Virus record (IMG/VR): IMGVR_UViG_3300010885_072628
Strand: one strand, 5' to 3'
Origin: a virus
Lineage: Duplodnaviria > Heunggongvirae > Uroviricota > Caudoviricetes
DNA: 64,000 bases
Numbering within the stretch: the first letter of the stretch is position 1; every line of letters begins with the position of its first letter. Both the position numbers and the translations under genes were made by a program. Of this stretch, positions 1-64,000 are shown one piece after another. The notes under the pieces were generated by a model. It worked only from the letters and a program-made list of their open reading frames with translations, made no database searches and had not been told where the DNA came from.

Positions 1-22
1 CTCAAGAGATCAAGAACAACAT

Positions 23-694
23 TTGTTCAAACAAATGAATTATTACAAATACAAAGCAAAAAAGCTTCTGAGTGTTTGTAAAATATCAGAAAAAAGACTT
101 GAAAAAGCCGAGTCTTTAATTGAAAAGTCTAAGAAAATAAGAAACAAGATAGCGGAATCTAATTTCAGACTTGTTTCGCAGCTTTTGAGGTGTAATGTTA
201 CATTCTATCAAAAACATAGTTTAATAGACTCGCTTATTTCTGATGGTTATATGGACGTTTTAAAGGCTGTTGATTATTTTGATTGGCGAAGAGGAAATAA
301 ATTCAGTACGTATGCTACATGGGTAATTAAAAAGAACTTCTTCAGAGATTCAAAGATAAAGCAAAAACAAGCTAGTCTATTAACAAGCTTGGACAAGCAC
401 GATGTCGATCTAGTAGCTAAATCAAATGGCGTAAAAGAAGAACAAGAGTACGAAAATCAAAAAGAAATAGTGCAAAATCTTCTTTTGTCTCTGAGAGATA
501 GTAAATCAAGCAATCAAAGATTGGCACAAATTGTTGAGCTTTACTTTGGTTTAAATGGTAGCGAAAAACAAACTTTGGAAAAAATAAGTGCTAAATTATC
601 TATCACCAAAGAAAGAGTCAGACAATTGAAAGAAAAAGCTTTGAATTGGTTGAAAATAGAGGCACAAGAACAGAACTACGATTTTTCAAAGTAA
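23..694 (+). CDS. sigma-70 family RNA polymerase sigma factor (virus-encoded). Frame is open to the window start (TTG at 23, ATG at 35), so it may be 5'-truncated.
   Basis: Region 2 motif DGYMDVLKAVDYFDWRRGNKFSTYATWVIKKNFFR (cf. sigma70 r2.2-2.4). r2.1-like NFRLV. C-terminal region-4 HTH KLSITKERVRQLKEKALNWLK. Confidence 0.7.
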   Translation: MFKQMNYYKYKAKKLLSVCKISEKRLEKAESLIEKSKKIRNKIAESNFRLVSQLLRCNVTFYQKHSLIDSLISDGYMDVLKAVDYFDWRRGNKFSTYATWVIKKNFFRDSKIKQKQASLLTSLDKHDVDLVAKSNGVKEEQEYENQKEIVQNLLLSLRDSKSSNQRLAQIVELYFGLNGSEKQTLEKISAKLSITKERVRQLKEKALNWLKIEAQEQNYDFSK

Positions 695-760
695 CATTGA
701 CTAAAAAGCTGTAGCCATTACAATAACGTCTTTATTCCAACACGGGATTAGGACGAAATC

Positions 761-958
761 ATGAGCAAAAGATACACCGTTAGCAGTGGTGATTACACTT
801 TGGTTACAAAACAAACATCGCCAAAAAAAGCAGCATCTTTAGCAATAAGATTACATATCGAAAGTAAACATCATACAGAATTAGGGATTCTAACAATGGT
901 TGAATCAGATGAGTCTAAGCCTTTTTTCTTTTCTACGGAAAGTTTAATTTCGAATTAG
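761..958 (+). CDS. hypothetical small protein
   Basis: 65-aa ORF directly downstream of the sigma factor. No motif recognised. Confidence 0.3.
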   Translation: MSKRYTVSSGDYTLVTKQTSPKKAASLAIRLHIESKHHTELGILTMVESDESKPFFFSTESLISN

Positions 959-964
959 CGGGCG

Positions 965-1007
965 GTCAAATTTAAATTTTGCTCCTAAAAAAATTGTACC
1001 CTATAAT
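965..1007 (+). promoter_or_regulatory. copy 1 of the conserved AAAAAAATTGTACCCTATAAT motif, with an upstream palindromic AAATTTAAATTT element. Candidate phage-specific promoter.
   Basis: Core 987-1007. One of 6 near-identical copies in the window, all on the + strand and all intergenic or upstream. Confidence 0.5.
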
Positions 1008-1148
1008 GGGGTAAGGGCAGACCGGAGACCAGCTTTACAAGTTGTTTTTTCGTGCTACCCTTACATTAGGGCCGAAAGTTCCTCTTATCCTCACATTGTG
1101 TGGTACGGATTCGATTTTAGGAGCTTTCGACTCACGGAGATTTTTAAA

Positions 1149-2078
1149 ATGGCTCGGACTAAAAAGGTTGATAACAAGGTTGATGCCACGGTAAAGCAAG
1201 CCGCACAGGTGATGCGGACTCTTCCTCGTTCTTCGGATGTGATCGCAAGTCTTACCAAGACTCTTTCCGCACACGGGCTGGAGGTCAAGCCGCAGCCAAA
1301 GGGCAAACCAGAGCGTTGGGAGATGATCCTAGACGCTAGGGCGAAAGTGGCGGCTACACAGTGGATTGAGGCTAAAACGGTCTGTGAGGCGGTTGAGGCC
1401 CGTCTGGATAATGCTAAAGCACTGATCTCTGCTTATGCAGAACACCAGATGATCAGCAAGATTTTTGATCATAAGTGTCGTCCATCTAACCCGCAGATTG
1501 TTTTGCGAGATAGCAAGGGTGAACCAGATCATCAGTTTCTTTTTCAGTTTCAGGATAAGTTTAAGGTTGAGTTTAAGAAGATTCCTGATGGTGTAGATCA
1601 TATCGAATACTTTTGCCAACTCTTTGAGTCAGTGGGACTCACAGCAGAAAATGCAAAGTCGATTGTTGAGAACGAGTTTGATTTTAGTCCTGTGACTGGA
1701 ATTCGCAGTCTTACAGAACTACTTGATGGTCGATATGGCGAAGGTCGTGAGTGGATGGAATCTTCTCCAGAAGAAAAGAGTGCAGGAGCAAAACTTGCCG
1801 CTCTTCTTATGTGGGATGGTTCTAGTGATGTTGAACCACTTACTCCACAAGAAAAGTCCATTGTTGTGAAGCAAGATCCGGGCGTGGTAGTTAAGTCTGG
1901 GTTTTATGATCGTGTGGCAACTTATTGCGAGACTCTTGAACAGTTGGAAGCAATCTTTAGTATTGTGAAGCCTGTTTGTTATCCTTCTCATAGCAAGTTT
2001 GCTATTAACGATACCGAGACATCGAAAACTCAGCGAAAGATCGCTGCTGTGACTGATATTTTGGTCGATAAAGAGTAA
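1149..2078 (+). CDS. hypothetical protein encoded on a GC-rich (about 50% GC) island. Probably horizontally acquired.
   Basis: ATG at 1149 preceded by GGAG (the track ORF begins at GTG 1098). Composition clearly deviates from the 33% GC background. A strong terminator follows. Confidence 0.5.
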   Translation: MARTKKVDNKVDATVKQAAQVMRTLPRSSDVIASLTKTLSAHGLEVKPQPKGKPERWEMILDARAKVAATQWIEAKTVCEAVEARLDNAKALISAYAEHQMISKIFDHKCRPSNPQIVLRDSKGEPDHQFLFQFQDKFKVEFKKIPDGVDHIEYFCQLFESVGLTAENAKSIVENEFDFSPVTGIRSLTELLDGRYGEGREWMESSPEEKSAGAKLAALLMWDGSSDVEPLTPQEKSIVVKQDPGVVVKSGFYDRVATYCETLEQLEAIFSIVKPVCYPSHSKFAINDTETSKTQRKIAAVTDILVDKE

Positions 2079-2088
2079 TTTTACGGTT

Positions 2089-2130
2089 GCACATAGGGTG
2101 GAGGTAAAAACTCCACCCTATGTGCTTTTT
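2089..2130 (+). terminator. Rho-independent terminator
   Basis: Perfect 15-bp stem gcacatagggtggag / ctccaccctatgtgc, loop gtaaaaa, then TTTTT. Confidence 0.8.
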
Positions 2131-2150
2131 ATTACATAATTGGAGAAAAA

Positions 2151-2609
2151 ATGAAATATTTGCTTGCGATTATTGTTGCCTTTTCGATGAGTTTTTCTTT
2201 CGCAGACGAAACAAGCGACAAGATTTACGAGGCTATGCAGAGAAATTTTGACGCTTTTAACAAAGAAGACATAGAAGCCGCCATGGATTCTTGTTCTATA
2301 GAAATGCCCCAAAGAGAGCTGTTCAGGTCAGAATCCTTGAAGTCTTTTTCTCAAAATGACGTTCACTACAGTCTTCTTGCTTGTGATGTATTAGAAGTTA
2401 ATTTTCCTTATGCTCTAGTAAAAATTGTTCAAGATACTATTGTACAAAATAGAGATAGCAGCACCACTAAGTTTAGAAATTCAACTGCTATTGTTCCAAA
2501 AGACGAGTGCGTAGAGTATCTACAGACTCTTAAGTTTGAGGATGGAGTTTGGAAGCTTCACGTAATAGTTAGTGCTATGAAGCCTGTAGCAAGGGCAGAA
2601 GCCAACTGA
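2151..2609 (+). CDS. secreted protein (signal peptide). NTF2/SnoaL-like fold suspected. Paralog of 3896..4459.
   Basis: N-terminal MKYLLAIIVAFSMSFSFA signal. Shares an E..DAFN...D/Cys pattern with 3896..4459. Confidence 0.4.
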   Translation: MKYLLAIIVAFSMSFSFADETSDKIYEAMQRNFDAFNKEDIEAAMDSCSIEMPQRELFRSESLKSFSQNDVHYSLLACDVLEVNFPYALVKIVQDTIVQNRDSSTTKFRNSTAIVPKDECVEYLQTLKFEDGVWKLHVIVSAMKPVARAEAN

Positions 2610-2613
2610 GCAT

Positions 2614-3384
2614 ATGTCGATACCAGTAATCGGAACCGCCGTAGTAAACAACACCAAATGGGTCAAAAGACTGCTAGAAAGCATTGATTACCCAGTTGAT
2701 GAGTTTGTGATTTTCAACAATAATGGTAAAGGAGAACTTGAGAAAGATCTAGAATCTATATCAAGTCAATCTTTTCCTTTTGTGAAAAAGATCAAAGTTT
2801 GCCATCTCCCAGCAAATATAGGTTGTGCTGGGGTGTGGAACATGATCATAAAATGCTACATGCTAAGTCCTTATTGGTTGATCGTTAATGATGATGTTGC
2901 TTTTACACCGAACTTTTTAGAAGCAATGGTCAAAAGTGCTAATAAGTCAAATATAGGAATGGTTCACGGTACGTCTGGGGAATTTGGGTTAGGATATTAC
3001 GATCTTTTTTTGATTAAAGATTGGGTTGTTCAAAAAATAGGTTTGTTTGATGAGAATTTTTATCCTGCTTATGTAGAAGATTGCGATTACATCATGAGGA
3101 TTATTCTCGATCCTTTTGATAAAGAGTTTCTGAATCTTCCTTATTTACATGGAGATTCGCTTGAATACAAGGAAGGTGGTTCTCAAACTATAAAACTTGA
3201 TGCAATGCTAAAAGAGAAAGTCGATCATGCTAGATATATGAATGAAAATTCATATATGAATGAAAAATGGGGAGAATCTTGGCGTTGGTGCGATCCTAGT
3301 AAGACCCCGTTTAATAAAGATTTCCCAATAACCTATACAACTTACGACTTGGATTTCAATAGAAAAAAACACTTAGGTTTTTGA
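2614..3384 (+). CDS. glycosyltransferase, beta-1,4-galactosyltransferase-like (Glyco_transf_7C-like motif). Paralog of 20459..21331.
   Basis: LFDENFYPAYVEDCDYIMRI matches the fDE.F.gwG.ED.D...R motif of GT7/GT2-fold galactosyltransferases. Confidence 0.5.
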   Translation: MSIPVIGTAVVNNTKWVKRLLESIDYPVDEFVIFNNNGKGELEKDLESISSQSFPFVKKIKVCHLPANIGCAGVWNMIIKCYMLSPYWLIVNDDVAFTPNFLEAMVKSANKSNIGMVHGTSGEFGLGYYDLFLIKDWVVQKIGLFDENFYPAYVEDCDYIMRIILDPFDKEFLNLPYLHGDSLEYKEGGSQTIKLDAMLKEKVDHARYMNENSYMNEKWGESWRWCDPSKTPFNKDFPITYTTYDLDFNRKKHLGF

Positions 3385-3385
3385 A

Positions 3386-3889
3386 ATGGAAAATAAATTT
3401 AAGAATCTTACTTTTGATCAAAGTTGCAATGCGTTGTGGGAGCATTATCTTTCAAGAAAAATACCTAACAATGAATACGAGCCCTCATGGATTCATAATC
3501 CTTATGATCTAGTCAGAATGCATCTTGATAAGAAAGAATTATCAAGAAAAGATTATTTTATTATAGAAGAAACTATAAAAAGCCACACGCAAAAAGACGG
3601 CATGGAAGTTCCTGTGCGAAGTGGATTTCCAAACGAAGGCACCAGAATCATGCATGATTGCTGGAAGGCAGGAAGTTTTACATGGATATTTATGGGCAGA
3701 TCTTTTTGTCAAAACATAACAAAACATAAAGATTTTATTGTCATAGAAAGAAAGCTTCCAGATGAAATATATCGCTTAATAAATCAGGAATTGGCCCCAC
3801 AGTCTTTGTATGCTGCCTATAAGTTGGAAGAAGTATCTACCATTGGACCAGCAATTAGTTTAGACCAGTTGTTTTCTGCTATAGGATAA
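3386..3889 (+). CDS. hypothetical protein
   Basis: 167-aa ORF between a GT and a secreted paralog. No motif recognised. Confidence 0.35.
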   Translation: MENKFKNLTFDQSCNALWEHYLSRKIPNNEYEPSWIHNPYDLVRMHLDKKELSRKDYFIIEETIKSHTQKDGMEVPVRSGFPNEGTRIMHDCWKAGSFTWIFMGRSFCQNITKHKDFIVIERKLPDEIYRLINQELAPQSLYAAYKLEEVSTIGPAISLDQLFSAIG

Positions 3890-3895
3890 GATAAA

Positions 3896-4459
3896 ATGAG
3901 ATATTTAATTTGTTTTTTGCTATTGACTTCCGCAGTTTTTGCAGACGATTCAGTCTATAATGAAAACGAAATCAAAAATTGTGTAGAAAATGCACTAGAT
4001 GCTTTTAATCAGCAAAATTGTGGATCTTATTCATCATTTTTCACAAAGAGCTGCCAAGAAAAAGTAAGGCGCGACTCTGGAATGTTCTTTGCATCTAACA
4101 ACGCATCAGCAAAATTTAAAGAATGTCATATTTTGACTATGAGTGAAGATGTAGCTGAAGCCGCTATCGCATATGATTTGTCACCAGGTGGATCAAAAGT
4201 TTCTAGAGTGTTTTTTGAAAAAGAGGATGGAATTTGGCGAATTAGAAAAGAGCTGTTGGTAAAACAGCCAGAAGAACAAGTTGCTAGTAAAGGCAAAACA
4301 ACAACATCAAATCCTTTTGTTGGTTCTAGAGTTCAAAATAATCAGCAACAGCCTTCTCAAAGTCAATCTAAGTGTGCAAATGGAAAGTGTGGAGTGAGGG
4401 TGCCATTTAACATTAGCGAAGCATGTAAAGATTACGGATTTGATCTTCCTAGTAATTAA
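3896..4459 (+). CDS. secreted Cys-containing protein. Paralog of 2151..2609.
   Basis: Signal peptide MRYLICFLLLTSAVFA. Shared ALDAFNQ motif. Confidence 0.4.
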   Translation: MRYLICFLLLTSAVFADDSVYNENEIKNCVENALDAFNQQNCGSYSSFFTKSCQEKVRRDSGMFFASNNASAKFKECHILTMSEDVAEAAIAYDLSPGGSKVSRVFFEKEDGIWRIRKELLVKQPEEQVASKGKTTTSNPFVGSRVQNNQQQPSQSQSKCANGKCGVRVPFNISEACKDYGFDLPSN

Positions 4460-4659
4460 TTGCTAGCGTGTTTTTTGTGCTTCCTATGCTTTTTGTGTTT
4501 CTTTTTAACGCTGTGCCTGCTAGCTTTCACGTATACTTGATCTGATCCTGTTTGATTTGCCAGAGGTGGATACGCTGCAATTCCTCCATAAGCAGGCGGA
4601 TAAAGCCCTACGATTTCTTCTCCAAGCTTATTTTTTAGGAATTCGGTAAATGTAATCAT
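4456..4659 (-). CDS. small basic protein (doubtful)
   Basis: 67-aa ORF with a KKKHKKHRKHKKH tail. Lies between a convergent gene end and a terminator. Confidence 0.2.
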   Translation of the reverse strand: MITFTEFLKNKLGEEIVGLYPPAYGGIAAYPPLANQTGSDQVYVKASRHSVKKKHKKHRKHKKHASN

Positions 4660-4671
4660 ACTTTATATATA

Positions 4672-4709
4672 AACAAAGGCAGGATTTAAATCCTGCCTTT
4701 GTTTTTTTT
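4672..4709. terminator. bidirectional intrinsic terminator (32-nt perfect palindrome plus T-run)
   Basis: aacaaaggcaggattt|aaatcctgcctttgtt followed by TTTTTTTT on the + strand, and by a U/A-rich run on the - strand after the S53 gene. Confidence 0.7.
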
Positions 4710-4711
4710 GA

Positions 4712-5755
4712 TTATCTCACAAGAAGATTAGCTAAAGTTGATTTTGGAGTACCTAATCCAGTACATCCATCCCATCCGTTTTTTGCTGTGAATGTCCCGT
4801 TGTTTCCAGATGTTATGTCGTGGAAATTAGACTGTGCAATACTGTAAAGTTTTGGATTAACAAATCCTAGATTTCTTCCTAGTATTTGATTGCATCTGGC
4901 AATATAAGCCGCCCATATCGGAGATGATGCACTTGTTCCTCCAAAAACATATAATCCGCCATCAACTATCACTCTAATACCAGTTGCTGGATCAGCTACA
5001 GCAGCAACGTCAGGCACACCTCTTTTTGTCCCTGTTGGGATTGCAGTTCTTTGCCAAGTTGGAATATTAAATAAAGAGCTATTCCCGCCTCCGGTTGCTC
5101 CGTAAGAGTTGTGCCAAACAGTTTCGTTTAGCCAAACTGTGTTTTTTACAGATAAGTTTGTTCCTCCACAAGCTAAAACATATGGGCTACTTGCGGGGAA
5201 GTCCACATTGTTTCCACGCAACCCATCAGAGCTTCCAGAGTCACCAGAGGCAGCAGTCACTGTTATTCCTGCTGTTGCAGCATTCTGGAATGCTGCGTTC
5301 ATTCCTGCGATCCCAGCGGAAGACCATTGACTTTCAGGAGCCCCCCAACTTATGCTAATTACGCTCACCCTATCGGTCACTGCTTTATTAATTGCATTAA
5401 TGAATCCTTGTTCCGTATTTGGAGCCATATAAACACTAGGTGTGCAACCATTTGCTATTCCAATTGCTATACAAAGATCCAACATAACCTCCCCATCAGC
5501 AGATGAAGCTATTGTTGGTCGATTTGTAGCTCCATCTACAGATACGAACTGTACAGTTGGAGAATTTAATCCTAAACTTGCGAAATAATAATTCAAATCT
5601 GATTGTCTATATCCTCCACCCAACTCTATAACGGCAATCTTTTGACCAGCTCCTGTGCTGTTTGGAAATCCGTAAATTTGAGCGATTTGATTGGGATAAA
5701 ACGAAGTCCCTACCGCTCTGCTATTTACAAAACGATGCAAATAATTCTTGAACAT
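4712..5755 (-). CDS. S53 (sedolisin/kumamolisin) family serine peptidase, catalytic domain only. No pro-domain or signal peptide.
   Basis: GGTSASSP catalytic-Ser motif, SGDSGS, and an N-terminal PNQIAQIYGF...GAGQKIAVIELGG typical of the mature sedolisin domain. AGGAGG RBS upstream. Confidence 0.7.
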   Translation of the reverse strand: MFKNYLHRFVNSRAVGTSFYPNQIAQIYGFPNSTGAGQKIAVIELGGGYRQSDLNYYFASLGLNSPTVQFVSVDGATNRPTIASSADGEVMLDLCIAIGIANGCTPSVYMAPNTEQGFINAINKAVTDRVSVISISWGAPESQWSSAGIAGMNAAFQNAATAGITVTAASGDSGSSDGLRGNNVDFPASSPYVLACGGTNLSVKNTVWLNETVWHNSYGATGGGNSSLFNIPTWQRTAIPTGTKRGVPDVAAVADPATGIRVIVDGGLYVFGGTSASSPIWAAYIARCNQILGRNLGFVNPKLYSIAQSNFHDITSGNNGTFTAKNGWDGCTGLGTPKSTLANLLVR

Positions 5756-5884
5756 ATTTAACCTCCTTGTTAAATGTTTAGAAATCCTTCTATAATTATA
5801 TATTCATTTTGTTTTACGAAATCTCTATTGATCGATGTAGATTTTTGCTATATATAATAGTTCCATCAAACTTGGAACAAAAAT

Positions 5885-6145
5885 ATGAAAAATCTATTAC
5901 CTGTAGTTCGTCCAGAAGTCGGATCTTCCATAGAGCACGAATTGTTAGGTGCTAAAGATGATGCGTATATAAAGAAACAATTAGAAATTATAAAAGAAGA
6001 AAATCCTGTTATATCTTGTTGGATAGAAGCTTTTTCCAAAAAGACTAAAGATAAAAAAGGAGCCATATTCTGTGCCGTCATGGTTTTTAGACTTTTAAGA
6101 ATTCAAGCAGAATGTGATAGAATGAATTGCGATATAAAACTCTAA
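5885..6145 (+). CDS. hypothetical protein
   Basis: 86-aa ORF. Preferred over the overlapping minus-strand ORF because it leads into + strand genes. Confidence 0.3.
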   Translation: MKNLLPVVRPEVGSSIEHELLGAKDDAYIKKQLEIIKEENPVISCWIEAFSKKTKDKKGAIFCAVMVFRLLRIQAECDRMNCDIKL

Positions 6146-6184
6146 ATATAGGAGTTCGTAGGAATGTTCGCTTCTTGAGGCTTG

Positions 6185-7072
6185 ATGAAATATCAATTAA
6201 CTTTAAATCTAAAATTCAAAACAGAAACTCAAGTTTCAAAAAATGAATTAAAAAGCTTGATAGAAGCAAAAATTGCTCAGTTGATTAAAGAACAACAAGC
6301 TTTTGATGAGTCTTTGAATTTAAACATTGATATTCTTAATGAAAAAGTTCACAGAATAAGAATAGGCGAATTTTCTGTAGATGAGATATTAAAAGATTTA
6401 TCTGAGCCTAAAAAGATATTTGAACATAGCGATAAAAAATACAGTGTGAGAATGAACTCCCACAGGTATTTTATGTTTAAAGAAAATCTATTTTGTGTTT
6501 GCTGTGGTATTAAAGGAACAAAAATGTTTCTAGAATATTATGAAGCAGATATGACGCCTCACTTCAATCTTTATGGTGAATATAAGGGCAATCTAATCCT
6601 TATGACCAAAGATCATATAAAAGCAAGAGCTTTAGGAGGAGAGGATAGGCACTCAAATTATCAAACAATGTGTGCTGTTTGCAACAATTTAAAGGGTCAT
6701 ACATCTCTTACTTTAGAATCTCTTAAAAAGCTTAGAAAATTATATGATACCAATAAAGGTAAAATCGGTAAAAAAAAGCTTAATATTATTTTAGAAAAGT
6801 CTATAATTGAGTTGGAAAAAGTTAAAAAACAAAGTGATAAAGAAGCAGGTTTTAATTTAGTTTATACAAATTGTGATATTAATTGTTACAAAAAGAACGA
6901 TGAGATTTACGGCAAATTTGTGTATAATTTAGATTCTAATCCAAGAATAGGGTGTATAAAAAAAGGATCACAGCTTGTGCCTTTGTTAGAATACAAGAAC
7001 AAAGTTGTTTGCAAGCTCTCAGACAATGAGTCTATTAGTTTGGATAAATCATTAGTTTTTGAAAAAAAATAA
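6185..7072 (+). CDS. HNH endonuclease domain protein (free-standing)
   Basis: CVCCG...HIKARALGGEDRHSNYQTMCAVCNNLKGH (HNH with a zinc-ribbon Cys pair). Confidence 0.6.
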   Translation: MKYQLTLNLKFKTETQVSKNELKSLIEAKIAQLIKEQQAFDESLNLNIDILNEKVHRIRIGEFSVDEILKDLSEPKKIFEHSDKKYSVRMNSHRYFMFKENLFCVCCGIKGTKMFLEYYEADMTPHFNLYGEYKGNLILMTKDHIKARALGGEDRHSNYQTMCAVCNNLKGHTSLTLESLKKLRKLYDTNKGKIGKKKLNIILEKSIIELEKVKKQSDKEAGFNLVYTNCDINCYKKNDEIYGKFVYNLDSNPRIGCIKKGSQLVPLLEYKNKVVCKLSDNESISLDKSLVFEKK

Positions 7073-7107
7073 AATAAAGACTAAATAAGAGTGCTTAAAG
7101 GAGGAAC

Positions 7108-7599
7108 ATGACACTCGAACAATGGGAAATAGAATTAAGGAATCAGCTTTCTAATATACAAGAAAGTAATCAAGCAAAAGTTGATGAAGTAGTAGAAAAA
7201 GAAGTTTCATTAGATTCTAAAGCATCTAATGATTGGCTTTTATATGCTTCTATGTTTGTTTTTCTGATTTTGTCTATTTTGTACATGATTGATTTAAAAA
7301 CAGGATTTATTGACAATGCTTTTAGAAAGCAAGAAATAAAAGAAGAGCTAGATGTTTCTCCATCTGCCTCCTACTCAGCAGATGAATTGGAAAAAATAAA
7401 AGAAAAAGTGCAATCACAAGAAAAGAAGTTGTTTTTGCTAGGTTTAGTTACTAATGAAAATGCATATATTGTAAAGCAAAATAAAAACAAAAAAGACATG
7501 ATGTTCATTGAGAAAAACTGGACTGTAGACAAAGGTCCTACTTATATTCATGTGACAGACAAAGATATTGAGTATCTTGAAAAACTCAAAACCAAATAA
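7108..7599 (+). CDS. membrane protein (one TM helix)
   Basis: Hydrophobic segment WLLYASMFVFLILSILYMI. Confidence 0.35.
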   Translation: MTLEQWEIELRNQLSNIQESNQAKVDEVVEKEVSLDSKASNDWLLYASMFVFLILSILYMIDLKTGFIDNAFRKQEIKEELDVSPSASYSADELEKIKEKVQSQEKKLFLLGLVTNENAYIVKQNKNKKDMMFIEKNWTVDKGPTYIHVTDKDIEYLEKLKTK

Positions 7600-8292
7600 T
7601 CAGTAGGACTTACAGTATATTACTTGTGAAAAGCTTTTTGCTTTTACTGTCTCGTCTATTAGTTCTGCAAGTAAACCAGCAGTATATTTTGCTGCACCAT
7701 TAGTTTTTCTTAGTTCATGGATTATTTCAATCTGCATAGATTGTACATTTCTTTCGTAATACCATTTTCTAAAAAGCTGATTCATATTATTTTTATTCCA
7801 TCCCGACATATATCCTCCAGATGCTCCTTCATATGCGTTTATTCCATTTCTTTCTAACAAGTATATGAAAAGATTTTTTTTCCAATCTTCGCAGCTAAAG
7901 CTATTCGGGTGTCCTGCTCCATATCCTACTACAATATCTAATTTTGGATCATTAGATATTTTTCTATGTTTATTTGACATTCCGTGAATGTAAAAAATAT
8001 TCACCATAGAATGCTTTGCTAGTATTTTGCTTTTATATCTAACAATTGGCTCTAAAAACTCTTCTCTAACAACATCTTCTAAACAGTGAATAACATTGTT
8101 GCAATCCGCTTTATCTTGCATAAAGTCTACTTTATTGCATCTTTCCCATCCTAAATTAATCACTGCAAAGGCGTTTAATTTATTGGCTATTTCTTCGGAT
8201 ATCAAAGCTGTTCTTTCGTCATCTCCTTCGTATCCATGTGGAGCCACAATGATTATAGGAGATTGACCTGATATATTTCTTACTCTTTGCAT
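7600..8292 (-). CDS. putative zinc amidohydrolase of the poly-gamma-glutamate hydrolase / N-formylglutamate amidohydrolase fold
   Basis: IIIVAPHGYEGDDERTALISEEIA resembles the PghP/FGase H.GG.E metal-binding N-terminus. Size of about 230 aa is consistent. Confidence 0.3.
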   Translation of the reverse strand: MQRVRNISGQSPIIIVAPHGYEGDDERTALISEEIANKLNAFAVINLGWERCNKVDFMQDKADCNNVIHCLEDVVREEFLEPIVRYKSKILAKHSMVNIFYIHGMSNKHRKISNDPKLDIVVGYGAGHPNSFSCEDWKKNLFIYLLERNGINAYEGASGGYMSGWNKNNMNQLFRKWYYERNVQSMQIEIIHELRKTNGAAKYTAGLLAELIDETVKAKSFSQVIYCKSY

Positions 8293-8482
8293 AATATATC
8301 ATAGTGTTATTAAAACTAAAGCTTACTGCCATATATAAGAACCTATGGACAAAATTCGCAATCCTGTCATACGAATAGACTTATCAAAAAAAAGCCCCGC
8401 AGAGATTGCCAACTGTCTTTCTTTACTTAGAACCTTGGCTTTTAAGAAAAAAATCAAAGTCAAAGTTAAAAATTAGGCCAAA

Positions 8483-8542
8483 TTCAAATTTAGCTTACAG
8501 GGACGACCCCCTATCGGTTTGAAAAAAATTGTACCCTATAAT
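8483..8542 (+). promoter_or_regulatory. copy 2 of the AAAAAAATTGTACCCTATAAT motif, with an upstream AAATTCAAATTT element
   Basis: Core 8522-8542. A G/C-rich leader with a small hairpin (ccgcc..ggcgg) follows. Confidence 0.5.
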
Positions 8543-8603
8543 GGGTGGACCGCCTTGACAGGGCGGAAATATAGGCTAACATAGAGGCAGAAAGGCTTTT
8601 TTT

Positions 8604-9569
8604 ATGGATATCAAACCACGGGTTTTGACCCCTGAAGAAAAAATTCTTGTAAAAGAAAGATTGCTTCAAGTCTCCCAAATTATCGAAAAGTGGACAAAGG
8701 AATATCCACAATTTTCAACAAAAGAGATAAAGTCGTTTTTTCTCAACAAGACTTTCCCTTTTCCAAAGAACTCAGACCTGCTTATCGACCAAAAAGTGTT
8801 TGAAAACTTCAGAGAAGAAAATCATCCGCATTTTGAAACAACTTTAGAAATGGTTGTTCTAGAGTCTTTTGCTCCAATCTGTTATAATATGTCTAAAAGT
8901 TGGTCCCGCCGAATATCCTCAGAATCTGATATCTCTCCTAGTGCCATTTTTCACGATGTGTTGCAAGATGCATTCATGTCTGTGTTGAATTCCATGTATT
9001 ATTACACAGATTCGAATTATAGTTTTTCGACTATAATTATTGAATCTTTAAAAAGACATATGGATAGAATGTACAGATACAATTATTGCAAAACCTCCCC
9101 TCGTTCTTTGGAAGATCACAAAACAGTTATTCAATACAACATATCGAAGATCAAAGAACCACATGTGACCTTTGATCAGATAGTTAAATCTATGGGTATT
9201 AGCGAAGATCAAACATCGAGACTTTGCGATGTTATTCGTTTTGTTTGTAGAGAGTCTAATGCTGATAGTAATAATTCTTTGAATCTGGGCAACATCATTG
9301 ATACTTCTTCTTCCCAACAAGAAGAGGTTGATTTCGTAGATTGTGTTTCTGTATTCAAGAAGGGACTAAGTTCTGCAGAACTTTCTTTGTTGGAATTGAC
9401 CTCGGAAGAAATTGAAATTTTTAAGATAGGAATTGATTGTGGATTCAGACGAGGATGGCAGTCTGATTGTGCAAAGGACAAATCTCTAAGCAGACAAAGA
9501 ATAGGACAGATCTATATTTCTGCTGTTGCCAAACTCAAGCCCTTGCTTATGAAGACGTTTTATGCCTAA
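8604..9569 (+). CDS. divergent sigma-70-like factor (candidate second phage sigma)
   Basis: YSFSTIIIESLKRHMDR resembles sigma r2.3/2.4 (FSTYA.WWIR). C-terminal LSRQRIGQIYISAVAKLK resembles a region-4 HTH (TRERIRQIE.KAL.KLR). Confidence 0.35.
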   Translation: MDIKPRVLTPEEKILVKERLLQVSQIIEKWTKEYPQFSTKEIKSFFLNKTFPFPKNSDLLIDQKVFENFREENHPHFETTLEMVVLESFAPICYNMSKSWSRRISSESDISPSAIFHDVLQDAFMSVLNSMYYYTDSNYSFSTIIIESLKRHMDRMYRYNYCKTSPRSLEDHKTVIQYNISKIKEPHVTFDQIVKSMGISEDQTSRLCDVIRFVCRESNADSNNSLNLGNIIDTSSSQQEEVDFVDCVSVFKKGLSSAELSLLELTSEEIEIFKIGIDCGFRRGWQSDCAKDKSLSRQRIGQIYISAVAKLKPLLMKTFYA

Positions 9570-9876
9570 AAAAACAACATTAGACTCGTTTGTTCTCAAT
9601 GTTTGTAAAAAAAGTTTATCTTTAAACCATTTTACATGCAATCAGATCGAAAATCTAGCTAAACGACCAGAAGTTGTTGGTGTAGACAGGCACAGCTTTA
9701 TCAACATTTGGCTGAGATACAATACAGATCCACCCAAACCTCCTTATGATTTTCTTTTTGAAACACAGGATGAGGCTGTTTCTTTTGCTAAAAAGGCAAA
9801 AGAAAAATATGATGTAAATTGTGAAATCGATATAGTTGACTTTCGTAAATGGAAATTGAAAAATGGAAAAAAATAA
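9562..9876 (+). CDS. hypothetical protein
   Basis: 104-aa ORF overlapping the previous stop. Confidence 0.3.
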   Translation: MPKKTTLDSFVLNVCKKSLSLNHFTCNQIENLAKRPEVVGVDRHSFINIWLRYNTDPPKPPYDFLFETQDEAVSFAKKAKEKYDVNCEIDIVDFRKWKLKNGKK

Positions 9877-10375
9877 TATTTGGAAAAAAAGAAGAGTGGA
9901 ATTTGCATCCTTGACAAGACAAGGCATGTCTATGACATGTATTGCTAAGATGCATGGAATAACAAAACAGGCTGTTTCTCTCGTGTTAAAAAAAGCTACT
10001 GCTGATGGCGAGATAGTGTTTAAAAACCGGAAAAATAAAAACGATAATCCAAACTATATTGTAAAAGTTTCAAGAAAATATATAACAAAAAAATGTAAAG
10101 AATGTCAGAAAGATTTTTTAGCAACACCTTCTAATAAAAGAAAGACTTGTAGCGAAGATTGTTTGCAAAAAAACAAACATAGAATGTACAACAGGGGAGG
10201 CGAATGGAGCAGGATGCAATTCGTATCTTTGACTTGTTGCGGTTGTGGCAAACCTTTTGAAAGATCGAATTATCTTATGAAAATGGGAGAGCCAAAAAGA
10301 AAAGATAATTCTAGATGTTATTGTTCTAGGGATTGTTATGTTGTTAATAACCTTCGTTTACGTTCAAAGAGTTAA
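9863..10375 (+). CDS. DNA-binding protein: N-terminal HTH plus C-terminal Cys-rich zinc ribbons
   Basis: HTH-like TRQGMSMTCIAKMHGITKQAVSLVLKK. Then CKECQ...CSEDC...CCGCGKPF...CYCSRDCY. Confidence 0.45.
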   Translation: MEKNNIWKKRRVEFASLTRQGMSMTCIAKMHGITKQAVSLVLKKATADGEIVFKNRKNKNDNPNYIVKVSRKYITKKCKECQKDFLATPSNKRKTCSEDCLQKNKHRMYNRGGEWSRMQFVSLTCCGCGKPFERSNYLMKMGEPKRKDNSRCYCSRDCYVVNNLRLRSKS

Positions 10376-10377
10376 AC

Positions 10378-10800
10378 ATGGAAAAAATATTGCATTATTC
10401 TAAAATGGGAATTAGGGCAATAGTTCCATTCAAAAAGAACAACAAATGGGTCTTCAAAAAAGATAATTTTGTATACGATCTTGCCCCAGCAGAAATCACA
10501 GAAGTCATACTGAATCCATTGGTTTCTGGAATAGATAAGATCATTTCTTTTGTTTGTAAAGAAAAAGATATAAAAGAAAATAGCTGTCTTTTATTGTTTT
10601 CAGAAAACTATTTTCCAAATGCTGATGCTAAGTTTGATTTTGTTGAACTTAAATACAACGGTTGGATCTATAATGTAGAAGGATTGAATTTAAAAGGATT
10701 TTTATCAGGACAGCGTGCTTGGTTTTGTTCTTATATGACTTTGTATTTCGATCCTCCTCCAAAAAACATTTATGTGAGGTTAGAAAATTATGAATCTTAA
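10378..10800 (+). CDS. hypothetical protein
   Basis: 140-aa ORF. Confidence 0.35.
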   Translation: MEKILHYSKMGIRAIVPFKKNNKWVFKKDNFVYDLAPAEITEVILNPLVSGIDKIISFVCKEKDIKENSCLLLFSENYFPNADAKFDFVELKYNGWIYNVEGLNLKGFLSGQRAWFCSYMTLYFDPPPKNIYVRLENYES

Positions 10801-11101
10801 ATTCATACATTTTATTTCGTTGTCTTTATTTGTTTTATTTTTAGCTATATTTCTTTTAGTTGTAAATGATTTTCAAGGATTTTTTATTTTTATTACATTC
10901 TTCTTATCATTCGCAATATGTACAGCAGTATCTTATAGAAGAGAAAAAAATGAAAAAAAGAAACAAGAGAAAATAAAACTTTTCAATTCTATATCTATTC
11001 CCAATATCACTACTACAAAAATTGGGAATTCTATGATCACCACATTAAGAGTTCCATCACCAGAGCTTTTCGAAGAGGTTAAAAAGCAAGCTTTTGATTG
11101 A
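10790..11101 (+). CDS. small membrane protein
   Basis: Two hydrophobic helices (FISLSLFVLFLAIFLLVV; FFIFITFFLSFAICTAV). Confidence 0.3.
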   Translation: MNLKFIHFISLSLFVLFLAIFLLVVNDFQGFFIFITFFLSFAICTAVSYRREKNEKKKQEKIKLFNSISIPNITTTKIGNSMITTLRVPSPELFEEVKKQAFD

Positions 11102-11135
11102 ATTTGTAAATTTCATATACAACAATATATATGAT

Positions 11136-11552
11136 ATGTATAAATTCACATTTTTATTGTTTATTTGTTTGCTTCCAATTTTAGGATGTAATCAAAAAAC
11201 AACTGGTTCTTTTGAACAAGAACTTCTACAACTTCACAATCAAGAAAGAGCCAAAAATCCTTTGATTTTAGATGCTCATCTTAGTGAATATGCCCAAAAT
11301 CACGCTGATTGGATGGCAAAAAGAGATAGATTAAGACATTCTAGCATGTCTGATCTTATCGAAGGCTACAGCCTAGTTGCAGAAAATATAGCTTTTGGGC
11401 AAGAAACTCCACAAGATGTAATGAATGCTTGGATGACTTCTAGTGGACATAGATCTAATATATTGAATAAAAACCTTTCCAATGTTGGTTTTGGCGTAAG
11501 CTATGATAGTAATAATGCACCATATTGGTGTGTATGTTTTGGTAAAAAATAA
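11136..11552 (+). CDS. CAP/SCP (PR-1-like) domain lipoprotein
   Basis: Lipobox LLPILGC after a signal peptide. CAP motifs HNQER...HADWMA...GENIAFG...GHRSNIL...YWCVCFG. ATG at 11136 (the track ORF starts at an upstream TTG). Confidence 0.65.
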   Translation: MYKFTFLLFICLLPILGCNQKTTGSFEQELLQLHNQERAKNPLILDAHLSEYAQNHADWMAKRDRLRHSSMSDLIEGYSLVAENIAFGQETPQDVMNAWMTSSGHRSNILNKNLSNVGFGVSYDSNNAPYWCVCFGKK

Positions 11553-11561
11553 TGGAGAAAA

Positions 11562-12626
11562 ATGCCTGATATAAAGATTAGCGAATTAACGCCCGGAGCA
11601 GCTTATGCAAACAGCTATGTTCCTGCTAGTGACGAAGCAGGAACAACAACTAGTAGGGTCAGTCTATTATCTATCGCACAATTAGCTCCATATTTAAAAG
11701 GAATAGGCGATTATAGTATAGTCGGAGGAAATTCTAATACTTCTAGTGGTAATTATTCTTCTATTTTAGGTGGTCAAAATAATAATGACGGCGGGTATAG
11801 CAATGTTTTTATTCTTGGTTCGAATATTACAGCAACATTGGCAAATTACACCTATATTAATAATTTAAAAATTGCATCTGATGGCGTCATTAGATTCGGA
11901 GACGGATCAGTACAAAATACAGCAGGCGGTGGCGGGCCATTCTCTTTTGGATCAGGAATATCCAGTTCAAATCCTAGTTCGAATAATTATGCATCTGGTA
12001 ACTACAGTGCTGTATTGGGTGGTTATGATAATTATGCAAAAAATGATTACTCTGTTGCTAGCGGCAAGCAATCTGTAGCTCGTCTTTATGGAGAACAATC
12101 CCACGCAGCAGGTAGCTTTTCTGTTGTTGGAGATGCACAAAAAAGTTCTTTTGTTTTAAGAGCTGTCACTACTGATGCGGCAACAACACAGCTATCGTTA
12201 AGTGGTGGTTCTGCGTATATCACAATGCCAGAAAACTCTGTCTGGACATTTACCGCTCGTATTAGTGCAATTAGAACTAGTGGTGGCATTCAAGATGCAG
12301 GGGCAGGATTTATTATACAGGGAGCTATAAGAAGCGATAATAGTTCAACGTACATCATAGGAAGCACAATAACAGAAAATTGGTCTGATCCTGAATTGGC
12401 TTCAACAACAGCGATTGTGTCTAATTTTAATAATTTATTTTACGTCACAGTCAAAGGATTAGTTGCCTATGAAATTAGATGGGTTTGCAATTTAGATGTA
12501 TGTCAAGTCAGCTACTTAAACCCAACCCCTACTCCAACCCCTACTCCAACCCCTACTCCAACCCCTACTCCAACCCCTACTCCAACTCCAACCCCAACCC
12601 CTACTCCAACCCCTACTCCAACTTAG
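11562..12626 (+). CDS. tail fibre / collar fibre protein with a C-terminal (TPTP)n linker
   Basis: N-terminal MPDIKISELTP...LLSIAQLAPY typical of phage fibre N-termini. Gly/Ser/Asn-rich beta-helix-like repeats. 50-aa PTPT tract at the C-terminus. Confidence 0.5.
   Translation: MPDIKISELTPGAAYANSYVPASDEAGTTTSRVSLLSIAQLAPYLKGIGDYSIVGGNSNTSSGNYSSILGGQNNNDGGYSNVFILGSNITATLANYTYINNLKIASDGVIRFGDGSVQNTAGGGGPFSFGSGISSSNPSSNNYASGNYSAVLGGYDNYAKNDYSVASGKQSVARLYGEQSHAAGSFSVVGDAQKSSFVLRAVTTDAATTQLSLSGGSAYITMPENSVWTFTARISAIRTSGGIQDAGAGFIIQGAIRSDNSSTYIIGSTITENWSDPELASTTAIVSNFNNLFYVTVKGLVAYEIRWVCNLDVCQVSYLNPTPTPTPTPTPTPTPTPTPTPTPTPTPTPTPTPT
12521..12623 (+). repeat. tandem 12-bp repeat (ccaacccctact)n encoding (PT)n
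   Basis: About 8.5 units read directly. Confidence 0.8.
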
Positions 12627-13258
12627 CTGTAGAGATTGTATTTGAAATGAAATACTCCTATATGGGATATCTCTTTGCTTAGGTTATTGTCACAGACTAT
12701 TTCGTAGTTTTTTGCTCTAGCATTTTGACAAAAATAAATATCCTCTCCTATTTCTAACTTTTTATTTTTATCATAATCTATAATGTAATAAGGGGAGCCA
12801 ACATCTTCGTACACCTTTCTACTAACAAGCAAACAACCATGCCCCATAATATCAACTAATTCTGTTGGCGGACTATCATCATTTAGCTCTACACAAACCC
12901 CCTCATCTATAACGCTTTTTTCTTTACTAGCAGCACGATGAGATGTGAAAATTGGGTTTGGGAATCTTCTTTTTCTATAATTACACCCTATAATAGGAAC
13001 TTTATGTTCTAAAAGTCTAACACAAGCATCAGCGGGAAACTTCATATCAGAATCAACCCACCAAATATATTCATAATCAGTACTTAAAAAGTATTCTACT
13101 AATTCTCGTCTATTTTTTGCTAGATAAGAGCTTATATTAAAAGCTACATTCACAGTATGCTCAGCAGCCACTAAATTAGCGGTAGCCATACTCAAACTTT
13201 GACAAAATTCAGCAGCAACTTGTTCTGTTGATGGGACGCATATTAGGATTTTACTCAT
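12623..13258 (-). CDS. putative glycosyltransferase
   Basis: Nucleotide-sugar transferase-like IWWVDSDMKF DxD-type motif. Confidence 0.35.
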   Translation of the reverse strand: MSKILICVPSTEQVAAEFCQSLSMATANLVAAEHTVNVAFNISSYLAKNRRELVEYFLSTDYEYIWWVDSDMKFPADACVRLLEHKVPIIGCNYRKRRFPNPIFTSHRAASKEKSVIDEGVCVELNDDSPPTELVDIMGHGCLLVSRKVYEDVGSPYYIIDYDKNKKLEIGEDIYFCQNARAKNYEIVCDNNLSKEISHIGVFHFKYNLYS

Positions 13259-13266
13259 ATAATAAA

Positions 13267-13974
13267 TTAGTAATTATTTTTTAATTCAATTACATCAGAA
13301 AAATTATACAAAAATTTACAATTTGTGAATTTTTTATTTGGATTAAATATCTTATTTGATAAGTTTTTATTCATTTTTTGTTTGTTTTTATCATTCATTT
13401 CTTTCCAACTTAGATCTGAATTCATATTTTTTATAGTTTCTTCTTTTGAGTTTAATATAGGAAGTAATTCACAATCTATATGAGAAAATTTATATCCTAA
13501 TAATTCGCATCTTTTCACGAAATCTGTGTCGTGGCATCCAGCAGGTAAAAAGGATTCATCGTAACCTCCAACTTCTTTAAAAACATCTTTTGAACAGCCT
13601 ATTCTTCCGTATACTCCTTTTCTGAATATATTGCACCAAATACCATCGGGATTATATTTTTTTATATTTTCTATAGAATTTGATACGAAGTTGTCAACAT
13701 CTAGATTGAAAAAATAATCTCCAGAACTTAATCTAGCAGCGAAATTTTTAGCTATTGGAATAGAATATTCGTTATAATCCAATGTTTGGTAATAATGTAT
13801 TCTTTCTAATTTAATGTTATTCATCATAAAATCAGACATTCCATCATCTGATCCGCAATCGACAATAATCCATTCGATATTTTTATTTTGATTTATTTGC
13901 AAAAAATTGTGTTCAAATGTTTGTTTGAATTGAAAAAATCTGTTCTTAATTTGAGAGCAATAGGATATTTTCAT
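13267..13974 (-). CDS. glycosyltransferase family 2
   Basis: WIIVDCGSDDGMSDF (GT2 hhhhDDgStD) and FNLDVDNF. Confidence 0.5.
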   Translation of the reverse strand: MKISYCSQIKNRFFQFKQTFEHNFLQINQNKNIEWIIVDCGSDDGMSDFMMNNIKLERIHYYQTLDYNEYSIPIAKNFAARLSSGDYFFNLDVDNFVSNSIENIKKYNPDGIWCNIFRKGVYGRIGCSKDVFKEVGGYDESFLPAGCHDTDFVKRCELLGYKFSHIDCELLPILNSKEETIKNMNSDLSWKEMNDKNKQKMNKNLSNKIFNPNKKFTNCKFLYNFSDVIELKNNY

Positions 13975-13978
13975 TTTT

Positions 13979-14905
13979 TCAAGTGAAGTATAAAACTACT
14001 CCTCCTGGTTTTCCATCGGTTGCCCCTGCGTAAGTTCCTTCCCCCCCACTTCCAGTAGTTGTCTCATCCATAGTACTGCCACTCAAAAATACAGCAGCAT
14101 TTCTGCCTTGAAAATCAACTGTTGCAGCAGGAGTGCCTGTGCAAGAGGCTCCTGTCCAATTAGATTTGTAAAAAGTGCGGTTACAATTGCCATTAAGACC
14201 GATAGATAGCAGGGGAGCGTTTGTGGGATTTTTCCATGATATCCCTGCTCCACCAGTAATTGTAATTCCAGAATATGTAACGCTACTAATCGTTCCATCA
14301 GTGCTATGAGGTGGGGGAAATCGTACTCCCGCAATCCCTTTAGATCCAACAGTATAAGATACAGTGTTTCCGCCGGTAACGGTATACTCTCTTACCGCTT
14401 CGCCTCCATTATTTCCGTTGCCGTATTGACCGCATGACTCGTTTTCTGTACCACCTGCTTCTCCACCTCCACCTCCACCTATGACCCATGCCTTCATCTT
14501 TGTGGCTCCCGTGGGCACAGTATATGTGCTTGTGACTGGAGTTTTGAACACAACTGCAAATGGCGTGTAAGGAGTAGCTGTTGGAGTAGCTGTTGGAGTA
14601 GCTGTTGGAGTAGCTGTTGGTGTAGCTGTTGGTACAGTAGTTGGTGTAGCTGTTGGTACAGGAGTTGGTGTAGCTGTTGGTACAGGAGTTGGTGTAGCTG
14701 TTGGTACAGGAGTTGGTGTAGCTGTTGGAGTAGCTGTTGGAGTAGCTGTTGGAGTAGCTGTTGGAGTAGCTGTTGGAGTAGCTGTTGGAGTAGCTGTTGG
14801 AGTAGCTGTTGGATCGTATAAAGATGAATTTAATATCAAAAAAGAGTCTCCATTATGTACTACTTTAAAATCATTTGATATTTTTGATATTTTAAAATTA
14901 GGCAT
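13979..14905 (-). CDS. structural (fibre-like) protein with an (ATPT/PVPT)n linker and a Gly-rich C-terminal domain
   Basis: About 22 TATP/TPVP repeats, then [26 protein letters not shown]. Confidence 0.45.
14571..14814 (-). repeat. tandem 12-bp repeat (gtagctgttgga)n, antisense of the (TATP)n coding sequence
   Basis: About 20 units with gtacaggagttggt variants. Confidence 0.8.
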
Positions 14906-15020
14906 AATATCGACTCTTTTACAACGAATAGTTTTTAATATCTATAGTTGCGGCATGGATTATTAATAGCAAATTACTAGATATTGTTGTCAAACAATAA
15001 TCTAGATTTAGGAACAGAAA

Positions 15021-18000
15021 ATGTCAAACGAACTTAATGTTGGCGAAAATTCATTAAAATCAAACAATATAGTTGAGTTTACTGGTAATATAGCATCTAC
15101 CAATACAACAACTGGCACTTTAGTGGTCACCGGTGGCGTTGGACTAAGTGGAAACCTCACATCTAATAGCATCGTAGTATCCGGATCTATCAATGCAACA
15201 TCTACTGGCACAGGAGCAATTGTAATATCAAATGGTGGAATAGGAGTTAGTGGTAGCCTTTATGCTGATAAAGGAGTTTTAACAGGAAGCGTAGATTCAA
15301 CATCCACAACAACAGGAACCCTTGTGGTCTCAGGAGGAATTGGAGCAAATAATATTTTTGTCGGTCAGTCTGATTCTGGGAACATCAGAATAACTTCTAA
15401 TACAATCAGCTCTACAAACACAGATGGAGATATAAACTTAACTCCTGATGGTCTAGGCAAAGCAAAAATAAACAATGAAGAAATAGCAGTTAAGTCTTAT
15501 GTGGACTCGGTAGCCATAGGTTTAAATTTTCATCCATCATGTGCAGTTGCAACAACAGATGCTATAGCAGCCGTGTATTACAACGGACCAAGCAACGATG
15601 GTGTTTTGGCCACTTTAACTTTAGGGCCGCCTTTAACAACTCTAGACAATTATTCATTACAAAACAATGACCGTATTATGGTCAAAAACCAAGCAACTTC
15701 AGCACATAATGGGATATACACATGGGCAACAGGCGGAACCGTACTCACTAGATCTTACGATGCAAATACTGTATCTTTTTTGCATGGAGGAGATTATGTT
15801 TTTATTGAAAAAGGAGATTTGTACGGTAAAACTGCTTGGATACAAACTAACAATGTTACTATCATGGGCGTCTCTGATATACTATGGAGACAATTCTCTG
15901 GAGCTGGAACGTATACTGCCTTAAATGGTTTATCTTTAGATGGCAACGCTTTTAGTGCTAATCTCAAATCAAATGGCGGCGTAACAATTGAGTCTGGTAA
16001 ATTAGCTGTTAATTTAAGTGCTTCTAATATCACCGGAACTTTAAATGTTGCTGATGGAGGAACAGGAGCTACATCTTTAACTGGATATGTAAAAGGGCAT
16101 GGAAGCGGAGCATTTACAGCAAGCTCCACAATACCTGCCACAGATATATCAGGAAGCATAAACAACGTAGCAGTAGGTTTTTCAGGGCCTGATACTGGTA
16201 GTTTCACAACACTTTCGGCTAATTCCAATGTGATTTTTAGTGCAAATCTAGCATCCGTTGGCACTCAAAGTGGCACCTTAGTGGTGACAGGCGGTGTAGG
16301 AGTTAGCGGAACAATCAACGCTGCAACGGCCACATTCAACAACCCTCTGGGTGTTTCTAGCGGCGGCACAGGAGCTTCATCTTTAACGGGTTATATCATT
16401 GGCAACGGAACTGGTGCAATGACCGCTACTGCATCGCTAATAGGCGGATATATAACTGGAAATATAGACAATGTGCCAATAGGAGTTAACGTTAGAGCGG
16501 CTGGTAATTTTACAAGAATATCTGCTAATGCAAATGTTTTGTCTACAAACACATCCACTGGCACATTGATTGTAACAGGAGACATAAGAAACAACGGGAC
16601 AATATACGCCACCAGTGCAATTTTATCAAATGCTTTAGGTGCTACCAGTGGAGGCACTGGAGTAAGCTCTTATGCAATAGGCGATATTTTATATTCTTCT
16701 TCACTTAACACATTATCTAAACTTTCTGGGAACACTACAAGCACTAAAAAGTTTCTAACACAGACAGGAACAGGTTCTGCTAGTGCTGCTCCAAGTTGGG
16801 CAACAATATCGGCATCAGATATCAGCGGATTAGCTGGAGCGATTGACTCTGGTATTCCCGAATTCTCTCCTGGCAATGGTATATCTTTAAATTATACTAC
16901 ATCTACAAATATATTGTTAATTACAAATACAATAGGGGCTCCAAATAGTGTGGCGATCACAGGCGGATCAATAAATGGAACCACTATAGGTGCATCCACT
17001 AGATCAACAGGTGCTTTCACAACCATAACAGCAAATGCGGGTACCTCTTCAACAAGCACTGGGACCGGAACTTTGGTTGTAACAGGAGGTGTGGGAATTA
17101 GTGGAGCATTGTATGCCAATAGTGGTAACTTTAGCAACCCAGTTACTGTTTCTAATGGTGGAACAGGGGCTTCGACCTTGACAGGATATGTCAAAGGAAG
17201 TGGAACCAGTGTTATGACAGCTAGTCCTACAGTCCCTGTGGCCGATATAACAGGGTTCGGCACCAGCTTAACAAATGGAAGCGGAATTATATTTTCTTAC
17301 AATACAGGAACAGACACCCTTTCTATATTAAATGATTTAGGGCCTAAAAGTGCCGTGACAATCACGGGCGGATCTATAACTGGAACAACTATTTCTGGAT
17401 CTACAGGTTCTTTTACTACTTTGGCTGCTAGTGGAGTAGTAACATTAACATCTACTGCAACTTCAACTAACACTACAACAGGAGCATTAGTTGTAACTGG
17501 TGGCGTTGGAATTGCAGGAGCCGTGAATATAGGTGGAGTCACAACATTAACATCTACTGCAACTTCCACTAACACTACAACAGGATCTATAGTTGTTAGT
17601 GGTGGCGTCGGAATTGCAGGAGCCGCAAATATAGGCGGAATAACAAAGGTAACATCTACTGCAACTTCAACCAACACTACAACGGGAGCATTAGTTGTAA
17701 CTGGTGGCGTTGGAATTGGCGAAAACTTAAATGTTAGTGGAATAACGAAAATAACATCCACAGCGACTTCGACTAGCACCGCAACAGGAGCTATAGTTGT
17801 TAGTGGTGGATTGGGAGTAGGAGGAGCAATATATGCAGGCTCTATCAATACAAGTTCTATAACTAGTTCTGTAACTATGAGTGCTGGAATAACCTCAACC
17901 AGCACTGCAACTGGCACTTTGATTGTAACAGGCGGCGTGGGAGTCAGTGGTTCTATTTATACATCTTCAATTAAGCTGAGTGGAGCAACAAGCGGAACAA

Positions 18001-18878
18001 TCAGTTTGGCAGCACCAAGCACGGTTAGTTCTGTGAATTACACGCTCCCAGCAGATGGAACTTCTGGTCAATATTTAAAGACAAATGGAAGTGGTGTTTT
18101 ATCTTGGGGGACTGTGTCGTCTGGTTATGACGGATCTAATGTAGCAATTTCTGGCGGTTCTATAAACGGAACAACCATAGGCTCTTCGACAAGAGCAACG
18201 GGAAGTTTCACCACTTTAAGTGCAAATGGCCAAGCAACTTTTAGTTCTGGTGCGAGTTCTACATCCACCACAACAGGAGCGTTAGTTGTTAGTGGTGGAG
18301 TAGGAATTAGTGGAAAATTATATGTAGGAGATGTCTCCTCTTCTATATCGACTACAACAGGAGCATTAATTGTTAGTGGTGGTATTGGAGTAGGAGGAAA
18401 CATACACGGTACAACTGCTACATTAGCATCCAATACAGTTTCCACATCAACAACAACAGGAGCTTTAATAGTAGGAGGCGGAGTTGGAGTTGTTGGTGAT
18501 ATGAATATAGGAGGAGCAGTAAAAGTAGGTGGGTATCCCGCTTTTATGTGCAGAGCTTGGATCAATTTTAACAGTAAGAGCTCTCAGATTTTCGCAAGTG
18601 CGAATATAAGCAGTATTACAAAAAATGGAACAGGAGATTTCACGATTAATTTTACAAACGCTATGCCTGATATATATTATTGTATGTCTGGAAATGGCGG
18701 TGGCGGCATTGGACCCTTCGATAGCCCAGTTATTGGACAGGCCATATTGCCTACAACCACTAGTACAAGGATTTATATATCTAGTCCAAGTTCCAATATC
18801 GCTGCTTATTATGTCGGTGGTTCGGGGTTTAATTCTGGAACTGATTATGGAATTATAAGCTTGGCATTTTTTAGATAG
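15021..18878 (+). CDS. giant tail-fibre protein (1285 aa) with many iterated TTGTLVVTGGVG(I/V)SG and SNGGTGASTLTGYVKGSG repeats
   Basis: Highly repetitive Gly/Thr/Ser-rich beta-structure repeats. Distinct C-terminal domain, a possible receptor-binding region. Confidence 0.6.
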   Translation: MSNELNVGENSLKSNNIVEFTGNIASTNTTTGTLVVTGGVGLSGNLTSNSIVVSGSINATSTGTGAIVISNGGIGVSGSLYADKGVLTGSVDSTSTTTGTLVVSGGIGANNIFVGQSDSGNIRITSNTISSTNTDGDINLTPDGLGKAKINNEEIAVKSYVDSVAIGLNFHPSCAVATTDAIAAVYYNGPSNDGVLATLTLGPPLTTLDNYSLQNNDRIMVKNQATSAHNGIYTWATGGTVLTRSYDANTVSFLHGGDYVFIEKGDLYGKTAWIQTNNVTIMGVSDILWRQFSGAGTYTALNGLSLDGNAFSANLKSNGGVTIESGKLAVNLSASNITGTLNVADGGTGATSLTGYVKGHGSGAFTASSTIPATDISGSINNVAVGFSGPDTGSFTTLSANSNVIFSANLASVGTQSGTLVVTGGVGVSGTINAATATFNNPLGVSSGGTGASSLTGYIIGNGTGAMTATASLIGGYITGNIDNVPIGVNVRAAGNFTRISANANVLSTNTSTGTLIVTGDIRNNGTIYATSAILSNALGATSGGTGVSSYAIGDILYSSSLNTLSKLSGNTTSTKKFLTQTGTGSASAAPSWATISASDISGLAGAIDSGIPEFSPGNGISLNYTTSTNILLITNTIGAPNSVAITGGSINGTTIGASTRSTGAFTTITANAGTSSTSTGTGTLVVTGGVGISGALYANSGNFSNPVTVSNGGTGASTLTGYVKGSGTSVMTASPTVPVADITGFGTSLTNGSGIIFSYNTGTDTLSILNDLGPKSAVTITGGSITGTTISGSTGSFTTLAASGVVTLTSTATSTNTTTGALVVTGGVGIAGAVNIGGVTTLTSTATSTNTTTGSIVVSGGVGIAGAANIGGITKVTSTATSTNTTTGALVVTGGVGIGENLNVSGITKITSTATSTSTATGAIVVSGGLGVGGAIYAGSINTSSITSSVTMSAGITSTSTATGTLIVTGGVGVSGSIYTSSIKLSGATSGTISLAAPSTVSSVNYTLPADGTSGQYLKTNGSGVLSWGTVSSGYDGSNVAISGGSINGTTIGSSTRATGSFTTLSANGQATFSSGASSTSTTTGALVVSGGVGISGKLYVGDVSSSISTTTGALIVSGGIGVGGNIHGTTATLASNTVSTSTTTGALIVGGGVGVVGDMNIGGAVKVGGYPAFMCRAWINFNSKSSQIFASANISSITKNGTGDFTINFTNAMPDIYYCMSGNGGGGIGPFDSPVIGQAILPTTTSTRIYISSPSSNIAAYYVGGSGFNSGTDYGIISLAFFR

Positions 18879-18882
18879 AAAG

Positions 18883-19137
18883 GTGAAAATGAGAATAATT
18901 TATCTAAATGGCGAGGGCGTTTCTTTAATTACGCCTTCTTTAAATTGTGGTTTAAACATAAGAAATATAGCGGAAAAAGACACACCAGTAGGTCTGCCAT
19001 ATTTTTTCGTTGATGAAAAAGATATTCCAACAGACAAACATGTTAAATCTGCTTGGCGTGTAGATTTTGCTCGTCCTGATGGATTTGGAATCGGTGCAGA
19101 TGCTTGGCTTGAAAAACAAAAACAAAAGATCAAGTGA
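18883..19137 (+). CDS. hypothetical protein (possible fibre chaperone/assembly partner)
   Basis: 84-aa ORF immediately after the fibre gene with a 4-nt gap. Confidence 0.3.
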   Translation: MKMRIIYLNGEGVSLITPSLNCGLNIRNIAEKDTPVGLPYFFVDEKDIPTDKHVKSAWRVDFARPDGFGIGADAWLEKQKQKIK

Positions 19138-19304
19138 AATATCTAGTCTTTTTTTGATTCTTCCCAAGATTCTAATTTGCGTTTAGTGAAAAATGATGCA
19201 CATGCATAAATTACTCCACCGATAGCAGATTGAATTATCCATGCAAACAAAGAAATTGATACCAATGTGGTTACAATAAAATTTTTTTTCATAACATATA
19301 TATC

Positions 19305-19658
19305 TTGATGAACTTCAAAAAATGGATATTAGAGCAACCCAACACTTCTCATATAGGAGAAGTTGCTGTTTTTTATGTTCCTTCAGAAAAATTAACAAAA
19401 ACTATTAGAAGTAAAATGCATAATTTTTTTGTACAAAATTATGACGCTTATACTCACGAAACAAGTAAAATACAAGGTTATTGGACAAAAAACAATAAAA
19501 TACTTAAAGATAAGCACGAAAGATATGAGGTTTCTTTTAGTGGAGAAGACAATTTAAAGAAATTTATAAGTTTTTTGTCTAATATTTGTGAAGATGTAAA
19601 AGAAGATTGTATATATTTGTCTGTTGGAAATGATTCATATTTGATCAACCCTAAATGA
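19305..19658 (+). CDS. hypothetical protein
   Basis: 117-aa ORF. Confidence 0.3.
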   Translation: MMNFKKWILEQPNTSHIGEVAVFYVPSEKLTKTIRSKMHNFFVQNYDAYTHETSKIQGYWTKNNKILKDKHERYEVSFSGEDNLKKFISFLSNICEDVKEDCIYLSVGNDSYLINPK

Positions 19659-19683
19659 TTCTCACTTCGAGATAAGTAGAAAT

Positions 19684-20523
19684 TCAATTAAGAACTTTTG
19701 TTTTTTGTAAAGGCACAGGCTTTGCTTTTTTAATTATTTCATCAAAGCTTTCTTCTACTTGTTTTAATGTCCTGTCGTATTGTGTGCCATATCCATTTGC
19801 ACGATTAAACTCTGTTTGTTTTTCTTGTCTCATTTTGTGACGGGCTAAACAAAACTTCTTTGATAGATTTCTATAGTGTAATAGTTTTAATAGATTGTTT
19901 TTAGAAAACAAAGCTGGCCCAGTCGGTTCGCACCAGTGACACCCCGCAGTAAAATTTATTTCTACTTCGCTAGATTTAAAGATACATGGCTTAGATACTG
20001 CTTTGCTTGGAATTCCAAGATTGTTTTGCATGTATATCTGCCCCAGTTTTATATTAGGCAGCTTAGTAGAAACCATTTCATAACCATTAGGAACGAGAAT
20101 TGTTGCGTCTTGTCTTTCTGCATTTGTTATTAATAGCTTTAGATTTGGATGATAAACAAATTCATCCATATCTACAACTATAGACCAGTCATCACCTTGG
20201 CTTTTCCAACAATTGTTTTTCAAGTTTGTGAATATATCATCTCTTATCCCATCAGAATTATACTCTCTTAATATAGCTCCGCTTTTTTCGATTATTTCTC
20301 GAGAATTGTCTGTTGAATTGTTATCGTAAATTACAATTCTATTTGTTATTGTGCTATAATGCTTAATGAAAAATGGTAATAAAATTTCTTCATTATAACA
20401 AAAAGAATAAACAGATATATTCAAAATAGTTTCCTTTCTTAATTCAATTGAGTAGCTAATGATTAATTTACTTGGAAAGATGACAAGAACATTAGATAAA
20501 AAGTCTGATTTGTTAATTGGCAT
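19684..20523 (-). CDS. glycosyltransferase (GT2-like/GT92-like)
   Basis: ISVYSFCYNEEILLPFFIKHY...IVIYDNNSTDNS. The 5' end overlaps the divergent 20459 gene, so the true start is uncertain. Confidence 0.5.
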   Translation of the reverse strand: MPINKSDFLSNVLVIFPSKLIISYSIELRKETILNISVYSFCYNEEILLPFFIKHYSTITNRIVIYDNNSTDNSREIIEKSGAILREYNSDGIRDDIFTNLKNNCWKSQGDDWSIVVDMDEFVYHPNLKLLITNAERQDATILVPNGYEMVSTKLPNIKLGQIYMQNNLGIPSKAVSKPCIFKSSEVEINFTAGCHWCEPTGPALFSKNNLLKLLHYRNLSKKFCLARHKMRQEKQTEFNRANGYGTQYDRTLKQVEESFDEIIKKAKPVPLQKTKVLN

Positions 20524-21331
20524 ACCTTATTTCAATAGGTATGATTTGTTGGAGAAAAACATTTCTTCTTTAAAAAACAAAGGCGACATAATGATCATAA
20601 ACAACTCAATTAACAATCAATCGAATTATGATGCTTTAAGATTTTTGTCGAATATTGCCATCGTTGATCAGACTATGAATATTGGTGTTTCGGCTTCTTG
20701 GAATCTAATATTGAAGTATGCCATAAAGTACAAATACAAGCATGTTCTCATCACCTCTACAGATGTAGAGCATAAAGAGGGAAATATAGAGCTTGCTCTA
20801 GAAGATTTTGAACGCAGTAAAGATTGTTTTTTGGGGCATATCGAAGATTATAATTCTTTTTATATTGATCCAAAAATTGTCGATATAGTTGGATGGTTTG
20901 ATGAAAACTATTACCCAGCATATTGTGAAGACACAGACTACACTTATAGAATCTACTTGGCGGGCCTTTATAAAAAACCTCTTATTGTCGGGGAAAACCC
21001 ACCTATACATTTAAGGTCTCAAACCGTTTTAAGTGATAAGAGCCTTTTTCCTAAATTTCAATATACATACGATTACAATAAAATTTATTTCAAAAAGAAA
21101 TGGGGCGTTTGGGACTTTAATATGATTGAGTCTTGCGGTAATTCATTGCACCTTTTGTTCAAGGAAAAAATAAAAGATTTTGGTGCTTATATTCATCCTT
21201 TTAATGATTTAGGAAAAGATCATAAATACTGGAGCGAACCCGAAGATTTGCATTTAAGGGATTGGGACAAAATCGAGGTAATCAAAAATATCGAATCAAT
21301 ATCGTATAAAGTTTTTTCTAAGCATATATAG
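20459..21331 (+). CDS. beta-1,4-galactosyltransferase-like glycosyltransferase. Paralog of 2614..3384.
   Basis: WFDENYYPAYCEDTDYTYRIY motif. Confidence 0.45.
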   Translation: MINLLGKMTRTLDKKSDLLIGIPYFNRYDLLEKNISSLKNKGDIMIINNSINNQSNYDALRFLSNIAIVDQTMNIGVSASWNLILKYAIKYKYKHVLITSTDVEHKEGNIELALEDFERSKDCFLGHIEDYNSFYIDPKIVDIVGWFDENYYPAYCEDTDYTYRIYLAGLYKKPLIVGENPPIHLRSQTVLSDKSLFPKFQYTYDYNKIYFKKKWGVWDFNMIESCGNSLHLLFKEKIKDFGAYIHPFNDLGKDHKYWSEPEDLHLRDWDKIEVIKNIESISYKVFSKHI

Positions 21332-21345
21332 TTGAAAGGAAAAAA

Positions 21346-21597
21346 ATGAAAACATTTATAGAATTCTGCAAAGACAGTAAAAAAGAGTTGCCAATACTAG
21401 AAAAGACAACTCGCTCGGGAATCATGAATTGGGCATATCCAGATGGATATATACGAAGCCATTATTCCGCTGGTTATTTTATGCCAATCGCTGCCGACGC
21501 TCTACAGAAGATGGGTGTGAAAGCTGACGAAGATGAGGTAGATCACGGCCAAATGACATACAAACATCATGAAAGAATCATCAAACAAGAAAAATAA
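21346..21597 (+). CDS. hypothetical protein
   Basis: 83-aa ORF with AAGGAAAAAAATG RBS context. Confidence 0.3.
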   Translation: MKTFIEFCKDSKKELPILEKTTRSGIMNWAYPDGYIRSHYSAGYFMPIAADALQKMGVKADEDEVDHGQMTYKHHERIIKQEK

Positions 21598-22312
21598 AAT
21601 AGCTTTAGTTTGCATAGCTAAAAACGAAGATAATTATATTAAAGAATGGATTGATTATCATAAAAAAATAGGGTTTGATGATATTTATGTTTATCAAAAT
21701 GACTGGCGATGCAGAATTGATGATTCTAATTTATTTAAAATAGAATTTGATGGTAAAGGTAAGCAAATTGAAAGTTATAATCATTTTTTAAAAAATCACG
21801 GTAAAAAATACGACTGGGCGGGATTTTTCGACATTGATGAGTTTTTAGTTTTAAAAAAACACAACGACGTTAAAGAATTTGTATCTGATTATGCAAAATA
21901 TAACGGAGTTGGAATTAATTGGGTTTTATTTGGAGATAATAACCAAAACCCCCCAGAAAAAGATTTTAGTCTTTTAAAGAGATTCACCATGAGGCAAACA
22001 AAGCCTAATCTATGGGTAAAATCTATAATCAAAATAACAAAAAACGTTTCTATGCTTGTGCATCATCCGAATTTGCCTATAGTCAACACAAATGGGAATG
22101 AATGTATTGGCAACTATAATGAAGAGCTATTGGACGATATAGCACAAATAAATCATTATTTTTGTAAAACCAAAGAAGAGTTTTTAGAGAAATGCTCAAG
22201 AGGAAGAGCAGATTCAATCACTCTTAAAAGAAAAACAAATGAATTTCCAAAACACAACTTCAACGAAATCGAAGATTTCACAGCTTTAAATTTTTTTCAC
22301 CACTCTATATAA
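21569..22312 (+). CDS. glycosyltransferase family 92-like
   Basis: KIALVCIAKNEDNYIKEWIDYHKKIGFDDIYVYQND matches the GT92 A.KNE..Y..EW.EYH...G...hYhYDN signature. Confidence 0.5.
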   Translation: MKESSNKKNKIALVCIAKNEDNYIKEWIDYHKKIGFDDIYVYQNDWRCRIDDSNLFKIEFDGKGKQIESYNHFLKNHGKKYDWAGFFDIDEFLVLKKHNDVKEFVSDYAKYNGVGINWVLFGDNNQNPPEKDFSLLKRFTMRQTKPNLWVKSIIKITKNVSMLVHHPNLPIVNTNGNECIGNYNEELLDDIAQINHYFCKTKEEFLEKCSRGRADSITLKRKTNEFPKHNFNEIEDFTALNFFHHSI

Positions 22313-22334
22313 CCTGTCACACAAGGATAATTTT

Positions 22335-22724
22335 ATGATTTCATTGCAAGAATACAAGGGCTCAAAAAGCGTTAAAAACTTAGTTCAAAAAATGTTTGAA
22401 GCTAGACAGGTAGCTCACAATGTTCATTTTCAAACAAAGAGTTACAGCCTCCATAAAGCTTTAAATTCTTTTTATGATGATATTTTAGATCTAGCTGATA
22501 CATTTGTAGAAACACATCAAGGACAATATGGCATTTTGTCTGGTCACGAGAAAATAGATGTGTCAGCTATTACAGACAGTGAAATAGAATCTTATCTGAA
22601 AGATTGTGCAGAGATATTTTCTTTAGGTAGAGATTCGTTAAAAGACTCTCATCTAAAAAACATAATGGATGAGGTAGTGGCTCTAACCTATAGAACTTTG
22701 TACAAAGTTAGATTTTTGAAGTGA
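22335..22724 (+). CDS. hypothetical protein
   Basis: 129-aa ORF. Confidence 0.35.
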   Translation: MISLQEYKGSKSVKNLVQKMFEARQVAHNVHFQTKSYSLHKALNSFYDDILDLADTFVETHQGQYGILSGHEKIDVSAITDSEIESYLKDCAEIFSLGRDSLKDSHLKNIMDEVVALTYRTLYKVRFLK

Positions 22725-22727
22725 AAA

Positions 22728-22910
22728 CTATTTCTTGCTTTTTACATAATCAAAAATAGTTTTTATAGTGTTGTTCAAATTTTCTATAGCACTTATTTTT
22801 TCTTTGTTATCTTCTTCGAACCAATAAAATCCTTCTTTAGTGGCTTTAATCTTTATGTTGAATTTTTTCGCCCAAGACCGAATATGACCGATTTTATATG
22901 TTTGCATCAA
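22728..22910 (-). CDS. hypothetical small protein
   Basis: 60-aa ORF. Confidence 0.25.
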   Translation of the reverse strand: MMQTYKIGHIRSWAKKFNIKIKATKEGFYWFEEDNKEKISAIENLNNTIKTIFDYVKSKK

Positions 22911-22962
22911 ATCACCTTTTGGCTAATTTTTCTTTACCATCTAAGTATATCAGATTTTGTTT

Positions 22963-23145
22963 TTAACGCAATGGCGAGTTGAACTTCATCGTTTTTACTT
23001 TAGATTTTCGAGGTTTACATCCCAAATTACTTAAAGATCCCCATATTTGAAAATCAGGGTTATTTCTGTCTTTGCAAGAAACGATAGCTCCTGTTCCTGC
23101 CATTTCATTGAACCATTTTTTAAAGCTTATTTTTTGCGAAGACAT
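22963..23145 (-). CDS. hypothetical small protein
   Basis: 60-aa ORF. Confidence 0.25.
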   Translation of the reverse strand: MSSQKISFKKWFNEMAGTGAIVSCKDRNNPDFQIWGSLSNLGCKPRKSKVKTMKFNSPLR

Positions 23146-23206
23146 AAATTTTGAACCTTCTTAATTAATACCATATATATCTATGAGTTATTAACAAGGA
23201 GTTGAA

Positions 23207-23410
23207 ATGGATATTTTTACAAATATTTGGTTGTGGGCTATAGTATTCGTCCTATCAGGCGGGTATATTCTATATATGAGGAAAAAATCACAAGAAACAG
23301 TACAAGCACAATTTCTTGTTACTGGTTTGTTGTTGATTATTTTTTATGTTGTCTGTTTTTTTTCTGGAGTTTGCACTATATTGAGTTTTATCAAAAACTG
23401 GTTTTTCTAA
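23207..23410 (+). CDS. small membrane protein (2 TM)
   Basis: AAGGAG RBS. Hydrophobic helices. Confidence 0.35.
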   Translation: MDIFTNIWLWAIVFVLSGGYILYMRKKSQETVQAQFLVTGLLLIIFYVVCFFSGVCTILSFIKNWFF

Positions 23411-23413
23411 AAA

Positions 23414-24499
23414 ATGTATGATTATCTAATAGTAGGTGCCGGAATATACGGAAGTGTCTTTGCAGAAAGAATGAAAAGCAAAGGCAAATCTGTGCTAATA
23501 ATAGACAAAAGACCGCATGTAGCAGGTAACTGCTACACAGAGGAAGTCGATGGAATTCAAGTACATCGATACGGTTGTCATATATTTAATACCGGCAAAA
23601 AAAATGTTTGGGAATATGTCAACAAGTTCGCTTCGTTCAATAATTACCGACATACAGGAAAAGTGAATTTCGAAGGAAAGGTTTATAGCTTCCCTATAAA
23701 CTTATTGACTCTTCATCAAATCTGGGGCGTAAGTACACCAGAAGAGGCAGAAAACAAATTAAAAGAAGTTAGGATTGATATCAAAAATCCTAAAAACATG
23801 GAAGATTGGTGCTTGTCTCAGATAGGCGAGCAATTATACGAAACCTTCATAAAAGGTTATTCAACAAAACAATGGGGAACTACGCCTGATAATCTGCCAG
23901 CATCTATTGTTCAGCGAATTCCTATTCGACTAACGTATAATGATGATTATTACGAAAACGCCACTTATCAAGGAATTCCATTAGGTGGTTATACCAAAAT
24001 GATTTCCAACATTTTAGATGGAATAAAAGTAGATCTTAGTGTTGATTTTTTTGATATAAAAGAAAAATGGAAACAGTATGCGAAAAAATTGGTTTATTGC
24101 GGTCCAATAGATCGATTTTTTGATTATGAGTTTGGCGAACTAGAATACAGAAGTCTTAAATGGGAAAATAAAGTTTTAACAGGAGATTATCAAGGATGTA
24201 GTGTTGTAAATTATACCGATATGGACAATAAGTTCACAAGAGTTATAGAACACAAGCACTTTGAATTTAAAAATCAAGAAAAAACAGTAGTGAGCTGGGA
24301 GTACTCTGTGCCATGGAAAGAGACTCAAGATCCATATTATCCAATAACTAATGAAAAAAATAAAGAAAGATGCCTAAAGTACAAAAAAATAGCAGAACAA
24401 CAAAAGGATGTTCTTATTTCTGGACGTTTAGGCAAATTTCTTTACCTCGATATGGACGACACAATTGCTTTAGCTCTTAAAGAGTCAAATGAGTTTTAG
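23414..24499 (+). CDS. glf: UDP-galactopyranose mutase
   Basis: Near full-length collinearity with Glf: MYDYLIVGAGIYGSVFAE...VLIIDKRPHVAGNCYTE...IPLGGYTKMI...YRSLKWE...RVIEHKHFEF. Confidence 0.85.
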   Translation: MYDYLIVGAGIYGSVFAERMKSKGKSVLIIDKRPHVAGNCYTEEVDGIQVHRYGCHIFNTGKKNVWEYVNKFASFNNYRHTGKVNFEGKVYSFPINLLTLHQIWGVSTPEEAENKLKEVRIDIKNPKNMEDWCLSQIGEQLYETFIKGYSTKQWGTTPDNLPASIVQRIPIRLTYNDDYYENATYQGIPLGGYTKMISNILDGIKVDLSVDFFDIKEKWKQYAKKLVYCGPIDRFFDYEFGELEYRSLKWENKVLTGDYQGCSVVNYTDMDNKFTRVIEHKHFEFKNQEKTVVSWEYSVPWKETQDPYYPITNEKNKERCLKYKKIAEQQKDVLISGRLGKFLYLDMDDTIALALKESNEF

Positions 24500-24909
24500 A
24501 ATGGAAGTTCATTTGACAAAAGCTCTTTGTAAAAACTATCCGCTGTCTCGATATCAGCGACATCAGTATCTACAATCTGTGCAGAGTCAGAAGTAGACTT
24601 TGTTCCTCGCAAATCTAAAGTGTGTACGGCAACAAACACGCTAGATCGAGAGCCGCCAGTTTCCTTATCTTTCCAATTACTCTGCATAAGCCTGCCAGTA
24701 ATTGCTACTTTCTTGCCTTTTAGTAGATATTCTACTGCTCCATTTGGATTCCACCACTCACAATCTATAAAGGTTGTATCCTTATCTCCATTTTGTGAAG
24801 CTATTCGAAATTTAGCCAAATTTTTTTCTTTGATATTTTTGACTTCAACATCTTTGACTAGATTTCCTTCAACAACAATTACATTTGTGTCTTTATGCTT
24901 TGAACTCAT
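24496..24909 (-). CDS. ssb: single-stranded DNA-binding protein
   Basis: OB-fold SSB pattern (NVIVVEGNLVKDVEV...FRIAS...W), Gly/Ser-rich linker, acidic C-terminal tail ending ELPF. Confidence 0.7.
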   Translation of the reverse strand: MSSKHKDTNVIVVEGNLVKDVEVKNIKEKNLAKFRIASQNGDKDTTFIDCEWWNPNGAVEYLLKGKKVAITGRLMQSNWKDKETGGSRSSVFVAVHTLDLRGTKSTSDSAQIVDTDVADIETADSFYKELLSNELPF

Positions 24910-24987
24910 ATAATTAAACTCCTATAGTTTTTTGGAACCTTGTTTAATTATATGAGTTTTCAATTTCTAATCAAGTCTTGTTTCAAT

Positions 24988-25572
24988 TTTGTGAAGGATA
25001 AAAACTCTGGCCGCAAGTTGTCAACAAGACAAAATGCGGCCAGAACCCCTAACAAAGTTTTCTGATATTTTGTGAACAGGAAAAATTTTACACATAATTT
25101 AGATTTGTGAGTAAAAATAACTTTTCTCTGGATAACTCCTTGTTGGAGTCGAGAAAAAGCTTGCTCTTTAAGACTTTCGACTGCTTTATATATGCTCAAA
25201 TTTTAAATTTGTGAAGCCGTTTTTAAAATTTGCACTGTAGAATTTGTGCAGCATGTGATTTTTTACAATCGGGCTTTTTTGTGCTATAATCAGTATGGGC
25301 CGCTATTCAAGCGGGGCAAAAGCCAAAAAGCGGAAGTGTGCAATTATTTGTGGAAGGTAAAAAATGAAGTTTTTTAGAAAAAATGAGCTTTGCGATATAT
25401 TGGAAAAAGACATAGATTTGTGTTATGAATTTCTTAGAATAGACGATGATATGGAGCAAGAAGAAAGAGAAGCACAGATTAAAAAACAAAAGCCTATTAA
25501 GAAGGCAAAAACACCTAGCAAAAGCAATGTGTTAGAAAGTGATCTCGAAAAATTCATCAAATATTATTTGTG
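24988..25572 (+). repeat. array of at least 8 direct TTTGTG(A/C)A(G) repeats with about 35-bp phasing. Iteron-like; candidate origin or regulatory region.
   Basis: Copies at 24988, 25069, 25104, 25208, 25243, 25278, 25347, 25567. Spacings 35/35/35/69/104 bp. Includes an extended -10-like TGCTATAAT at 25281-25290. Confidence 0.5.
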
Positions 25573-25573
25573 A
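25364..25573 (+). CDS. hypothetical protein (first gene of the long rightward operon)
   Basis: 69-aa ORF. Confidence 0.3.
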   Translation: MKFFRKNELCDILEKDIDLCYEFLRIDDDMEQEEREAQIKKQKPIKKAKTPSKSNVLESDLEKFIKYYL

Positions 25574-26312
25574 AGGGAGATATATAATTCGTAAAGAAAA
25601 TGGTGCTTCTGCTGTGCCATTGAAAGGAATAATGAATTTTAAAGAGTTTTACGAATTTGAATCAGAATGTGAGTTGTTTCGTGAGTGTGACGCTATAGAT
25701 GAAAATTGGCTAACATCTCCTTTAAAATTTGCAGCAGGAACGGTAGGTAATTTAGCGACTCAAGCTGTGAAAGGTGTGGGAAATGTCGCTGGTGGATTAG
25801 GTCGAATGGGATTGGGTGCTGCACAAACTGGATTGGGAGCGTTGCAAGTAGCAGGCGGAGGTGCTAAAACAGGATCTGAAAATATTCGTGGCGGAATAAG
25901 TCGAGTTGCCGGTGGTGTAGGGCAAGGATTAAAAGGTGCAACGCAATTTGTTGCTTCTCCTGCAACGGCATTGCTTCGTGGAGCACAAGCATCAGCAGAA
26001 GATTTTACTACTCCTATGTCACAAAATCGCAACTGGATGCAAAAAACTCTAGGATTGAACAGATGGAGTCCAGATCCAGAATCTCCTGTGCAATCTCCTG
26101 TGCAACCTGCTTCTAAACCTTCTGTGCAAAGTGCTTCTGGTAAACAATGGCAAGATCTTGTGAAGGCTTATAATAATACACAAAATCCCGATGAAAGAGC
26201 TGGTATACAGCGTGAGTTGAAGAAAATGGATCCTGCTAGATATGCCCAAGCTAAAGAAAAAGCAAATCAAATGAAGCTGGCACAGAGACAAGGCCAACTA
26301 CAAAGTGTGTAA
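25539..26312 (+). CDS. Gly-rich protein with a Q/P-rich C-terminus
   Basis: GNLATQAVKGVGNVAGGLGRMGLGAAQTGLGALQVAGGGAKTG. Confidence 0.4.
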   Translation: MISKNSSNIICEGRYIIRKENGASAVPLKGIMNFKEFYEFESECELFRECDAIDENWLTSPLKFAAGTVGNLATQAVKGVGNVAGGLGRMGLGAAQTGLGALQVAGGGAKTGSENIRGGISRVAGGVGQGLKGATQFVASPATALLRGAQASAEDFTTPMSQNRNWMQKTLGLNRWSPDPESPVQSPVQPASKPSVQSASGKQWQDLVKAYNNTQNPDERAGIQRELKKMDPARYAQAKEKANQMKLAQRQGQLQSV

Positions 26313-26453
26313 ATTCAAAATTTGAATTTAAAAATCTTGTGTGTGGAGGCTCGACAGTGCTTGACAAGCCTGCGAAGGGGGCTAAAATAAGATTGGTGGC
26401 ACTGCCGCCCCTCTATACATGGACGGGGACTTTTTCGATTTTAAGGGCAAACA

Positions 26454-26930
26454 ATGGACTATTTTTTAGACACTGAGTTTAATAGCTTTGGTGGTGAACT
26501 TATATCTTTAGCGTTGGTAAGAGAAGATGATAAAAGCATCTATCTAATTTATCCCGAACTTGAGTCTTATGACCCTTGGGTAGCGGACAATATAATTCCT
26601 ATCTTGCGTAATGTTCCATCAACAATTACTTATCTGGAAACAAAGCAACAAGCTGCATATTTGCTGCAAGAATTTCTTCTAGGCGATGACCGCCCAAAAA
26701 TCATCACAGATTGGCCAGACGACATACGATATTTCTGTGCTGAGTTGATAACGAAACCTGGACAAATGATTAATGTTCCAAATATTAATTTCTCTATGCT
26801 AAGAGTTAATGCTTATCCGACATTAGTTCAAGGAGCGATCCAGCACAATGCTTGGTGGGACGCAGTGGCACTTAAAGAGCTTGTGAACCAGCACCGTCAA
26901 GCTGAAGGTGGGCTGCGAAATCGGGGCTAA
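26454..26930 (+). CDS. DEDD-type 3'-5' exonuclease-like protein
   Basis: N-terminal FLDTEF (Exo I-like) and C-terminal H.AWWDAVALKEL (Exo III-like H....DA). Confidence 0.4.
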   Translation: MDYFLDTEFNSFGGELISLALVREDDKSIYLIYPELESYDPWVADNIIPILRNVPSTITYLETKQQAAYLLQEFLLGDDRPKIITDWPDDIRYFCAELITKPGQMINVPNINFSMLRVNAYPTLVQGAIQHNAWWDAVALKELVNQHRQAEGGLRNRG

Positions 26931-26969
26931 TTTAAAATTTGCCCGCTAAAAAAATTGTACCCTAATAAT
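26929..26969 (+). promoter_or_regulatory. copy 3 of the AAAAAAATTGTACCCTAATAAT motif, with an upstream AATTTAAAATTT
   Basis: Core 26948-26969. Part of a 113-bp segment duplicated at 51596-51701. Confidence 0.5.
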
Positions 26970-26983
26970 TGGAATCCGCACCT

Positions 26984-28096
26984 ATGAGAAATAAAATGAA
27001 CCCACAATGCGAATTAGTTTTTTTTGGCCCCGGCCATGTTCAAAATTTGCCCAAGCCTAGTCGAGAGGAACGCCTCAGAGCAGTAGACAAATCCAACCCC
27101 GACAGTCCCTTCAGCAAGTTTATTGGTAATGACCAAGCAATAAAGAAGATGCAAGCCGCAGTGTACAGTGCTTTGGGCAAGCCAAATCACCTTCAGAAAG
27201 AACTTTCTTTTGCAATTTTTGGCCCTGCTTCTTCTGGTAAGACCACTCTCGCCAGAATCTATGCTGAATCTGTGCAGCTTCCTTTTGTAGAGATTAGTCC
27301 TAAGAGTGTAAGGAAAGTAGAAGATGTTTTTAGTCTTATACGGTCAGAGCTAAATAACTTCAAAATCCCAATTTCTCTCGTTGAATTCAATGACACATAC
27401 ATTCTGCCTCCTGTTGTCGTTTTTATTGACGAAGTTCATGCTTTGTCGAAATCGCTTGTGGACGGCTTGCTAAAAGCAACTGAATATAAAGACGGCGTGA
27501 TGGTTACTGAGAGCGGCACAACTGTTTATTGTGAGAATGTTACATGGATGATAGCCACCACAGATGAGGGCAAACTTTTCGACGCCTTCAGAACTAGATT
27601 TAGTCCTATCATGCTTAAGTATCTTAACAAGTCAGATATCGCCAAGATTGTAAAGCTAGACAACCCAGATTTGTCTGATGATGTGTGTTCGCTTATCAGC
27701 TTCTATAACAGCAGAATTCCCCGCAAAGCGTTGGAGTTCGCAAGATATATGCGAATTGTTAAAGACATGAATCCTGCTAGTAGTTGGGAAGAGGTTACTA
27801 AGCAAGTCGCTCACGACGAGGGAATCGATGAGTTTGGTATGCATGAGCTTCATCTTAAGGTGCTGAAGTCTCTTGTGAATGGTCCTGTTGCTCGTAATAG
27901 AATGAGTTCAATTGTTGGTCGAAAAGAGGAAGAGGTAGAAAGAAACATTCTTCCGTGGCTGCTGACAGAAACAGAAGATCAACTAGCTATGGTTGGTGTG
28001 TCCAGCAAAGGGTACATTATCACTGACGCAGGTATTAAGGAATTGGTGCGTCGTAATTTCCCTTTTGATTTTAAAAACAAGAATAGAGCAGCTTAA
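26984..28096 (+). CDS. RuvB-like AAA+ ATPase (Holliday-junction branch-migration helicase homolog)
   Basis: FGPASSGKTTLARIYAE (Walker A), VVFIDEVHAL (Walker B), MIATTDEG...FRTRF (sensor region), C-terminal winged-helix collinear with RuvB. ATG at 26984 (the track's TTG start lies inside the promoter motif). Confidence 0.7.
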   Translation: MRNKMNPQCELVFFGPGHVQNLPKPSREERLRAVDKSNPDSPFSKFIGNDQAIKKMQAAVYSALGKPNHLQKELSFAIFGPASSGKTTLARIYAESVQLPFVEISPKSVRKVEDVFSLIRSELNNFKIPISLVEFNDTYILPPVVVFIDEVHALSKSLVDGLLKATEYKDGVMVTESGTTVYCENVTWMIATTDEGKLFDAFRTRFSPIMLKYLNKSDIAKIVKLDNPDLSDDVCSLISFYNSRIPRKALEFARYMRIVKDMNPASSWEEVTKQVAHDEGIDEFGMHELHLKVLKSLVNGPVARNRMSSIVGRKEEEVERNILPWLLTETEDQLAMVGVSSKGYIITDAGIKELVRRNFPFDFKNKNRAA

Positions 28097-28098
28097 AA

Positions 28099-28689
28099 AT
28101 GAGCGAAGATGAAAACGATGCTCTTATCGCATACAAAGAAGCTGTTAAGTTAGGAAAGGAATATCCACAGGGTGAATCACAGATTGCAAAGTCTGCTTAT
28201 TATTCTCTAGAATATGCTTTTCTCATCAAGAAGAGATTTAAACTAGGAGAAAAAGCAATATCTAAGTCTCCTCAAGCATCTGTTTTGTATGCTAAGTATT
28301 TTCTACAGGGCAGATTTAAAGCAGGAGAAAAATACATTGCAGAATATCCATATTATACTTGTGCGTATATCGCAGAAGTTTTGAAAGGAAAACAAGAATT
28401 ATCAGCAGATATGCATAGAATAATGTTGAAGAACGGTGTATCAGAAAATGATATTTATTGGGTGAAAGAATATTTTAAATATTGCGAGTATTTGCAAGGA
28501 TTACAGGGTGCTCCATATTGGATAAACTCAAGTGTTGTTTGGGATTATGGAAAAGTTTTCTCTTTTCAAAATTCTACCGTTTGGCCCCACCCAAAAAAAT
28601 TGTACCCTACATCTGTGACGGGGTTTTCCCGTGACGCTCTGCCGGTGCCTTCCAGCTTGCGGTTTTTAAACATGAAACAGGAAAAATAA
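28099..28689 (+). CDS. GRWPEAE-family helical repeat protein (divergent member). C-terminal about 55 aa reads through a promoter-motif copy.
   Basis: Repeats YA..FL.GRF..GEK.I. Family-type end ...IMLKNGVSENDIYWVKEYFKY. Confidence 0.4.
   Translation: MSEDENDALIAYKEAVKLGKEYPQGESQIAKSAYYSLEYAFLIKKRFKLGEKAISKSPQASVLYAKYFLQGRFKAGEKYIAEYPYYTCAYIAEVLKGKQELSADMHRIMLKNGVSENDIYWVKEYFKYCEYLQGLQGAPYWINSSVVWDYGKVFSFQNSTVWPHPKKLYPTSVTGFSRDALPVPSSLRFLNMKQEK
28593..28612 (+). promoter_or_regulatory. copy 4 of the motif (AAAAAAATTGTACCCTACAT)
   Basis: Embedded in the 3' end of ORF 28099..28689, about 80 nt upstream of 28691. Confidence 0.4.
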
Positions 28690-28690
28690 A

Positions 28691-29485
28691 ATGAGTCTCG
28701 CTCCACATTGGGAAGCTCTTCTTTCGCACATGGTATCTACCCCCAGAAGAATTACAGACTTTGGCGATACTCCAGCTAGAGTTCCAGAATTTGAAAGTTA
28801 CATCATTCAAAGTGCTGAACATGCAACTTCTTATGCTGAATCTGTGATTAGAGGTCCGTGGCCAGAAGCTGAAGATATTATTCTTAGCGATATCCAATCA
28901 AGTTTCAAGTATGCTAAAAGCGTTATCAGAGGCCGATGGGAAAAATGCGAAAGTCTCATCGCAACAGATCCTAGTTTAGCTTATGAATACGCCAAATTTG
29001 TTCTGAAAGGTCGCTTTCCTCTTGGCGAAGCTGCTATTGCTACCGATAGCACACAAGCATACAGGTATGCTACGCAAATTCTGAAGAGTCGTTTCATTGA
29101 AGGAGAAGCTGTAATTGCGAGTACAGAAACAGTGAATAGAAATACATTCACTGTGAAGGAGTATAAAGAGATATTTGTCGGTATTCCTAAGTCAAGTGGT
29201 TATGTAGGATGGGCAGGATGGACAGAAGAACAACTTATGCGTTCTCCTTGTTGGATGTATCTATATGCAAAAGAGTGTATGGATGGACGGCTTCCCGACA
29301 CACTTCATAATTCTATGATAGTTTTTGGCATGACAATTCCAGAAAACTATTATGTTAAGAGATACATGAAAGCAAAAAAGTACCACAAAAGAATTAAGCG
29401 TCGTAAGGCAATTGAACTTCCAGAAGTTTTGCAAATTAAAGACGATCCGGTAGATCAGCCAATAGATCGAGAGGAAGCAGTATGA
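28691..29485 (+). CDS. GRWPEAE-family helical repeat protein
   Basis: Tandem about 38-aa repeats (AESVIRGPWPEAEDIILSD; AKSVIRGRWEKCESLIATDP; AKFVLKGRFPLGEAAIATD; ATQILKSRFIEGEAVIAS) and a C-terminal DGRLPDTLHNSMIVFGM. Confidence 0.5.
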   Translation: MSLAPHWEALLSHMVSTPRRITDFGDTPARVPEFESYIIQSAEHATSYAESVIRGPWPEAEDIILSDIQSSFKYAKSVIRGRWEKCESLIATDPSLAYEYAKFVLKGRFPLGEAAIATDSTQAYRYATQILKSRFIEGEAVIASTETVNRNTFTVKEYKEIFVGIPKSSGYVGWAGWTEEQLMRSPCWMYLYAKECMDGRLPDTLHNSMIVFGMTIPENYYVKRYMKAKKYHKRIKRRKAIELPEVLQIKDDPVDQPIDREEAV

Positions 29486-30714
29486 ATCATCCAGAATTTA
29501 ATTCTTACATCGCACAGTATAAAGGCCCGCCAGCCTCTACACCCGCAATGCCGGTAGAGATACAAGATAAAATTATCAATGGAATTTTATCTCCATCTGC
29601 ACCTATTGGATATAGAGAGTTATATCAATTTTGCACACAAATGATTGCAAAAAAAAGATGGATTAGATTTGAGGAAGCTGCTCTTAAAAGCATTAGCGAA
29701 ACGTCTTTTCAAGTTGTCAACAAACACAACACGCTCATTTCGTATGCTAGCAACATTATGCAGAACAGATGGAAAGAAATCGAACAATATATTGAAGATC
29801 CTAATGGGGTGTACGACTACGCTTCCCTTATTTTGAAGGCTAGATGGAGAGAAAAAGAACATATTGTGCTAAAAGGCACAAAAGGCACTTTGAATAAAGA
29901 TTGGTCAGTAGCCACTCGATATGCACATTCATTGTGTGCTGGAAGATGGCTAGAATATGAAAGTGTTCTTATCAACGATAATCCTGATCCTGCTGCTCTT
30001 GCGAACTATGCAAGAAACATTGTAAGAGAAAGATGGCCAGCAGCAGAACCTTTTATTTTGAAAGACATAGATGCATCGTATTTTTATGCCAGAGATGTTA
30101 TCGGAGGCAGGTGGCCAGAAGCAGAACCTATTATTGCACAAGATCCTGTTTTTGCTAAGAGATATGCCGAGCATGTAATACATGGTGCGTTCAAACAAGC
30201 CGAGCCTATTTTGCTAGAAAGTGAGCACTATTTTGATTACTTTTCATTTGCCACACGTTCTAATCGAGATTTGGCCACTAAGTTAGCCACGCAATTTGAT
30301 GAGTCGATGACCGTCAAGCAGGTGCTTGAAATTATTCAAGACGGTAGAAATAAGAGCTTTGAAAACAAACTTCTTAATAGCACTCACGCACACCGAAAAG
30401 CAATTTGGTATGCAAAAGAAGTGCTAAAGGCCAGATGGCCAGAAGCAGAGATTTTTCTTTGTAAAAGTGCTAAATACGGGGTAGAATACGCAAGAGATGT
30501 TATCAAAGGCAGGTGGGAACAAGCTGAGAAAGAGATAGCTAAAAAACCAAATTATCTTTTTCAATATGCTGCACAAGTCATTAAAGGTAGACTTCCAGAA
30601 GTTTTACACAACAGAATGATAGCTCACAGCTTTGTAGACGCTAAATACACCAAAAGATATTTTCAAATGCTGGAAAAAACAGATGAGAGACAGCTATCAG
30701 ATACTGGGGCTTGA
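29482..30714 (+). CDS. GRWPEAE-family helical repeat protein (about 9 repeats)
   Basis: ARDVIGGRWPEAEPIIAQDP, AKEVLKARWPEAEIFLCKS, ARDVIKGRWEQAEKEIAKKP, C-terminal KGRLPEVLHNRMIAHSF. Confidence 0.5.
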   Translation: MNHPEFNSYIAQYKGPPASTPAMPVEIQDKIINGILSPSAPIGYRELYQFCTQMIAKKRWIRFEEAALKSISETSFQVVNKHNTLISYASNIMQNRWKEIEQYIEDPNGVYDYASLILKARWREKEHIVLKGTKGTLNKDWSVATRYAHSLCAGRWLEYESVLINDNPDPAALANYARNIVRERWPAAEPFILKDIDASYFYARDVIGGRWPEAEPIIAQDPVFAKRYAEHVIHGAFKQAEPILLESEHYFDYFSFATRSNRDLATKLATQFDESMTVKQVLEIIQDGRNKSFENKLLNSTHAHRKAIWYAKEVLKARWPEAEIFLCKSAKYGVEYARDVIKGRWEQAEKEIAKKPNYLFQYAAQVIKGRLPEVLHNRMIAHSFVDAKYTKRYFQMLEKTDERQLSDTGA

Positions 30715-31189
30715 AAAAAATGCCACAATAGAAGAAATTAAAAAGGCATATCGTCTAAAAGCTCTAAAATTACATCCTGACGTCAATAAGAGTTTAGATG
30801 CACACAAACTATTCATTGAGCTAAATAACGCCTATAGAACGCTCACAGACCCTAATTATAATAATCAGAAGCCTTCTACTCCTAAATCTTCGAAAACTTA
30901 TACTCCTCCACCACCCAAAAGAGATATCTGGGGCGATCCTATAAGAGAAGATCCGTTGTGGGTGGATAGTATGAAGAGTCATTACGAGAACCCTTCTTTA
31001 CAAATCTTTAAAAAATACAAACGAGAAGAAAAAGAAAAAGAAATAGATTTGTGGCAAAAAATGCCAAAAGATCCCATTTCTTTGTATTGGAAAGAATATG
31101 ATAGGCTAAAAAAAGAAACCGCATACGAAGATCCCGAGGTATTCTGGCAAAAACTAGATGAATTCTGGCAAAAAATAAAAAAGAATTGA
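30683..31189 (+). CDS. J-domain (DnaJ-like) protein
   Basis: YQILGLEKNATIEEIKKAYRLKALKLHPDVN with the HPD motif. Confidence 0.7.
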   Translation: MRDSYQILGLEKNATIEEIKKAYRLKALKLHPDVNKSLDAHKLFIELNNAYRTLTDPNYNNQKPSTPKSSKTYTPPPPKRDIWGDPIREDPLWVDSMKSHYENPSLQIFKKYKREEKEKEIDLWQKMPKDPISLYWKEYDRLKKETAYEDPEVFWQKLDEFWQKIKKN

Positions 31190-31378
31190 CCAGAAAGCCG
31201 ATTTCCGATATGATGCCGTCATGGAATTAGATTGCAATTTTATCGTGAGGTTTTTGCTGTGCATCAAAGAAAAGCGTAAAACTCTATCTTTAGAAGATTC
31301 TTTTAAAGAAATCTCTAAAGATTTCGATATCAGTCCAGAAGAAGCAGAAAAAAAGTATGTTGAAATTAAAGATCTCTT

Positions 31379-32635
31379 ATGGTAAAAGGAAATAACATGA
31401 AATTGAAAATTTTATTGGCTTTGTCTTTAGTAGTGTCGTATGCACTAGTATCTTCTATTGTTTTGAATAATGCTTCTTTCGATACAACCGAACAATCTAT
31501 GAAACAGCTTAATGATGATTCGGGAAATATTACACAAGAACTGAAAAATGAACATATGATCAGAAACAACCTTTACTCTTTAGGATGGATTGGCATTATC
31601 ATGACAGTTATCGCAATTTTCTACAAAGATGTTAAAAAGTATTTTGCATTATCTTCAATGGTTGCATTGCTGTTTTGCACAGGTTGTTGGAAACCTTTCG
31701 AACCTGTAAAGCTAGAGGTAATATCAGCAAATGAGGAGGCTTTTCTTTTGCCTTATCTGGGCGATACAAAAAAGCAGACAAGCAGCGATAATGAGAAATA
31801 TCTGAGCGAGAATCTTGTTTACACAAAGCAGGTCAAGCTACCACAACAGTGGGTTCAAAAAGGATACGACTATATTTGGCCAAATGGAGCTTGGCAAGAT
31901 GCTGCCGTGTTAATCAAGGTGGACAAATCCCCAATAACACGGGAATGGACTGCTGATCCTAATAGCGGAACCAGCAACAGAAATGAGGCCATATGGGTTA
32001 TGACCAGCGACCAAGTTGAGTTTAGCACAGGTTGGACTATTACAGCACGAATTAGCAGTCGAGATGATGCTGTTAGATTTTTGCATAATTATCCTAATGG
32101 GAGTCTTGAGAAAGTATTGGATACAGAAGTCCGTTCAAAGATTCAAACAACATTCGGACTTGAAGTTACAGATTTGCCGATGGAGACATTAAGAAAGAGT
32201 GCAACTCCTCATATTGAAAAAACTGTTAAATCTGTAATTGACTTTTTCAAGGATCGAGGAATCACAATCACTAATCTAGGTATTAGTGGTGGATTTGTGT
32301 ATAAAGATCCAACTATTATGACAACATTGGTGGCTGTGTTTAATGCCGAGCAGCAAAAATCTATAACTGCTGCAAAGAATATGGCTCAAGAAGAAACCAA
32401 CAAGATGAATTTATCGATTCAAAAGACAGAAGCAGATGGCATCAAAATGGTCGCAGATGCTAAATTATATGAGATGGAAAAAGCTGCCGAAAGATTGCCT
32501 GCTTATATCAGTCTCAAGAAAATTGAACTTCAAAAAGAATTGATTGAGAGTTGGGACGGCACTTATCCTAAGACTTTTATGTCTAGTGGGAATCAAGGTC
32601 CAGATATGCTTTTGCAACTTCCCATGGTGGAGTAA
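31379..32635 (+). CDS. SPFH/Band-7 (stomatin/prohibitin/HflC-like) membrane protein
   Basis: N-terminal TM/signal. Band-7 core region. C-terminal coiled coil (AEQQKSITAAKNMAQEETNKM...). Confidence 0.55.
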   Translation: MVKGNNMKLKILLALSLVVSYALVSSIVLNNASFDTTEQSMKQLNDDSGNITQELKNEHMIRNNLYSLGWIGIIMTVIAIFYKDVKKYFALSSMVALLFCTGCWKPFEPVKLEVISANEEAFLLPYLGDTKKQTSSDNEKYLSENLVYTKQVKLPQQWVQKGYDYIWPNGAWQDAAVLIKVDKSPITREWTADPNSGTSNRNEAIWVMTSDQVEFSTGWTITARISSRDDAVRFLHNYPNGSLEKVLDTEVRSKIQTTFGLEVTDLPMETLRKSATPHIEKTVKSVIDFFKDRGITITNLGISGGFVYKDPTIMTTLVAVFNAEQQKSITAAKNMAQEETNKMNLSIQKTEADGIKMVADAKLYEMEKAAERLPAYISLKKIELQKELIESWDGTYPKTFMSSGNQGPDMLLQLPMVE

Positions 32636-32642
32636 GAATCAC

Positions 32643-32861
32643 ATGGACTTTCTATTAACTTTGTTTAAATGCTCCCTAGCATCGTTTCTATCATTCGTCT
32701 TGTTTGTTGGTTTCATAGGTCCATTCTTTGCCAATACTTTTAATTGGCATGGAGATGATCCCACTGCGTTATTCGGTCCAGAGTGGATCTGGAACTATGC
32801 TTTTTTCTGGTCAATAATTTGTTTCTTTGTTTCAGCAATTTTTTTTGGAAGTAAGAGATAA
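32643..32861 (+). CDS. small membrane protein
   Basis: ATG at 32643 just after the upstream stop. Two hydrophobic helices. Confidence 0.3.
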   Translation: MDFLLTLFKCSLASFLSFVLFVGFIGPFFANTFNWHGDDPTALFGPEWIWNYAFFWSIICFFVSAIFFGSKR

Positions 32862-32863
32862 GC

Positions 32864-33265
32864 GTGGCCGAAGATGATTTGAAACTTCGAATAGATAAGA
32901 TTTTTGAAGACGCAATTATCGTATCACGGGTACAATTGGCCGCATTAGATGCTGCCGTCTGCAACCATTATACAAAGGAAGTGAAAATGATAGGCGATTT
33001 GAGTGAATTTGATGACGATACTCTTAAAAAAGAGTTGGCAAAAAGAAAAAAGAAAAAAGAAGAAGAAACAATTCCAAAAGTTTTAAATGATATAGATTGG
33101 ACTAATGTAATACGTCTTGCGGTGAGTGTTAAAGACCAACTGATCGATCAAGGTATGTATGACGAAGATTATGATAATTATATTTTTGAAGAAGTAATGA
33201 AATCTGTTTTTGGTCGAAGATATTTTGATTGGCACCATAAATTTATTCACTTAAAAGGAAATTGA
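32864..33265 (+). CDS. hypothetical protein
   Basis: 133-aa ORF (GTG start per track). Confidence 0.3.
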   Translation: MAEDDLKLRIDKIFEDAIIVSRVQLAALDAAVCNHYTKEVKMIGDLSEFDDDTLKKELAKRKKKKEEETIPKVLNDIDWTNVIRLAVSVKDQLIDQGMYDEDYDNYIFEEVMKSVFGRRYFDWHHKFIHLKGN

Positions 33266-33266
33266 A

Positions 33267-34091
33267 ATGATTGAAGTATATTCGGAACTAACAAAAGAAA
33301 AACTGCCCGTGGAATTTATGAACTTTCCAGATAATGAGAGTTTTGTTAAATTTGACTATAACGGGGGACCTTTAAACATTGTTTGGAAATATGAAAATGA
33401 TAGCGAATTAATTAGTTTGGCATTGTTGTATGATGTTATTAGTCAGAATCGTTGTTCGATAGTTAATCTCTTTATTCCTTATTTTCCACACGCACGACAA
33501 GATAGAGAAGAAGTTAAAAGTCAACCTTTCTCTTTAAGAGTTGTATCTGAATTTGTGAACGAGTTCTTAATAGGTGATTTGTGCGTCTGCTTAGATGTTC
33601 ATTCCGATGTTCTGGAGACAACAATGGTCATGGAGTTTGAGAACATCCCAAGTTCAAATTATTCTGACAGCATCGATACAAAGTATGATTATATTATTTG
33701 TCCAGATAAAGGGGCTATGAATAGGTGTGAATCTTGGGGCGAAAAAAGAAATACGCCAGTTCTATATTGCCAAAAAAATCGTGATCCTTCAACGGGCAAA
33801 CTGAGCGATCCTATTATTCCAGATATTGATTTATCTAATAAAAGAGTTTTATTGGTAGATGATATTGGAACAGGGTTTGGTACTCATGTTATGCTGGCAA
33901 ATGTGTTCCATGGAAAGCATCAAAATCTTGTTATGGATTTATGGGTTACTCACGCATCTTTCGTCAGAGGCAAGGAAATGGTATTACGTGTTTTCAATCA
34001 TGTTTATACCACAGATAGCTTGAAGGGTGCCACCCAACAAAACTCTGACAAAATTACAGTTTTTGATTGCACGAAATACTTTTTTAACTAA
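33267..34091 (+). CDS. ribose-phosphate pyrophosphokinase (Prs) homolog. Candidate ADP-ribose pyrophosphokinase (Adps) of a NARP1-type NAD+ reconstitution pathway.
   Basis: IPYFPHARQDR (Prs IPYFGYARQDR), CLDVHSD (DLHA), VLLVDDIGTGFGT (PRPP-binding loop, divergent from DDMIDTGGT), VTHASF. Confidence 0.7.
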   Translation: MIEVYSELTKEKLPVEFMNFPDNESFVKFDYNGGPLNIVWKYENDSELISLALLYDVISQNRCSIVNLFIPYFPHARQDREEVKSQPFSLRVVSEFVNEFLIGDLCVCLDVHSDVLETTMVMEFENIPSSNYSDSIDTKYDYIICPDKGAMNRCESWGEKRNTPVLYCQKNRDPSTGKLSDPIIPDIDLSNKRVLLVDDIGTGFGTHVMLANVFHGKHQNLVMDLWVTHASFVRGKEMVLRVFNHVYTTDSLKGATQQNSDKITVFDCTKYFFN

Positions 34092-34102
34092 GGAATAACA
34101 AA

Positions 34103-35569
34103 ATGGAAGTTCTCCCAATTTTGCTTTCGGACAGCTACAAACAATTTCACTGGATGATGTATCCAAATGGTATTACACGCCTTTATAGCAATTTCACTCC
34201 TCGTAGTTTCAAACACTTAGGATGTGACAAGGCTGTATTTTTTGGTCTACAATACTATATCAAGGAGTATATTCTGGGTCAGTGGCAAAGAAACTTCTTT
34301 GATAAGCCACTAAATGAAGTAGCACAAGAATACCAAAGATTTCATAAACATTTTAGTTTTTATGATATGCCAGTAGAGCATATTACTAAGCTTCACAATC
34401 TTGGTTATCTACCAATAAAAATTAAAGCACTTCCAGAAGGTTGTCTTGTTAATGAAAAGATTCCATTTTTTACAATCACAAACACCCATGATGATTTTGC
34501 ATGGTTAGTTAATTTTCTTGAAACTCAAATTAGCACAAGCATTTGGGACTGTTGTGTTGTTGCTACTATTGCAAGACAATATCGAACTCTATTAAATAAT
34601 CATGCCAATAAGACTTGTGATAATAAAGATTTTGTTCAATGGCAGGGACATGATTTTAGTCAACGAGGAAGAAGTAGTACAGAAAGCACTTTTAATCAAG
34701 CGGGTCATTTGCTAAGTTTTACCGGCACGGATACTATTCCTAGTGTTTTTATGCTAGAGAAATATTATAATGCTGATATTACCAAAGAATTAGTAGGAAG
34801 CAGCGTTCCAGCGAGCGAACACAGTATTCAAACAAGTTATGGTAAAGAAAATGAAATTGATGGATTTATAAGAATTCTGGACAGATTCCCAAGCGGTATT
34901 GTCAGTATTGTTAGTGACAGTTTTGATCTCTGGGAAGTCTGTACAACTTTTGTAACCAAACTTAAAGATAAAATTTTATCTAGAGATGGAAAGCTAGTCA
35001 TTAGGCCAGATAGTGGTAATCCTGTTGACATTGTTTGTGGTGCTATAGAACAAGAATGGCAAAACGAACAAGCAACACTTCCACAAGAAAAAGGTGTTGT
35101 TGAACTTCTTTGGGATGTTTTTGGAGGAACAATTAACGAGAAAGGATATAAAGTTCTTGATCCTCATATTGGAGTAATCTACGGAGATAGTATTTCTCTT
35201 GAAAGAGCAGACGCTATTTGCAAAAGACTAGAGCGAAAAGGATTTGCTAGCAGCAATATTGTGTTTGGTATTGGCAGCTACACCTATAACCACAATACCA
35301 GAGATAGTTTGGGAATTGCTGTTAAAAGTACATACTGTGAGGTTGATGGAGAAAAGAGAAATATTTTTAAAGATCCCGTAACGGATGATGGAGTTAAGAA
35401 GTCTGCACGGGGGTTATTGAAAGTAGTTAAAGAAAATAATGAATATGTTTTGTATGATCAGGTTAGTGATCTCGAAGAAACTCAGGGTGAATTAACAACA
35501 GTTTTTGAAAATGGAAAACTTTTGGTAGATCATAAATTGAGCGATATTAGAGAAAGGTTGTGGAAATAA
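34103..35569 (+). CDS. nadV: nicotinamide phosphoribosyltransferase family protein (NadV/NAMPT; Namat-like)
   Basis: 488 aa, collinear with NAMPT: FFGLQYYIKEY, LPIKIKALPEG, GHDFSQRG, FTGTDT, SVPASEHS, IVSDSFD, IRPDSGNP, IYGDSI, NIFKDPV. Confidence 0.85.
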   Translation: MEVLPILLSDSYKQFHWMMYPNGITRLYSNFTPRSFKHLGCDKAVFFGLQYYIKEYILGQWQRNFFDKPLNEVAQEYQRFHKHFSFYDMPVEHITKLHNLGYLPIKIKALPEGCLVNEKIPFFTITNTHDDFAWLVNFLETQISTSIWDCCVVATIARQYRTLLNNHANKTCDNKDFVQWQGHDFSQRGRSSTESTFNQAGHLLSFTGTDTIPSVFMLEKYYNADITKELVGSSVPASEHSIQTSYGKENEIDGFIRILDRFPSGIVSIVSDSFDLWEVCTTFVTKLKDKILSRDGKLVIRPDSGNPVDIVCGAIEQEWQNEQATLPQEKGVVELLWDVFGGTINEKGYKVLDPHIGVIYGDSISLERADAICKRLERKGFASSNIVFGIGSYTYNHNTRDSLGIAVKSTYCEVDGEKRNIFKDPVTDDGVKKSARGLLKVVKENNEYVLYDQVSDLEETQGELTTVFENGKLLVDHKLSDIRERLWK

Positions 35570-35570
35570 T

Positions 35571-35900
35571 ATGTTTAGTCACCTGTATGAATGGTATCTT
35601 GATTCCCGCTTAATGACTAAATTTAGAATATGCAAGTTTGTTGACGGCAACGGAAAAGAGTGGTATCAAATCCAGCAAAAAGGTTGGATATTTTGGTACA
35701 ACATTTATTCTTATGATTGGTTAGGGGCTACGGGATGGCCACACAAATTAGACAGCGTAGATGAAGCAAAATCTTGTATTGAAAAAATGCAAAAAAAGAT
35801 AAACAGTGATGTTGTAAAAAAAATAGAATGTTTATCTTATTGTTGTAATTGTGGCGAAATCTACTCAAAATTTACCCATATACGATGCAATCATGAATGA
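35571..35900 (+). CDS. hypothetical Cys-containing protein
   Basis: 109-aa ORF. Confidence 0.3.
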   Translation: MFSHLYEWYLDSRLMTKFRICKFVDGNGKEWYQIQQKGWIFWYNIYSYDWLGATGWPHKLDSVDEAKSCIEKMQKKINSDVVKKIECLSYCCNCGEIYSKFTHIRCNHE

Positions 35901-36126
35901 CGATATTTTTGGAAGATCTATTCAAATTGATAAAGATCGCAGAAACAAGATGGAAGAACTCATGGAGGAATACGACCGCACAGTATATTTTCCAGCTTTA
36001 GAGCAATTGAGAAAAGACTGCGAAAAAAAAGGTCATGAAGAAGGGGAATGGAAAAATAATGGCATATCGTACGGTTGGCGTAATTGCACAATATGTGGAG
36101 TCGAACTTGATAGAGAAGAATATTAA
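35893..36126 (+). CDS. hypothetical protein
   Basis: ATGA-coupled start at 35893. Confidence 0.3.
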   Translation: MNDDIFGRSIQIDKDRRNKMEELMEEYDRTVYFPALEQLRKDCEKKGHEEGEWKNNGISYGWRNCTICGVELDREEY

Positions 36127-36323
36127 TGAAAACTACTTATACTCTTGACGAAAACGATGAAAACAACTACAAATACTATGAAGCTAGTATAAAATGCTTG
36201 CATGATAGTTGCTCTAAGTGCAACGGAAGAGGCATTGAAAAGAACACCGGAAAAATTTGTATACACATGATTAGTTGTCCTTGTGTAAAATGTAACCCTC
36301 ATTTCATGAAAAATGAAAAATGA
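36126..36323 (+). CDS. small Cys-rich protein (zinc-ribbon-like)
   Basis: CLHDSCSKCNGRG...CIHMISCPCVKC. Start ATGAAAACTAC. Confidence 0.3.
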   Translation: MKTTYTLDENDENNYKYYEASIKCLHDSCSKCNGRGIEKNTGKICIHMISCPCVKCNPHFMKNEK

Positions 36324-36517
36324 AAAATAAAAATACTGAGAATATGATTCAAAGTGTAATTTTAACTTTTGATGATGGGCAAGAGGCGATATTTGTTGGT
36401 AAGGCTGTTTGTTTTCAAGGGGAAACAAGAAAAATAAGAGATATTGCATTTTCTCCTCCAAGCGATATGCCAGAAGATTGTAGTTGGGGAGATCTTTCCA
36501 ATACTCGGAAAACATAA
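36320..36517 (+). CDS. hypothetical small protein
   Basis: 65-aa ORF. Confidence 0.3.
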   Translation: MKNKNTENMIQSVILTFDDGQEAIFVGKAVCFQGETRKIRDIAFSPPSDMPEDCSWGDLSNTRKT

Positions 36518-36524
36518 AAATAAA

Positions 36525-37016
36525 ATGAAAACTACAAACAAATACGTATTCTTCTGGAATGGAATTTACTCTCAATGGCATAAAGCAAATATGACTATTG
36601 ACGGTATCACTTACAATTCATGCGAACAATATATGATGCACCAAAAAGCCTTAACTTTTGGTGATACGGAAACTGCTAAAATTATCATGGCAGAAACTAA
36701 TCCAAGTGAGCAAAAGAAATACGGCCGTATGATCAGAAACTTTGACAAAAGTGTTTGGGATAAAGTTTGTTTAAGCATTGTAATTAAAGGAAACTACTTT
36801 AAGTTTTCTCAAAATGAAAATCTTAAAACTTCTTTATTACTTACAGGTAATAGAATCTTGGTTGAGGCATCACCACTTGATAACATTTGGGGTATTGGAA
36901 TGGCTGAAGACGACGTTAACATTGAACACCCTATGCGTTGGAAAGGTCTTAATCTTTTAGGCCAAGCAATTACAATCGTTAAACAAGAACTTATACGAGA
37001 AATTACAAATACATAA
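36525..37016 (+). CDS. NADAR (YbiA/DUF1768) domain protein. Candidate reverser of guanine ADP-ribosylation (anti-DarT1-type).
   Basis: VFFWNGIYSQWH...IDGITYNSCEQYMMHQKALTFGD...YGRMIRNF...VWD...LLLTGNRILVEASPLDNIWGIG matches the NADAR signature. Start at ATG 36525 within the 36-bp repeat. Confidence 0.8.
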   Translation: MKTTNKYVFFWNGIYSQWHKANMTIDGITYNSCEQYMMHQKALTFGDTETAKIIMAETNPSEQKKYGRMIRNFDKSVWDKVCLSIVIKGNYFKFSQNENLKTSLLLTGNRILVEASPLDNIWGIGMAEDDVNIEHPMRWKGLNLLGQAITIVKQELIREITNT

Positions 37017-37062
37017 GCACGATGGTAATACTACCATATACTCGGAAAAACATAAAAATAAA

Positions 37063-37251
37063 ATGAAAACTACTTACTCTGAAGTTGTCAGACGCTATGC
37101 GGTTGTTTGTATTCATCCAGATAATCCTAATGATGTACAAGTTATTGAATATTTCAGCGATATTGATGAAGCAAATGTGTTAGTGTCACAATTAAACAGT
37201 AAAAAAATTGCTGATGGAGAGTTTTGTGTAATGCAGTACGACCTAGGATGA
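37063..37251 (+). CDS. hypothetical small protein
   Basis: Starts within the second copy of the 36-bp repeat (MKTTYSE). Confidence 0.3.
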   Translation: MKTTYSEVVRRYAVVCIHPDNPNDVQVIEYFSDIDEANVLVSQLNSKKIADGEFCVMQYDLG

Positions 37252-37294
37252 TTCCAAACACTATGGAACAAACTGTAATTCTGACGAAACTCTT

Positions 37295-37804
37295 TTGAGA
37301 AAGACTGCGAAAATGAAAACAAAAATTACTAAAGAACTTGTAGAATCACTTTCCAGTGATACTATCGCTAAAAAAGAATACGATAAAATTATTAAAAGTA
37401 TTGAAAAGAAAGTCGAAGAAATATGGCTTTTTATTTGCAAAGAAGCTTGGATGGACTGCGAATGGTATGCATTCAGGAATGACCTTGAACTGGGTCATGG
37501 CGATGGATCGACTGGCGGCTGTTTCGATCCAAGAGCAGATAAACAATTTATTGAAATTTTAGGCGAAAAGAAAGACGTAGATTATTGCCCATACAACGAA
37601 GGATTTCCCACCAAGCTGCTCTGGACAGAAAACTGGAAGGAAATAGTTATCAAAGAAATAGAAAAAGCAGAGAAAAAACAAATAATTGAGATAGAAAAAG
37701 CAGAGAAAAAACAAACAACCGATAGTTCTAAAAAAGAAATCATCCAAAAAAAAATTAAATCCAAACTAACAAAGGAAGAATTGAAACACATTCAATTTAA
37801 ATGA
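37295..37804 (+). CDS. hypothetical protein
   Basis: 169-aa ORF. The minus-strand ORFs here were rejected. Confidence 0.35.
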   Translation: MRKTAKMKTKITKELVESLSSDTIAKKEYDKIIKSIEKKVEEIWLFICKEAWMDCEWYAFRNDLELGHGDGSTGGCFDPRADKQFIEILGEKKDVDYCPYNEGFPTKLLWTENWKEIVIKEIEKAEKKQIIEIEKAEKKQTTDSSKKEIIQKKIKSKLTKEELKHIQFK

Positions 37805-38136
37805 AAACTCTATCTACAACATTTGTAAAAAAAATCAAAAAAGTCTTGAAGGACGAAAACATCAATGATATAGAGACCGATGTTCTTGTAGCAAAAGATG
37901 TAAATCACTTCAAGTATCTTTATTTGCATTTCAAGTCTAGGGAATTCTCAGTTCAAGATGACAATGTTTATGTTTCTGCAATTTTGTTGCTAAATAAAAA
38001 CAAAATCAAATATCACATATGTTTAGAAAGTGATGATAAATGCTTGGTGTTTGTTCCTTACAATCAAACAATTGGGTGTTTAGTGGAAGAAGAACCGATT
38101 TGGGTAGATTATCAAGGTGGAAATCATGAAAATTGA
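37801..38136 (+). CDS. hypothetical protein
   Basis: 111-aa ORF. Confidence 0.3.
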   Translation: MKTLSTTFVKKIKKVLKDENINDIETDVLVAKDVNHFKYLYLHFKSREFSVQDDNVYVSAILLLNKNKIKYHICLESDDKCLVFVPYNQTIGCLVEEEPIWVDYQGGNHEN

Positions 38137-38758
38137 ATATGCGGAAAACCCTTTAGCATCTAAAATTTATTTAGATGATAGTGAAAAGAAACTATTGTTC
38201 TGGAAGTATAAATGGGATCTATTAGGCGATGAAATATACGGTTTCTATTACTGGATGAAAGAACCAGAAAAACAAAAAGCCGGATTTAAAGAACACAATA
38301 ACGTTCAAGGCTTAGAAGCTTATGAAAAACTAGAACAAAGTATGCTTTCTGATCCTTTGAATACTGTCTATGAAAAATTAGATAAAATTTCAGAAAATAT
38401 GTCTGACATGCAATATGATGAGTCTGCTATAAAAGACTTCATAGAAGCTTTGCAAGAAAGTCATCATGGAGATTGTATCAGCCAGTGTTGCTCATGTTTA
38501 AAATGTTATGTAGAAGATCAATTGGACATGGATTACGATGTGCCAAATTTTCGTGAACAATCTGGACACACAATTAATGGAGCCTTTTTCAAGCCAGATC
38601 AAACAATCGAACAAGCTATTGATTATCTAAAAAACAAAGATTTTAATACTGCTGAAATTTTGGCATATCAAAAAGAAGTCGTCGATAGATGGAAACAAGA
38701 AAATTCATCAGCTATTGAGTATTTGGAATATTACAAAAAAGAAATTTTAAAAAGGTGA
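38117..38758 (+). CDS. hypothetical protein
   Basis: 213-aa ORF. CISQCCSCLKC cluster. Confidence 0.35.
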   Translation: MEIMKIEYAENPLASKIYLDDSEKKLLFWKYKWDLLGDEIYGFYYWMKEPEKQKAGFKEHNNVQGLEAYEKLEQSMLSDPLNTVYEKLDKISENMSDMQYDESAIKDFIEALQESHHGDCISQCCSCLKCYVEDQLDMDYDVPNFREQSGHTINGAFFKPDQTIEQAIDYLKNKDFNTAEILAYQKEVVDRWKQENSSAIEYLEYYKKEILKR

Positions 38759-38762
38759 ACCT

Positions 38763-39176
38763 ATGTGCCAAATATGCGAATGTGAACCAGAATATTTTGG
38801 AGAAATTCTTGAAGACTGGTTTCTTTATCGAGCCACGAAAGAGAGCAATGAATGTGGTGTTTATCGTATTGAGGTTGGAGAATGGTTCTTAGCCAGACTT
38901 AATAGTGGGCAATCTTATTGTAGCTGGACCGAAGAGAGAGAACGAGAATGCATCAAAGATTTTATTGGCAATGAAACATACGCCGATGATCTTATGTGGT
39001 GCAATCCTCAAGTTGGATACTGGATCACCTCGGCGGCTATAAAAAGGGGATATGATCCCGAAGAAAACAATTTCAACAATTGGTTTTTGGCTCTTTTAAT
39101 CGAACACAGAAAAACTCATCAAACTGCCATAGAAAAGAAAAATCATATACGCCTCAAACTGTTGCATCATGGGTAA
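38763..39176 (+). CDS. hypothetical protein
   Basis: 137-aa ORF. Confidence 0.35.
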   Translation: MCQICECEPEYFGEILEDWFLYRATKESNECGVYRIEVGEWFLARLNSGQSYCSWTEERERECIKDFIGNETYADDLMWCNPQVGYWITSAAIKRGYDPEENNFNNWFLALLIEHRKTHQTAIEKKNHIRLKLLHHG

Positions 39177-39240
39177 AAACCCCATACACAAAACATTACA
39201 CATTCTCAAAAACGGAACTATCAAAAAACAGGATTAGTTT

Positions 39241-39720
39241 ATGTTGATACACACAAAAGGTAATATCATCGATCTAGCAGAGCAAGGTCTTTTTGATGTT
39301 ATAGTTCATGGTTGTAATTGTCAAAACACTATGGGTTCTGGAATTGCCAAGGAAATTAGAGAAAGATACCCACAGGCTTACGAATCAGACACTCAGATAT
39401 CTAAATCTAAAAACGCAAATCAAAAATTAGGCACATACTCTGAGGCGAATGTAGGCAAATTTGTTATCATTAATGCTTATACACAACTAAATTATTTACC
39501 TCGTGGTCAAGACCATTTTGATTATGAAGGCTTTGATAAAATTTTAAACATTTTGCTAAATCAATATGGTAACGCTTCTATTGGTTTTCCTTATATAGGA
39601 ATGGGATTAGCGGGTGGAGATTCAAACAAGATAATTGAATCTCTTGAGTCTTTTGCTAAAAAAGTTTCTAAGGTAGGCGGCAAGGTTACACTAGTAGAAT
39701 TTGACAAAGGAACTCGCTAA
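39241..39720 (+). CDS. macro domain protein, TARG1/DarG-like subfamily. Candidate ADP-ribose removal from DNA or protein.
   Basis: HTKGNIIDL...DVIVHGCNCQNTMGSGIAKEI...PYIGMGLAGGD parallels TARG1 YVKGDLF...HCISEDCRMGAGIA...PRIGCGLD. Confidence 0.6.
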   Translation: MLIHTKGNIIDLAEQGLFDVIVHGCNCQNTMGSGIAKEIRERYPQAYESDTQISKSKNANQKLGTYSEANVGKFVIINAYTQLNYLPRGQDHFDYEGFDKILNILLNQYGNASIGFPYIGMGLAGGDSNKIIESLESFAKKVSKVGGKVTLVEFDKGTR

Positions 39721-40133
39721 TGGAACAGCTTCTGATTCATCTTTTCGGGGACTACTGGCTTCAGAGTGACTGGATGGCTCTTAATAAAACCAAGCAGACG
39801 CTTCCATGCTCTGTGCATTGTTTTATTTACACTTTGCCTTTTTTGCTTTTTACCGACAACATATTGGCATTATTTTTGATCTTTGCAACTCATTTTGTCG
39901 AGGATCGCTGGTCTCTCGTAAAATATTTTATCTGGTTTAAGAATCATGCCAATCCAACGTTGACATATCCATCATTTGACAAATGTAGCGTCACTGGATA
40001 TTATGACACATGGAACCCAGACAATAAAGACGGTCGCCCAAACTGGATAACAACTTGGCTGTACATAATCACCGACAATTCATACCACTTGCTGTGTAAT
40101 TTCCTAATCCTTAACTATTTTGAAAGAATCTAA
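39720..40133 (+). CDS. hypothetical protein (DUF3307-like?)
   Basis: HLFGDYWLQSDWMA motif. Confidence 0.3.
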   Translation: MEQLLIHLFGDYWLQSDWMALNKTKQTLPCSVHCFIYTLPFLLFTDNILALFLIFATHFVEDRWSLVKYFIWFKNHANPTLTYPSFDKCSVTGYYDTWNPDNKDGRPNWITTWLYIITDNSYHLLCNFLILNYFERI

Positions 40134-40923
40134 AATGACTCAAGAACAAATGAAATTGCTCAAACAAATAATTGTCGGTGAGATTAAACTTGCACTGTCA
40201 GCTCATAACCACTGGCTCCACCAGCTCGGCCCGTCTGCCTCTGAGCCAAACGATTGGTCAAACTATGTGTTACAGGAATTCGTCAAGTTTGGCTTTGATT
40301 CACACGATCCCAAAAATGGCTTGAAAAATCATCGTCCTATAAAACTCGGTGCAATGCAAAAAGAGCTATGGGATAGTCTCTTCTGCCAATTTCCCGTTAG
40401 CGAGCAGAAGGCAACTAAAGAACAAGAAGTTCCTTCCAAAGATTCCAAAGATTCTAAAGAAGTGGATGTAAAAAAAGAACTAAATGATTTCAGTGAAGCT
40501 TCCAACGCACATTCAAAATTGATTGAAAAGTGGAAAAAACGATTGGAAACGTTCCAAGAGAACCCCCATATTGCCGATGGGATGAATCCCATAACTTCGA
40601 TGGGAGTGCAGCAAGGTCGAACAAAATGCTTGGCAGACTGCATCAAGGAGCTTGAGGACGCAATGAAAGAACAAGAAGTTCCCTCCAAAGAAGTGGATGT
40701 AAAAAAAGAATTATCAACTTTGGATCGAAATGACTTCGGCCAAGTTTGCAGTCTTGTCGATAGAATTTTTGAAGATATAACGGAAGTTTTGAAAGTGGCC
40801 GCAAGTTCGAACATCATTAGTCAATCGGATGCTCTTGAAGGCGTGCTGAAAGATTACATGATCGACCTCATCAATCCCGATCTTCTAGATTTTAATTCAT
40901 TGAAAGCCACACGAGTTGAATAA
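40120..40923 (+). CDS. hypothetical protein with an internal KEQEVPSK-DVKKEL duplication
   Basis: 267-aa ORF. Minus-strand overlap rejected. Confidence 0.35.
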   Translation: MKESKMTQEQMKLLKQIIVGEIKLALSAHNHWLHQLGPSASEPNDWSNYVLQEFVKFGFDSHDPKNGLKNHRPIKLGAMQKELWDSLFCQFPVSEQKATKEQEVPSKDSKDSKEVDVKKELNDFSEASNAHSKLIEKWKKRLETFQENPHIADGMNPITSMGVQQGRTKCLADCIKELEDAMKEQEVPSKEVDVKKELSTLDRNDFGQVCSLVDRIFEDITEVLKVAASSNIISQSDALEGVLKDYMIDLINPDLLDFNSLKATRVE

Positions 40924-41273
40924 TGAATACTTCGAATAAACAAAAACCAATAGCTTGGGCAGTGATGGACTCCAGTGGAAATGTGGTCGAGCTTGCAAAA
41001 ACCAGATTATCTCTTGAGCACGATCACATTAGATCAGATGATAAAATAGTGGCGTTATATTTGTCCACTAACGAGGAGCTTAGTCAAAATGCTCAAAAAT
41101 GCTTTGATGGTTGGAAACAATTAGCAGACATGGATGATGAGGCTCTTGAAAGCGAAGAGGCGGAAAAAATTCGTGACGAACTAGATGTTCACTGGGACAA
41201 GCTCACAGAAGAAGATAGGGCACAACTTGATCAGAAAATAATTGATTACACAAGTACGAAAAATGATAAATAA
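40923..41273 (+). CDS. hypothetical protein
   Basis: 116-aa ORF. Confidence 0.3.
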   Translation: MNTSNKQKPIAWAVMDSSGNVVELAKTRLSLEHDHIRSDDKIVALYLSTNEELSQNAQKCFDGWKQLADMDDEALESEEAEKIRDELDVHWDKLTEEDRAQLDQKIIDYTSTKNDK

Positions 41274-41544
41274 ATTTGGATATGGACATGATTTGGCAAA
41301 AAATCCTGAAGATTTTTTTCAAAAAGTAATTTCTTGGAAAAATGATATTAAGCCATCGGATATTGCGGTCAAAACAGCCAAAAAACTTGTAGAGATGATG
41401 CAAGAGAAGCCAAGATCTCTGTGTATTTTTGAAGATTTAATCATTATTGACTATGATCACAGCACCATTGAAATAAAAGATAATATTGGAGAATTTTCGT
41501 TTACAGAATTTTCGTTTACACATCTAGAGAAAAATCGTGAATAA
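41242..41544 (+). CDS. hypothetical protein
   Basis: 100-aa ORF. Confidence 0.3.
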   Translation: MITQVRKMINKFGYGHDLAKNPEDFFQKVISWKNDIKPSDIAVKTAKKLVEMMQEKPRSLCIFEDLIIIDYDHSTIEIKDNIGEFSFTEFSFTHLEKNRE

Positions 41545-42025
41545 AAACGCCCCAGATTATGATTCCTCAAAAGACACTCTTCTTCACATAAAAAGAGTTT
41601 CTGAACTACTCCACAGTGTGATTTCAGACTTTACTGAAAGAGCATCAAATCATGACAACTCTAAGTTGGACAGTCCAGAAAAAGAACTTTTTGATCAATA
41701 CACTCCTTTGTTGAAATCAACCACATACGGTAGCGAAGAATATAATAACTATCTTTCTCAACTTAAAGTTGGTTTGGATCATCATTACAAAAACAACTCT
41801 CACCATCCAGAGCATTATGATCTCGGAATTCAAGGAATGAATTTATTCGATCTTTTAGAAATGTTAGTTGATTGGAAAGCGGCAACCGAACGACATGCCG
41901 ATGGAAGTATCGAAAAATCTCTCGAAATCAATAAGACTAGATTCAACATATCATCAGAGTTATCAGCGATATTAAAAAACACAGTTGCTTATATGAGCAA
42001 AAAGAAAGAGTGGAGCAAAAAGTGA
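41537..42025 (+). CDS. putative HD-domain-like metal-dependent hydrolase
   Basis: HIKRV...ASNHDNSK...DHHYKNNSHHPEHY His/Asp-rich motifs. Confidence 0.3.
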   Translation: MNKNAPDYDSSKDTLLHIKRVSELLHSVISDFTERASNHDNSKLDSPEKELFDQYTPLLKSTTYGSEEYNNYLSQLKVGLDHHYKNNSHHPEHYDLGIQGMNLFDLLEMLVDWKAATERHADGSIEKSLEINKTRFNISSELSAILKNTVAYMSKKKEWSKK

Positions 42026-42441
42026 AAAAATCAATTAGTATAAAAGACTTTGTAACAACCATTAATTACTGTGTTGGTGAAGGAGAAAAACATAATTGGG
42101 AATGTTTCGGGCCATCAGCAAGATTTTTAGATTGGTCTGATCCCGACCTTTCATCTTCTGCTAGTATGGTGTATGATTCCTCTAGTTATTTTGTTTACGA
42201 AGTGACAGTATGGGACAATTTGAAAGACAAAGTTTATCGATGGATAACCCCTAAAAATTTAAAAAAATACAAAAACGAATCAAAGAAAAGATGCGTTAGT
42301 TTCACTTACGCTTATGATAGAGTTAAATATGAAGATGTCACTCCTACTAGAATACTAGGAATTTTAAAAAGACTTGTAGCTGCTGTTGGTTCTGTAAAAA
42401 AACAAAAGAAAAAGAAAAGAGATCTTTGGATCTGTCAATGA
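42010..42441 (+). CDS. hypothetical protein
   Basis: 143-aa ORF. Confidence 0.3.
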   Translation: MEQKVKKSISIKDFVTTINYCVGEGEKHNWECFGPSARFLDWSDPDLSSSASMVYDSSSYFVYEVTVWDNLKDKVYRWITPKNLKKYKNESKKRCVSFTYAYDRVKYEDVTPTRILGILKRLVAAVGSVKKQKKKKRDLWICQ

Positions 42442-42454
42442 AAGTTAACTCATA

Positions 42455-42742
42455 ATGGAAGAAAACTCTAAAGCCAGCACAATATTCAATCACCCCGCAG
42501 AATGGTTGAAAAAGCCTTTATTGGACCGCTTAGAAGAAATCCGAAAATTAAATTGCACTGGACCATGTGGTCAAAGCTCAAGCGTGATTAGCAAAAGAAC
42601 TTGTGAAAACCAAACCTTATTAGAGGCTATCACTTTAATCAAAAATGACACCACGCTCTTAGGAAAAGAAAAAACAAATCTTGAACGCCTTAATGTGCTC
42701 GATGAATTGTCCGCTCTTGATCAAGAACTTGGATTTTATTAA
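42455..42742 (+). CDS. hypothetical protein
   Basis: 95-aa ORF. Confidence 0.3.
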   Translation: MEENSKASTIFNHPAEWLKKPLLDRLEEIRKLNCTGPCGQSSSVISKRTCENQTLLEAITLIKNDTTLLGKEKTNLERLNVLDELSALDQELGFY

Positions 42743-42772
42743 CAACTTACGACAACAAAAAGGAAGAAAACA

Positions 42773-43429
42773 ATGTTTAGAAGAGATTTTTTGAAGGTCG
42801 CATCCTCTTTCAGTCTGTTTGGCTGTTTCAATAGCCAAAATCATTATAACAGCGAATATCAAAGCTTGTTGTCTCGTGCTGAGAAAAGCAGTCGAATAGA
42901 TCCTGTTTTGGGGGTTGTTCCGCTCAAGCTTTACAACTACCAAAAAAATATGTTGAGGCAAATCTGCGAAAATGACAAGGTCATATTCGTGAACGCTAGA
43001 CAAACTGGCAAGAGCACTTTGTTGAATTTATACAAGGATCACTTTATGGAGGGTTACAAACCTGGGAAAAATTGGCAATGCACTAGAGGCCGGTATTACT
43101 CTTTGGAGGCTAATGAAAACACAATAGTTGGCGATGAAGTTAATCGTTGGGATCAAAACCCCATGGTTACATTCAAAAATATCATCAAAAACCATTCCAA
43201 TAAAGAGAAAATAATCTTGGCTGGTAGTGTAGATCGTCACGGCAATATGAAATGGGCTGTGGAAAATGCCAAAAAATACGGTTTCAAGGTCTTTACATAC
43301 ACTATTTATGATTGCTGGGACGAATGGCCAATCGATGCTGCAGGAGTGTCGGTAGCGGAGAGATTTAAAAATATAAGAGAAAGCCATGGCAGAGAATGTT
43401 GGGCCAAAGAAATGGAGTGTGTTTTGTGA
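42773..43429 (+). CDS. P-loop NTPase (terminase-ATPase-like Walker A) with a Tat-signal/lipobox-like N-terminus
   Basis: MFRRDFLKVASSFSLFGC (RRxFLK plus LFGC). Walker A NARQTGKST. Walker B IVGDEV. Confidence 0.35.
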   Translation: MFRRDFLKVASSFSLFGCFNSQNHYNSEYQSLLSRAEKSSRIDPVLGVVPLKLYNYQKNMLRQICENDKVIFVNARQTGKSTLLNLYKDHFMEGYKPGKNWQCTRGRYYSLEANENTIVGDEVNRWDQNPMVTFKNIIKNHSNKEKIILAGSVDRHGNMKWAVENAKKYGFKVFTYTIYDCWDEWPIDAAGVSVAERFKNIRESHGRECWAKEMECVL

Positions 43430-43749
43430 ACAATATTCATCGTTTCAAGAACGAAATTCTAGCAGAGATTGATGCCATAATCCCCGCCCCCTCCACATAT
43501 ATCCAAGAGGGAAAAGTCGCACAAAGGAGGCTATTCAGTTTGATTGATGCCTATTTGTGTGACGAGTTTTCTAGTCGAGAATTTTTAATCGATTTGAAAA
43601 AATGTCTTGGCGTTTCGGACAATTCGAGAGCCGATTATGCCAAGGAAGTCAAAGTACGTGGCAAAGAGGTGATCATAAAGTTCGACACGGCTCAAGATGC
43701 CAGAATTTTTGGTGATGACATTATAAATTTAGTGTGGACAAATGATTGA
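43396..43749 (+). CDS. hypothetical protein
   Basis: 117-aa ORF. Confidence 0.3.
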   Translation: MLGQRNGVCFVNNIHRFKNEILAEIDAIIPAPSTYIQEGKVAQRRLFSLIDAYLCDEFSSREFLIDLKKCLGVSDNSRADYAKEVKVRGKEVIIKFDTAQDARIFGDDIINLVWTND

Positions 43750-44275
43750 AAAGGAGATAAAATTGAACAAGCCAATAGTTTATATTGCCTCGCCATACAC
43801 AAAAGGCGACGTAAGCATTAACGTGCATTTTCAGTGTAAGATTTTTGACGAACTGATGGATGACGGAATAGTGGTGCCTGTGGTTCCTCTGTGGAGCCAC
43901 TTTCAGCACACAATATTTCCTCGACAATACAAAGATTGGATAGCATACGATTTGGCTCTTCTATGCCGATATGATGCTTGTCTGAGGCTAGATGTCATCA
44001 ATGAAAAACTAAACTACCATCAACATGATAGCTCTGGTGCAGATGGCGAGGTTGAAGAATTCAAGAGGTTAGGCAAGCCTGTCTTTTTCAGCAAGGCAGA
44101 ATTGTATGAATGGGTCAAGGCACCGGCAGAAGAAGAGGATAACTCACCGGCAGAAGAAGAGGATTGGTTGGGGCATTTGCATGGTCCTGTTGGACCGACA
44201 AGCGGAAAACGAATCCGCAGCAAGAAGTTTAAAAATCAAGGCAGTACTACCACTAAAAAAGCAACCATAGAATGA
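43742..44275 (+). CDS. nucleoside 2-deoxyribosyltransferase-fold (DUF1937-like) protein
   Basis: PIVYIASPYTKGD N-terminal motif typical of the NDT-like fold. Confidence 0.3.
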   Translation: MIEKEIKLNKPIVYIASPYTKGDVSINVHFQCKIFDELMDDGIVVPVVPLWSHFQHTIFPRQYKDWIAYDLALLCRYDACLRLDVINEKLNYHQHDSSGADGEVEEFKRLGKPVFFSKAELYEWVKAPAEEEDNSPAEEEDWLGHLHGPVGPTSGKRIRSKKFKNQGSTTTKKATIE

Positions 44276-44517
44276 AACTATATTTATTATTGGCTGGTCA
44301 TTTTTATTATCCCCTCGACGGCACTGGTGATTGGATCAAATGCTTCGATACTTCGAAAGAAGCTGAAGATTATGTTAAAGTGAAAGAACATCACGAATAT
44401 TTTTCTAAAGGTAAAAATAAAGGGCAAATAAAAAGTACATCCACTTCTTATTTGATCGATGGCAGTGAATACGAATGGATTGATATTGTGGATTTAAAAA
44501 ATTGGACCTTCAAATGA
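44272..44517 (+). CDS. hypothetical protein
   Basis: 81-aa ORF, ATGA-coupled. Confidence 0.3.
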   Translation: MKLYLLLAGHFYYPLDGTGDWIKCFDTSKEAEDYVKVKEHHEYFSKGKNKGQIKSTSTSYLIDGSEYEWIDIVDLKNWTFK

Positions 44518-45104
44518 AAAACCTCCCAGACGATTTTCCTGATTCATCATCAAGCCTTAATCCTTCAACCCTAACCCAGTTAAGGTGGAGCAGAGTGTTG
44601 GCCGCAATTAAGGCGATGAACAACCTCACGGATGATTGGGATGGAGACGGAGCAGTTGCTCCGACCTTATTGATACTTAAGAATGCGGAGCGGATTGCAG
44701 AAATCCTAGCAAGCAATGAAGCTCCAACCCGAGTCATTACCTCAGTAAACGGCACTGTTGTTTTTGAATGGAACTCAGGATTATATTTAGAACTAGAGGT
44801 CGAAGATGGATTCTCTGCGACTTTTCGACAAGTTGTTGCGGAATCAGTTTCCACTGGCCTCGATAAACTTGACAATACTATTGAAAATCGTATTCTTGAG
44901 CTTGAAAAGCATGTGAAAAATCCTCCGGGAACTTCTTTAACTAGAGTTCTCTTTCACCCGGTTGGGCGAGGTTGGGCATTCTCCCTTGGACAAATGTCAA
45001 CTCCTCCTCATCTTTTTACTGGGGACACTATAGAAAGTGTTGTGTCTCAGGCAGAAGAACATTTAAAGAAATATAATCAATTCCAATCTCATTCAATTAC
45101 ATGA
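44502..45104 (+). CDS. hypothetical protein
   Basis: 200-aa ORF. Confidence 0.35.
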   Translation: MDLQMKNLPDDFPDSSSSLNPSTLTQLRWSRVLAAIKAMNNLTDDWDGDGAVAPTLLILKNAERIAEILASNEAPTRVITSVNGTVVFEWNSGLYLELEVEDGFSATFRQVVAESVSTGLDKLDNTIENRILELEKHVKNPPGTSLTRVLFHPVGRGWAFSLGQMSTPPHLFTGDTIESVVSQAEEHLKKYNQFQSHSIT

Positions 45105-45111
45105 GGAAACC

Positions 45112-45624
45112 ATGAACGAACAAAAACTAGTAGAACTAGCAAGAGAAATTGAAGATACCGCAAATTCTTATTATAATGAATCAAATCCAGATGTTCCAAG
45201 AATACTGGATGAGATAGTAATGAGTTCTCGTGCAATGATTGATATGCTGCAAGAAAAACTTCATTTTAGTTTGCGGGACGCTACCGGTAGGCTGACGCAA
45301 AAAGAAGCAGAAGAATTTGAAAAAATTATTTCTACTACGAAACCTTACGAATTTCCTAAAGATTATGTAGCACCAAAAGAAATTTCTTCCAAAGAGTTCC
45401 TTGAACGAATAAAAGAAGAGCTACCAACAATGGGTAACTTCACACCTTATTCTTATTACAACGAATCCATGGATGAAATACAGGTTTATTTTAAAGATGA
45501 AAGCTGTTACACCAAGCCCGTAAATGATAAATTAGAATTATATTTATCATATGATAATGATGTGATTGGAGTGAAGGTTCTTGGGGTTAAAAAATTAATT
45601 CAAGATAAAGGAAAATTCAAATGA
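45112..45624 (+). CDS. hypothetical protein
   Basis: 170-aa ORF. Confidence 0.35.
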   Translation: MNEQKLVELAREIEDTANSYYNESNPDVPRILDEIVMSSRAMIDMLQEKLHFSLRDATGRLTQKEAEEFEKIISTTKPYEFPKDYVAPKEISSKEFLERIKEELPTMGNFTPYSYYNESMDEIQVYFKDESCYTKPVNDKLELYLSYDNDVIGVKVLGVKKLIQDKGKFK

Positions 45625-46013
45625 CAACGCTCGTAAATTTCACAAAAAAGTATATTACACAAAAAATTAGTTCAATTAGTTTAGATCATTTTGATGGACA
45701 AAGTTTCGAGAGTATTATTTCTCAACTAAATGAAAAATCTAAGAAGGCAGAGTCTGAATTCCCTTCGATGAAGCCACCGACAATGAAACATATTTATTTA
45801 GAGAAAATATATGATAGGCATAATGAAACTTATTATTTCGATGTAATGATTGAAAGACTAGAAAACGATAAAGAGTATGATAATAGAATTAAAGAAGAAA
45901 AAAAAGAACAAGAAAGAAAAGCAAAAATGGCGGCTAGACAAGAAACAAAAAAAGAAAAGTTTGAAGAAAAAGAGTACCGAAGACTAAAAAAGAAATACGA
46001 GAAAAAAGCATGA
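45621..46013 (+). CDS. cassette-family protein (type A N-domain) with a conserved K/E-rich C-terminal tail ...RLKKKYEKKA
   Basis: ERLENDKEYDNRIKEEKK...EYRRLKKKYEKKA. 3' junction ctaaaaaagaaatacgagaaaaaagcATGA. Confidence 0.4.
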   Translation: MTTLVNFTKKYITQKISSISLDHFDGQSFESIISQLNEKSKKAESEFPSMKPPTMKHIYLEKIYDRHNETYYFDVMIERLENDKEYDNRIKEEKKEQERKAKMAARQETKKEKFEEKEYRRLKKKYEKKA

Positions 46014-46425
46014 TATGCAACAAATGCAATAAGGGAGAAATTCAAACATCAACAGCAGGTGATATTGATTTTTTTGGTTGCAACAAATGCGATAATGGCT
46101 GGATCGTGGAAAATGGAAAGAAATATATTAGACAAGGGCTTGATGCTTTTTCTTTTAATGAGTCATCTGATTTAGGCACATTTACTTTAGATGATGCAAT
46201 TAATTATCTGGAAAAAATAAAATCTCTTCACCCAGAAGCGAATCAATTTTATTTAAGAGTAGAAAAAAATCATTATGACGATCTGAATTGTTTTGTTGTA
46301 GAGATGGAAAGGTTAGAAACAGACAAAGAGTACAGTAAGAGAATCAAATTGGAAGAAAAAAACAAGAAGCTATTGAAAGAAAAGAACTCGCAAGATTGAA
46401 AAAGAAATACGAGAAAAAATCATGA
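46010..46425 (+). CDS. cassette-family protein (zinc-ribbon N-domain, type A tail). Needs a -1 frameshift at A_AAA_AAC (46357-46363) to reach the conserved tail. Zero-frame product ends at 46399.
   Basis: Frame 0: ...ETDKEYSKRIKLEEKNKKLLKEKNSQD*. Frame -1 continues ...KKQEAIERKELARLKKKYEKKS*, ending in the same ATGA junction (46422-46425) as its paralogs. Confidence 0.4.
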
Positions 46426-46652
46426 CAAATAAAGAGTTTGATTTATATACCTCCCATATTTGGAATACACATTTTTTTTATGAAGAATTTGATTATCCTT
46501 GCTATTCGGGATTAAATGATAAGTTCCAAGGTTCTTCTGAAGCATGTGATGCTATGCAAAGAATCTGGGGCGTTACATATAAAACCAAAGAACAGTTTCA
46601 GAATGCTTACAAAACTCAACTTAAAATATTAGGAGAAGATATAAATTCATGA
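46422..46652 (+). CDS. hypothetical protein
   Basis: 76-aa ORF. Confidence 0.3.
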   Translation: MTNKEFDLYTSHIWNTHFFYEEFDYPCYSGLNDKFQGSSEACDAMQRIWGVTYKTKEQFQNAYKTQLKILGEDINS

Positions 46653-46846
46653 AAGACTTATTCAAAACAAAATATCGCTTAGTTGAAAGAAAATATCCTC
46701 TTGGATATGTTGAATATTTTATTCAATACAAATTTTGCTGTATCTTGTGGCTTGATATTAGCTGCTATGGTAACTTATCCGCAGCACAAGGTTCATTCAA
46801 AAATTTAACAAATCCAACCGTTGAAACAATATTGGAAACAACATGA
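46649..46846 (+). CDS. hypothetical small protein
   Basis: 65-aa ORF. Confidence 0.25.
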   Translation: MKDLFKTKYRLVERKYPLGYVEYFIQYKFCCILWLDISCYGNLSAAQGSFKNLTNPTVETILETT

Positions 46847-47376
46847 AACAAATCAAGTATAACAATTATGAATTTAGAGCTAAAGTTAGTGGGAAATATA
46901 TAGTTCCCGGTGGAAAAGGAGGGCACTACTATAGGCATTATTACAAAGAAAAAGATATCCCGAACATCATCAAAGAAATAGAAGCTGAATATCCGAGATA
47001 TAAAGGAAAAATAAAACCTTTTCGTCTTCTTATTGAAGAAGTTCAACTTCCTAGCAATATAATTAAAAAATCACTAAAAGCTATTAAAGCAATAGAGAGG
47101 GAAATAGCTCATTACGGAATACGCAAAGATATTGCGGAAGCTATGAGAGAATTGGGGAGCCAAGGATTTGAGTTTTGTGGTCATGGCTACGGATTAAGTG
47201 GTGGCTACGAAGACTTTAGTTTGTTTAACAAGCATGTGCATGTAAACTTTTGTGATAAACACAAAAAGTGCGAGGTAACGATAAGCGATGATAATGAATT
47301 AGTATTTAATGGCACTATTGTTAAGGCAATGAATTACTTGTCCAAGAACAAATTAACAAGAAAACAAAAGGTTTAA
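46843..47376 (+). CDS. hypothetical protein
   Basis: 177-aa ORF. Confidence 0.35.
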   Translation: MKQIKYNNYEFRAKVSGKYIVPGGKGGHYYRHYYKEKDIPNIIKEIEAEYPRYKGKIKPFRLLIEEVQLPSNIIKKSLKAIKAIEREIAHYGIRKDIAEAMRELGSQGFEFCGHGYGLSGGYEDFSLFNKHVHVNFCDKHKKCEVTISDDNELVFNGTIVKAMNYLSKNKLTRKQKV

Positions 47377-47377
47377 A

Positions 47378-47860
47378 ATGATAATCAAGCCCCCACAAAA
47401 CATAGCCCTCAGAGACAGCGAATATTCAATTTTTTTGGCTGGTTCAATCGAAATGGGTTCAGCAATTGATTGGCAAAAAGATCTTGGAGAACATCTATCC
47501 GGCAAAGGCTATACAGTGTACAATCCAAGACGAGATGATTGGGATAGCACTTGGGAGCAAAAATTTGAAAGCCCTCAATTTTACCAACAAGTGAATTGGG
47601 AATTAAACGCTCTGGATCAAGCGAATTACATCGTGATGTATTTTGATCCTAAAACTAAAAGCCCAATAAGTCTTTTGGAATTAGGACTTTATGCAAATAC
47701 TAACAAATTATATGTGATTTGTCCCGAAGGCTTTTGGCGAAAAGGAAATGTGGATATTGTTTGCAACAAATATGATATCCCACTTTTCCCCGACATTGAA
47801 GAATTCAAGAACAAATGGGAAAACTTTGCCATTAAAAAGAGAATGTGGGGAACAAGATGA
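47378..47860 (+). CDS. nucleoside 2-deoxyribosyltransferase-like protein
   Basis: SIFLAGSIEMG...W (N-terminal Rossmann-like motif). SPISLLELGLYANTNKLYVICPEG with the conserved Glu, as in NDT/DNPH1 enzymes. Confidence 0.5.
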   Translation: MIIKPPQNIALRDSEYSIFLAGSIEMGSAIDWQKDLGEHLSGKGYTVYNPRRDDWDSTWEQKFESPQFYQQVNWELNALDQANYIVMYFDPKTKSPISLLELGLYANTNKLYVICPEGFWRKGNVDIVCNKYDIPLFPDIEEFKNKWENFAIKKRMWGTR

Positions 47861-48039
47861 AAGTTAAAAGCTTTAAAGTTTTAAGCCTCAACGAAACATT
47901 GTCTAGAGAAGAATTAGACAAACTGTGGAAGGAAGAATTGTGGGTTGCAAACAGACCAAGAACATGGTATGAATGGTTCTGCTGGACTTTTGACGGTAAA
48001 TATAATATTTTTAATTGCAGCGGAGAAAATCATGGCTAA
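47845..48039 (+). CDS. hypothetical small protein
   Basis: 64-aa ORF. Confidence 0.25.
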   Translation: MGNKMKVKSFKVLSLNETLSREELDKLWKEELWVANRPRTWYEWFCWTFDGKYNIFNCSGENHG

Positions 48040-48391
48040 AAAAGCAAAAGCAAAAGAGACGAAACTTCCCAAAAATAGACAATACATAATTTTGAAACAT
48101 GATGGCTACGGTGTTTTAGAACCTTTTACTTCTCTAGGCATTTCTGGAGCTTGTATTTATGATGGAAAGGACATCACATCTATAGAGGACGCCATTTGTG
48201 GGGCGTATGAGGAAATCGGCGGAGAAATTGAAGAACTTGAAGAATGGGATGGATCCGACATCGTAATTTTATCTGTGGAAAACGAACTCGAATATATCAA
48301 GTCTACTATTAAAAAATATCATTCAGATGTCGAGACAAAAGAAAAAAGAGAGTTGGCACGACTAAAAAAGAAATATGAAGGTAAATCATGA
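48032..48391 (+). CDS. cassette-family protein (type B N-domain, MAKKAKAKETKLPK...) with the ELARLKKKYEGKS tail
   Basis: ATG at 48032 after GGAG. Tandem paralog of 48388..48753. Confidence 0.4.
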   Translation: MAKKAKAKETKLPKNRQYIILKHDGYGVLEPFTSLGISGACIYDGKDITSIEDAICGAYEEIGGEIEELEEWDGSDIVILSVENELEYIKSTIKKYHSDVETKEKRELARLKKKYEGKS

Positions 48392-48753
48392 ATAAAAAAG
48401 CAAAAGCAAAAGAGACGAAACTTCCTAAAGATGGAAGATACATAGTCCTAAGAGATGACGGGGGTGGTTTGAGCCTTTTCGATTATTCGTCAGGGGCAAT
48501 TTACATCTATGATGGAACGGAAGAATTAGAGGACGCAATTTGTGGTGCTTACGAGGAAATCTATGGGGAAATGAGTGAAGAATTTGATGATGACGATATA
48601 TACAGCGAGAATTACCTAGATCAAATCTGCATTTTTTCTTTGGAAGATAAACCCGAATACATCAAGTCTACTCTTAAAAAATATCATTCAGATATCGAGA
48701 CAAAAGAAAAAACAGAGTTGGCACGACTAAAAAAGAAATATGAGAAAAATTAA
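48388..48753 (+). CDS. cassette-family protein (type B). Tandem duplicate of 48032..48391.
   Basis: MNKKAKAKETKLPKDGRY...ICGAYEEIYGE...YIKSTLKKYHSDIETKEKTELARLKKKYEKN. Confidence 0.4.
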   Translation: MNKKAKAKETKLPKDGRYIVLRDDGGGLSLFDYSSGAIYIYDGTEELEDAICGAYEEIYGEMSEEFDDDDIYSENYLDQICIFSLEDKPEYIKSTLKKYHSDIETKEKTELARLKKKYEKN

Positions 48754-49123
48754 AATGAATGAAGATGCCGATTATCGCTCAGTCGCTTTCGCTTGGCTCG
48801 GCGGCGGACTTGGAATTTTATTCTGGTTTACCTGCGTTTTCATCTTGCCAACGCTCATTGTCTTGGGCATCATCTTCACTCTTGGTCTTGGCGACAAGCA
48901 AAAAAATAAACCAGAAGCTATTTACACATACAGAGACAGCATAACTTTCATGGATAAAGATACTGACGAAAGAGTCATTCAGTTAAAGAATGTAGAGTTT
49001 AGAGTTTTAGGCAAAGGCTCTTTCATGTATCAAGTCCAAGATGGAGAAAAAGAAGTTTTGGTTTGTGATGAAATTCCGCTCAATACATATCCAATGATTC
49101 GAAAAATAGAAATAAATGAGTAG
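48740..49123 (+). CDS. membrane protein
   Basis: Two TM helices (GGGLGILFWFTCVFILPTLIVLGIIFTLGL). Confidence 0.35.
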   Translation: MRKIKMNEDADYRSVAFAWLGGGLGILFWFTCVFILPTLIVLGIIFTLGLGDKQKNKPEAIYTYRDSITFMDKDTDERVIQLKNVEFRVLGKGSFMYQVQDGEKEVLVCDEIPLNTYPMIRKIEINE

Positions 49124-49185
49124 ATTCAGAGCTTCATGTTCCAAGAGTAGAAGATATTGTTTTAAATGCTGCTAGGATTATTAGT

Positions 49186-49578
49186 ATGACAAAGAAATAT
49201 ATCACAGAGAATATTAGAACTATTGATTTAGATGATATGATTCACACCGACATAGATTCCTTTATTACTATGTTTGCTGAAATCAAGAAAGAGTATCCCA
49301 ATGATAAGATAGCTGTTTCTTTCAACAAACATGAAAAGCTGGATTATAATGATTACGATACTTGCTATGTTTGTGAATGTACCCACACCCTTGACTTTAC
49401 TCTTAATAGGATAGAAACCGATAAAGAATATGACAATAGAATAAATAGATATAAGAACCAAAAAAAGGCAAGACAAAAAGCTAAAGAAGAAAAAATAGAG
49501 AAAAAGAGACTAGAAAAAGAAGCTAATGATAAAAAAGAATATCTTAGATTAAAAAAAATATATGAGGGAAAACCATGA
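49186..49578 (+). CDS. cassette-family protein (type A) with the EYLRLKKIYEGKP tail
   Basis: NRIETDKEYDNRINRYKNQKK... Confidence 0.4.
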   Translation: MTKKYITENIRTIDLDDMIHTDIDSFITMFAEIKKEYPNDKIAVSFNKHEKLDYNDYDTCYVCECTHTLDFTLNRIETDKEYDNRINRYKNQKKARQKAKEEKIEKKRLEKEANDKKEYLRLKKIYEGKP

Positions 49579-49772
49579 GTACATTTGAAGTTTACTACGT
49601 TATCCGAAAAGAAGACAAAAAACAGGTCGATAAGATTGTGGCTGGTCCTTATTACGAATTACTTGAAGCTTTTGATGCCATAAAAAAATTAGAGAATGAT
49701 CACAGAGAATATTCTTTTGAAGTTATGACCCATGTGCTCAAACTCATAGATGGCGTCATAGATGGCGATTGA
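49575..49772 (+). CDS. hypothetical small protein
   Basis: 65-aa ORF. Confidence 0.25.
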   Translation: MSTFEVYYVIRKEDKKQVDKIVAGPYYELLEAFDAIKKLENDHREYSFEVMTHVLKLIDGVIDGD

Positions 49773-49778
49773 AAACAC

Positions 49779-49976
49779 ATGACAATATACAAAAACTCTT
49801 ACGATAACCGACTGTATTTGGTTTACAAAGTCAGTCCTCCTAAAATGACAGGAAGTTACTTTGTTTGCGAAGATTATTACACAAAAGAAACTTACAATAT
49901 GACGGATGGCGGAAGATATAGCTTTAAAACTTTGAAGCAAATAGCGACCACAACAACAGAAAGCCCACTAAAGTGA
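49779..49976 (+). CDS. hypothetical small protein
   Basis: 65-aa ORF. Confidence 0.25.
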   Translation: MTIYKNSYDNRLYLVYKVSPPKMTGSYFVCEDYYTKETYNMTDGGRYSFKTLKQIATTTTESPLK

Positions 49977-50179
49977 CAAAATCTGAAAAACTTCAATCTC
50001 TAAAAGATTTGACTAACGAAAATTTACTTAGTATTTATTCTAATTACGTTAGGTATGATCATTATAGCGAAAGTGAGCAGCCATTCCCTTTTGATATAGA
50101 GTTGCTTCAATTGAAAATAGAAGTAAAAGATATCGAGGAATTGGTCTTGTCAAGAATGAGATGGGAAACAGGAATTTAG
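49973..50179 (+). CDS. hypothetical small protein
   Basis: 68-aa ORF. Confidence 0.25.
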   Translation: MTKSEKLQSLKDLTNENLLSIYSNYVRYDHYSESEQPFPFDIELLQLKIEVKDIEELVLSRMRWETGI

Positions 50180-50557
50180 ATGATTATGGTAAACAAAATT
50201 AAAAAACCTACTATATTAAAAGAAGTGGTTAAAGGCTTGTGGGTGGGTGTTCATGAACCAAAAGAGCCGGAAACCGTTCAAGAAAAGATTGAAAGAAGAT
50301 TTCAAAAAAGAGAAATTTTCAGCAAACCATTAATTCCCAAAAAGGCAAGAAACATGGATTTTTCAAGAGAAGATTTGTATGAACTAGAAAAAAGATTGAA
50401 ATCAAAAGGTGAAGACATATCTGCCGAAGAAATAGCAGGCATTTTCCAAGAAATCATCCCAGATTTGAAAATTACTGACGAGCCGGGATTGGTTAGTTTT
50501 TTAAATCGCAAACCCCGACTAGCCGTCCAAGAGTTTTCGCAAAAAGTAGAAAAATGA
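50180..50557 (+). CDS. hypothetical protein
   Basis: 125-aa ORF. Confidence 0.3.
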   Translation: MIMVNKIKKPTILKEVVKGLWVGVHEPKEPETVQEKIERRFQKREIFSKPLIPKKARNMDFSREDLYELEKRLKSKGEDISAEEIAGIFQEIIPDLKITDEPGLVSFLNRKPRLAVQEFSQKVEK

Positions 50558-50877
50558 AAATAAAAGTAATTAAGACAACACGCCCGTCAGTTCTTATCAA
50601 AGAAATCAGTTGTGACGAAGGTTTTAAACTTGATTCAAGTTTTAAATTCTGGACCTCAATTGAGTTTTCTACTGATGTCCCCATAGAAGAAATTGCCAAG
50701 AATCACGATGAAGCTCATATAATCTGCGACTATGACAACGGCATCAGAGAAACGTGGAGTTTGTTGGATGCTCGTATAATGCCACTTAGTGATTGGGACG
50801 AAGTCCGTAGTTTCAATGTTTACACAGCAACGTATTCAAATTGCAATTTTTTTCAAGAGAAGATTTACCTGAACTAG
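50554..50877 (+). CDS. hypothetical protein
   Basis: 107-aa ORF. Confidence 0.3.
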   Translation: MKIKVIKTTRPSVLIKEISCDEGFKLDSSFKFWTSIEFSTDVPIEEIAKNHDEAHIICDYDNGIRETWSLLDARIMPLSDWDEVRSFNVYTATYSNCNFFQEKIYLN

Positions 50878-50910
50878 AGATCAAGCCAGATTTAACAAAA
50901 GGATACAAAA

Positions 50911-51564
50911 ATGACAATTAACAAAAAATTCCGCTGGACTTTTCATCTTGATACCAAAGAAGATGAAGTTCAACTAGGCGACTCGTCTGTTTTTGTAAAA
51001 TCAGTAGAACTCCCAGTGGTTTCAAGCAATCTCGTCCTGGGCCCACCGCACAAGAAATTTACTTCATTAAAAGTTGTATATTACGACGCCAAAGATAATC
51101 GAGATTTCAAAAAATTGATTGTATCAAAACTCGGATACGTTAAATTCAAGGGAACTTTGGTTTATTACGATAGATCAGGAGACGAGACAGATAAAATAAT
51201 TTTTGATTTAGGAAGTGCAACCATTAAGTTCTCAGATCTTAATTATCTCGATAGCGAAGAATGTACAATCTCTATTGAGTTTGAAGTAAAAGGAATGAAT
51301 TTTGATGAAATCAAATCAAAAGAACTTTCTAAAGACATTAAAAATGATGTTGATTACATTAAATACCAGAAGTCTTCGCCCAAAAGTTATTCGTCTAAAA
51401 TAGAGCCATATCAACCAAAAGAGTTCCCAGCATCACAATGGCAGCCACATACAGACGGAACAACGAGAGGATTCTACGGAGAAGTTGTACCAGCTGTTGG
51501 TCTGATGGCATCGCACGATTTTTTCCGCCAATGGCATGGTGCTCCAACAAGTAAATCCTCGTAG
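50911..51564 (+). CDS. hypothetical protein
   Basis: 217-aa ORF. Confidence 0.35.
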   Translation: MTINKKFRWTFHLDTKEDEVQLGDSSVFVKSVELPVVSSNLVLGPPHKKFTSLKVVYYDAKDNRDFKKLIVSKLGYVKFKGTLVYYDRSGDETDKIIFDLGSATIKFSDLNYLDSEECTISIEFEVKGMNFDEIKSKELSKDIKNDVDYIKYQKSSPKSYSSKIEPYQPKEFPASQWQPHTDGTTRGFYGEVVPAVGLMASHDFFRQWHGAPTSKSS

Positions 51565-51654
51565 ATTGAAATATAATATCTACTAGGAGCTTGTCGGGAC
51601 GCAGTGGCACTCAAAGAGCTTGTGAACCGTCAAGCTGAAGTGGGCTGCGAAATC

Positions 51655-51701
51655 GGGGCTAATTTAAAATTTGCCCGCTAAAAAAATTGTACCCTAATAA
51701 T
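51655..51701 (+). promoter_or_regulatory. copy 5 of the AAAAAAATTGTACCCTAATAAT motif, with an upstream AATTTAAAATTT. Drives the tRNA-Gln.
   Basis: Core 51680-51701. Lies in the duplicated segment 51596-51701 (the copy at 26857-26969). Confidence 0.5.
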
Positions 51702-51802
51702 AGACATGGCAGAGCGTCACATTTGTAATGTGAATGTTGTCCGTTCAACTCGGACTAGTAGCTCTTGATTTTCGTTTTAAAATTTGTTAAAAATGAAACT
51801 AC

Positions 51803-51875
51803 TGTCCGGTAGCTTAATTGGTTGAGCAAGGGATTTTGGTTCCCTAGGTTGCAAGTTCGAGTCTTGCCCGGACAT
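51803..51875 (+). tRNA. tRNA-Gln (anticodon UUG)
   Basis: Manual fold: acceptor TGTCCGG/CCGGACA (7 bp), U8A9, D-arm GCT/AGC, anticodon stem AGGGA/TCCCT with loop TTTTGGT (UUG), variable loop AGGTT, T-arm GCAAG-TTCGAGT-CTTGC, discriminator T. No encoded CCA. Confidence 0.8.
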
Positions 51876-51879
51876 CTAC

Positions 51880-52113
51880 GTGAAAGAAAATAAAATGAAA
51901 ATTGAATCGAAAGGTAAATTGGAGTGGTTTGATCCTTCATTACAAAACTCTATAATATTAAATCAAAACATAAATGATTCTAGTGAGTGGAAGTGTAGGT
52001 TGTTTGGAATAGATAGCTTCCTTTTTATCCCACAAAAAGGAAGAGAGCCAAACATATTCTGGAGAACTATGCAATATTTTTTATTGGGTAATAAGTGGAG
52101 CAGAGATGGATGA
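51880..52113 (+). CDS. hypothetical small protein
   Basis: 77-aa ORF immediately after the tRNA. Confidence 0.25.
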   Translation: MKENKMKIESKGKLEWFDPSLQNSIILNQNINDSSEWKCRLFGIDSFLFIPQKGREPNIFWRTMQYFLLGNKWSRDG

Positions 52114-52333
52114 AGTGAGTAATCACACGAACCTCCAAGACATTGCCTCTGAATTGATAGAACACCTTCAGAAAACCACCAAATTGCCACTAGGATGCGA
52201 TTTAAGCGACTTAGGCAATGAAATTGGGATTTCTATTGGCAAATACATAAACGAGGCTAGAATGGGCTATGAGCTTGATTCCTTTGTATCAGGGATCAAG
52301 CACGGCGTCAGCTTGATTGACGGAACTCATTAA
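52106..52333 (+). CDS. hypothetical small protein
   Basis: 75-aa ORF. Confidence 0.25.
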   Translation: MDEVSNHTNLQDIASELIEHLQKTTKLPLGCDLSDLGNEIGISIGKYINEARMGYELDSFVSGIKHGVSLIDGTH

Positions 52334-52351
52334 TTCGCAGAAAGCTATTTT

Positions 52352-52738
52352 ATGGAATTAATTTCTGTAGAAGATGACGAAGACAAAGGTTTGATTTTTA
52401 GAAAAGAATCAAAGAGTGGCTTTATTGAGATTGGGGTTTTTCGTGTGATGTTTGGTTGGAGAGTCAGGGCTGGCTTTGTCAATAGTTTTGGGGGTTGTGA
52501 ATTAGATTGGTGTGCAGGCGGCAATTGGAATGATGTAGAGCGTCTTTACTCTCTGTGCCTTGCCATTCTTTCAAAAAGAGATGAAAATTATGAATGTTTC
52601 AAGGGTATACCGCTTTATTCGCAAATAAAGCCTTTTTATATGGATAGAAGCTTTTTGGAAATAGTTTCTAAAGAGGCTGGTGATTTTGAGCTTTTTAAGT
52701 TAGAAAAAAATCTTTGTGCAGAAAAGGAGAATGTATGA
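52352..52738 (+). CDS. hypothetical protein
   Basis: 128-aa ORF. Confidence 0.3.
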   Translation: MELISVEDDEDKGLIFRKESKSGFIEIGVFRVMFGWRVRAGFVNSFGGCELDWCAGGNWNDVERLYSLCLAILSKRDENYECFKGIPLYSQIKPFYMDRSFLEIVSKEAGDFELFKLEKNLCAEKENV

Positions 52739-53043
52739 GCGGGGGATATTTTGAATACAAACAATACGATTTAAATGCTATTGCTGATAGCATTGAACAA
52801 GTGATCAGAGATTGGGAAAATAAAAAATTATCAGAGTATGAAAATCTTCTTAAATGGGATTTTAAAGACCCTCAAACGATCTTAGAACTACACAATGCTC
52901 TGGATATTTTAAAGAAGGCAATCGTTTGCACTCAAAGAGTCGATTGTCTTTTGTCTAGCGATGATAGTGAGGAAAGTTTTCACGCCAGACTTAAAGAAGA
53001 CCTTGAAAGTATAAAGACAGATGGAAACACTAAACCTAATTGA
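52714..53043 (+). CDS. hypothetical protein
   Basis: 109-aa ORF. Confidence 0.3.
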   Translation: MCRKGECMSGGYFEYKQYDLNAIADSIEQVIRDWENKKLSEYENLLKWDFKDPQTILELHNALDILKKAIVCTQRVDCLLSSDDSEESFHARLKEDLESIKTDGNTKPN

Positions 53044-53524
53044 TATTGACAACCGAAGTCAATGCTTAGAGCTTTATGAGTTTATACTAGCAAACTGCTC
53101 GGAGGCTAAAGGTTCTAGTCATAACCACCAAAATTGGATTGGTGGTTATTTTGATCATATTGAAGAAGTTTGTAACTATGCACAAAAGCTATATGAATTA
53201 TTAAGCCAAGATAGAAAGCTAGATTTTAGTCTTTCTGATGCCTTGTTGGTTCTTTTTTTGCATGATTTAGAAAAGCCTATTTACTACTCTGATTTTGGTA
53301 AAAATATAATCAAGACAGAAACAGAATGTAAACAGTGGTTTTTTGATAAATTTAAATTAAAACTAAAAGAAGAACATTTGTTGGCTATCAAATATATTCA
53401 TGGCGAGGGCGACGATTACAGAAATGACAAGAGAATAATGAGTCCCTTGTGTGCATTTTGCCATTGCTGTGATATAATCAGTAGCAGAATATTTTTTAAC
53501 TTTCCATTGAAGGGAAATGAATGA
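53021..53524 (+). CDS. HD-domain phosphohydrolase
   Basis: SSHNHQNW...HIEEV...LLVLFLHDLEKP (H...H...HD..K pattern). Confidence 0.45.
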   Translation: METLNLIDIDNRSQCLELYEFILANCSEAKGSSHNHQNWIGGYFDHIEEVCNYAQKLYELLSQDRKLDFSLSDALLVLFLHDLEKPIYYSDFGKNIIKTETECKQWFFDKFKLKLKEEHLLAIKYIHGEGDDYRNDKRIMSPLCAFCHCCDIISSRIFFNFPLKGNE

Positions 53525-53799
53525 GAATACCAAGATTCTGCTGGTATAAGTCATCCGTTGTAGCTATTGTTTGCATTCCTCTAACTGCGGGGGTGGGAGT
53601 CGGCCTGCTTGGTGGTAGTCCGAATCCATGGGAGGATGATCGAGAGGATCGAATTCTAGCCGCCGAGAAAGATGCGACTACACCAGAGAACAAATTAATT
53701 AGTGAATTGAGAGGATTGAGAATTGCTGCCGAGAGGATTGCTGCCGCACTAGAAGATCAAAATAAAGGGAAAAGATTCAATCTTTTTGAAAGTCCTTAA
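53521..53799 (+). CDS. hypothetical protein
   Basis: 92-aa ORF in a locally GC-richer stretch. Confidence 0.3.
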   Translation: MRIPRFCWYKSSVVAIVCIPLTAGVGVGLLGGSPNPWEDDREDRILAAEKDATTPENKLISELRGLRIAAERIAAALEDQNKGKRFNLFESP

Positions 53800-53801
53800 A
53801 T

Positions 53802-54347
53802 ATGCATAAGTTTCAAGATTTGCTTAGAACGGACATGGATCCTGTGACGGAACAGCGAGAGGCGATTCAGCGGCTTGCTCAAATCGTTAGGCAAAGTCGT
53901 TTGCTTTGGTGGCCAGACTGTGACCTCGTCCCAGAACAATTCGGGTTGTTGGTTGTCGCTTATTATTCAATCTATGATCTCATGTTGCTTGATTTGCTTG
54001 ATGAATCTAAAGATTTGGTCACGCCGATATTTGTCGCTAATCTTGATGATTACAGCACTGTCGAAGAGCTACGGAATGATATTCCTGGAGTTAAGGAAGT
54101 ATTACAGACTCCCGTTTTTGCATCCTATAAATGTGGTTGGCAAGGGGATGTAAAGAGCGGCAAGAGTGCAAGAGAGGCGGTTGGCGAATTTGCCGGGATT
54201 AGTGCTAAGAATATGTCTCAACGTTTTGAAGAGTTTTTCAAGGAATACGCCCACGCCCTGCTCAAGATGAGGAGCCTCATCGCCAGCAAAGAGTTCAACA
54301 CTGCCGCAGCACTAGAAGATGGAAGCAGAAAAGGAATAAAAAAATGA
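53802..54347 (+). CDS. hypothetical protein
   Basis: 181-aa ORF. Confidence 0.35.
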   Translation: MHKFQDLLRTDMDPVTEQREAIQRLAQIVRQSRLLWWPDCDLVPEQFGLLVVAYYSIYDLMLLDLLDESKDLVTPIFVANLDDYSTVEELRNDIPGVKEVLQTPVFASYKCGWQGDVKSGKSAREAVGEFAGISAKNMSQRFEEFFKEYAHALLKMRSLIASKEFNTAAALEDGSRKGIKK

Positions 54348-54619
54348 GAGAATTAAAAGAAGTAGAATTCAAAAAAATCCGTGAAAACGCTGTTTATAAG
54401 GAAGATGAAGTAATCATAAGAGTGCAACCACAACATGGAGATACATTAAAAAAGTTTAAAGATGCCATAGAAACTATTGAGGTTCTTAAAAATATTGCTA
54501 TAAAAGCTTACAAAAAAGAAAATCTTTATAGTCCTGAAGAATCAGATTTCTGTTCACTTGATTACAAGATAAAAAAGGGTGTCGTTACTATTACAATAAA
54601 GAATGGTATGGTTGGGTAG
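54344..54619 (+). CDS. hypothetical protein
   Basis: 91-aa ORF. Confidence 0.3.
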   Translation: MRELKEVEFKKIRENAVYKEDEVIIRVQPQHGDTLKKFKDAIETIEVLKNIAIKAYKKENLYSPEESDFCSLDYKIKKGVVTITIKNGMVG

Positions 54620-54757
54620 AAAAATAATTATCCATACTCTATTGTTTTTAGTTGCAGTTAGCTTAACATTAAAAATCTTCCCCAAAACGGAGGCGATGTA
54701 GGTGAAAATCCTACACTGCAACTATTAAAAATAACAAGGAATAAAAAAGGAATAAAA

Positions 54758-55234
54758 ATGAAAAATTTAGAAGAATTGTTGGGTCGATGGGAACAAACAC
54801 GGCTTTTAGAGGAAATTTCTGATCATGACCGAAAAGTGGCTGTTGCGAGTTGTCTTGAAACTCAGAGAGTTGTAAACGAAAGCACTTCTAGTCCAACAGA
54901 ACATATTATGTTGTGGAAAAGACTTTCTATTCCTATTACACTAAGAGTTTTTTCTTCAACAAACAATTTATTTTATGGAGAAAATTATGATAATTTAGCC
55001 GAGCACAGATCAAATTTTCAAATATTGAAAGTTAAGTATGATTTTGCTGATGAGAATAGAATGGATAGTCTCTATAGTTCTCAAGAGTTGGCTAAACAAA
55101 CAGAAGAAGTTGCTAGATTTTCTGCCGCCGTCACTTTAGAATTAAACGAAATGTTTGGAGATGTTTCTCGAAACAATAAGATTAGTTTTAACGGATTCAT
55201 GCCTACTGAAGTGGGGTTCTTAGTGTATGTTTGA
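54758..55234 (+). CDS. hypothetical protein
   Basis: 158-aa ORF. Confidence 0.35.
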   Translation: MKNLEELLGRWEQTRLLEEISDHDRKVAVASCLETQRVVNESTSSPTEHIMLWKRLSIPITLRVFSSTNNLFYGENYDNLAEHRSNFQILKVKYDFADENRMDSLYSSQELAKQTEEVARFSAAVTLELNEMFGDVSRNNKISFNGFMPTEVGFLVYV

Positions 55235-55691
55235 GAAGTATAGAGATTTGATTGTCGTGATTTTATTGCTTTTATCGCTTTTATTAGTTTATTTTTTACC
55301 AAATTATAGTTTGTATGATTATTTAAAATCAAAGAGAATAGATTATTTGAAATCAAAGAGACTAGAAAATCTAAAAAATAAAGAAGAAAAAAAATACGTT
55401 TTAGTTGTTTGTGAAACATGTAATGGAACTGGAGAAACCGAGCAAGACATAAATTTGCTCATGCTTCAAGCGTCATTCTCCGTGTGGTACAACATCCACA
55501 TCACATCAGATAAGTGTGAAAAATGCTCTAAAGACAAATTTTGCGAAACGGCTAAAAAAAGATATGATGAAATAATGGATCGGTACAAAAATCTTGAGCC
55601 AAGAAAAGAAGCGGCAAACTGTCCCGACTGCATGGGAATGGGGAGCTATAAGCAACACGAAGGATTTAGAACTGGAACAGAAAAGTTATGA
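55227..55691 (+). CDS. membrane-anchored protein with DnaJ-type CxxCxGxG zinc-finger motifs
   Basis: N-terminal TM. CETCNGTGE and CPDCMGMGS. Confidence 0.35.
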   Translation: MFEKYRDLIVVILLLLSLLLVYFLPNYSLYDYLKSKRIDYLKSKRLENLKNKEEKKYVLVVCETCNGTGETEQDINLLMLQASFSVWYNIHITSDKCEKCSKDKFCETAKKRYDEIMDRYKNLEPRKEAANCPDCMGMGSYKQHEGFRTGTEKL

Positions 55692-55860
55692 ACTCTTTAG
55701 AAAAAATTAACGATCATCATTACAGAAGTCCAGATGGGTATTTTTTGTTTAGACCTGACACTCGTGCTAATTGTTGGGTCTTTATTCCTTTTGAAAAAGA
55801 ATTTGATAGCGACAAGCTATTGAGCATATTTAATACGTTGAAACAACTGGAGAGCGAGAA

Positions 55861-56568
55861 GTGAGTTACACATTAAGAACAATACCGCTGGGTCTCAGAT
55901 TTTTATATCAAAAAGGCTCAGAAATACATGTTGGATACGTGCAGGAACGATCTCCTTCAGGCGATTGGGTGTGGGTTTGGCGGGAGTCTGGTGATAGTGC
56001 TTGGTATTTCTGCGGATGTATGAGTTACTGGGGAATCCGCCGAGACGACAATCTTCCTTGCATAGATTTATTAGAGGTGTTAGATGATGAAGATGAAGAT
56101 TATGAAGATCGTCGTGAAGTAGAATATCAAGAAAAGCAGGAACATTTAAAAGATATAAAATCTATATTAGAAGAACAAAGCCCAAGTAAAATTCAAAAAG
56201 AATTACTTCGAGGAATAGATTTTCATCAAAAAGCACTTAAATTTGCAAAAAAGTATAGAGAGGATACTACCGATACGATCTTGTATTTTCCAACACAAGG
56301 TGTGATGCAGCCAAATATTTTTCAAGTCGTAGATAATTTGTCATATTTTTCTACAGATGAAATTCACTTATTAATTTCTTCTGAAAATTATGTAGAAAGA
56401 ACATCTTGTGGTGAGCCTATAATAACCAGAGAAGAAGACGGAACTTTAACATCTATCATCGATGTAGCAGCGAGTCAGCTATCATTATTGATTTCTGGTG
56501 AGTGGGAGCTTCCAGATGGATGGGATATTAAAAAATACAAAATTTTGTATAAAAAGAACGTAGAGTAA
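55861..56568 (+). CDS. hypothetical protein
   Basis: 235-aa ORF (GTG start per track). Confidence 0.3.
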   Translation: MSYTLRTIPLGLRFLYQKGSEIHVGYVQERSPSGDWVWVWRESGDSAWYFCGCMSYWGIRRDDNLPCIDLLEVLDDEDEDYEDRREVEYQEKQEHLKDIKSILEEQSPSKIQKELLRGIDFHQKALKFAKKYREDTTDTILYFPTQGVMQPNIFQVVDNLSYFSTDEIHLLISSENYVERTSCGEPIITREEDGTLTSIIDVAASQLSLLISGEWELPDGWDIKKYKILYKKNVE

Positions 56569-56588
56569 GCTACAAAGAAAGTGGGTGT

Positions 56589-56774
56589 ATGCTATTGCCT
56601 TTTATTTTTTATTTTTCACAATCTTTAGAAATCCCTGAGTATATTCCTAAAAATAAATATGCTCAACATGTCCCGTACGAATTTCTAGGAAGTGTGCAAG
56701 AAAAAAATAAAGGCATAATGGAATACAATCCGATAGAGAAGTTGATTGAAAAGCAGAACGAAAAAATAAAATGA
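56589..56774 (+). CDS. hypothetical small protein (doubtful)
   Basis: 61-aa ORF. Confidence 0.2.
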   Translation: MLLPFIFYFSQSLEIPEYIPKNKYAQHVPYEFLGSVQEKNKGIMEYNPIEKLIEKQNEKIK

Positions 56775-57559
56775 CTAGAATAATTGATTGTTTTATTTTC
56801 TACAACGAATTAGACTTGCTAAAATATAGACTTGATTTGTTAAATGATGTTGTAGATTATTTTGTAATTGTTGAATCTACGCATACTTTTGTTGGAAAAG
56901 AAAAAAGGCTATTTTTCAACGAAAACAAACATCTATTTGATAGTGAAAAAATAATCCATATTATTGTGGATGATTTTCCATATAAACATCCTAACAATGT
57001 GGATGTTTGGCAAAATGAATATTTTCAAAGGAATGCTATTCAAAGAGGAATAGATCTAGTAAAAGATATATCCGATGAAGATGTAATAATACTATCAGAT
57101 GCAGATGAAATTCCTGATCCACACACTTTGATCAAAATCAAAAAAGGCGATATATTAGTTGATCTTCATACGCTTCAAATGGATTTGTACTATTATAATT
57201 TAAATACAATATTTCAAAGTAAATGGACTTTATGTAAAATTGTATCGTATAAAAAATACAAGGAATTAAATATCAGTTGCAACGATATTAGAAATAAAAA
57301 GTGTGATGAAGAAATCTTAAATGGTGGATGGCATTTATCTTATTTTGGCGACAAGCACTTTATTCAAAATAAGATTCAAAATTTCTCACATCAGGAACTC
57401 AATAACTCAGAGTATACGGAGTTAGATAAAATTGAAGAAAGAATGAATAATTCTAAAGATTTATATGATAGAAATTACTTAGATATGAGTTATATAAAAA
57501 TAGAAGATAACAAGTATTTGCCTAAAGATTATCAAAAGCTAGTTGGATTTTATATATGA
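56771..57559 (+). CDS. glycosyltransferase family 17-like (GnT-III-like)
   Basis: IIDCFIFYNELDLLKYRLDLLNDVVDYFVIVESTHTFVGKEKRLFF matches the GT17 F.NELDLLE.RL..L...VD.FVIVES..TF.G..K.L signature. Confidence 0.6.
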   Translation: MTRIIDCFIFYNELDLLKYRLDLLNDVVDYFVIVESTHTFVGKEKRLFFNENKHLFDSEKIIHIIVDDFPYKHPNNVDVWQNEYFQRNAIQRGIDLVKDISDEDVIILSDADEIPDPHTLIKIKKGDILVDLHTLQMDLYYYNLNTIFQSKWTLCKIVSYKKYKELNISCNDIRNKKCDEEILNGGWHLSYFGDKHFIQNKIQNFSHQELNNSEYTELDKIEERMNNSKDLYDRNYLDMSYIKIEDNKYLPKDYQKLVGFYI

Positions 57560-57789
57560 ACATTTGTGCAACTACTGGCAAGACCATATATTCTGACGAG
57601 AAGCAAGCTGCTAAAGGTCTAGACAGAATGGTTGAACGAGTTCCAGATTATGATGGCGAGCCTTATTATTGTTTGTATTGTGCCAACTATCATTTCGGAA
57701 GAAGAAAAGATAGAGTCAAAAAAAAAAAGAAAAAGAACTTAGATGTTTGGGTTCTTAGAAAAACAAATTTCTCCTTCTTCATCTACTGA
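57556..57789 (+). CDS. hypothetical small protein
   Basis: 77-aa ORF. Contains a homopolymer run (A10GA5). Confidence 0.25.
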   Translation: MNICATTGKTIYSDEKQAAKGLDRMVERVPDYDGEPYYCLYCANYHFGRRKDRVKKKKKKNLDVWVLRKTNFSFFIY

Positions 57790-58044
57790 AATTAAAACTT
57801 TGTTTTCTAGAAAGTTTTTCAATAGTATTGTTCCAACTCTTGCACATGTAGCCCATTGAACAACTTTCATTGCCTCTGATACTGCATCGCCGTGATTTTT
57901 GTTGTTAATAATGAAGTTTTGTAAAACCTGCTTAACTTCTTCCTCAGAAAGAGCAATATATTTGTTTTCTTCTTCGCACCAATATAGATCATCTGCTGCG
58001 ATTATGTTGTTCAGTGTTGCTAGATATTTTTCGTAATTTTCCAT
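57739..58044 (-). CDS. hypothetical protein
   Basis: 101-aa ORF, convergent with the long operon. Confidence 0.35.
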   Translation of the reverse strand: MENYEKYLATLNNIIAADDLYWCEEENKYIALSEEEVKQVLQNFIINNKNHGDAVSEAMKVVQWATCARVGTILLKNFLENKVLISVDEEGEICFSKNPNI

Positions 58045-58237
58045 TGTTTTCTCCTATAACTATTCTAGTTATATCTGGAGAAAATACAATTGGAAAAAAT
58101 AAAAATATTATTATTATTGTCGCTTTTGTTTCTTTGTTTTGTTTTTGCTTATAGCGAGTCTTTATTTCATATGATTTTGTCGATATGTATAATGGATTTT
58201 TTTATTTTTTGTTTAGCTAGATTTTTTGAAGAATACG

Positions 58238-58822
58238 TTAAATCCAAAGACTGAGTGGGCACCATATTTTATTGCTTATTCCTATCTTCCTTAATCCTAG
58301 ATTCACCCAATTATTACATGTGTTAATACAATTGTATTTTAAGTTTGATTTGAAATATGTGCCATTTTGGTAATCGGTTTTCTTTTTTTCTATTGGTTGC
58401 AGGTCTGAGATAGAGGAATCTACATACTTTTTAAGTATATTTAATTGGTTTTCATTTATTTTATATTTTTTAATTTTCTTTTTTGGCGTTTCATTTATGT
58501 GTTCTATTCTTACAACTGTTTGGTTGAGACCGAAGAATGCTTTGATGAAATCTATAGCTTTTAATTCGTTCCATGATTGTATTTCCAAGAATATTCTCTT
58601 ATCTCCCCAGCCAAACATTGTGTATTGCATGTCTGTTGAGATGTTTAAATGTTTTGATTCAATCATAAAATCAGAATGGATTGCATCTTTGATTACAAAT
58701 AGATCTATATTTCCATTTGTTGATTTTAATGTAAATGGATATCTGAGAAAAAAAGATATTAGGCACAAAACTCCGTACAATACAAACAGAGGGCTTAAAA
58801 TGAGTAGAAGTATTTTATCCAT
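58238..58822 (-). CDS. membrane protein (N-terminal TM)
   Basis: MDKILLLILSPLFVLYGVLCLISFFL. Preferred over the overlapping + strand ORF 58497..58838. Confidence 0.4.
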   Translation of the reverse strand: MDKILLLILSPLFVLYGVLCLISFFLRYPFTLKSTNGNIDLFVIKDAIHSDFMIESKHLNISTDMQYTMFGWGDKRIFLEIQSWNELKAIDFIKAFFGLNQTVVRIEHINETPKKKIKKYKINENQLNILKKYVDSSISDLQPIEKKKTDYQNGTYFKSNLKYNCINTCNNWVNLGLRKIGISNKIWCPLSLWI

Positions 58823-58910
58823 TCTGTTATTTAGATAGGCAATTTCAAAATTTGATTTTTATGCCCTATCAGGGGTTTGCCTTGTCGTCTGCAAATAAGC
58901 GGCGGCGGCT

Positions 58911-58956
58911 AATTTCAAAATTTGATTTTGCTCGAAAAAAATTGTACCCTATAAGC
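58911..58956 (+). promoter_or_regulatory. copy 6 of the motif (AAAAAAATTGTACCCTATAAGC), with an upstream AATTTCAAAATTTGATTTTG. A second copy of that upstream element lies at 58838-58858.
   Basis: Core 58935-58956. Heads the second GRWPEAE-family cluster. Confidence 0.45.
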
Positions 58957-59001
58957 GGAGGAGCACACTGGTTTGTTTCGCCTTATTCATTGTAGAGGAA
59001 A

Positions 59002-59391
59002 ATGATGGATGATTGCCTAAAGGTCTCGGACCCATTAGGAATTTTGTGTAGATCAAAAAGAGGTTATGGCCAAGAGCCATGGTACGAAACTATAAGGATT
59101 TTGAATCAAATGACGCCAACAGAAGCGTATTATTACTTCATGGTCGAGATAACTGATCCTCTGACTCAGTGGGCAAGAATTAGTGATAAAAAAGCTACAG
59201 AGATTGAGGACATCATAATGACTGATTCGTATGAGATCTGGAGATATGCCAGAGATTTTAAAAAGGGTAGACTACCAGACAAGATGCACAATATGATGTT
59301 GTTACATGCTATAGAGAATCCAGATAGATCATGTGTAAGAAACTATTTTAATTTGATCAATGATAAAAACAAAATAACGCCACACGGCTGA
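59002..59391 (+). CDS. GRWPEAE-family small protein (one repeat plus an RLPDKMHNMM C-terminal module)
   Basis: QMTPTEAYYYF...IEDIIMTDSYEIWRYARDFKKGRLPDKMHNMMLLHAIENPDRSCVRNYF. Confidence 0.45.
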   Translation: MMDDCLKVSDPLGILCRSKRGYGQEPWYETIRILNQMTPTEAYYYFMVEITDPLTQWARISDKKATEIEDIIMTDSYEIWRYARDFKKGRLPDKMHNMMLLHAIENPDRSCVRNYFNLINDKNKITPHG

Positions 59392-59558
59392 GTCTCCTGC
59401 GAAAAGCGCTGGGAGGAGAGTATTTAATGACACCACAAAAAATGTTAGATGTTCCAGCATGTAGAGCATTTCACGAAACGTGCAGATATGCCAGAAGTTA
59501 CTGGTCTGGTTTTAAACTTTTTTAACTATATGTAAAAAAATTATTTTGAGTTTATCAA

Positions 59559-60014
59559 ATGACACTAACATGCACATGCGAGATTTGTAAGCGTCTCGAA
59601 GAGATCTTGCCGGCGAGTTTTCTCTCCCGACTTTCACGTACTCGTACAATTAACCACGAGGATGAAGCTAATCGAGTACACGATACACGTGTGACGCTTG
59701 TATTGGACTCCTTCAATACAGCATTAGCTGATGGTTTTTCAATTGGTAAAAGATCACCAGAACTTGAAGACATTATTGCGACTATTCCGTGTACTGCTAC
59801 CGAGTATGCTATAAAAATAATTAATGGCAGATGGGAGAAAGCAGAAGATGTCATTATGACTGATTCAGCCAACAGCAACTCTTACTCCAGATATGCCATT
59901 AAAGACAAACTACCGGACAAGATGCACAAGATGATGTTGTTACATGCAATCAAAAATCCAAAAGATGACCATGTAATAGATTATTTTCAGAGATGCTATA
60001 CGAAATCCAAATGA
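59559..60014 (+). CDS. GRWPEAE-family small protein
   Basis: RSPELEDIIATIP...AIKIINGRWEKAEDVIMTDS...IKDKLPDKMHKMMLLHAIKNPKDDHVIDYF. Confidence 0.45.
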   Translation: MTLTCTCEICKRLEEILPASFLSRLSRTRTINHEDEANRVHDTRVTLVLDSFNTALADGFSIGKRSPELEDIIATIPCTATEYAIKIINGRWEKAEDVIMTDSANSNSYSRYAIKDKLPDKMHKMMLLHAIKNPKDDHVIDYFQRCYTKSK

Positions 60015-60047
60015 TGATTATGTAAAAGACTATTTCGAGTTTATCAA

Positions 60048-60347
60048 ATGACACCAGAAGAAGCATACTTAAAAGCTTGGCGTGCTGGTAAAAGATTGCC
60101 AGAACTTGAAAGTATTGTGCTAACCAGTCCAGAGAATTCCTGCTGTTATGCTATCGGCATTATCAAAAGCAGATGGGTTGAAGCCGAAGATCTCATAATA
60201 ACTGATTCGAATTTATCTCTAGTCTACGCTAGATACGCAATCAAAGACAAACTCCCAGAAAAGATGCACAATATGATGATACTATACGCTATACGAAATC
60301 CAAATGATGATTGTGTAAAAGACTATTTCGAGTGGGTGAATACATGA
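60048..60347 (+). CDS. GRWPEAE-family small protein
   Basis: MTPEEAY...RLPELESIVLTSP...IIKSRWVEAEDLIITDS...KLPEKMHNMMILYAIRNPNDDCVKDYF. Confidence 0.45.
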   Translation: MTPEEAYLKAWRAGKRLPELESIVLTSPENSCCYAIGIIKSRWVEAEDLIITDSNLSLVYARYAIKDKLPEKMHNMMILYAIRNPNDDCVKDYFEWVNT

Positions 60348-60538
60348 TGATTGGTGAAGTTAAAAAGTGGGCAAAAGCAAAGGGTTACGAGGTTAAGAAT
60401 TCCAATGGTGGTTATTCTTGGCGAAAAGACTCAGAAGCTGAAACGAAGTGGTCTTGTGATGTCGATAATTTGGTAAAAGACATATTCAACCACGCTACAG
60501 ACAACAAGTGGTTAGAGTATCAGAAAAAAAATCAATGA
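60311..60538 (+). CDS. hypothetical small protein
   Basis: 75-aa ORF between family members. Confidence 0.3.
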   Translation: MCKRLFRVGEYMMIGEVKKWAKAKGYEVKNSNGGYSWRKDSEAETKWSCDVDNLVKDIFNHATDNKWLEYQKKNQ

Positions 60539-60891
60539 CACCAATACAAGCATACGAAACAGCAAAATTACTAGGAGAACGATTGCCAGAACTTGAAAGT
60601 TGTATACTGACAAGTTCTCATTATAGTTATTTCTATGCCCTAGATATAATTAAAGGTAGATGGCCTGAAGCAGAAGATGTTATAATGGAAAGTCAAAAAA
60701 TGTCTCTGCTTTATGCGGTATTCTTAATCAAAGGTAGACTGCCAGAGAAAATGCACAACATGATGATTTTATATGTTGTGCAAGACAGTAAAGACTGGGC
60801 GGCGGAATACTTTAGATTCCTAGAAGGCACTTCGCATCGCCGGCCGCATTCTGCGATTCCTTGCCAGCCTGCGTGGGTACTACTTCCATAA
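60535..60891 (+). CDS. GRWPEAE-family small protein
   Basis: MTPIQAY...RLPELESCILTSS...IIKGRWPEAEDVIMESQ...GRLPEKMHNMMILYVV. ATG at 60535. Confidence 0.45.
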   Translation: MTPIQAYETAKLLGERLPELESCILTSSHYSYFYALDIIKGRWPEAEDVIMESQKMSLLYAVFLIKGRLPEKMHNMMILYVVQDSKDWAAEYFRFLEGTSHRRPHSAIPCQPAWVLLP

Positions 60892-60894
60892 GTT

Positions 60895-61158
60895 TTGCTA
60901 TTGTTTTTCTGCTTTAATTTAGCTACAATTACAAAGGAAAAGAAAATGATTTTTGATAAAATTTCTAAATTGTTTAAGACAAAAACTCCTCAAGAAAAAC
61001 TTTTGGAAGCACAGACCAAAATTGAAAAAATGAGAGATGATTTCGTTGGCAAACTAAAAGTAGTTGAAGATTTGTATAAAGATACATACCACACTACAGT
61101 TACAACTACAACATACAAATCCAAGTTTAAAAAGCGAGATCCATCTAGAAGGTGGTAA
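60895..61158 (+). CDS. hypothetical small protein
   Basis: 87-aa ORF (likely ATG at 60946). Confidence 0.3.
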   Translation: MLLFFCFNLATITKEKKMIFDKISKLFKTKTPQEKLLEAQTKIEKMRDDFVGKLKVVEDLYKDTYHTTVTTTTYKSKFKKRDPSRRW

Positions 61159-61161
61159 AAG

Positions 61162-62049
61162 ATGATATTAGATAAACTTAATAAAAAGAATCTGATAACG
61201 GCTCCTAATTTTGTTGTGTCAAACACACACTATATGGTGCTAATGGGAAGCGTTGCCTATGGAGTAAGCACAGATACAAGCGACCAAGACATCTATGGCT
61301 TTTGTATTCCCTCTAAAGACATTGTTTTTCCACATCTTACTGGAGAAATACAAGGATTTGGTAAACAAAAATCAAGATTTGAGCAATGGCAACAAGCTCA
61401 TATAAAAGATGGAATAGAAGAATATGATTTTACGATTTATTCTATAGTGAAATACTTTAATTTGTGCATGGAAAACAACCCTAATATGGTTGATTCTCTT
61501 TTTGTGCCGCAAAATTATATTTTACATTCAACATATGTTGGAAATCTTGTAAGAGAAAATAGAAAGAAATTCTTGCATAAAGGTATGTGGCACAAATTTA
61601 AGGGCTACGCCTACAGTATGTTGAAAAAAGCAAAAGAAAAAAATCCTGATTCTGGAACTAAACGAAGAGAGTTGGTAGAAAAGTATGGATTTGATACAAA
61701 GTATTGCTACCATTTAGTTAGGCTTTTGTCTCAAGCTGAACAGATGTTGGTCGAAGGAGATTTAGATTTGCAAGAGGTTGGTAGAAGAGAACACATGAAG
61801 GCTATTCGAAGAGGTGATGTGTCGCTAGAAGATATCGAGAGATGGGCGGCAGACAAAGAAAAAGATTTAGAGAAATTGTATCATTCTTCATCTTTACCGT
61901 GGGGTCCAGACGAGGAATATATCAAACAACTACTAATAAATTGCTTAGAACACCACTATGGTTCTATAGATAATTGTGTGACAATACAGAACAAAGAAGA
62001 ATTAGCCCTGAAAGAAATTAAAGATATTATAGGTAAATATAAAATATGA
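61162..62049 (+). CDS. predicted nucleotidyltransferase (RlaP/pfam10127-like)
   Basis: VLMGSVAYGVSTDTSDQDIYGF (GS.AYG..T..SD.D) nucleotidyltransferase signature. Confidence 0.5.
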   Translation: MILDKLNKKNLITAPNFVVSNTHYMVLMGSVAYGVSTDTSDQDIYGFCIPSKDIVFPHLTGEIQGFGKQKSRFEQWQQAHIKDGIEEYDFTIYSIVKYFNLCMENNPNMVDSLFVPQNYILHSTYVGNLVRENRKKFLHKGMWHKFKGYAYSMLKKAKEKNPDSGTKRRELVEKYGFDTKYCYHLVRLLSQAEQMLVEGDLDLQEVGRREHMKAIRRGDVSLEDIERWAADKEKDLEKLYHSSSLPWGPDEEYIKQLLINCLEHHYGSIDNCVTIQNKEELALKEIKDIIGKYKI

Positions 62050-62197
62050 ATACTAAAAAAGACATAAAATCTATTTCGAATCCGTTAGAACATATTCTCG
62101 AAGTAGCAGACAGCTACTTTAAAGATAAGTTTCTAATTCTAAATGCTAGAGACGAGTTAAAAAGATTGAAGCTCATGCTGAAGAATTGCAAAGAAAA

Positions 62198-62914
62198 ATG
62201 AGAATAATAGATTCTGTTATTCCTTTTTGTTCTTATAGCAGCAAATTCGTCAATAGAACTATAGACGGTGTTAGACCTATATCTAAATCCATATATGTAG
62301 TCTACAGCGACAAACTAGCTAGTGGTGAAAAAGACGATGAAAATGCTATTGAATTAGTCAAAAAAGAAAATCCTGATTGTAATTTTGTGAAAATAGATTA
62401 CTTTAAGAGCATGTACGCAGTCCATCAAAGATATATCGGTTACTCATTGTCTACTGCTGATTATTTGCTTTTTGTAGACGCAGACGAGGTTTTTGAAAAA
62501 GATAGATTATCTGATTGGGTTAATAATAAATCTGAATTTTTAGATGTTACATCTTTTGCAAATTATTGGTATTTTAGATCTGAAGATTATCAAGCAACAA
62601 AATATGAAGATAGTCCTGTGATGGTCAAAAGAAGTTCTATCACGCAGAGTATGCTATTTCATTCTTCGGAGCGAGGAATATACAAATATTCAGGCTTAGA
62701 ATGCGAACTAGGAGCGAAAGGATTTGATGGCAAGCCCATGTGTCATCATTATAGTTGGGCGTTAAATAAAGAAGAAATGCTTGTCAAAGTTAAAAATTGG
62801 AGCCATAAAAACGACAGAAATTGGCAACAATTAATAGAAGATGAGTTTTCAAGAGATTTTAGCGGAACAGATTTTGTGCATGGTTATTCATATTTGGAGC
62901 TAAAAAATGTATGA
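62198..62914 (+). CDS. putative glycosyltransferase
   Basis: LLFVDADEVF DxD-type motif. ATG at 62198. Confidence 0.4.
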   Translation: MRIIDSVIPFCSYSSKFVNRTIDGVRPISKSIYVVYSDKLASGEKDDENAIELVKKENPDCNFVKIDYFKSMYAVHQRYIGYSLSTADYLLFVDADEVFEKDRLSDWVNNKSEFLDVTSFANYWYFRSEDYQATKYEDSPVMVKRSSITQSMLFHSSERGIYKYSGLECELGAKGFDGKPMCHHYSWALNKEEMLVKVKNWSHKNDRNWQQLIEDEFSRDFSGTDFVHGYSYLELKNV

Positions 62915-63155
62915 AATTGTTTTGACATTCGGAACTAACTTTTCTTTGTGCTTTAAAAGTTTTAATACGCCTGAATTAGCAAGAGATTTTTTGCTAAATT
63001 TCAGTAGATATAACGAAACATATGTCAGGTCGCAACTTCACAACATAGAAACAGACGAGTGGTTTGATTTCGATAAGTATGGTAACATAGAACCTCAAAC
63101 CCACATGAAATTGCCCATGTTCGCCTTTTTTAATTCTTTTTTCAAAAAATCATGA
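62907..63155 (+). CDS. hypothetical small protein
   Basis: 82-aa ORF. Confidence 0.3.
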   Translation: MYEIVLTFGTNFSLCFKSFNTPELARDFLLNFSRYNETYVRSQLHNIETDEWFDFDKYGNIEPQTHMKLPMFAFFNSFFKKS

Positions 63156-63757
63156 AAAACGTAACACTGATTGGAGATCTGCACGGAAAATATAAGAGAT
63201 ATCACGAAATAATTCGTGAGAAAGATCGTCATCCACACACAATTCAGCTAGGCGATTTTGGATTTGATTACCGTACTTTAGATAATGTTGATCCAAAAAA
63301 TCATGTTTTTGTAGGCGGCAATCACGATAATTACGATAAAATAAATAGTGTTCCAAATTACCTTGGAGACTACGGCTACACAGTTGATTTTCACGGAATA
63401 GATTTCTTTTTTTATCGGGGAGCGTACAGTGTAGACCGACAAGATAGAACTATTGGAATTGACTGGTGGGAGCAGGAGCAACTTAAAATCGAAGACTTTA
63501 TGAAGGCTAGAGAACTCTACAGAGATATTAAACCAGATATCATGCTAACCCATGATTGTCCAGAAAGTCTTTATAGTTATATTCTTCCCGCAGGCTCCCA
63601 TCCTTATCATAATATCACTAGTTGGGCTTTGCAGGAGTTATTTAATATTCATCAGCCGAAGATTTGGAGATTTGGACATTTCCATCATAGTTGGCAAATG
63701 ACTATAAACGGAACAGATTTCAGGTGTTTAGACGAACTGGAGACAGAAAAAATATGA
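63152..63757 (+). CDS. metallophosphoesterase (calcineurin-like phosphoesterase)
   Basis: LIGDLHGKY (GDxHG), QLGDFG (GDxxD), GGNHDN (GNH[DE]) motifs. Confidence 0.65.
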   Translation: MKNVTLIGDLHGKYKRYHEIIREKDRHPHTIQLGDFGFDYRTLDNVDPKNHVFVGGNHDNYDKINSVPNYLGDYGYTVDFHGIDFFFYRGAYSVDRQDRTIGIDWWEQEQLKIEDFMKARELYRDIKPDIMLTHDCPESLYSYILPAGSHPYHNITSWALQELFNIHQPKIWRFGHFHHSWQMTINGTDFRCLDELETEKI

Positions 63758-64000
63758 GAATTTTTGAAAAAGATGGTAAGCATAATTTTGTTGACGAAAA
63801 CAACGTATATGTTGGTTATGATAGCTATCAAAGCTGTTGTGAAAATGCTAACTGGTTTATCGCTAGCAGCATTTTAGAAAAAATTCCCGATGCCTTTTTT
63901 GATGGCAACGTCGATGAAAATTCTTGCAAAAAAATTTCATCTTTGAAAAATGAAATGGTTGCCGCTTGGCAACAAATTTTCAAGCCAACCGATCTTGATG
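63754..64000 (+). CDS. hypothetical protein, 3'-partial at the window end
   Basis: ATGA-coupled ATG at 63754. Open to the window end. Confidence 0.3.
   Translation, partial: MRIFEKDGKHNFVDENNVYVGYDSYQSCCENANWFIASSILEKIPDAFFDGNVDENSCKKISSLKNEMVAAWQQIFKPTDLD

What the first reader, a model, noticed from the sequence alone, without database searches (positions are those of the whole stretch)
36525..39720. NADAR domain protein and a TARG1/DarG-like macro domain in the same operon: candidate dual eraser of DNA ADP-ribosylation
NADAR proteins reverse guanine ADP-ribosylation of the DarT1 type. TARG1/DarG-like macro domains reverse thymine ADP-ribosylation of the DarT2 type. Finding both, 3 kb downstream of the NAD+ reconstitution pair, suggests a compact module dedicated to undoing ADP-ribose-based host immunity. 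Together with the two NDT-fold genes this makes an ADP-ribose/NAD-centred counter-defence island spanning about 33.2-47.9 kb.
Basis: partly seen in the sequence, partly recalled or inferred. Interest (0 to 1): 0.8.

Follow-up and report, generated by a model that had tools for sequence, protein, structure and literature searches.

The report
Phage ADP-ribose clean-up enzymes beside NAD+ rebuilding genes
A large environmental phage carries two intact enzymes that strip ADP-ribose off other molecules (a NADAR and a macrodomain) next to its NAD+-rebuilding genes. Both belong to known phage counter-defence families, and related phages hold all of these genes in one tight cassette, which points to "erase and recycle" rather than DNA repair alone.

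Summary
Both domain calls are correct. ORF 36525-37016 is a stand-alone, YbiA-type NADAR with all catalytic residues. ORF 39241-39720 is a confident macrodomain whose fold matches DarG, TARG1 and Poa1p equally well.

The macro is not DarG-type. Gln82 and Ala124 replace the catalytic Lys and Asp. It belongs to the phage Tk.4/Adpp/Poa1p-like clade. That clade holds Vibrio phage Gary Adpp, an ADPR-1''-phosphate phosphatase of the NARP1-AP pathway, and T4 Tk.4 (AdfM), which is needed against DarTG2.

Comparative context is the strongest evidence. In 28 viral loci with a close NADAR homologue, a macro gene (24), Namat (24), Adps (19) and an NDT-fold gene (21) lie within 10 kb on the same strand. 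They are often contiguous as Adps-macro-NADAR-Namat-NDT. The window macro's nearest relatives sit inside NatV-macro-NadV (NARP2-like) operons.

Best reading: these are accessory enzymes that free ADP-ribose from defence-made derivatives so that Adps and Namat can rebuild NAD+. Reversal of DarT damage remains plausible, and T4 already pairs AdfN with AdfM. The parts are known. A NADAR embedded in NARP1 is uncharacterised.

The parts
36525..37016 (+). Stand-alone YbiA-type NADAR N-glycosidase (163 aa)
   Evidence: Pfam NADAR E 6.5e-50. TIGR02464 145 bits against a cut-off of 73.7. AF2 pLDDT 95.6. Foldseek 8bau TM 0.83 and YbiA TM 0.81. E34, K41, K64, R68 and E114 are invariant in 32 homologues and map onto PnNADAR E43, the Lys seven residues downstream of it, K75, R79 and E125. 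About 90% nt identity to T4-like viral contigs, limited to the gene itself.
39241..39720 (+). Macrodomain of the phage Tk.4/Adpp/Poa1p-like clade (159 aa)
   Evidence: Pfam Macro E 3.6e-6. phrog_335 'phosphatase' 9e-45. AF2 pLDDT 88.4. Foldseek top hits are DarG, Poa1p and TARG1. Invariant motifs VHGCNCxNTMGSGIA, NAYTQ and GFPYIGMGLAGG. Gln82 and Ala124 stand where DarG/TARG1 have Lys and Asp. 30% identity to T4 Tk.4 (E 3e-17) and 28% to Gary Adpp (E 3e-11).
33267..34091 (+). Prs-like protein, candidate Adps (ADP-ribose pyrophosphorylase) of NARP1
   Evidence: Pfam Pribosyltran_N. About 31% identical homologues in 1332 phage records, annotated as ribose-phosphate pyrophosphokinase. 25-29% identity to the Pribosyltran gene at the head of the cassette in related loci.
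34103..35569 (+). NAMPT-family protein, candidate Namat of NARP1
   Evidence: Pfam NAMPT_N + NAPRTase. Starts 12 nt after the Adps-like gene. 43-58% identity to the NAMPT-like gene of the NADAR cassettes, against 32-37% to the NadV of NatV-macro-NadV loci. The window has no NatV/NMNAT homologue.
47378..47860 (+). NDT-fold protein (Nuc_deoxyri_tr2), conserved fifth member of the cassette in relatives
   Evidence: Pfam PF15891 E 6e-38. 47-66% identical homologue within 10 kb of NADAR in 21 of 28 related loci, directly after Namat in L001-L003 and L009-L011.
37063..39176 (+). Five intervening ORFs (62, 169, 111, 213 and 137 aa) of unknown function; not part of the conserved cassette
   Evidence: No Pfam, NCBIfam or PHROG family. 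Found elsewhere only on L005, a fragment of the same phage.
39720..40133 (+). DUF3307 membrane-like protein whose start overlaps the macro stop; link to the module unproven
   Evidence: Pfam DUF3307 E 5.7e-6. phrog_6676 and phrog_2470. Absent from all related macro and NADAR loci except L005.
43742..44275 (+).
   Evidence: Only phrog_355 at 6e-7, with no Pfam hit. 0 of 28 related NADAR loci carry a homologue.

Best explanation
The two genes are accessory 'erase-and-recycle' enzymes of the phage's NAD+ reconstitution pathway NARP1 (Adps-like 33267-34091 and Namat-like 34103-35569). Host defences turn NAD+ into nicotinamide plus ADP-ribose that is blocked or attached at its C1'' position. Each enzyme removes one kind of block and releases free ADP-ribose. 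Adps then pyrophosphorylates it and Namat joins it to nicotinamide to remake NAD+. The macrodomain most likely removes the 1''-phosphate of ADPR-1''P, the product of RES-type (aRES) NADases, as Adpp does in the NARP1-AP pathway. The NADAR hydrolyses N-glycosidic ADP-ribose-base bonds. The only demonstrated substrate class is guanine-N2-ADP-ribose on DNA or RNA, as written by DarT1-type transferases, so it can both repair phage DNA and return ADP-ribose to the pool.

Shown here: folds, intact active-site residues, clade membership and conserved gene linkage. Inferred: the substrates, the coupling to NARP1 and expression as one unit.
For: (1) An 87%-identical NADAR lies in T4-like phage contigs in a contiguous same-strand block: Pribosyltran(Adps)-macro-NADAR-NAPRTase(Namat)-Nuc_deoxyri_tr2.
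(2) In 28 viral loci with NADAR of at least 56% identity, the partners within 10 kb are macro 24, Namat 24, Adps 19 and NDT 21, and all four occur in 16, always on the same strand. In 9 loci with more distant NADARs the count is 0 for every partner.
(3) The window macro's own subfamily (at least 50% identity, 31 loci) has a NAMPT gene within 1.5 kb downstream in 24 of 29 loci. Among loci L043-L076, 27 also carry an upstream NMNAT-Nudix (NatV-like) gene. Its nearest relative outside that subfamily (L074, 40% identity) is arranged Adps-macro-Namat.
(4) The macro clusters with all NARP1-associated macros of Osterman et al., including the biochemically proven Gary Adpp. It shares their H-x-C-N-C, [YH]-x-Q and GLAGG motifs and the Poa1p H23 and S30 equivalents (H23, T30).
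(5) Published precedents exist for feeder enzymes inserted in NARP1 operons: Adpp (10.64898/2026.01.28.702374) and RyDEP (10.64898/2026.05.28.727677).
(6) The NADAR keeps every catalytic and ADPr-binding residue. All NADAR subtypes tested so far, YbiA included, hydrolyse guanosine-ADPr in vitro (PMC11125620).
(7) Iyer et al. 2022 noted phage NADARs next to NadV/NadM and predicted soluble ADPr substrates.
Against: No experiment exists on these proteins. In the window the genes are dispersed: ten ORFs separate Namat from the macro, so the macro fails the 'within two genes' operational criterion used to define NARP1-AP. The window macro is only 28% identical to Gary Adpp, and it comes from the NARP2-linked subfamily, where an ADPR-1''P phosphatase has no obvious role. 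T4 Tk.4, from the same Lys-less clade, is genetically required against DarTG2, so a DNA-eraser role cannot be excluded from sequence. No role for a NADAR in NAD+ reconstitution has been demonstrated; the only paper in the library that names both NADAR and NARP1 does so in passing. Whether the 488-aa protein is Namat rather than a plain NAMPT was judged from architecture and similarity only.
Confidence: 0.5

Rival explanations
1. One reading: a dual eraser of DNA ADP-ribosylation that works independently of NAD+ rebuilding. The NADAR removes DarT1-type guanine-ADPr and the macro removes DarT2-type thymine-ADPr from replicating phage DNA, as T4 does with AdfN (gp30.3) and AdfM (Tk.4).
For: T4 tk.4 knock-out is sensitised to DarTG2 and 30.3 is required on DarTG1 hosts (PMC11825919). 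The window macro is 30% identical to Tk.4 (E 3e-17) and shares all its motifs, including Gln in place of the DarG Lys. The NADAR is 34-39% identical to Vequintavirinae NADARs such as that of phage 4MG; that subfamily's Bas60 protein neutralises DarT1. Foldseek ranks DarG and TARG1 among the top macro hits. Asn26, the equivalent of the PhiKZ AdfM N23 active-site Asn, is invariant.
Against: DarG K80 / TARG1 K84 and TARG1 D125 are replaced by Gln82 and Ala124. The NCBIfam DarG score is 28.9 against a cut-off of 250. The DNA-deribosylating activity of T4 Tk.4 is inferred, not measured. The close relatives of this macro are always beside NAD+ salvage genes and never beside a NADAR. YbiA-type and T4 NADARs failed to rescue cells from DarT1 in one study. 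The NADAR lacks the N-terminal extension and catalytic Asp of DarT1-linked NADARs and is 20% identical to T4 AdfN.
Confidence: 0.25
2. Signal quenchers: one or both enzymes degrade soluble ADP-ribose-derived immune signals (cADPR isomers, His-ADPR and the like) of Thoeris-type systems. Any feeding of NARP1 would be a side benefit.
For: Iyer et al. [quoted passage not shown] RyDEP shows that a glycosidase inside a NARP1 operon does exactly this for 2'/3'cADPR. The same-strand cassette with an NDT/DrHyd-fold protein fits nucleotide-signal processing.
Against: No NADAR or Tk.4-like macro has been shown to cleave a Thoeris signal. The only measured activities in these clades are guanine-ADPr hydrolysis and ADPR-1''P dephosphorylation.
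Confidence: 0.12
3. RNA-repair or general housekeeping. The macro clears ADPR-1''P (or O-acetyl-ADPR) left by KptA/Tpt1- or sirtuin-type RNA-end processing, and the NADAR acts on related by-products or on the phage's own ADP-ribosyltransferase products.
For: Poa1p, the closest characterised cellular homologue, does this job in yeast tRNA splicing. In Vequintavirinae phage 4MG the homologous 'phosphatase' lies about 1.2 kb from an RNA ligase. The window has an RlaP RNA-repair nucleotidyltransferase at 61162-62049. Iyer et al. link Macro and NADAR to RNA repair.
Against: No KptA/Tpt1, 2H, RNA ligase or ART was found among the window ORFs scanned. The conserved partners in relatives are NAD+ reconstitution genes, not RNA-repair genes.
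Confidence: 0.08
4. Unrelated neighbours. The NADAR is a YbiA-type N-glycosidase for riboflavin-pathway intermediates, the macro is an independent moron gene, and their proximity in this window has no functional meaning.
For: TIGR02464 (riboflavin intermediates N-glycosidase) scores 145 bits against a cut-off of 73.7. The NADAR gene is a 490-bp patch of about 90% nt identity with non-alignable flanks, so it moves as a single gene. Five unrelated ORFs separate the two genes. In cultured phages WH1 and phiKT1024 the NADAR has no NAD+ neighbours.
Against: Linkage of this NADAR clade with macro, Adps, Namat and NDT in 16-24 of 28 loci, against 0 of 9 for distant NADARs, is far beyond chance. No rib genes were seen. 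YbiA itself hydrolyses guanosine-ADPr in vitro.
Confidence: 0.05

Closest known systems
NARP1-AP (Adps-Adpp-Namat; Vibrio phage Gary; Osterman et al., bioRxiv 10.64898/2026.01.28.702374)
   Same: A Prs-like + NAMPT-like pair with a Poa1p-like macrodomain of the same clade, sharing the H-x-C-N-C, x-Q and GLAGG motifs. In relatives of the window phage the macro sits directly after Adps, as it does in Gary.
   Different: In the window the macro is 3.7 kb and ten ORFs downstream of Namat, and it is only 28% identical to Gary Adpp. The relatives' cassette also contains a NADAR and an NDT-fold gene, which that paper does not mention (0 occurrences of 'NADAR').
T4 AdfN (gp30.3, NADAR, anti-DarTG1) plus AdfM (Tk.4, macro, anti-DarTG2)
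   Same: One phage carries both a NADAR and a Lys-less Tk.4-type macro. The window macro is 30% identical to Tk.4 (E 3e-17) with the same motifs.
   Different: The window NADAR is YbiA-type (Glu114), whereas T4-type phage NADARs carry His at that position. It is 20% identical to gp30.3 (E 0.19). In T4 the two genes are about 67 kb apart and T4 has no NARP1. Tk.4 biochemistry has not been measured.
AdfN of Vequintavirinae (Bas60-62), orphan phage NADAR that neutralises DarT1 (PMC11825919)
   Same: A stand-alone phage NADAR that is neither DarT-linked nor T4-type. The window protein is 34-39% identical over about 90% of its length to Vequintavirinae NADARs such as that of phage 4MG. Vequintavirinae also carry NARP1 (Bas63) and a Tk.4-like 'phosphatase'.
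   Different: The Bas60 sequence itself was not compared. In those phages the genes are scattered rather than held in one cassette.
DarG / TARG1 macrodomains and PhiKZ AdfM (gp104)
   Same: The same structural class (Foldseek E 1e-7 to 1e-6, TM about 0.7), the same G-x-G phosphate loop and the same conserved Asn.
   Different: The catalytic Lys of the 'PTK' motif is Gln82 and TARG1 Asp125 is Ala124. There is no C-terminal DarT-binding domain. The proteins form a separate branch in the NJ tree. The NCBIfam DarG score is far below its cut-off.
E. coli YbiA / Phytophthora nicotianae NADAR (PDB 2b3w, 8bau)
   Same: A core NADAR fold without extensions and the YbiA-subfamily Glu (E114 equivalent to E125), with TM 0.81-0.83.
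   Different: It is phage-borne, and within its clade it is embedded in NAD+ reconstitution cassettes rather than in a LexA operon or as a eukaryotic stand-alone gene.
RyDEP in NARP1 operons (bioRxiv 10.64898/2026.05.28.727677) and NARP2 (NadV + NatV, KVP40)
   Same: RyDEP is a precedent for a glycosidase inserted between NARP1 genes that makes ADP-ribose for Adps/Namat. The window macro's nearest relatives lie between NatV-like and NadV genes, which is NARP2 architecture.
   Different: The folds differ (RyR versus NADAR or macro). The window itself has no NatV. A macro within NARP2-type operons is not described in the papers read.

Membership tests
NADAR superfamily (PF08719) | Profile match above the curated cut-off, and the NADAR fold | tested here: met
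   170 bits against a cut-off of 35.1. AF2 pLDDT 95.6. Foldseek 8bau TM 0.83 and 2b3w TM 0.81.
NADAR superfamily (PF08719) | Catalytic Glu and Lys (E. coli C7 E88/K95, T4 E36/K43, PnNADAR E43 and the Lys seven residues on) and the pyrophosphate-binding Lys and Arg (Pn K75/R79) | tested here: met
   E34, K41, K64 and R68 align to these positions (with a consistent +2 SEQRES offset) and are invariant in 32 homologues.
YbiA subfamily of NADAR | Glu at the position of PnNADAR E125 (Asp in the BC4488 and DarT1-linked types, His in T4-type phage NADARs), with a core fold and no extension | tested here: met
   E114 is invariant. The protein is 163 aa. TIGR02464 scores 145 bits against a cut-off of 73.7.
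DarG1 (DarT1-associated NADAR antitoxin) | Adjacent DarT1 gene, N-terminal fold extension (about 229-234 aa in total) and a catalytic Asp (D171) in place of the YbiA Glu | tested here: not met
   No ART or DarT among the neighbouring ORFs scanned. The protein is 163 aa with no extension and has Glu114, not Asp. No DarT1-linked NADAR structure appears among the Foldseek hits.
AdfN (phage anti-DarT1 NADAR; a functional class) | Restores phage growth on DarTG1 hosts or removes guanine-ADPr from DNA | not testable with these tools
   Homology only: 20% identity to AdfN-T4 and 34-39% to Vequintavirinae NADARs.
Macro domain (PF01661) | Profile match above the cut-off, the macro fold and the G-x-G ADPr-binding loops | tested here: met
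   27.4 bits against a cut-off of 22. AF2 pLDDT 88.4. 168 PDB macro hits at E <= 0.001. G32-S-G34 and G120-x-G122 are invariant.
DarG / TARG1-type DNA-thymine ADP-ribosylglycohydrolase | Catalytic Lys (DarG K80 / TARG1 K84, the 'PTK' motif) | tested here: not met
   Invariant Gln82 in 'NAYTQ' aligns to the Lys of M. tuberculosis DarG, PhiKZ AdfM and TARG1. The TARG1 sequence was supplied from memory.
DarG / TARG1-type DNA-thymine ADP-ribosylglycohydrolase | Whole-protein match to the DarG equivalog, the C-terminal DarT-binding domain and an adjacent DarT | tested here: not met
   NF048014 scores 28.9 bits against a cut-off of 250. The protein is 159 aa and macro-only. There is no DarT nearby.
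Adpp / Poa1p-like ADPR-1''-phosphate phosphatase clade (phage Tk.4-like macros) | Sequence membership: the H-x-C-N-C...MGxG(I/V)A, [YH]-x-Q and G-L-[AG]-G-G motifs, and the Poa1p H23 and S30 equivalents | tested here: met
   H23, N26, T30, Q82 and G122-L-A-G-G126. The protein clusters with Gary Adpp and all sampled NARP1-associated macros, apart from DarG, AdfM-PhiKZ and TARG1. phrog_335 at 9e-45.
Adpp / Poa1p-like ADPR-1''-phosphate phosphatase clade (phage Tk.4-like macros) | Operational criterion of Osterman et al.: the macro gene lies within two genes of an Adps-Namat pair | tested here: not met
   Ten ORFs (3.7 kb) lie between Namat and the macro in the window. The criterion is met by the paralogous macro in related cassettes and by L074, L083 and L086.
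Adpp / Poa1p-like ADPR-1''-phosphate phosphatase clade (phage Tk.4-like macros) | ADPR-1''P to ADPR activity | not testable with these tools
   Measured only for Gary Adpp and yeast Poa1p.
NARP1 (Adps + Namat) | Adjacent Prs-like and NAMPT-like genes, with no NMNAT | tested here: met
   33267-34091 and 34103-35569 are 12 nt apart. The window has no NatV-like hit. The Adps-like protein has homologues in 1332 phage records.
NARP1 (Adps + Namat) | ADPR-PP synthesis and ADPR-PP-specific 'selectivity clamp' residues in Namat | not tested
   The clamp residues described in PMC12774641 were not mapped onto the window protein.

The most novel reading that the evidence does not exclude
In this clade of environmental (T4-like and jumbo) phages the NADAR, and perhaps the NDT-fold protein, is a dedicated third 'feeder' enzyme of an extended NARP1 pathway (Adps-macro-NADAR-Namat-NDT). 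It would convert an as yet unidentified N-glycosidically linked ADP-ribose product of a host NAD+-consuming defence into free ADP-ribose for NAD+ resynthesis. That would imply a defence chemistry not yet described, analogous to how Adpp revealed aRES and RyDEP was tied to Thoeris signals.
Probability: 0.25. Interest if true: 0.75.

Novelty: new variant of a known kind. Interest (0 to 1): 0.45.

Why it matters
NAD+ and ADP-ribose chemistry is now seen as a main front in phage-bacterium conflict. Two accessory enzymes of NARP1 have each exposed a matching host defence: Adpp matched aRES, and RyDEP matched Thoeris signals.

The conserved placement of a NADAR (and an NDT-fold gene) between Adps/macro and Namat points to further branches of this network and gives a concrete cassette to test. 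It also raises a question about the Lys-less Tk.4-type macro clade. Its members have been reported once as an ADPR-1''P phosphatase and once as an anti-DarTG2 factor, so they may be bifunctional or may split into specialised subclades.

For the window itself the result is more modest. It holds known counter-defence parts in a dispersed arrangement.

Tried and rejected
- **No close DNA relative.** blastn against 50,697 phage records found only short matches of 67-75% identity inside the NADAR gene.
- **DarG equivalog and DS32_2 anti-phage NADAR models.** Both scored far below their cut-offs: 28.9 against 250, and 34.4 against 240.
- **A retracted inference.** I first concluded that the missing DarG/TARG1 Lys excludes an anti-DarT2 role. 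I withdrew this after finding that T4 Tk.4, which has the same Gln, is genetically required against DarTG2.
- **NADAR context in cultured phages.** Bacillus phage WH1 and Vibrio phage phiKT1024 have no NAD+ genes nearby, so the linkage is specific to the clade.
- **Phage 4MG macro context.** It lies next to small ORFs and an RNA ligase, not NARP1.
- **Bacterial genome scan with the macro profile.** Only 7 hits in 185,579 species genomes, six of them in MAGs and one on a 776-bp contig of an isolate. The family is essentially viral and no host could be inferred.
- **Cluster member names.** These gave only generic labels.
- **Promoter/terminator scan.** Counts equalled shuffled expectation, so it cannot settle operon structure.
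- **The five intervening ORFs and DUF3307.** No informative family, and no conservation outside the same phage.
- **Poa1p structure paper.** It is not in the library, so the roles of H23, S30 and F152 rest on PDB entry titles only.
- **ICP1 AdfB.** It is a 77-aa DarT binder, not a macro, and is not relevant here.
- **Not run.** The Namat selectivity-clamp mapping, and a direct comparison with the Bas60 and Bas32 AdfN sequences.

Full report
**1. What is in the sequence**

The window is AT-rich (about 35% G+C) with nearly all genes on the + strand. It has no close DNA relative among 50,697 phage records.

ORF 36525-37016 (163 aa) matches Pfam NADAR at E 6.5e-50 and NCBIfam TIGR02464 at 145 bits, against a cut-off of 73.7. 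ORF 39241-39720 (159 aa) matches Pfam Macro at 27.4 bits (cut-off 22) and phrog_335 'phosphatase' at 9e-45.

Five ORFs with no detectable family lie between them (37063-39176). A DUF3307 gene overlaps the macro stop codon.

Upstream are a Prs-like gene (33267-34091) and a NAMPT-like gene (34103-35569), 12 nt apart, which is the NARP1 architecture. The window has no NMNAT/NatV homologue.

The 'same operon' claim is not testable: the promoter/terminator scan equals shuffled expectation and finds no + strand terminator between the two genes.

**2. The NADAR**

The AF2 model is very confident, at pLDDT 95.6. Its only significant PDB matches are Phytophthora nicotianae NADAR 8bau (TM 0.83) and E. 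coli YbiA (TM 0.81).

The HMMER alignment to 8bau uses a constant +2 SEQRES offset that reproduces three residues named by Schuller et al. 2023. On that basis:

- E34 is equivalent to E43.
- K41 is equivalent to the Lys seven residues downstream of E43 (E. coli C7 K95, T4 K43).
- K64 and R68 are equivalent to the pyrophosphate binders K75 and R79.
- E114 is equivalent to E125.

All five are invariant in 32 homologues. Glu at the last position defines the YbiA subfamily. DarT1-linked NADARs use Asp and have an N-terminal extension (229-234 aa in total), and T4-type phage NADARs have His.

The window protein is therefore a core, stand-alone, YbiA-type NADAR. It is not DarG1-like and not an orthologue of T4 AdfN (20% identity, E 0.19). 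It is 34-39% identical to the NADARs of Vequintavirinae phages such as 4MG. That subfamily's Bas60 NADAR neutralises DarT1 (PMC11825919), although I did not compare the Bas60 protein itself.

Every NADAR subtype tested so far hydrolyses guanosine-ADPr in vitro, but protection in vivo depends on the subtype (PMC11125620).

**3. The macrodomain**

The AF2 model (pLDDT 88.4) matches T. aquaticus and M. tuberculosis DarG, yeast Poa1p and human TARG1 about equally (Foldseek E 1e-7 to 1e-6, TM about 0.7).

The family is large (1,147 hits at about 55-72% identity) and very conserved. Its invariant motifs are VHGCNCxNTMGSGIA, NAYTQ, PRxxDHFxY and GFPYIGMGLAGG.

Alignments to M. tuberculosis DarG (PDB 5m3i), PhiKZ AdfM (sequence taken from PMC13309987) and TARG1 (sequence from memory) place invariant Gln82 on the catalytic Lys of the 'PTK' motif. 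They place Ala124 on TARG1 Asp125. The NCBIfam DarG model scores 28.9 bits against a cut-off of 250.

The residues mutated in the Poa1p crystal structures (H23, S30) are matched by invariant H23 and T30, while Poa1p F152 corresponds to Ala124.

tblastn finds homologues in 2,933 phage records, among them the tk.4 gene of T4-like phages. T4 Tk.4 is annotated 'phosphatase; contains A1pp phosphatase motif'.

I took Vibrio phage Gary Adpp and other NARP1-associated macro sequences from Table S1 of Osterman et al.. A BLASTP comparison, a motif table and an unbootstrapped NJ tree put several groups into one clade:

- the window macro
- its relatives
- the macros of the related NADAR cassettes
- the 4MG 'phosphatase'
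- T4 Tk.4
- Gary Adpp
- all sampled NARP1 macros

This clade has H-x-C-N-C, [YH]-x-Q and G-L-[AG]-G-G. It is separate from M. tuberculosis DarG, PhiKZ AdfM and TARG1, which carry PTK.

**4. What that clade is known to do**

Two experimental reports exist, and they point in different directions.

- **Gary Adpp.** It converts ADPR-1''P, the product of the RES-domain defence aRES, into ADPR, so that NARP1 can rebuild NAD+. This is the 'NARP1-AP' pathway. A macro of this kind accompanies 15% of NARP1 operons (bioRxiv 10.64898/2026.01.28.702374).
- **T4 tk.4.** A transposon screen found it to be the single T4 gene required on a DarTG2 host. The authors named it AdfM and inferred, without biochemistry, that it removes ADP-ribose from DNA (bioRxiv 10.1101/2025.11.20.689424).

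T4 Tk.4 has the same Gln in place of the DarG Lys. My first inference, 'no Lys, therefore no anti-DarT2 role', had to be withdrawn. Sequence alone cannot choose between the two functions, and the clade may be bifunctional.

**5. Comparative context, the most informative evidence**

An 87%-identical NADAR (P0126) lies on T4-like contigs, with gp2, Portal_T4 and a gp44-type clamp loader close by. There it sits in a contiguous same-strand block:

| Position | Gene in the relative | Match to the window |
|---|---|---|
| 1 | Pribosyltran (300 aa) | 26% identical to the window Adps-like protein |
| 2 | 213-aa protein with no recorded Pfam hit | 33% identical (E 1e-18) to the window macro |
| 3 | NADAR | 87% identical |
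| 4 | NAPRTase (505 aa) | 45% identical to the window Namat-like protein |
| 5 | Nuc_deoxyri_tr2 | 54% identical to window 47381-47800 |

The pattern holds across IMG/VR loci. Counts are loci with a homologue within 10 kb of the NADAR, always on the same strand.

| NADAR identity to window | Loci | Macro | Namat | Adps | NDT | All four |
|---|---|---|---|---|---|---|
| at least 56% | 28 | 24 | 24 | 19 | 21 | 16 |
| below 56% | 9 | 0 | 0 | 0 | 0 | 0 |

Some loci are near-duplicates, so roughly 18 distinct arrangements remain.

The window macro belongs to a different subfamily from the cassette macro. In 31 loci with at least 50% identity, a NAMPT gene follows within 1.5 kb in 24 of the 29 loci that have enough downstream sequence. 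None of the 31 has a NADAR or a detectable Adps. Among loci L043-L076, 27 carry an upstream NMNAT-Nudix (NatV-like) gene. This is NARP2 architecture with a macro inserted.

The nearest relative outside that subfamily (L074, 40% identity) is arranged Adps-macro-Namat, and L083 and L086 are Adps-Namat-macro. The macro family is essentially viral, with only 7 hits in 185,579 species genomes: six in MAGs and one on a 776-bp contig of an isolate.

Both macro subfamilies are therefore habitual partners of phage NAD+ reconstitution genes. The window phage has the NARP2-type macro in a genome whose relatives keep the NARP1-type macro beside NADAR. This looks like displacement by a paralogue doing the same job.

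**6. Mechanism proposed**

*Shown:* intact folds and active sites, clade membership and conserved linkage.

*Inferred:* host NAD+-consuming defences yield nicotinamide plus ADP-ribose that is phosphorylated (aRES) or N-linked to a base (DarT1-type transferases, possibly others). The macro removes the 1''-phosphate, and the NADAR hydrolyses the N-glycosidic bond. The released ADP-ribose is pyrophosphorylated by Adps and joined to nicotinamide by Namat.

Published precedents for such 'feeder' enzymes inside NARP1 operons are Adpp and the cADPR glycosidase RyDEP. Iyer et al. 2022 had already noted several related points:

- NADAR and Macro co-occur in DNA viruses more often than chance predicts.
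- Some viruses fuse the two domains.
- Phage NADARs can neighbour NadV/NadM.

I give this 'erase-and-recycle' reading 0.5. The pure dual DNA-eraser model, as in T4 with AdfN + AdfM, gets 0.25. The two are not exclusive, since removal of DarT-type adducts also releases ADP-ribose. Lesser rivals are signal quenching (0.12), RNA-repair housekeeping (0.08) and coincidence or a riboflavin-type YbiA function (0.05).

**7. Comparison with known systems and novelty**

Each part is a new member of a known family. The idea that a phage carries both a NADAR and a macro against ADP-ribose-based immunity is already established for T4. Macro-extended NARP1 is also published.

What the papers I could search do not describe is a NADAR, together with an NDT-fold protein, as a conserved internal member of NARP1 cassettes:

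- The aRES paper never mentions NADAR.
- The NARP1 preprint mentions neither NADAR nor macro.
- Only one paper in the library names both NADAR and NARP1, and does so in passing.

I also found no description of a macro inside NatV-NadV operons. I therefore rate the finding a new variant of a known kind, of moderate interest (0.45).

**8. Caveats**

- No experiment bears on these particular proteins.
- The NJ tree has no support values and its branches are long.
- The TARG1 sequence came from memory.
- Adps and Namat identity rests on architecture and on 25-58% similarity, not on the selectivity-clamp residues.
- The loci are metagenomic, and some are redundant.
- The rest of the phage genome was not examined for ARTs or RNA-repair genes.

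Noticed in passing
window 36506-36995 vs L001-L011, L030: The NADAR gene is a patch of about 490 bp at 87-91% nucleotide identity to T4-like viral contigs. The flanks do not align, and the neighbouring Namat reaches only 66-72% over short stretches. This suggests a recent single-gene exchange of NADAR between phage lineages.
   Followed up: partly
L043-L076 (e.g. L045 8952-11940; L057 8928-11936): The window macro's closest relatives sit between a CTP_transf_like+NUDIX gene (NatV/NadM-Nudix-like) and a NAMPT (NadV) gene in about 27 viral loci. This is a NARP2-type operon with an embedded macro, which I did not find described in the papers read.
   Followed up: partly
L001 5360-6001 and homologues in L006-L034: The cassette-type macro carries an N-terminal Cys-rich extension of about 45 aa (CWYCEHGPCNGECKIDPC) that is absent from the window macro, T4 Tk.4 and Gary Adpp. 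It may be a zinc-binding module.
   Followed up: no
window 47378-47860; L001 8063-8533: A Nuc_deoxyri_tr2 (NDT/DrHyd-fold) gene is a conserved fifth member of the Adps-macro-NADAR-Namat cassette (21 of 28 loci), directly after Namat in several. Its role in NAD+/ADPR chemistry is unknown.
   Followed up: partly
window 45621-46399 and 47945-48753: There are two pairs of adjacent paralogous ORFs. 47945-48391 and 48388-48753 share KAKAKETKLPK...ICGAYEEI...EYIKST.KKYHSD.ETKEK.ELARLKKKYE. 45621-46013 and 46010-46399 share an ERLE.DKEY..RIK motif. Three of the four end in RLKKKYE. This comes from reading the translations.
   Followed up: no
window 2614-3384, 20459-22312, 23414-24499, 56771-57559, 62186-62914: The window has an unusually rich set of sugar-modifying genes for a phage: several GT2-family and GT92/GT17-like glycosyltransferases and a UDP-galactopyranose mutase.
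   Followed up: no
window 61162-62049 and 63152-63757: An RlaP-type RNA-repair nucleotidyltransferase and a calcineurin-like phosphoesterase lie near the window end. They may belong to an RNA-repair or nucleotide-processing module that could also generate or consume ADPR derivatives.
   Followed up: no
window 15021-18878: A 1285-aa ORF has no Pfam match at E <= 0.001.
   Followed up: no
T4 NC_000866 60922-61389 (tk.4) vs PhiKZ gp104: Two non-orthologous macrodomains have both been named AdfM. PhiKZ gp104 is DarG-like with the PTK Lys. T4 Tk.4 belongs to the Lys-less Poa1p/Adpp-like clade. The anti-DarTG2 mechanism of the T4 protein may therefore differ from that of DarG.
   Followed up: partly

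What the first reader, a model, noticed from the sequence alone, without database searches (positions are those of the whole stretch)
45621..49578. Cassette gene family: two unrelated N-domain types share a nucleotide-conserved K/E-rich 3' tail and ATGA junction
Five genes (45621, 46010, 48032, 48388, 49186) end with (E)LxRLKK(K/I)YE(K/G)K(S/A/N/P). Each is followed by an ATGA-overlapping next start. The 3' approximately 35 nt are conserved at the DNA level: cTAAAAAAGAAATAyGAGrAAAA..ATGA. N-domains are of two kinds: ETDKEYDNRI type with or without a zinc ribbon, and MAKKAKAKETKLPK type. 48032 and 48388 are a fresh tandem duplicate, identical over the first 40 nt. The conserved junction could be a recombination linker for shuffling gene cassettes (as in T4 hyperplastic regions), a shared translation-initiation region, or a common C-terminal targeting peptide.
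Basis: seen in the sequence. Interest (0 to 1): 0.6.

Follow-up and report, generated by a model that had tools for sequence, protein, structure and literature searches.

The report
Phage gene family with shared tail
Five neighbouring small phage genes share a C-terminal tail because they belong to one very large, unnamed phage protein family, and related phages show that this repeated tail-coding DNA also acts as a crossover point where whole genes are swapped, lost or gained.

Summary
Five same-strand genes end in E[YL]xRLKK[KI]YE. An 18-nt tail motif occurs 5 times against 0.18 expected. However, the tail of gene 46010 lies in the -1 frame, gene 48388 has no ATGA junction, and 48032/48388 are old paralogues (59% aa identity).

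The tail is not a portable linker. It is the C-terminal signature of a large uncharacterised family of ~110-aa phage proteins (1,514 cluster representatives at E<=1e-10; closest to phrog_25568; no Pfam or NCBIfam name). In this family the tail ends one long K/E-rich helix. It sits 36 (+4, +7/8, +11) residues after a second signature, RLETDKEY.

Codon identity in the tails is about what codon usage predicts (48/84 against 42.8). The out-of-frame tail has decayed in one relative. ATGA junctions occur at 24% of genes in the window.

The cassette idea is still partly right. One relative carries a hybrid B-type/P5-type tail. There, a gene about 97% identical to P4 sits among flanking genes about 71% identical. 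Other relatives show gene-precise gain or loss and an N-domain swap.

I read the recombination as a by-product of protein-motif conservation. The protein's function is unknown. It probably acts as a docking or oligomerisation motif on a rigid helical stalk.

The parts
45621..46013 (+). P1, an A-type family member (130 aa). It has RLENDKEY, a 40-residue spacing and the tail EYRRLKKKYEKKA*. An ATGA overlap joins it to P2.
   Evidence: profile E 7.9e-30; 36% identical to P5
46010..46399 (+). P2, an A-type member with an N-terminal CxxC...CxxC zinc-ribbon-like segment. The frame-0 ORF (129 aa) stops before the tail.
   Evidence: weak Zn_ribbon_TFIIB/DUF5817 hits; E 9.2e-19, profile positions 4-92 only
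46356..46363 (+). A7 run followed by C (the heptamer A_AAA_AAC, 46357-46363, is in frame 0). From here the tail frame (-1) is open.
   Evidence: read from the sequence; no downstream RNA structure; the relative L051 has A10 here
46384..46425 (+). P2 tail relic ELARLKKKYEKKS* in the -1 frame. Its ATGA overlaps the start of gene 46422.
   Evidence: decayed in L115
48032..48391 (+). P3, a B-type member (119 aa). It has an invariant N-terminal MAKKAKAKETKLPK, then ..ENELEYIKSTIKKY.., and the tail ELARLKKKYEGKS*. An ATGA overlap joins it to P4.
48388..48753 (+). P4, a B-type member (121 aa) with the tail ELARLKKKYEKN* and a TAA stop. There is no ATGA junction.
   Evidence: a copy about 97% identical lies in a different context in L113
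49186..49578 (+). P5, an A-type member (130 aa). It has RIETDKEY, a 44-residue spacing and the tail EYLRLKKIYEGKP*. An ATGA overlap joins it to gene 49575.
   Evidence: (AF2 pLDDT 91: three strands, one helix, then one continuous helix over residues 79-127)
45944..46013 (+). Tail-coding direct repeat, copy 1 of 5. The other copies are 46356-46425, 48322-48391, 48687-48756 and 49509-49578.
   Evidence: family D1, 60-77% identity
48027..48105 (+). Conserved 5' arm of the B-type genes (AAATCATG plus the K-rich N-terminus). The second copy is at 48383-48461 (82% identity).
   Evidence: D3

Best explanation
The five genes are a lineage-specific expansion, in a roughly 330-kb freshwater jumbo phage lineage, of one large unnamed family of ~110-aa phage proteins.

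Architecture. Family members have a small, fast-evolving N-terminal alpha/beta domain, a near-invariant R-L-E-T-D-K-E-Y-x-x-R at the last strand/helix junction, one long K/E-rich alpha-helix, and (K)E[YL]xRLKK[KI][FY][EG] within 1-4 residues of the C-terminus. The 'tail' is that last motif. It is kept by selection on the protein. It lies a fixed number of helical turns from the first motif (36 residues, or 36 + 4, 7/8 or 11), so both face the same side of a straight helix about 54-66 A apart.

DNA conservation. The nucleotide conservation follows from amino-acid conservation plus AT-rich, low-degeneracy codons. The ATGA is this genome's ordinary translational coupling.

Recombination. The same 20-30 nt therefore recur in direct orientation at several gene 3' ends, flush with the next start codon. 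The phage's homologous recombination uses them as crossover points. Whole gene bodies are deleted, inserted or replaced while a functional tail and the coupled downstream start are kept.

Shown versus inferred. Shown: family membership, motif spacing, lack of excess codon identity, the hybrid tail and single-gene transfer in relatives, and decay of the out-of-frame tail. Inferred: (i) recombination is a by-product and not the reason the sequence exists; (ii) the tail is a docking or oligomerisation element at the end of a rigid stalk. It may clasp the partner's N-domain in an antiparallel dimer, or bind a common acidic partner or RNA, with the variable N-domain giving specificity.
For: Family:
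- A profile of the A-type genes finds 202 proteins.
- Exhaustively, the profile finds 7,842 cluster representatives at E<=1e-3 and 1,514 at E<=1e-10. The 150 best listed are 80-132 aa and almost all match nearly full-length.
- Residues R75, E77, D79, E81, Y82, R85, Y119, R121, L122, K123 and K125 are invariant or nearly so.
- 34 of 60 members hit phrog_25568.

Geometry:
- AF2 gives pLDDT 91 with one continuous helix over residues 79-127.
- The Y-to-F spacing is 36 in 166 of 232 members, 40 in 36, 43/44 in 16 and 47 in 4. The motif lies within 4 residues of the C-terminus in 174 of 232.
- The per-position profile shows invariant E25, E28, R31, L32, K33-35 and F36.

B-type: the C-module is homologous to the family (hhalign probability 90%, E 1.6e-6).

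Protein-level, not DNA-level, conservation:
- Identical residues share a codon in 48 of 84 comparisons against 42.8 expected.
- There are 5 synonymous changes among 14 identical-residue codons in the tail region of the 45%-GC relative L046.
- The P2 tail relic has mutated in L115 (1-nt deletion plus TAG).

Generic ATGA: 25 of 103 genes.

Recombination at tails:
- L113 has a hybrid tail (B-type 5' half, P5-type 3' half) running into the g49575 start.
- The L113 B gene is 93.4% identical to P4 (about 97% without a 9-nt indel). Its flanking genes are about 71% identical and the upstream 100 nt are 50% identical.
- In L001 a P1 tail remnant is fused directly to the gene that follows P2 in the window.
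- P0023 and P0002 are 36% identical in the N-domain and 96% in the C-module.
- Copy number varies from 1 to 5 among close relatives.
Against: - P3/P4 and the P5 orthologues show few synonymous differences in their last ~28-30 codons. This could mean DNA-level constraint or gene conversion, and not only protein selection. The K/E codons involved have low degeneracy, so the test is weak.
- Only two or three independent recombination events were mapped. No test was run for breakpoint enrichment against other positions.
- Other deletions in the same region do not use tails: the NDT truncation in L048, the 300-nt duplication in L002 and the internal P1 deletion in L001.
- P2 (spacing 26) and the B-type genes (27) fall outside the family's main spacing classes.
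Confidence: 0.7

Rival explanations
1. The tail-plus-ATGA sequence is a DNA element maintained by selection as a recombination linker for shuffling gene cassettes. It would be a coding-sequence analogue of the PeSL elements of T4-type hyperplastic regions.
For: - Hybrid tail and single-gene transfer in L113.
- Gene-precise P2 gain or loss.
- B-type genes have conserved 5' and 3' arms around a diverged middle (91% / 61% / 88%), with few synonymous changes in the arms.
- The same downstream gene g49575 is preceded by three different gene bodies.
Against: - Codon identity is about as expected.
- The tail is family-wide and usually single-copy per locus in other phages.
- Synonymous divergence is seen in L046.
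- The P2 tail decays once it no longer codes.
- There is no promoter or stem-loop signature.
Confidence: 0.12
2. The conserved 3' end mainly serves as a shared translation-initiation region (Shine-Dalgarno-like GAG(G)/GAAGG in the YE(G/K) codons plus the ATGA) for translational coupling of the next gene.
For: - Four of five tails end in ATGA, against 24% of genes in the window.
- A purine-rich GAGG/GAAGG lies 8-10 nt before the ATG.
- Tail remnants persist upstream of gene 46422 homologues after loss of the coding body (L001; L115).
- E/G follows the F in most family members.
Against: - ATGA coupling occurs at many unrelated genes.
- P4 lacks it.
- The conserved block spans at least 14 codons, far beyond a ribosome-binding site.
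- In the family the residues after F vary (EK, EG, GD, G...).
- In L048 the junction is TAATG.
Confidence: 0.08
3. B-type genes are not diverged family members. They are fusions in which an unrelated N-terminal body acquired the family's C-terminal module by recombination at the module boundary. On this reading the tail module is genuinely portable between unrelated proteins.
For: - Homology is detectable only over the last strand, the helix and the tail.
- The family profile does not significantly match the B-type N-terminal parts.
- The predicted order of secondary-structure elements differs: strand-strand-helix-strand-helix in B against strand-helix-strand-strand-helix in A.
- The P0023/P0002 mosaic shows that such swaps happen.
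Against: - The B-type model is unreliable (pLDDT 50).
- N-domains are poorly conserved even within the A family (26% mean column identity), so divergence beyond recognition is plausible.
- B-type spacing (27) differs from the family classes.
Confidence: 0.35
4. P2 uses programmed -1 ribosomal frameshifting, or transcriptional slippage, at the A-run to make both tail-less and tail-bearing isoforms.
For: - The heptamer A_AAA_AAC is in frame, as in the IS1 frameshift site (from my own knowledge).
- The same frame relation is seen in three independent assemblies, despite an A7/A10 difference and a 24-nt indel.
Against: - There is no downstream structure (-3.5 kcal/mol, z 0.35).
- In L115 the -1-frame tail carries a further 1-nt deletion and a TAG stop, as expected for an unselected relic.
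Confidence: 0.03

Closest known systems
PHROG family phrog_25568 (with weaker hits to phrog_25224 and phrog_14651), phage proteins of unknown function
   Same: - The A-type genes and their wider family hit these profiles. P2 scores E 7.7e-5 and P5 scores 0.008. 34 of 60 family members hit, with a best E of 2.5e-10.
- The matches run to the profiles' C-terminal ends.
   Different: - No function, name or structure is attached.
- The family has no Pfam or NCBIfam model, no PDB relative and no literature hit for its motifs.
- B-type genes do not hit it.
PeSL-mediated modular shuffling in hyperplastic regions of T4-type phages (Arbiol et al. 2010, PMC2839356; PMC4122927)
   Same: - Small accessory ORFs are gained, lost and replaced by homologous recombination between short conserved sequences at gene boundaries.
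- This leaves chimeric boundary elements and keeps downstream expression intact (compared).
   Different: - PeSLs are intergenic ~100-bp elements made of a sigma-70 promoter and a stem-loop terminator.
- Here the repeated homology is the coding sequence of a conserved C-terminal protein motif in translationally coupled genes.
- There is no promoter or terminator enrichment and no stable structure.
Single alpha-helix (ER/K-type) spacer domains
   Same: - AF2 predicts a long continuous helix.
- The last 50 residues are 34-54% Lys+Glu, against a window median of 16%.
- The helix middle is poorly conserved, and length changes come in whole helical turns.
   Different: - Stability as a monomer is untested.
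- A weak Ala/hydrophobic seam could instead indicate an antiparallel coiled coil.
- Both ends of the helix carry near-invariant motifs.
Klebsiella jumbo phage vB_KleM_RaK2 protein H6X4W6 (uncharacterised)
   Same: It is the best structural match in BFVD (Foldseek E 1.7e-4, TM 0.57/0.62, 96 aligned columns).
   Different: Sequence identity is 20% and no function is known. Sequence-level relatedness was not tested.

Membership tests
ETDKEY...RLKKKF phage protein family (phrog_25568-like) | Significant full-length profile match | tested here: met
   P1 scores E 7.9e-30, P5 1.6e-28 and P2 9.2e-19 (positions 4-92) against the family profile. These are inflated: P1, P5 and P5's close relatives were in the seed alignment, and P2 helped recruit it. 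The independent support is the weak phrog_25568 hits. The B-type genes P3 and P4 do not match (E 0.017 and 1.7). Only hhalign links their C-module to the family (probability 90%).
ETDKEY...RLKKKF phage protein family (phrog_25568-like) | R-x-E-[TN]-D-x-E-Y-x-x-R motif at the last strand/helix junction | tested here: met
   P1 has RLENDKEYDNR, P2 has RLETDKEYSKR and P5 has RIETDKEYDNR. The B-type genes have only S[LV]E[DN]xxEYIKS.
ETDKEY...RLKKKF phage protein family (phrog_25568-like) | Spacing of 36 + n*3.6 residues between the Tyr of ETDKEY and the Phe/Tyr of RLKKKF | tested here: inconclusive
   P1 has a spacing of 40 and P5 of 44, both in the family classes. Frame-corrected P2 has 26 and the B-type genes 27, both outside the main classes (counted).
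ETDKEY...RLKKKF phage protein family (phrog_25568-like) | Tail motif within about 4 residues of the C-terminus | tested here: met
   2-4 residues follow the Tyr in all five genes. In the family this holds for 174 of 232 members.
PeSL regulatory cassettes of T4-type phages | Intergenic location with a sigma-70-like early promoter | tested here: not met
   The tails are coding and overlap the next start codon. Promoter-like sites number 26 against 24.1 expected.
PeSL regulatory cassettes of T4-type phages | Stable stem-loop or terminator | tested here: not met
   The fold energy is -3.5 kcal/mol with z 0.35. Terminator-like sites number 6 against 4.7 expected, and none lies at a tail.
PeSL regulatory cassettes of T4-type phages | Chimeric element left at recombination junctions between flanking copies | tested here: met
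   L113 carries a hybrid B-type/P5-type tail.
PeSL regulatory cassettes of T4-type phages | Excised mini-circles during infection | not testable with these tools
   This needs inverse PCR or long reads from infected cells.
Programmed -1 ribosomal frameshift site | In-frame slippery heptamer X_XXY_YYZ | tested here: met
   A_AAA_AAC lies at 46357-46363 in frame 0.
Programmed -1 ribosomal frameshift site | Downstream stimulatory structure, and conservation of the shifted-frame ORF in relatives | tested here: not met
   There is no structure. The shifted-frame tail is broken in L115.
Single alpha-helix (ER/K) domain | Long, charged helix that is stable as a monomer | tested here: inconclusive
   The composition and the AF2 helix fit. 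Monomeric stability and oligomeric state cannot be tested here.

The most novel reading that the evidence does not exclude
The ETDKEY/RLKKKF proteins may be a modular adaptor system. A constant rigid stalk ends in a basic/aromatic docking motif that binds one common target, either the partner subunit or an RNA or host factor. The N-terminal domain is fast-evolving and exchangeable. New combinations would be generated by recombination within the conserved C-module coding sequence, so the family would diversify much as polymorphic toxin or receptor-binding cassettes do. Its recurrent placement beside Rnl1-type RNA ligase, AAA_33 kinase and phosphatase genes, and here inside an island with NAD-salvage, NADAR, Macro and RlaP genes, would tie it to RNA repair or counter-defence.
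Probability: 0.2. Interest if true: 0.65.

Novelty: new variant of a known kind. Interest (0 to 1): 0.42.

Why it matters
- It gives a sequence-level definition and a confident fold model for a very abundant phage protein family with no name, no Pfam model and no structure. The definition is two motifs separated by a fixed number of helical turns. The family has at least 1,500 clusters at 50% identity.
- It documents, from natural populations, gene-precise cassette exchange in a jumbo-phage accessory region. The crossover site is the coding sequence of a conserved protein motif, not an intergenic regulatory element as in T4-type PeSLs.
- It shows how protein-motif conservation alone can create in-frame recombination sites that preserve expression.
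- It points to a testable link between this family and phage RNA-repair or counter-defence islands.

Tried and rejected
- BLAST against cultured phages. blastn of the region and tblastn of P5, P0125, P0058 and P0027 found nothing. The low-complexity filter probably masks the K/E helix.
- GTDB genome scan. 107 pattern matches were found, but none was confirmed against P5.
- Related loci via the neighbouring NDT-like gene. Forty-one IMG/VR loci were retrieved, but none carries a tail gene. The expansion is therefore confined to the closest relatives.
- B-type structure. pLDDT was 50 and the model is unusable for fold comparison.
- Domain hints from longer family members gave nothing.
- Literature searches for the motifs and for the PHROG identifier gave 0 papers.
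- Programmed frameshift in P2 was considered and rejected.
- PeSL-like promoter or stem-loop was considered and rejected.
- The 'fresh duplicate' reading of P3/P4 was rejected.
- A dimer model could not be run because fused or multimer inputs are not accepted.

Full report
**What is in the window.** The window is AT-rich (35.6% GC). It looks like part of a large phage genome:
- Tail-fibre-like, clamp-loader-like and sigma-like proteins and NAMPT.
- PRPP-synthetase N-domain, NADAR and Macro domains.
- RlaP and a metallophosphatase.
- An NDT-like gene.

The region has no nucleotide match among 50,697 cultured phage records.

Five + strand genes carry the reported tail:

| Gene | Coordinates | Tail |
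|---|---|---|
| P1 | 45621-46013 | EYRRLKKKYEKKA* |
| P2 | 46010- | ELARLKKKYEKKS* (-1 frame) |
| P3 | 48032-48391 | ELARLKKKYEGKS* |
| P4 | 48388-48753 | ELARLKKKYEKN* |
| P5 | 49186-49578 | EYLRLKKIYEGKP* |

- The peptide pattern occurs nowhere else in six frames.
- An 18-nt degenerate DNA pattern matches 5 times against 0.18 expected.
- The repeat finder recovers the five tails as one 70-nt repeat family.
- A profile scan of all window ORFs finds only these three A-type and two B-type genes.

**Corrections to the observation.**
- P2's own reading frame stops at 46399. Its tail lies in the -1 frame downstream of an A7 run.
- P4 ends in TAA, not in an ATGA overlap.
- ATGA overlaps occur at 25 of 103 + strand genes, so they are a general habit of this genome.
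- P3 and P4 are 59% identical in protein and 72% in DNA. Their ends are conserved (91% and 88%) and the middle has diverged (61%). They are old paralogues.

**What the tail is.**
- P5 alone has only 13 close homologues and P4 only 6. All of them keep the tail.
- A profile of P1, P2, P5 and their relatives finds 202 proteins.
- An exhaustive HMMER search of 1.84 billion cluster representatives finds 7,842 hits at E<=1e-3 and 1,514 at E<=1e-10. The 150 best listed are 80-132 aa and almost all match nearly full-length.
- The alignment shows a variable N-terminal part, then near-invariant R-L-E-T-D-K-E-Y-x-x-R, a K/E-rich stretch, and (K)EY(E/L)RLKKK(F/Y)(E/G) at the C-terminus.
- The family has no Pfam or NCBIfam model and no PDB relative by sequence. 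There are no literature hits. It corresponds best to phrog_25568, of unknown function (34 of 60 members).
- Outside this lineage it is usually single-copy per locus and sits among small early-type genes.

**Structure and geometry.**
- AlphaFold2 on the 60-sequence alignment gives a confident model of P5 (pLDDT 91). It has strand 5-14, helix 23-36, strands 41-52 and 63-76, then one continuous helix 79-127 to the end.
- In 232 family members the distance from the Tyr of ETDKEY to the Phe/Tyr of the tail is 36 residues in 166, 40 in 36, 43/44 in 16 and 47 in 4. That is 36 plus whole helical turns. The motif lies within 4 residues of the C-terminus in 174.
- The helix middle is variable and charged. 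E25, E28, Y29, R31, L32, K33-35 and F36 are nearly invariant.
- The tail is therefore one end of a two-motif, fixed-phase helical unit, not a detachable tag.
- The hydrophobic pattern is mirrored (Y0, +4 against F0, -4, -7), and acidic ETDKE faces basic RLKKK. From this I infer an antiparallel dimer clasp, or docking to a common partner. This could not be modelled here.

**A-type and B-type.** hhalign links the B-type alignment to the family over the last strand, the E..EY motif and the tail (probability 90%, E 1.6e-6). The family profile does not match the B-type N-terminal parts. The B-type model is too poor to compare folds (pLDDT 50). So the C-terminal module is homologous. Whether the B-type N-domain diverged or was fused on remains open.

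**Is the DNA conserved beyond the protein?**
- Across inter-type tail pairs, identical residues use the same codon in 48 of 84 cases, against 42.8 expected from the window's codon usage.
- A 45%-GC relative keeps ELARLKKKYE, with 5 synonymous changes among 14 identical-residue codons in the tail region.
- In relative L115 the out-of-frame P2 tail has a further 1-nt deletion and a TAG stop.
- These results argue against selection on the DNA itself and against a programmed frameshift. There is also no RNA structure after the A-run.
- One caveat remains. P3/P4 and the P5 orthologues show few synonymous differences in their last ~28-30 codons. This is compatible with gene conversion or recent exchange.

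**Recombination at the tails.** Close relatives vary in content:
- L001 has two tail genes plus a P1 remnant. The remnant's tail is joined directly to the start of the gene that follows P2 in the window.
- L002 has an exact 300-nt in-frame duplication inside the B gene.
- L048-L050 have one B gene abutting P5 through TAATG.
- L044 has P5 alone.
- L113 is the most telling. It has a B-type gene 93.4% identical to P4, about 97% apart from a 9-nt indel. Its flanking genes are only about 71% identical to the window's, and the 100 nt upstream are unrelated.
- The L113 tail is a hybrid. The 5' half is B-type. The 3' half is P5-type and runs into the start of the g49575 homologue.
- The same downstream gene is therefore preceded by a P5 body (window, L001, L044, L048), by a B-type body (L113), or, judging from a gene table, by a third N-domain (P0023).
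- P0023 and P0002 are 36% identical in the N-domain and 96% in the C-module.
- Cassette exchange with crossovers in the tail-coding sequence is therefore real.
- It resembles PeSL-mediated shuffling in T4-type phages (PMC2839356). However, the homology here is coding, and there is no promoter or stem-loop signature.
- Other deletions nearby do not use tails. Enrichment at tails has not been tested statistically.

**Context as a functional lead.** In 61 loci from IMG/VR and other sources, recurrent neighbours within 5 kb are:

| Neighbour | Loci |
|---|---|
| Rnl1-type RNA ligase | 10 |
| AAA_33 kinases | 13 |
| Metallophosphatase-like protein | 11 |
| DSP phosphatase | 5 |
| RF-1-domain protein | 5 |

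Twelve of 44 distinct family members have a ligase or kinase nearby. This is suggestive only.

**Verdict.**
- The tail is a protein motif of a very large uncharacterised phage family that has expanded here.
- The junction features are generic.
- The recombination-linker reading is right as a phenomenon, but is best seen as a by-product.
- I rate it a new variant of a known kind, of moderate interest.

Noticed in passing
window 46352-46425; L051 740-840; L115 2640-2810: P2 needs a -1 shift at an A-run (A7 in the window, A10 in L051) to reach its tail. Three independent assemblies share this state. In L115 the tail relic has a further deletion and a TAG stop, so P2 is most likely a naturally truncated, tail-less family member.
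   Followed up: yes
L002 8799-9455 (compare L001 9099-9455): A strain variant from the same sampling campaign carries an exact 300-nt in-frame tandem duplication inside the B-type gene. It gives a 218-aa two-body protein with a single tail. This looks like duplication caught in progress.
   Followed up: partly
L001 7397-7482: This is a pseudogene remnant of P1. The start codon and 8 codons are fused, out of frame, to the last ~60 nt of the gene. The tail/ATGA piece is kept immediately upstream of the next gene.
   Followed up: partly
L048 1068-1367: The NDT-like gene is truncated and fused to the following small gene in relatives that are otherwise 98-100% identical. This shows frequent deletions in the region that are not tail-mediated.
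   Followed up: no
window 33267-39720, 47378-47860 and 61162-63757: The tail genes sit in an accessory island. It holds a PRPP-synthetase N-domain protein, NAMPT, a NADAR domain, a Macro domain, an NDT-like gene, an RlaP RNA-repair nucleotidyltransferase and a metallophosphatase. This gene set suggests NAD salvage, reversal of ADP-ribosylation and RNA repair.
   Followed up: partly
L053, L055-L058, L070, L084, L087, L098, L106 (family gene +/- 5 kb): In about a quarter of distinct family members the gene lies within 5 kb of Rnl1-type RNA ligase or AAA_33 kinase genes, often with metallophosphatase-like genes too. In L053, L055 and L056 it lies 3 nt downstream of the ligase.
   Followed up: partly
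window 48032-48073 and 48388-48429; all B-type homologues: B-type proteins share an invariant Lys-rich N-terminus, M(A/N/T)KK(A/S)K(A/V)KETKLPK. AF2 leaves it disordered. Its role is unknown, and its coding DNA forms the conserved 5' arm of the cassette.
   Followed up: no
window 28099-30714 and 59002-60891: A second paralogous family with internal repeats links genes 28099, 28691 and 29482 to 59002, 59559, 60048 and 60508 (blastp E down to 1e-33).
   Followed up: no
P0062, P0099, P0101, P0115 (family members of 153-162 aa): Some family members carry a ~45-aa C-terminal extension after the tail (..HEHAWVNFGGVYHLGNPEQWQECATCKEKRKL) with Cys/His residues. It has no Pfam match.
   Followed up: partly
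L046 (534 nt, 45% GC) and the 7.3-kb contig carrying P0017: A B-type gene with an intact tail occurs in a much more GC-rich phage, in a different gene context (after a g48740-like gene, near HD-domain and acetyltransferase genes). This is consistent with lateral spread of the cassette.
   Followed up: partly

What the first reader, a model, noticed from the sequence alone, without database searches (positions are those of the whole stretch)
46357..46425. A_AAA_AAC slippery heptamer in cassette gene 46010: a -1 frameshift restores the family-conserved tail and the ATGA junction
In frame 0 the gene ends ...KLLKEKNSQD* at 46399, lacking the tail shared by its four paralogs. Slipping -1 on A_AAA_AAC (46357-46363) yields ...KKQEAIERKELARLKKKYEKKS*. 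A_AAA_AAC is a well-known efficient -1 slippery sequence (astrovirus type). The -1 product ends exactly in the conserved ...gaaatacgagaaaaaatcATGA junction overlapping the next start (46422). This is therefore either a programmed frameshift producing two isoforms, or a homopolymer (A7) sequencing or indel error, or a nascent pseudogene.
Basis: seen in the sequence. Interest (0 to 1): 0.6.

Follow-up and report, generated by a model that had tools for sequence, protein, structure and literature searches.

The report
Frameshift-truncated phage gene with relic tail
A small accessory gene of a large uncultured phage has been cut off from its family's conserved C-terminal tail by a real one-base frame break in a run of A's, and relatives in which the stranded tail has decayed show that this is an ordinary truncating mutation and not a programmed ribosomal frameshift.

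Summary
Gene 46010..46399 stops at 46397-99. An in-frame A_AAA_AAC (A7 run, 46356-62) sits 34 nt upstream. The -1 frame, or an eighth A, gives ...EEKKQEAIERKELARLKKKYEKKS*, ending in the ATGA junction with gene 46422. That tail is a real protein-level family motif.

The programmed-frameshift reading is not supported:
- There is no downstream structure (z = +0.31), no correctly spaced SD-like element and no Rfam hit.
- The window holds 86 in-frame A_AAA_AAN heptamers.
- The heptamer phase follows automatically from losing one A in a Lys-codon run.
- Three relatives' contigs (L009, L010, L016) share the frame-0 stop, but their tail carries a -1-frame TAA, a 1-nt deletion and GAG->TAG. The truncated protein therefore persists without access to the tail.

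Sequencing error is very unlikely. Six independent contigs show the same broken frame, five of them across the A-run (A7 or A10), and no intact allele exists among about 15 billion proteins.

The region is in flux: cassettes are lost exactly between ATGA junctions, there is a crossover in the linker, and at least one other family member (probably two) has lost its tail through a linker lesion.

Best reading (about 0.68): a fixed one-base loss, or an out-of-register crossover, in the A-rich linker, giving a tail-less protein. Incidental slippage may yield traces of full-length product. Interest is low.

The parts
46010..46399 (+). Gene g46010, frame-0 ORF of 129 aa. It has an N-terminal CxxC...CxxC zinc ribbon, the family body (...ERLETDKEYSKRIK) and a short out-of-family end, NKKLLKEKNSQD*.
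   Evidence: The identical protein is found on 3 contigs.
46356..46362 (+). A7 run, the most probable site of the lesion (ancestral A8, GAA GAA AAA AAA CAA = EEKKQ). Relatives have A10 at the homologous place.
   Evidence: HMM scoring favours repair here.
46357..46363 (+).
   Evidence: It is one of 12 in-frame A_AAA_AAC and 86 in-frame A_AAA_AAN heptamers in the window.
46339..46425 (+). Open -1 frame, bounded by TAA 46336-38 and TGA 46423-25. From 46363 it encodes the stranded family tail QEAIERKELARLKKKYEKKS*.
46381..46384 (+). Alternative -1 shift-prone tetramer A_AAG, or alternative lesion site (A4 run 46380-83). Repair here gives ...KNKKLLKEKELARLKKKYEKKS.
   Evidence: Sequence. The family HMM scores this repair 58.5 bits, against 64.6 for the A-run. 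The linker of P0035 resembles the frame-0 reading.
46397..46399 (+). Frame-0 stop TGA, 22 nt upstream of the next start. It is conserved in all relatives.
46402..46425 (+). Conserved tail-end 18-mer AAGAAATACGAGAAAAAA plus TCATGA, the cassette junction. The 18-mer is identical to 45990-46007 at the end of g45621.
   Evidence: The junction is used as a cassette boundary in L005.
46422..46652 (+). Downstream gene g46422 (76 aa). Its start overlaps the stop of the ancestral (tail) frame as ATGA.
   Evidence: Orthologues occur in several other contexts.
45621..46013 (+). Intact paralogue g45621 (130 aa) with a contiguous linker (A8 run, EEKKEQE) and the tail ...KEYRRLKKKYEKKA.
   Evidence: AlphaFold2 model.
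48032..48391 (+). Intact paralogue (119 aa from ATG 48032) with the tail ...RELARLKKKYEGKS.
   Evidence: P0005.
48388..48753 (+). Intact paralogue (121 aa) with the tail ...TELARLKKKYEKN.
   Evidence: P0006.
49186..49578 (+). Intact paralogue g49186 (130 aa) with the tail ...KEYLRLKKIYEGKP.
   Evidence: P0002.

Best explanation
g46010 belongs to a family of small phage proteins: a beta-alpha-beta-beta body, then one long C-terminal helix with a Lys/Glu-rich linker that ends in the motif E(L/Y)xRLKKKYExK.

In an ancestor of all sampled alleles the reading frame was broken inside the A-rich linker. The most likely cause is loss of one A from a run of Lys codons (A8 -> A7 here, A11 -> A10 in relatives). 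An out-of-register crossover in the linker is also possible.

Translation now ends 12 codons later at TGA 46397-99. The product is a 129-aa protein that lacks the tail. The last 62 nt (46364-46425) survive as an untranslated relic, which still provides the ATGA cassette junction and the 5' flank of g46422.

RNA-polymerase or ribosome slippage on the A-run will unavoidably make traces of full-length protein. Nothing indicates that this is selected.

Shown: the frame break, its presence in independent assemblies, the homology of the -1 frame to the family tail, and decay of that tail in one lineage.

Inferred: the exact lesion site and its age, and that the truncated protein still functions.
For: 1. 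Ancestral contiguity.
- 28 of 33 family proteins carry the tail in frame: 27 by the motif search, plus P0036 with a variant tail, judged by eye.
- The repaired g46010 matches phrog_25568 and phrog_14651 across the break.
- The repair gains 8-18 bits against a family HMM.

2. The break is real.
- JGI contig Ga0304729_1008206 is 100% identical over 4,561 nt, including the A7 run.
- L001, L009, L010 and L016, from four other samples, have the same frame-0 stop with an A10 run.
- The 90%-identity protein cluster has only truncated members, and no intact orthologue was found in 5.8 billion clusters or 1.84 billion representatives.
- 70 other homopolymers of 7 or more lie inside intact ORFs.

3. The tail is not maintained. 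In L009, L010 and L016 the -1 frame has CAA->TAA, a 1-nt deletion in TTGAAAAAG, and GAG->TAG, while the 137-aa frame-0 ORF is intact.

4. No recoding signal. Folding of 46364-46460 gives MFE -5.2 kcal/mol, z = +0.31. There is no Rfam match. The only SD-like sequence is GGAAG, directly adjacent to the heptamer and so wrongly spaced.

5. The heptamer is uninformative. There are 86 in-frame A_AAA_AAN heptamers. Deleting one A from gAA AAA AAA C automatically yields A_AAA_AAC in phase.

6. The locus is decaying and recombining.
- L005 and L006 lack g46010 exactly from ATGA to ATGA and keep only a decayed relic of g45621.
- L001 is a mosaic with its crossover in the linker: 0/726 differences upstream against 7/139 downstream, p = 2e-6.
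- L011 has a 44-nt insertion in the linker of the g49186 orthologue that strands an intact tail.
- P0029 is a g45621 orthologue with an aberrant end.
Against: - The tail in the window and in L001 is perfectly intact, motif and ATGA junction included.
- Both allele types keep an in-phase slippery run, and the 24-nt linker difference between them is a multiple of three. That preserves the 0 / -1 relation, which is expected about 1/3 of the time per event under neutrality.
- IS1 shows that A_AAA_AAC can be used for low-level -1 frameshifting in bacteria without a stimulator (PMC4066793).
- The higher divergence of the L009-type tail (5/52 against 6/324 in the body, p = 0.01) is confounded by mosaicism. 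It does not differ from the flanking genes (p = 0.16).
- Only two independent tail lineages exist, so 'lost in one, used in the other' cannot be excluded.
Confidence: 0.68

Rival explanations
1. Functional recoding. In the window and L001 lineage a minority of ribosomes slip -1 on A_AAA_AAC (IS1-like, without a stimulator), or RNA polymerase adds an A in the run. This produces a selected minor tail-bearing isoform beside the major tail-less one.
For: - An in-frame slippery heptamer sits at the right place in both allele types, and the -1 tail and ATGA junction are intact.
- The linker indel is a multiple of 3.
- No intact allele has been sampled, so the split state is the fixed state.
- IS1 is a proven A_AAA_AAC case without a stimulator (PMC4066793).
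- An A10 run in relatives is long enough for substantial transcriptional slippage; runs of 9 are documented (PMC5009743).
Against: - There is no stimulatory structure or correctly spaced SD-like element.
- A_AAA_AAC is much weaker than A_AAA_AAG in E. coli (PMC5009743), and stimulator-less heptamers give at most about 0.5% (PMC4066793).
- The heptamer is abundant in this genome and is an automatic by-product of a 1-nt deletion in Lys codons.
- The tail is destroyed by three lesions in L009, L010 and L016 while the frame-0 ORF persists.
- Other family members are contiguous.
Confidence: 0.17
2. DNA-level phase variation. The A-run is a hypermutable tract that switches between A7 and A8 (A10 and A11) in the phage population, turning the tail on and off. 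The assemblies show only the majority state.
For: - Homopolymers of 7-10 A have high indel rates (general knowledge).
- The run length differs between allele types, A7 against A10.
- The tail is intact in two allele types.
Against: - All contigs that cover the run, from at least 5 samples, show the same 'off' phase.
- In the L009 type, switching could not restore the tail.
- 64 other A-runs of 7 or more in the window show no such pattern.
Confidence: 0.07
3. Sequencing or assembly error at the homopolymer. The true genome has A8 and a contiguous 138-aa gene.
For: One extra A restores a perfect family member. Homopolymers are error-prone on some sequencing platforms.
Against: - An independent JGI contig is 100% identical, and three contigs carry the identical 129-aa protein.
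- Relatives assembled with other assemblers, judging by their contig names (k141_ and NODE_), share the frame break.
- Their tail has decayed, which an artefact cannot explain.
- 70 other long homopolymers lie inside intact ORFs.
Confidence: 0.03

Closest known systems
IS1 insA-insB' -1 frameshift at A_AAA_AAC (InsAB' transposase)
   Same: It uses the same heptamer in a bacterial translation system, has no established downstream stimulator, works at low efficiency, and has a 0-frame stop shortly after the site (PMC4066793, PMC5009743).
   Different: In IS1 the -1 ORF encodes the indispensable catalytic domain and is conserved in all copies, with reduced synonymous variability at the site. Here the -1 segment is a 21-codon tail that has decayed in one lineage, and all other family members are contiguous.
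E. coli dnaX (A_AAA_AAG) and the phage tail-assembly-chaperone G/GT programmed -1 frameshifts
   Same: A Lys-codon slippery heptamer inside a phage or bacterial gene yields two C-terminally different products.
   Different: Those sites have flanking stimulators (an SD-like element and a hairpin in dnaX) and/or deep conservation of the two-ORF arrangement across distant phages. Neither feature is found here.
Frameshifted genes at poly(A) tracts partly rescued by transcriptional slippage (Buchnera/Blochmannia endosymbionts) and the 'savior indel' with low-level compensatory frameshifting (HSV thymidine kinase G7 run)
   Same: A genomic indel in a homopolymer breaks the frame, and slippage by polymerase or ribosome on the same run restores a small fraction of full-length product (PMC5009743). 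This is the best mechanistic analogue for what must happen here, especially on the A10 alleles.
   Different: In those cases the full-length product is known to be needed. Here the tail has been lost altogether in one lineage, and the function of the protein is unknown.
Ordinary homopolymer frameshift truncation with a relic downstream frame, in a hyperplastic accessory-gene region of a large phage
   Same: The ancestral frame is contiguous in paralogues. The lesion maps to an A-rich run. The stranded segment decays. Neighbouring cassettes are deleted, duplicated or disrupted in relatives.
   Different: Nothing material. The only unusual aspect is that the stranded tail doubles as the recombination and ATGA junction of the cassette array.

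Membership tests
Programmed -1 ribosomal frameshift site | In-frame X_XXY_YYZ slippery heptamer in the overlap of the 0 and -1 ORFs | tested here: met
   gaA AAA AAC at 46357-63, in phase with ATG 46010. The overlap runs 46339-46399. The feature is not discriminating, because the window's ORFs hold 86 in-frame A_AAA_AAN heptamers.
Programmed -1 ribosomal frameshift site | Stimulatory element: a hairpin or pseudoknot 5-9 nt downstream, or an SD-like sequence 10-14 nt upstream | tested here: not met
   46364-46460 folds at -5.2 kcal/mol, z = +0.31, and 114 of 200 shuffles fold as well. No Rfam match at E <= 1. The upstream sequence GTACAGTAAGAGAATCAAATTGGAAG has only GGAAG, directly adjacent to the heptamer.
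Programmed -1 ribosomal frameshift site | The trans-frame ORF and the shift site are conserved in relatives | tested here: not met
   The slippery run is kept (A10C), but in L009, L010 and L016 the -1 frame has TAA, a 1-nt deletion and TAG. It is intact only in the window type and in L001, whose tail is window-derived.
Programmed -1 ribosomal frameshift site | A trans-frame protein is produced at a defined ratio | not testable with these tools
   This needs mass spectrometry or a reporter assay.
Transcriptional slippage site | Homopolymeric A or T run of about 9 or more in the coding strand | tested here: not met
   The window has A7. Relatives L001, L009, L010 and L016 have A10, so the criterion is met there, but in three of those four the tail is dead.
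Homopolymer frameshift truncation with a relic frame (pseudogenised segment) | Homologues and paralogues have a single contiguous frame across the break | tested here: met
   28 of 33 family proteins carry the tail in frame. The exceptions are the three g46010 alleles, P0020 and P0029.
Homopolymer frameshift truncation with a relic frame (pseudogenised segment) | The break is genuine, that is, reproduced in independent assemblies | tested here: met
   six independent contigs from at least five samples, with at least two assemblers judging by contig names. No read-level data were available.
Homopolymer frameshift truncation with a relic frame (pseudogenised segment) | The stranded downstream frame accumulates inactivating changes | tested here: met
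   Three inactivating lesions in the L009-type tail. None has appeared yet in the window-type tail.
Homopolymer frameshift truncation with a relic frame (pseudogenised segment) | The lesion maps to the homopolymer | tested here: inconclusive
   Repair at the A-run scores 6-7 bits better than repair at the A4 run in both allele types. The linker is low-complexity, and an out-of-register crossover is equally compatible.
RLETDKEY...RLKKKYE small phage protein family (phrog_25568 / phrog_14651) | Body motif R(L/I)E(T/N)DKEYxxRI followed by a K/E-rich helix ending in E(L/Y)xRLKKKYExK | tested here: met
   The body motif is in frame 0 (ERLETDKEYSKRIK). The tail is present only in the -1 frame.

The most novel reading that the evidence does not exclude
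The window and L001 alleles deliberately keep a stimulator-less, IS1-like A_AAA_AAC / poly-A recoding site. A few ribosomes or transcripts then append the family's conserved RLKKKYE helix end. This would give a fixed low ratio of tail-bearing to tail-less protein from one accessory cassette of a jumbo-type phage, with loss of the arrangement in the L009 lineage.
Probability: 0.15. Interest if true: 0.5.

Novelty: new member of a known kind. Interest (0 to 1): 0.2.

Why it matters
On the best reading this is a routine annotation matter. The gene should be annotated as the 129-aa frame-0 product with a note that the C-terminal family motif is out of frame. It should not be annotated as a programmed frameshift.

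The case also gives a general caution for AT-rich phage genomes. In-phase A_AAA_AAN heptamers are so common (86 in 64 kb) that they say little. A one-base deletion in a Lys-codon run automatically creates such a heptamer, followed by a restored homologous frame, so that pattern alone is not evidence of recoding.

The more interesting by-product is the picture of the cassette array. The conserved tail plus ATGA acts as the joint at which cassettes are lost, and crossovers fall in the adjoining A-rich linker.

Tried and rejected
- DNA and tblastn searches of INPHARED phages found nothing.
- IMG/VR scans by peptide pattern and by an exact 31-mer found nothing.
- The one metagenome-contig hit, L002, ends before the shift site.
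- Pfam gave no family for any paralogue.
- A PDB sequence search and Foldseek against the PDB gave no significant match, and BFVD gave only uncharacterised phage proteins. The function of the protein stays unknown.
- I tried to show accelerated decay of the L009-type tail from divergence rates. Tail against body is significant (p = 0.01), but tail against flanking genes is not (p = 0.16), because the region is mosaic. I therefore rely on the nature of the changes (stop, indel, stop) and not on their number.
- I considered a lesion at the A4 run 46380-83 (A_AAG), because the linker of P0035 resembles the frame-0 reading. The family HMM prefers the A-run by 6-7 bits, so this remains only a minor alternative.
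- The DNA of P0029 could not be retrieved, and P0047 is not on record.
- The long -1 ORF after the A_AAA_AAC in gene 41537 is simply the next gene, joined by a GTGA overlap.

Full report
**1. The observation**

The sequence is as described.
- Gene g46010 runs from ATG 46010 to TGA 46397-99 and encodes 129 aa ending ...RIKLEEKNKKLLKEKNSQD*.
- The A-run is A7 (46356-46362), followed by C.
- The codons are gaA AAA AAC, so A_AAA_AAC (46357-63) is in the canonical X_XXY_YYZ phase.
- The -1 frame is open from 46339 (after TAA 46336-38) to TGA 46423-25. After a shift at the heptamer it reads ...LEEKKQEAIERKELARLKKKYEKKS*. Its stop overlaps ATG 46422 as ATGA. Adding one A to the run gives the same protein.

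The tail is real family sequence.
- A degenerate pattern for its end occurs five times in the window (45990, 46402, 48368, 48733, 49555), against 0.58 expected by chance.
- The four other copies close intact ORFs.
- The copies differ at synonymous positions, for example GCAAGATTG against GCACGACTA, and TAC against TAT. The motif E(L/Y)xRLKKKYExK is therefore conserved at the protein level.

**2. Context**

The window is AT-rich (35.6% GC) and densely coding, mostly on one strand. It carries phage-type genes: nicotinamide phosphoribosyltransferase, a clamp-loader-like AAA+ protein and a tail-fibre-like giant protein. Related contigs reach 329,799 nt. No deposited phage matches.

g46010 belongs to a family of proteins of about 100-130 aa known only from metagenomic phage contigs; one 218-aa member is a fusion of two copies.
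- It matches phrog_25568 and phrog_14651, both of unknown function, and has no Pfam match.
- An AlphaFold2 model of the intact neighbour g45621 (mean pLDDT 80.5) shows a beta-alpha-beta-beta body followed by a single 47-residue helix. The helix starts at DKEY and ends with the tail, with pLDDT 88-96.
- The only fold match is to uncharacterised jumbo-phage proteins.
- Of 33 family proteins collected, 28 carry the tail in frame. The exceptions are the three alleles of g46010 itself, P0020 and P0029.
- The repaired g46010 aligns with PHROG profiles across the break. Against a family HMM built without it, the repaired form gains 8 bits here and 18 bits in the relative.

The ancestral gene was therefore contiguous, and the present frame break is derived.

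**3. Is it an artefact?**

No.
- JGI contig Ga0304729_1008206 is 100% identical to the window over 4,561 nt, including the A7 run. The identical 129-aa protein is recorded on three contigs.
- Four further contigs from other samples carry the orthologue with the same frame-0 stop: L001, L009, L010 and L016. Their contig names point to MEGAHIT- and SPAdes-style assemblies.
- These four have a linker 24 nt longer and an A10 run, GAA AAA AAA AAC, again in phase.
- No contiguous allele exists in the 90% cluster, among 5.8 billion clusters, or among 1.84 billion representatives.
- In the window, 70 of 87 homopolymers of 7 or more lie inside intact ORFs, so the assembly is not error-ridden.

**4. Is it a programmed frameshift?**

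The usual supports are absent.
- The 97 nt downstream fold no better than shuffled sequence: -5.2 kcal/mol, z = +0.31.
- Rfam finds nothing.
- There is no SD-like element at the spacing that stimulates -1 shifting.
- The heptamer is not distinctive. The window's ORFs contain 221 in-frame X_XXY_YYZ heptamers, of which 86 are A_AAA_AAN and 12 are A_AAA_AAC.
- Removing one A from gAA AAA AAA Cxx necessarily leaves gaA AAA AAC in phase. An in-frame slippery site in exactly the right place is therefore what a plain deletion in Lys codons produces.

The literature points the same way.
- A_AAA_AAC is among the best sites for mammalian ribosomes, but in E. coli it is far weaker than A_AAA_AAG (PMC5009743).
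- In E. coli, heptamers without a stimulator give only 2-10 times a background of 0.055% (PMC4066793).
- IS1 does use A_AAA_AAC without a known stimulator (PMC4066793). Low-level shifting here is therefore plausible, but plausibility is not evidence of selection.

**5. The relatives decide it**

L009, L010 and L016 come from three samples. All keep the intact 137-aa frame-0 ORF, the A10 run and the frame-0 stop. Their -1 frame is broken three times:
- CAA->TAA just upstream of EAIE;
- a 1-nt deletion in TTGAAAAAG;
- GAG->TAG in the KKYE motif.

The C->T that makes the -1 TAA is synonymous in frame 0 (AAC->AAT). In that lineage the tail cannot be reached by any shift, yet the gene persists. So the tail-less protein is the product that is kept.

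I do not rely on the rate argument. The tail (5/52 differences) is more diverged than the body (6/324, p = 0.01) but not more than the neighbouring genes (p = 0.16), because the region is mosaic.

**6. The locus is in flux**

This fits a mutational origin.
- L001 is identical to L009 for 726 nt upstream and to the window from the linker onward, with 0/726 against 7/139 differences (p = 2e-6). It is a recombinant whose crossover lies in the A-rich linker.
- L005 and L006, syntenic relatives, lack g46010 exactly from ATGA to ATGA. They retain only the first codons and a decayed tail of g45621.
- L011 has a 44-nt insertion or duplication in the linker of the g49186 orthologue. It strands a still-perfect tail.
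- P0029 is a g45621 orthologue with an aberrant end.
- L006 has a tandem fusion of two cassettes.
- Upstream of g46422 orthologues in other contexts there is sometimes a further-degraded tail relic.

The tail plus ATGA thus serves as the joint at which cassettes are lost, and crossovers fall in the adjoining linker. This may help the relic to persist, or be refreshed, at the DNA level.

**7. Mechanism proposed**

A one-base loss in the Lys-codon A-run (A8 -> A7), or an out-of-register crossover in the linker, became fixed before the sampled alleles diverged. Translation now stops at 46397-99, replacing the last 21 residues of the C-terminal helix by 12 unrelated ones. The body stays an intact ORF in all lineages, with 6 nucleotide differences in 324 nt and no stop or indel, so the truncated protein may still work. 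The data are too few to test that.

Slippage on A7, and more so on A10, must yield traces of full-length protein. I regard that as incidental.

The lesion site itself is inferred. Repair at the A-run fits the family better than repair at the A4 run 46380-83 (64.6 against 58.5 bits here, 73.7 against 66.4 in L001), but the linker is low-complexity.

**8. Comparison with known systems**

- The closest mechanistic analogues are homopolymer indels partly rescued by slippage: poly(A) tracts in endosymbionts, and the herpesvirus thymidine kinase G-run 'savior indel' (PMC5009743).
- Among programmed sites, the closest is the IS1 A_AAA_AAC (PMC4066793).
- The locus fails two defining features of a programmed site that could be tested: a stimulator, and conservation of the trans-frame ORF. 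I do not file it as one.

**9. Verdict**

- Observation: confirmed.
- Sequencing error: refuted for practical purposes.
- Programmed frameshift: not supported, with a residual probability of about 0.15-0.2.
- Best reading: a frameshift truncation with a relic tail in a recombining cassette array (about 0.68).
- Interest: low.

Noticed in passing
L005 7397-7482 (and L006), compared with window 45618-46425: Syntenic relatives lack g46010 exactly from one ATGA junction to the next. They keep only the first codons plus a decayed tail of g45621 (ATGACAGAAACG...TAA...aaagaaaagtttgaagaaaaagagtGccgaagactaaaaaTaaatacgagaaaaaagcATGA). The conserved tail/ATGA appears to be the recombination joint of a cassette array.
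   Followed up: partly
L001 1-865, compared with L009 and window 45605-46448: L001 is a mosaic. It is identical to L009 for 726 nt upstream and identical to the window from the end of the linker onward (0/726 against 7/139 differences, p = 2e-6). The crossover lies in the A-rich linker of g46010.
   Followed up: yes
L011 455-498 (orthologue of window gene 49186..49578): A 44-nt insertion with a duplicated AGAGAAAAAGAAACTAGAA lies in the K/E linker. It throws the still-perfect tail out of frame (protein P0020). This is a second, independent tail-stranding event in the family. P0029, a g45621 orthologue, also has an aberrant end, but its DNA could not be fetched.
   Followed up: partly
L006 8799-9455 (protein P0003, 218 aa): Two tandem copies of the 48032-type cassette are fused into one ORF in one relative. 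The otherwise near-identical L005 has a single 118-aa copy.
   Followed up: no
window 46010-46100; protein P0031: g46010 has an N-terminal CNKC...CNKC zinc ribbon that the other paralogues lack. The same ribbon heads a 100-aa metagenomic protein (P0031) whose C-terminal part is different, which suggests domain shuffling.
   Followed up: no
L012 1-5231, L013, L014, L015: The orthologue of g46422 also occurs in other phage contexts, next to RtcB, ThyX (Thy1) and a TROVE/Ro60-vWA protein. In L012 it is preceded by a terminator-like hairpin and a further-degraded tail relic (agaaataaagaaatcATGA).
   Followed up: no
window 57718-57728 and 37746-37754: These are the longest homopolymers in the window. 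The A11 run lies outside the ORFs of my crude ORF set. The A9 run lies inside ORF 37295..37804, 50 nt before its stop; there the -1 frame closes after one codon, so no stranded frame is evident.
   Followed up: partly
window 42010-42025: The ORF listed from GTG 42010 more likely starts at GTG 42022, which overlaps the TGA of gene 41537 as GTGA. The long -1 ORF after the in-frame A_AAA_AAC of gene 41537 is just this next gene.
   Followed up: partly
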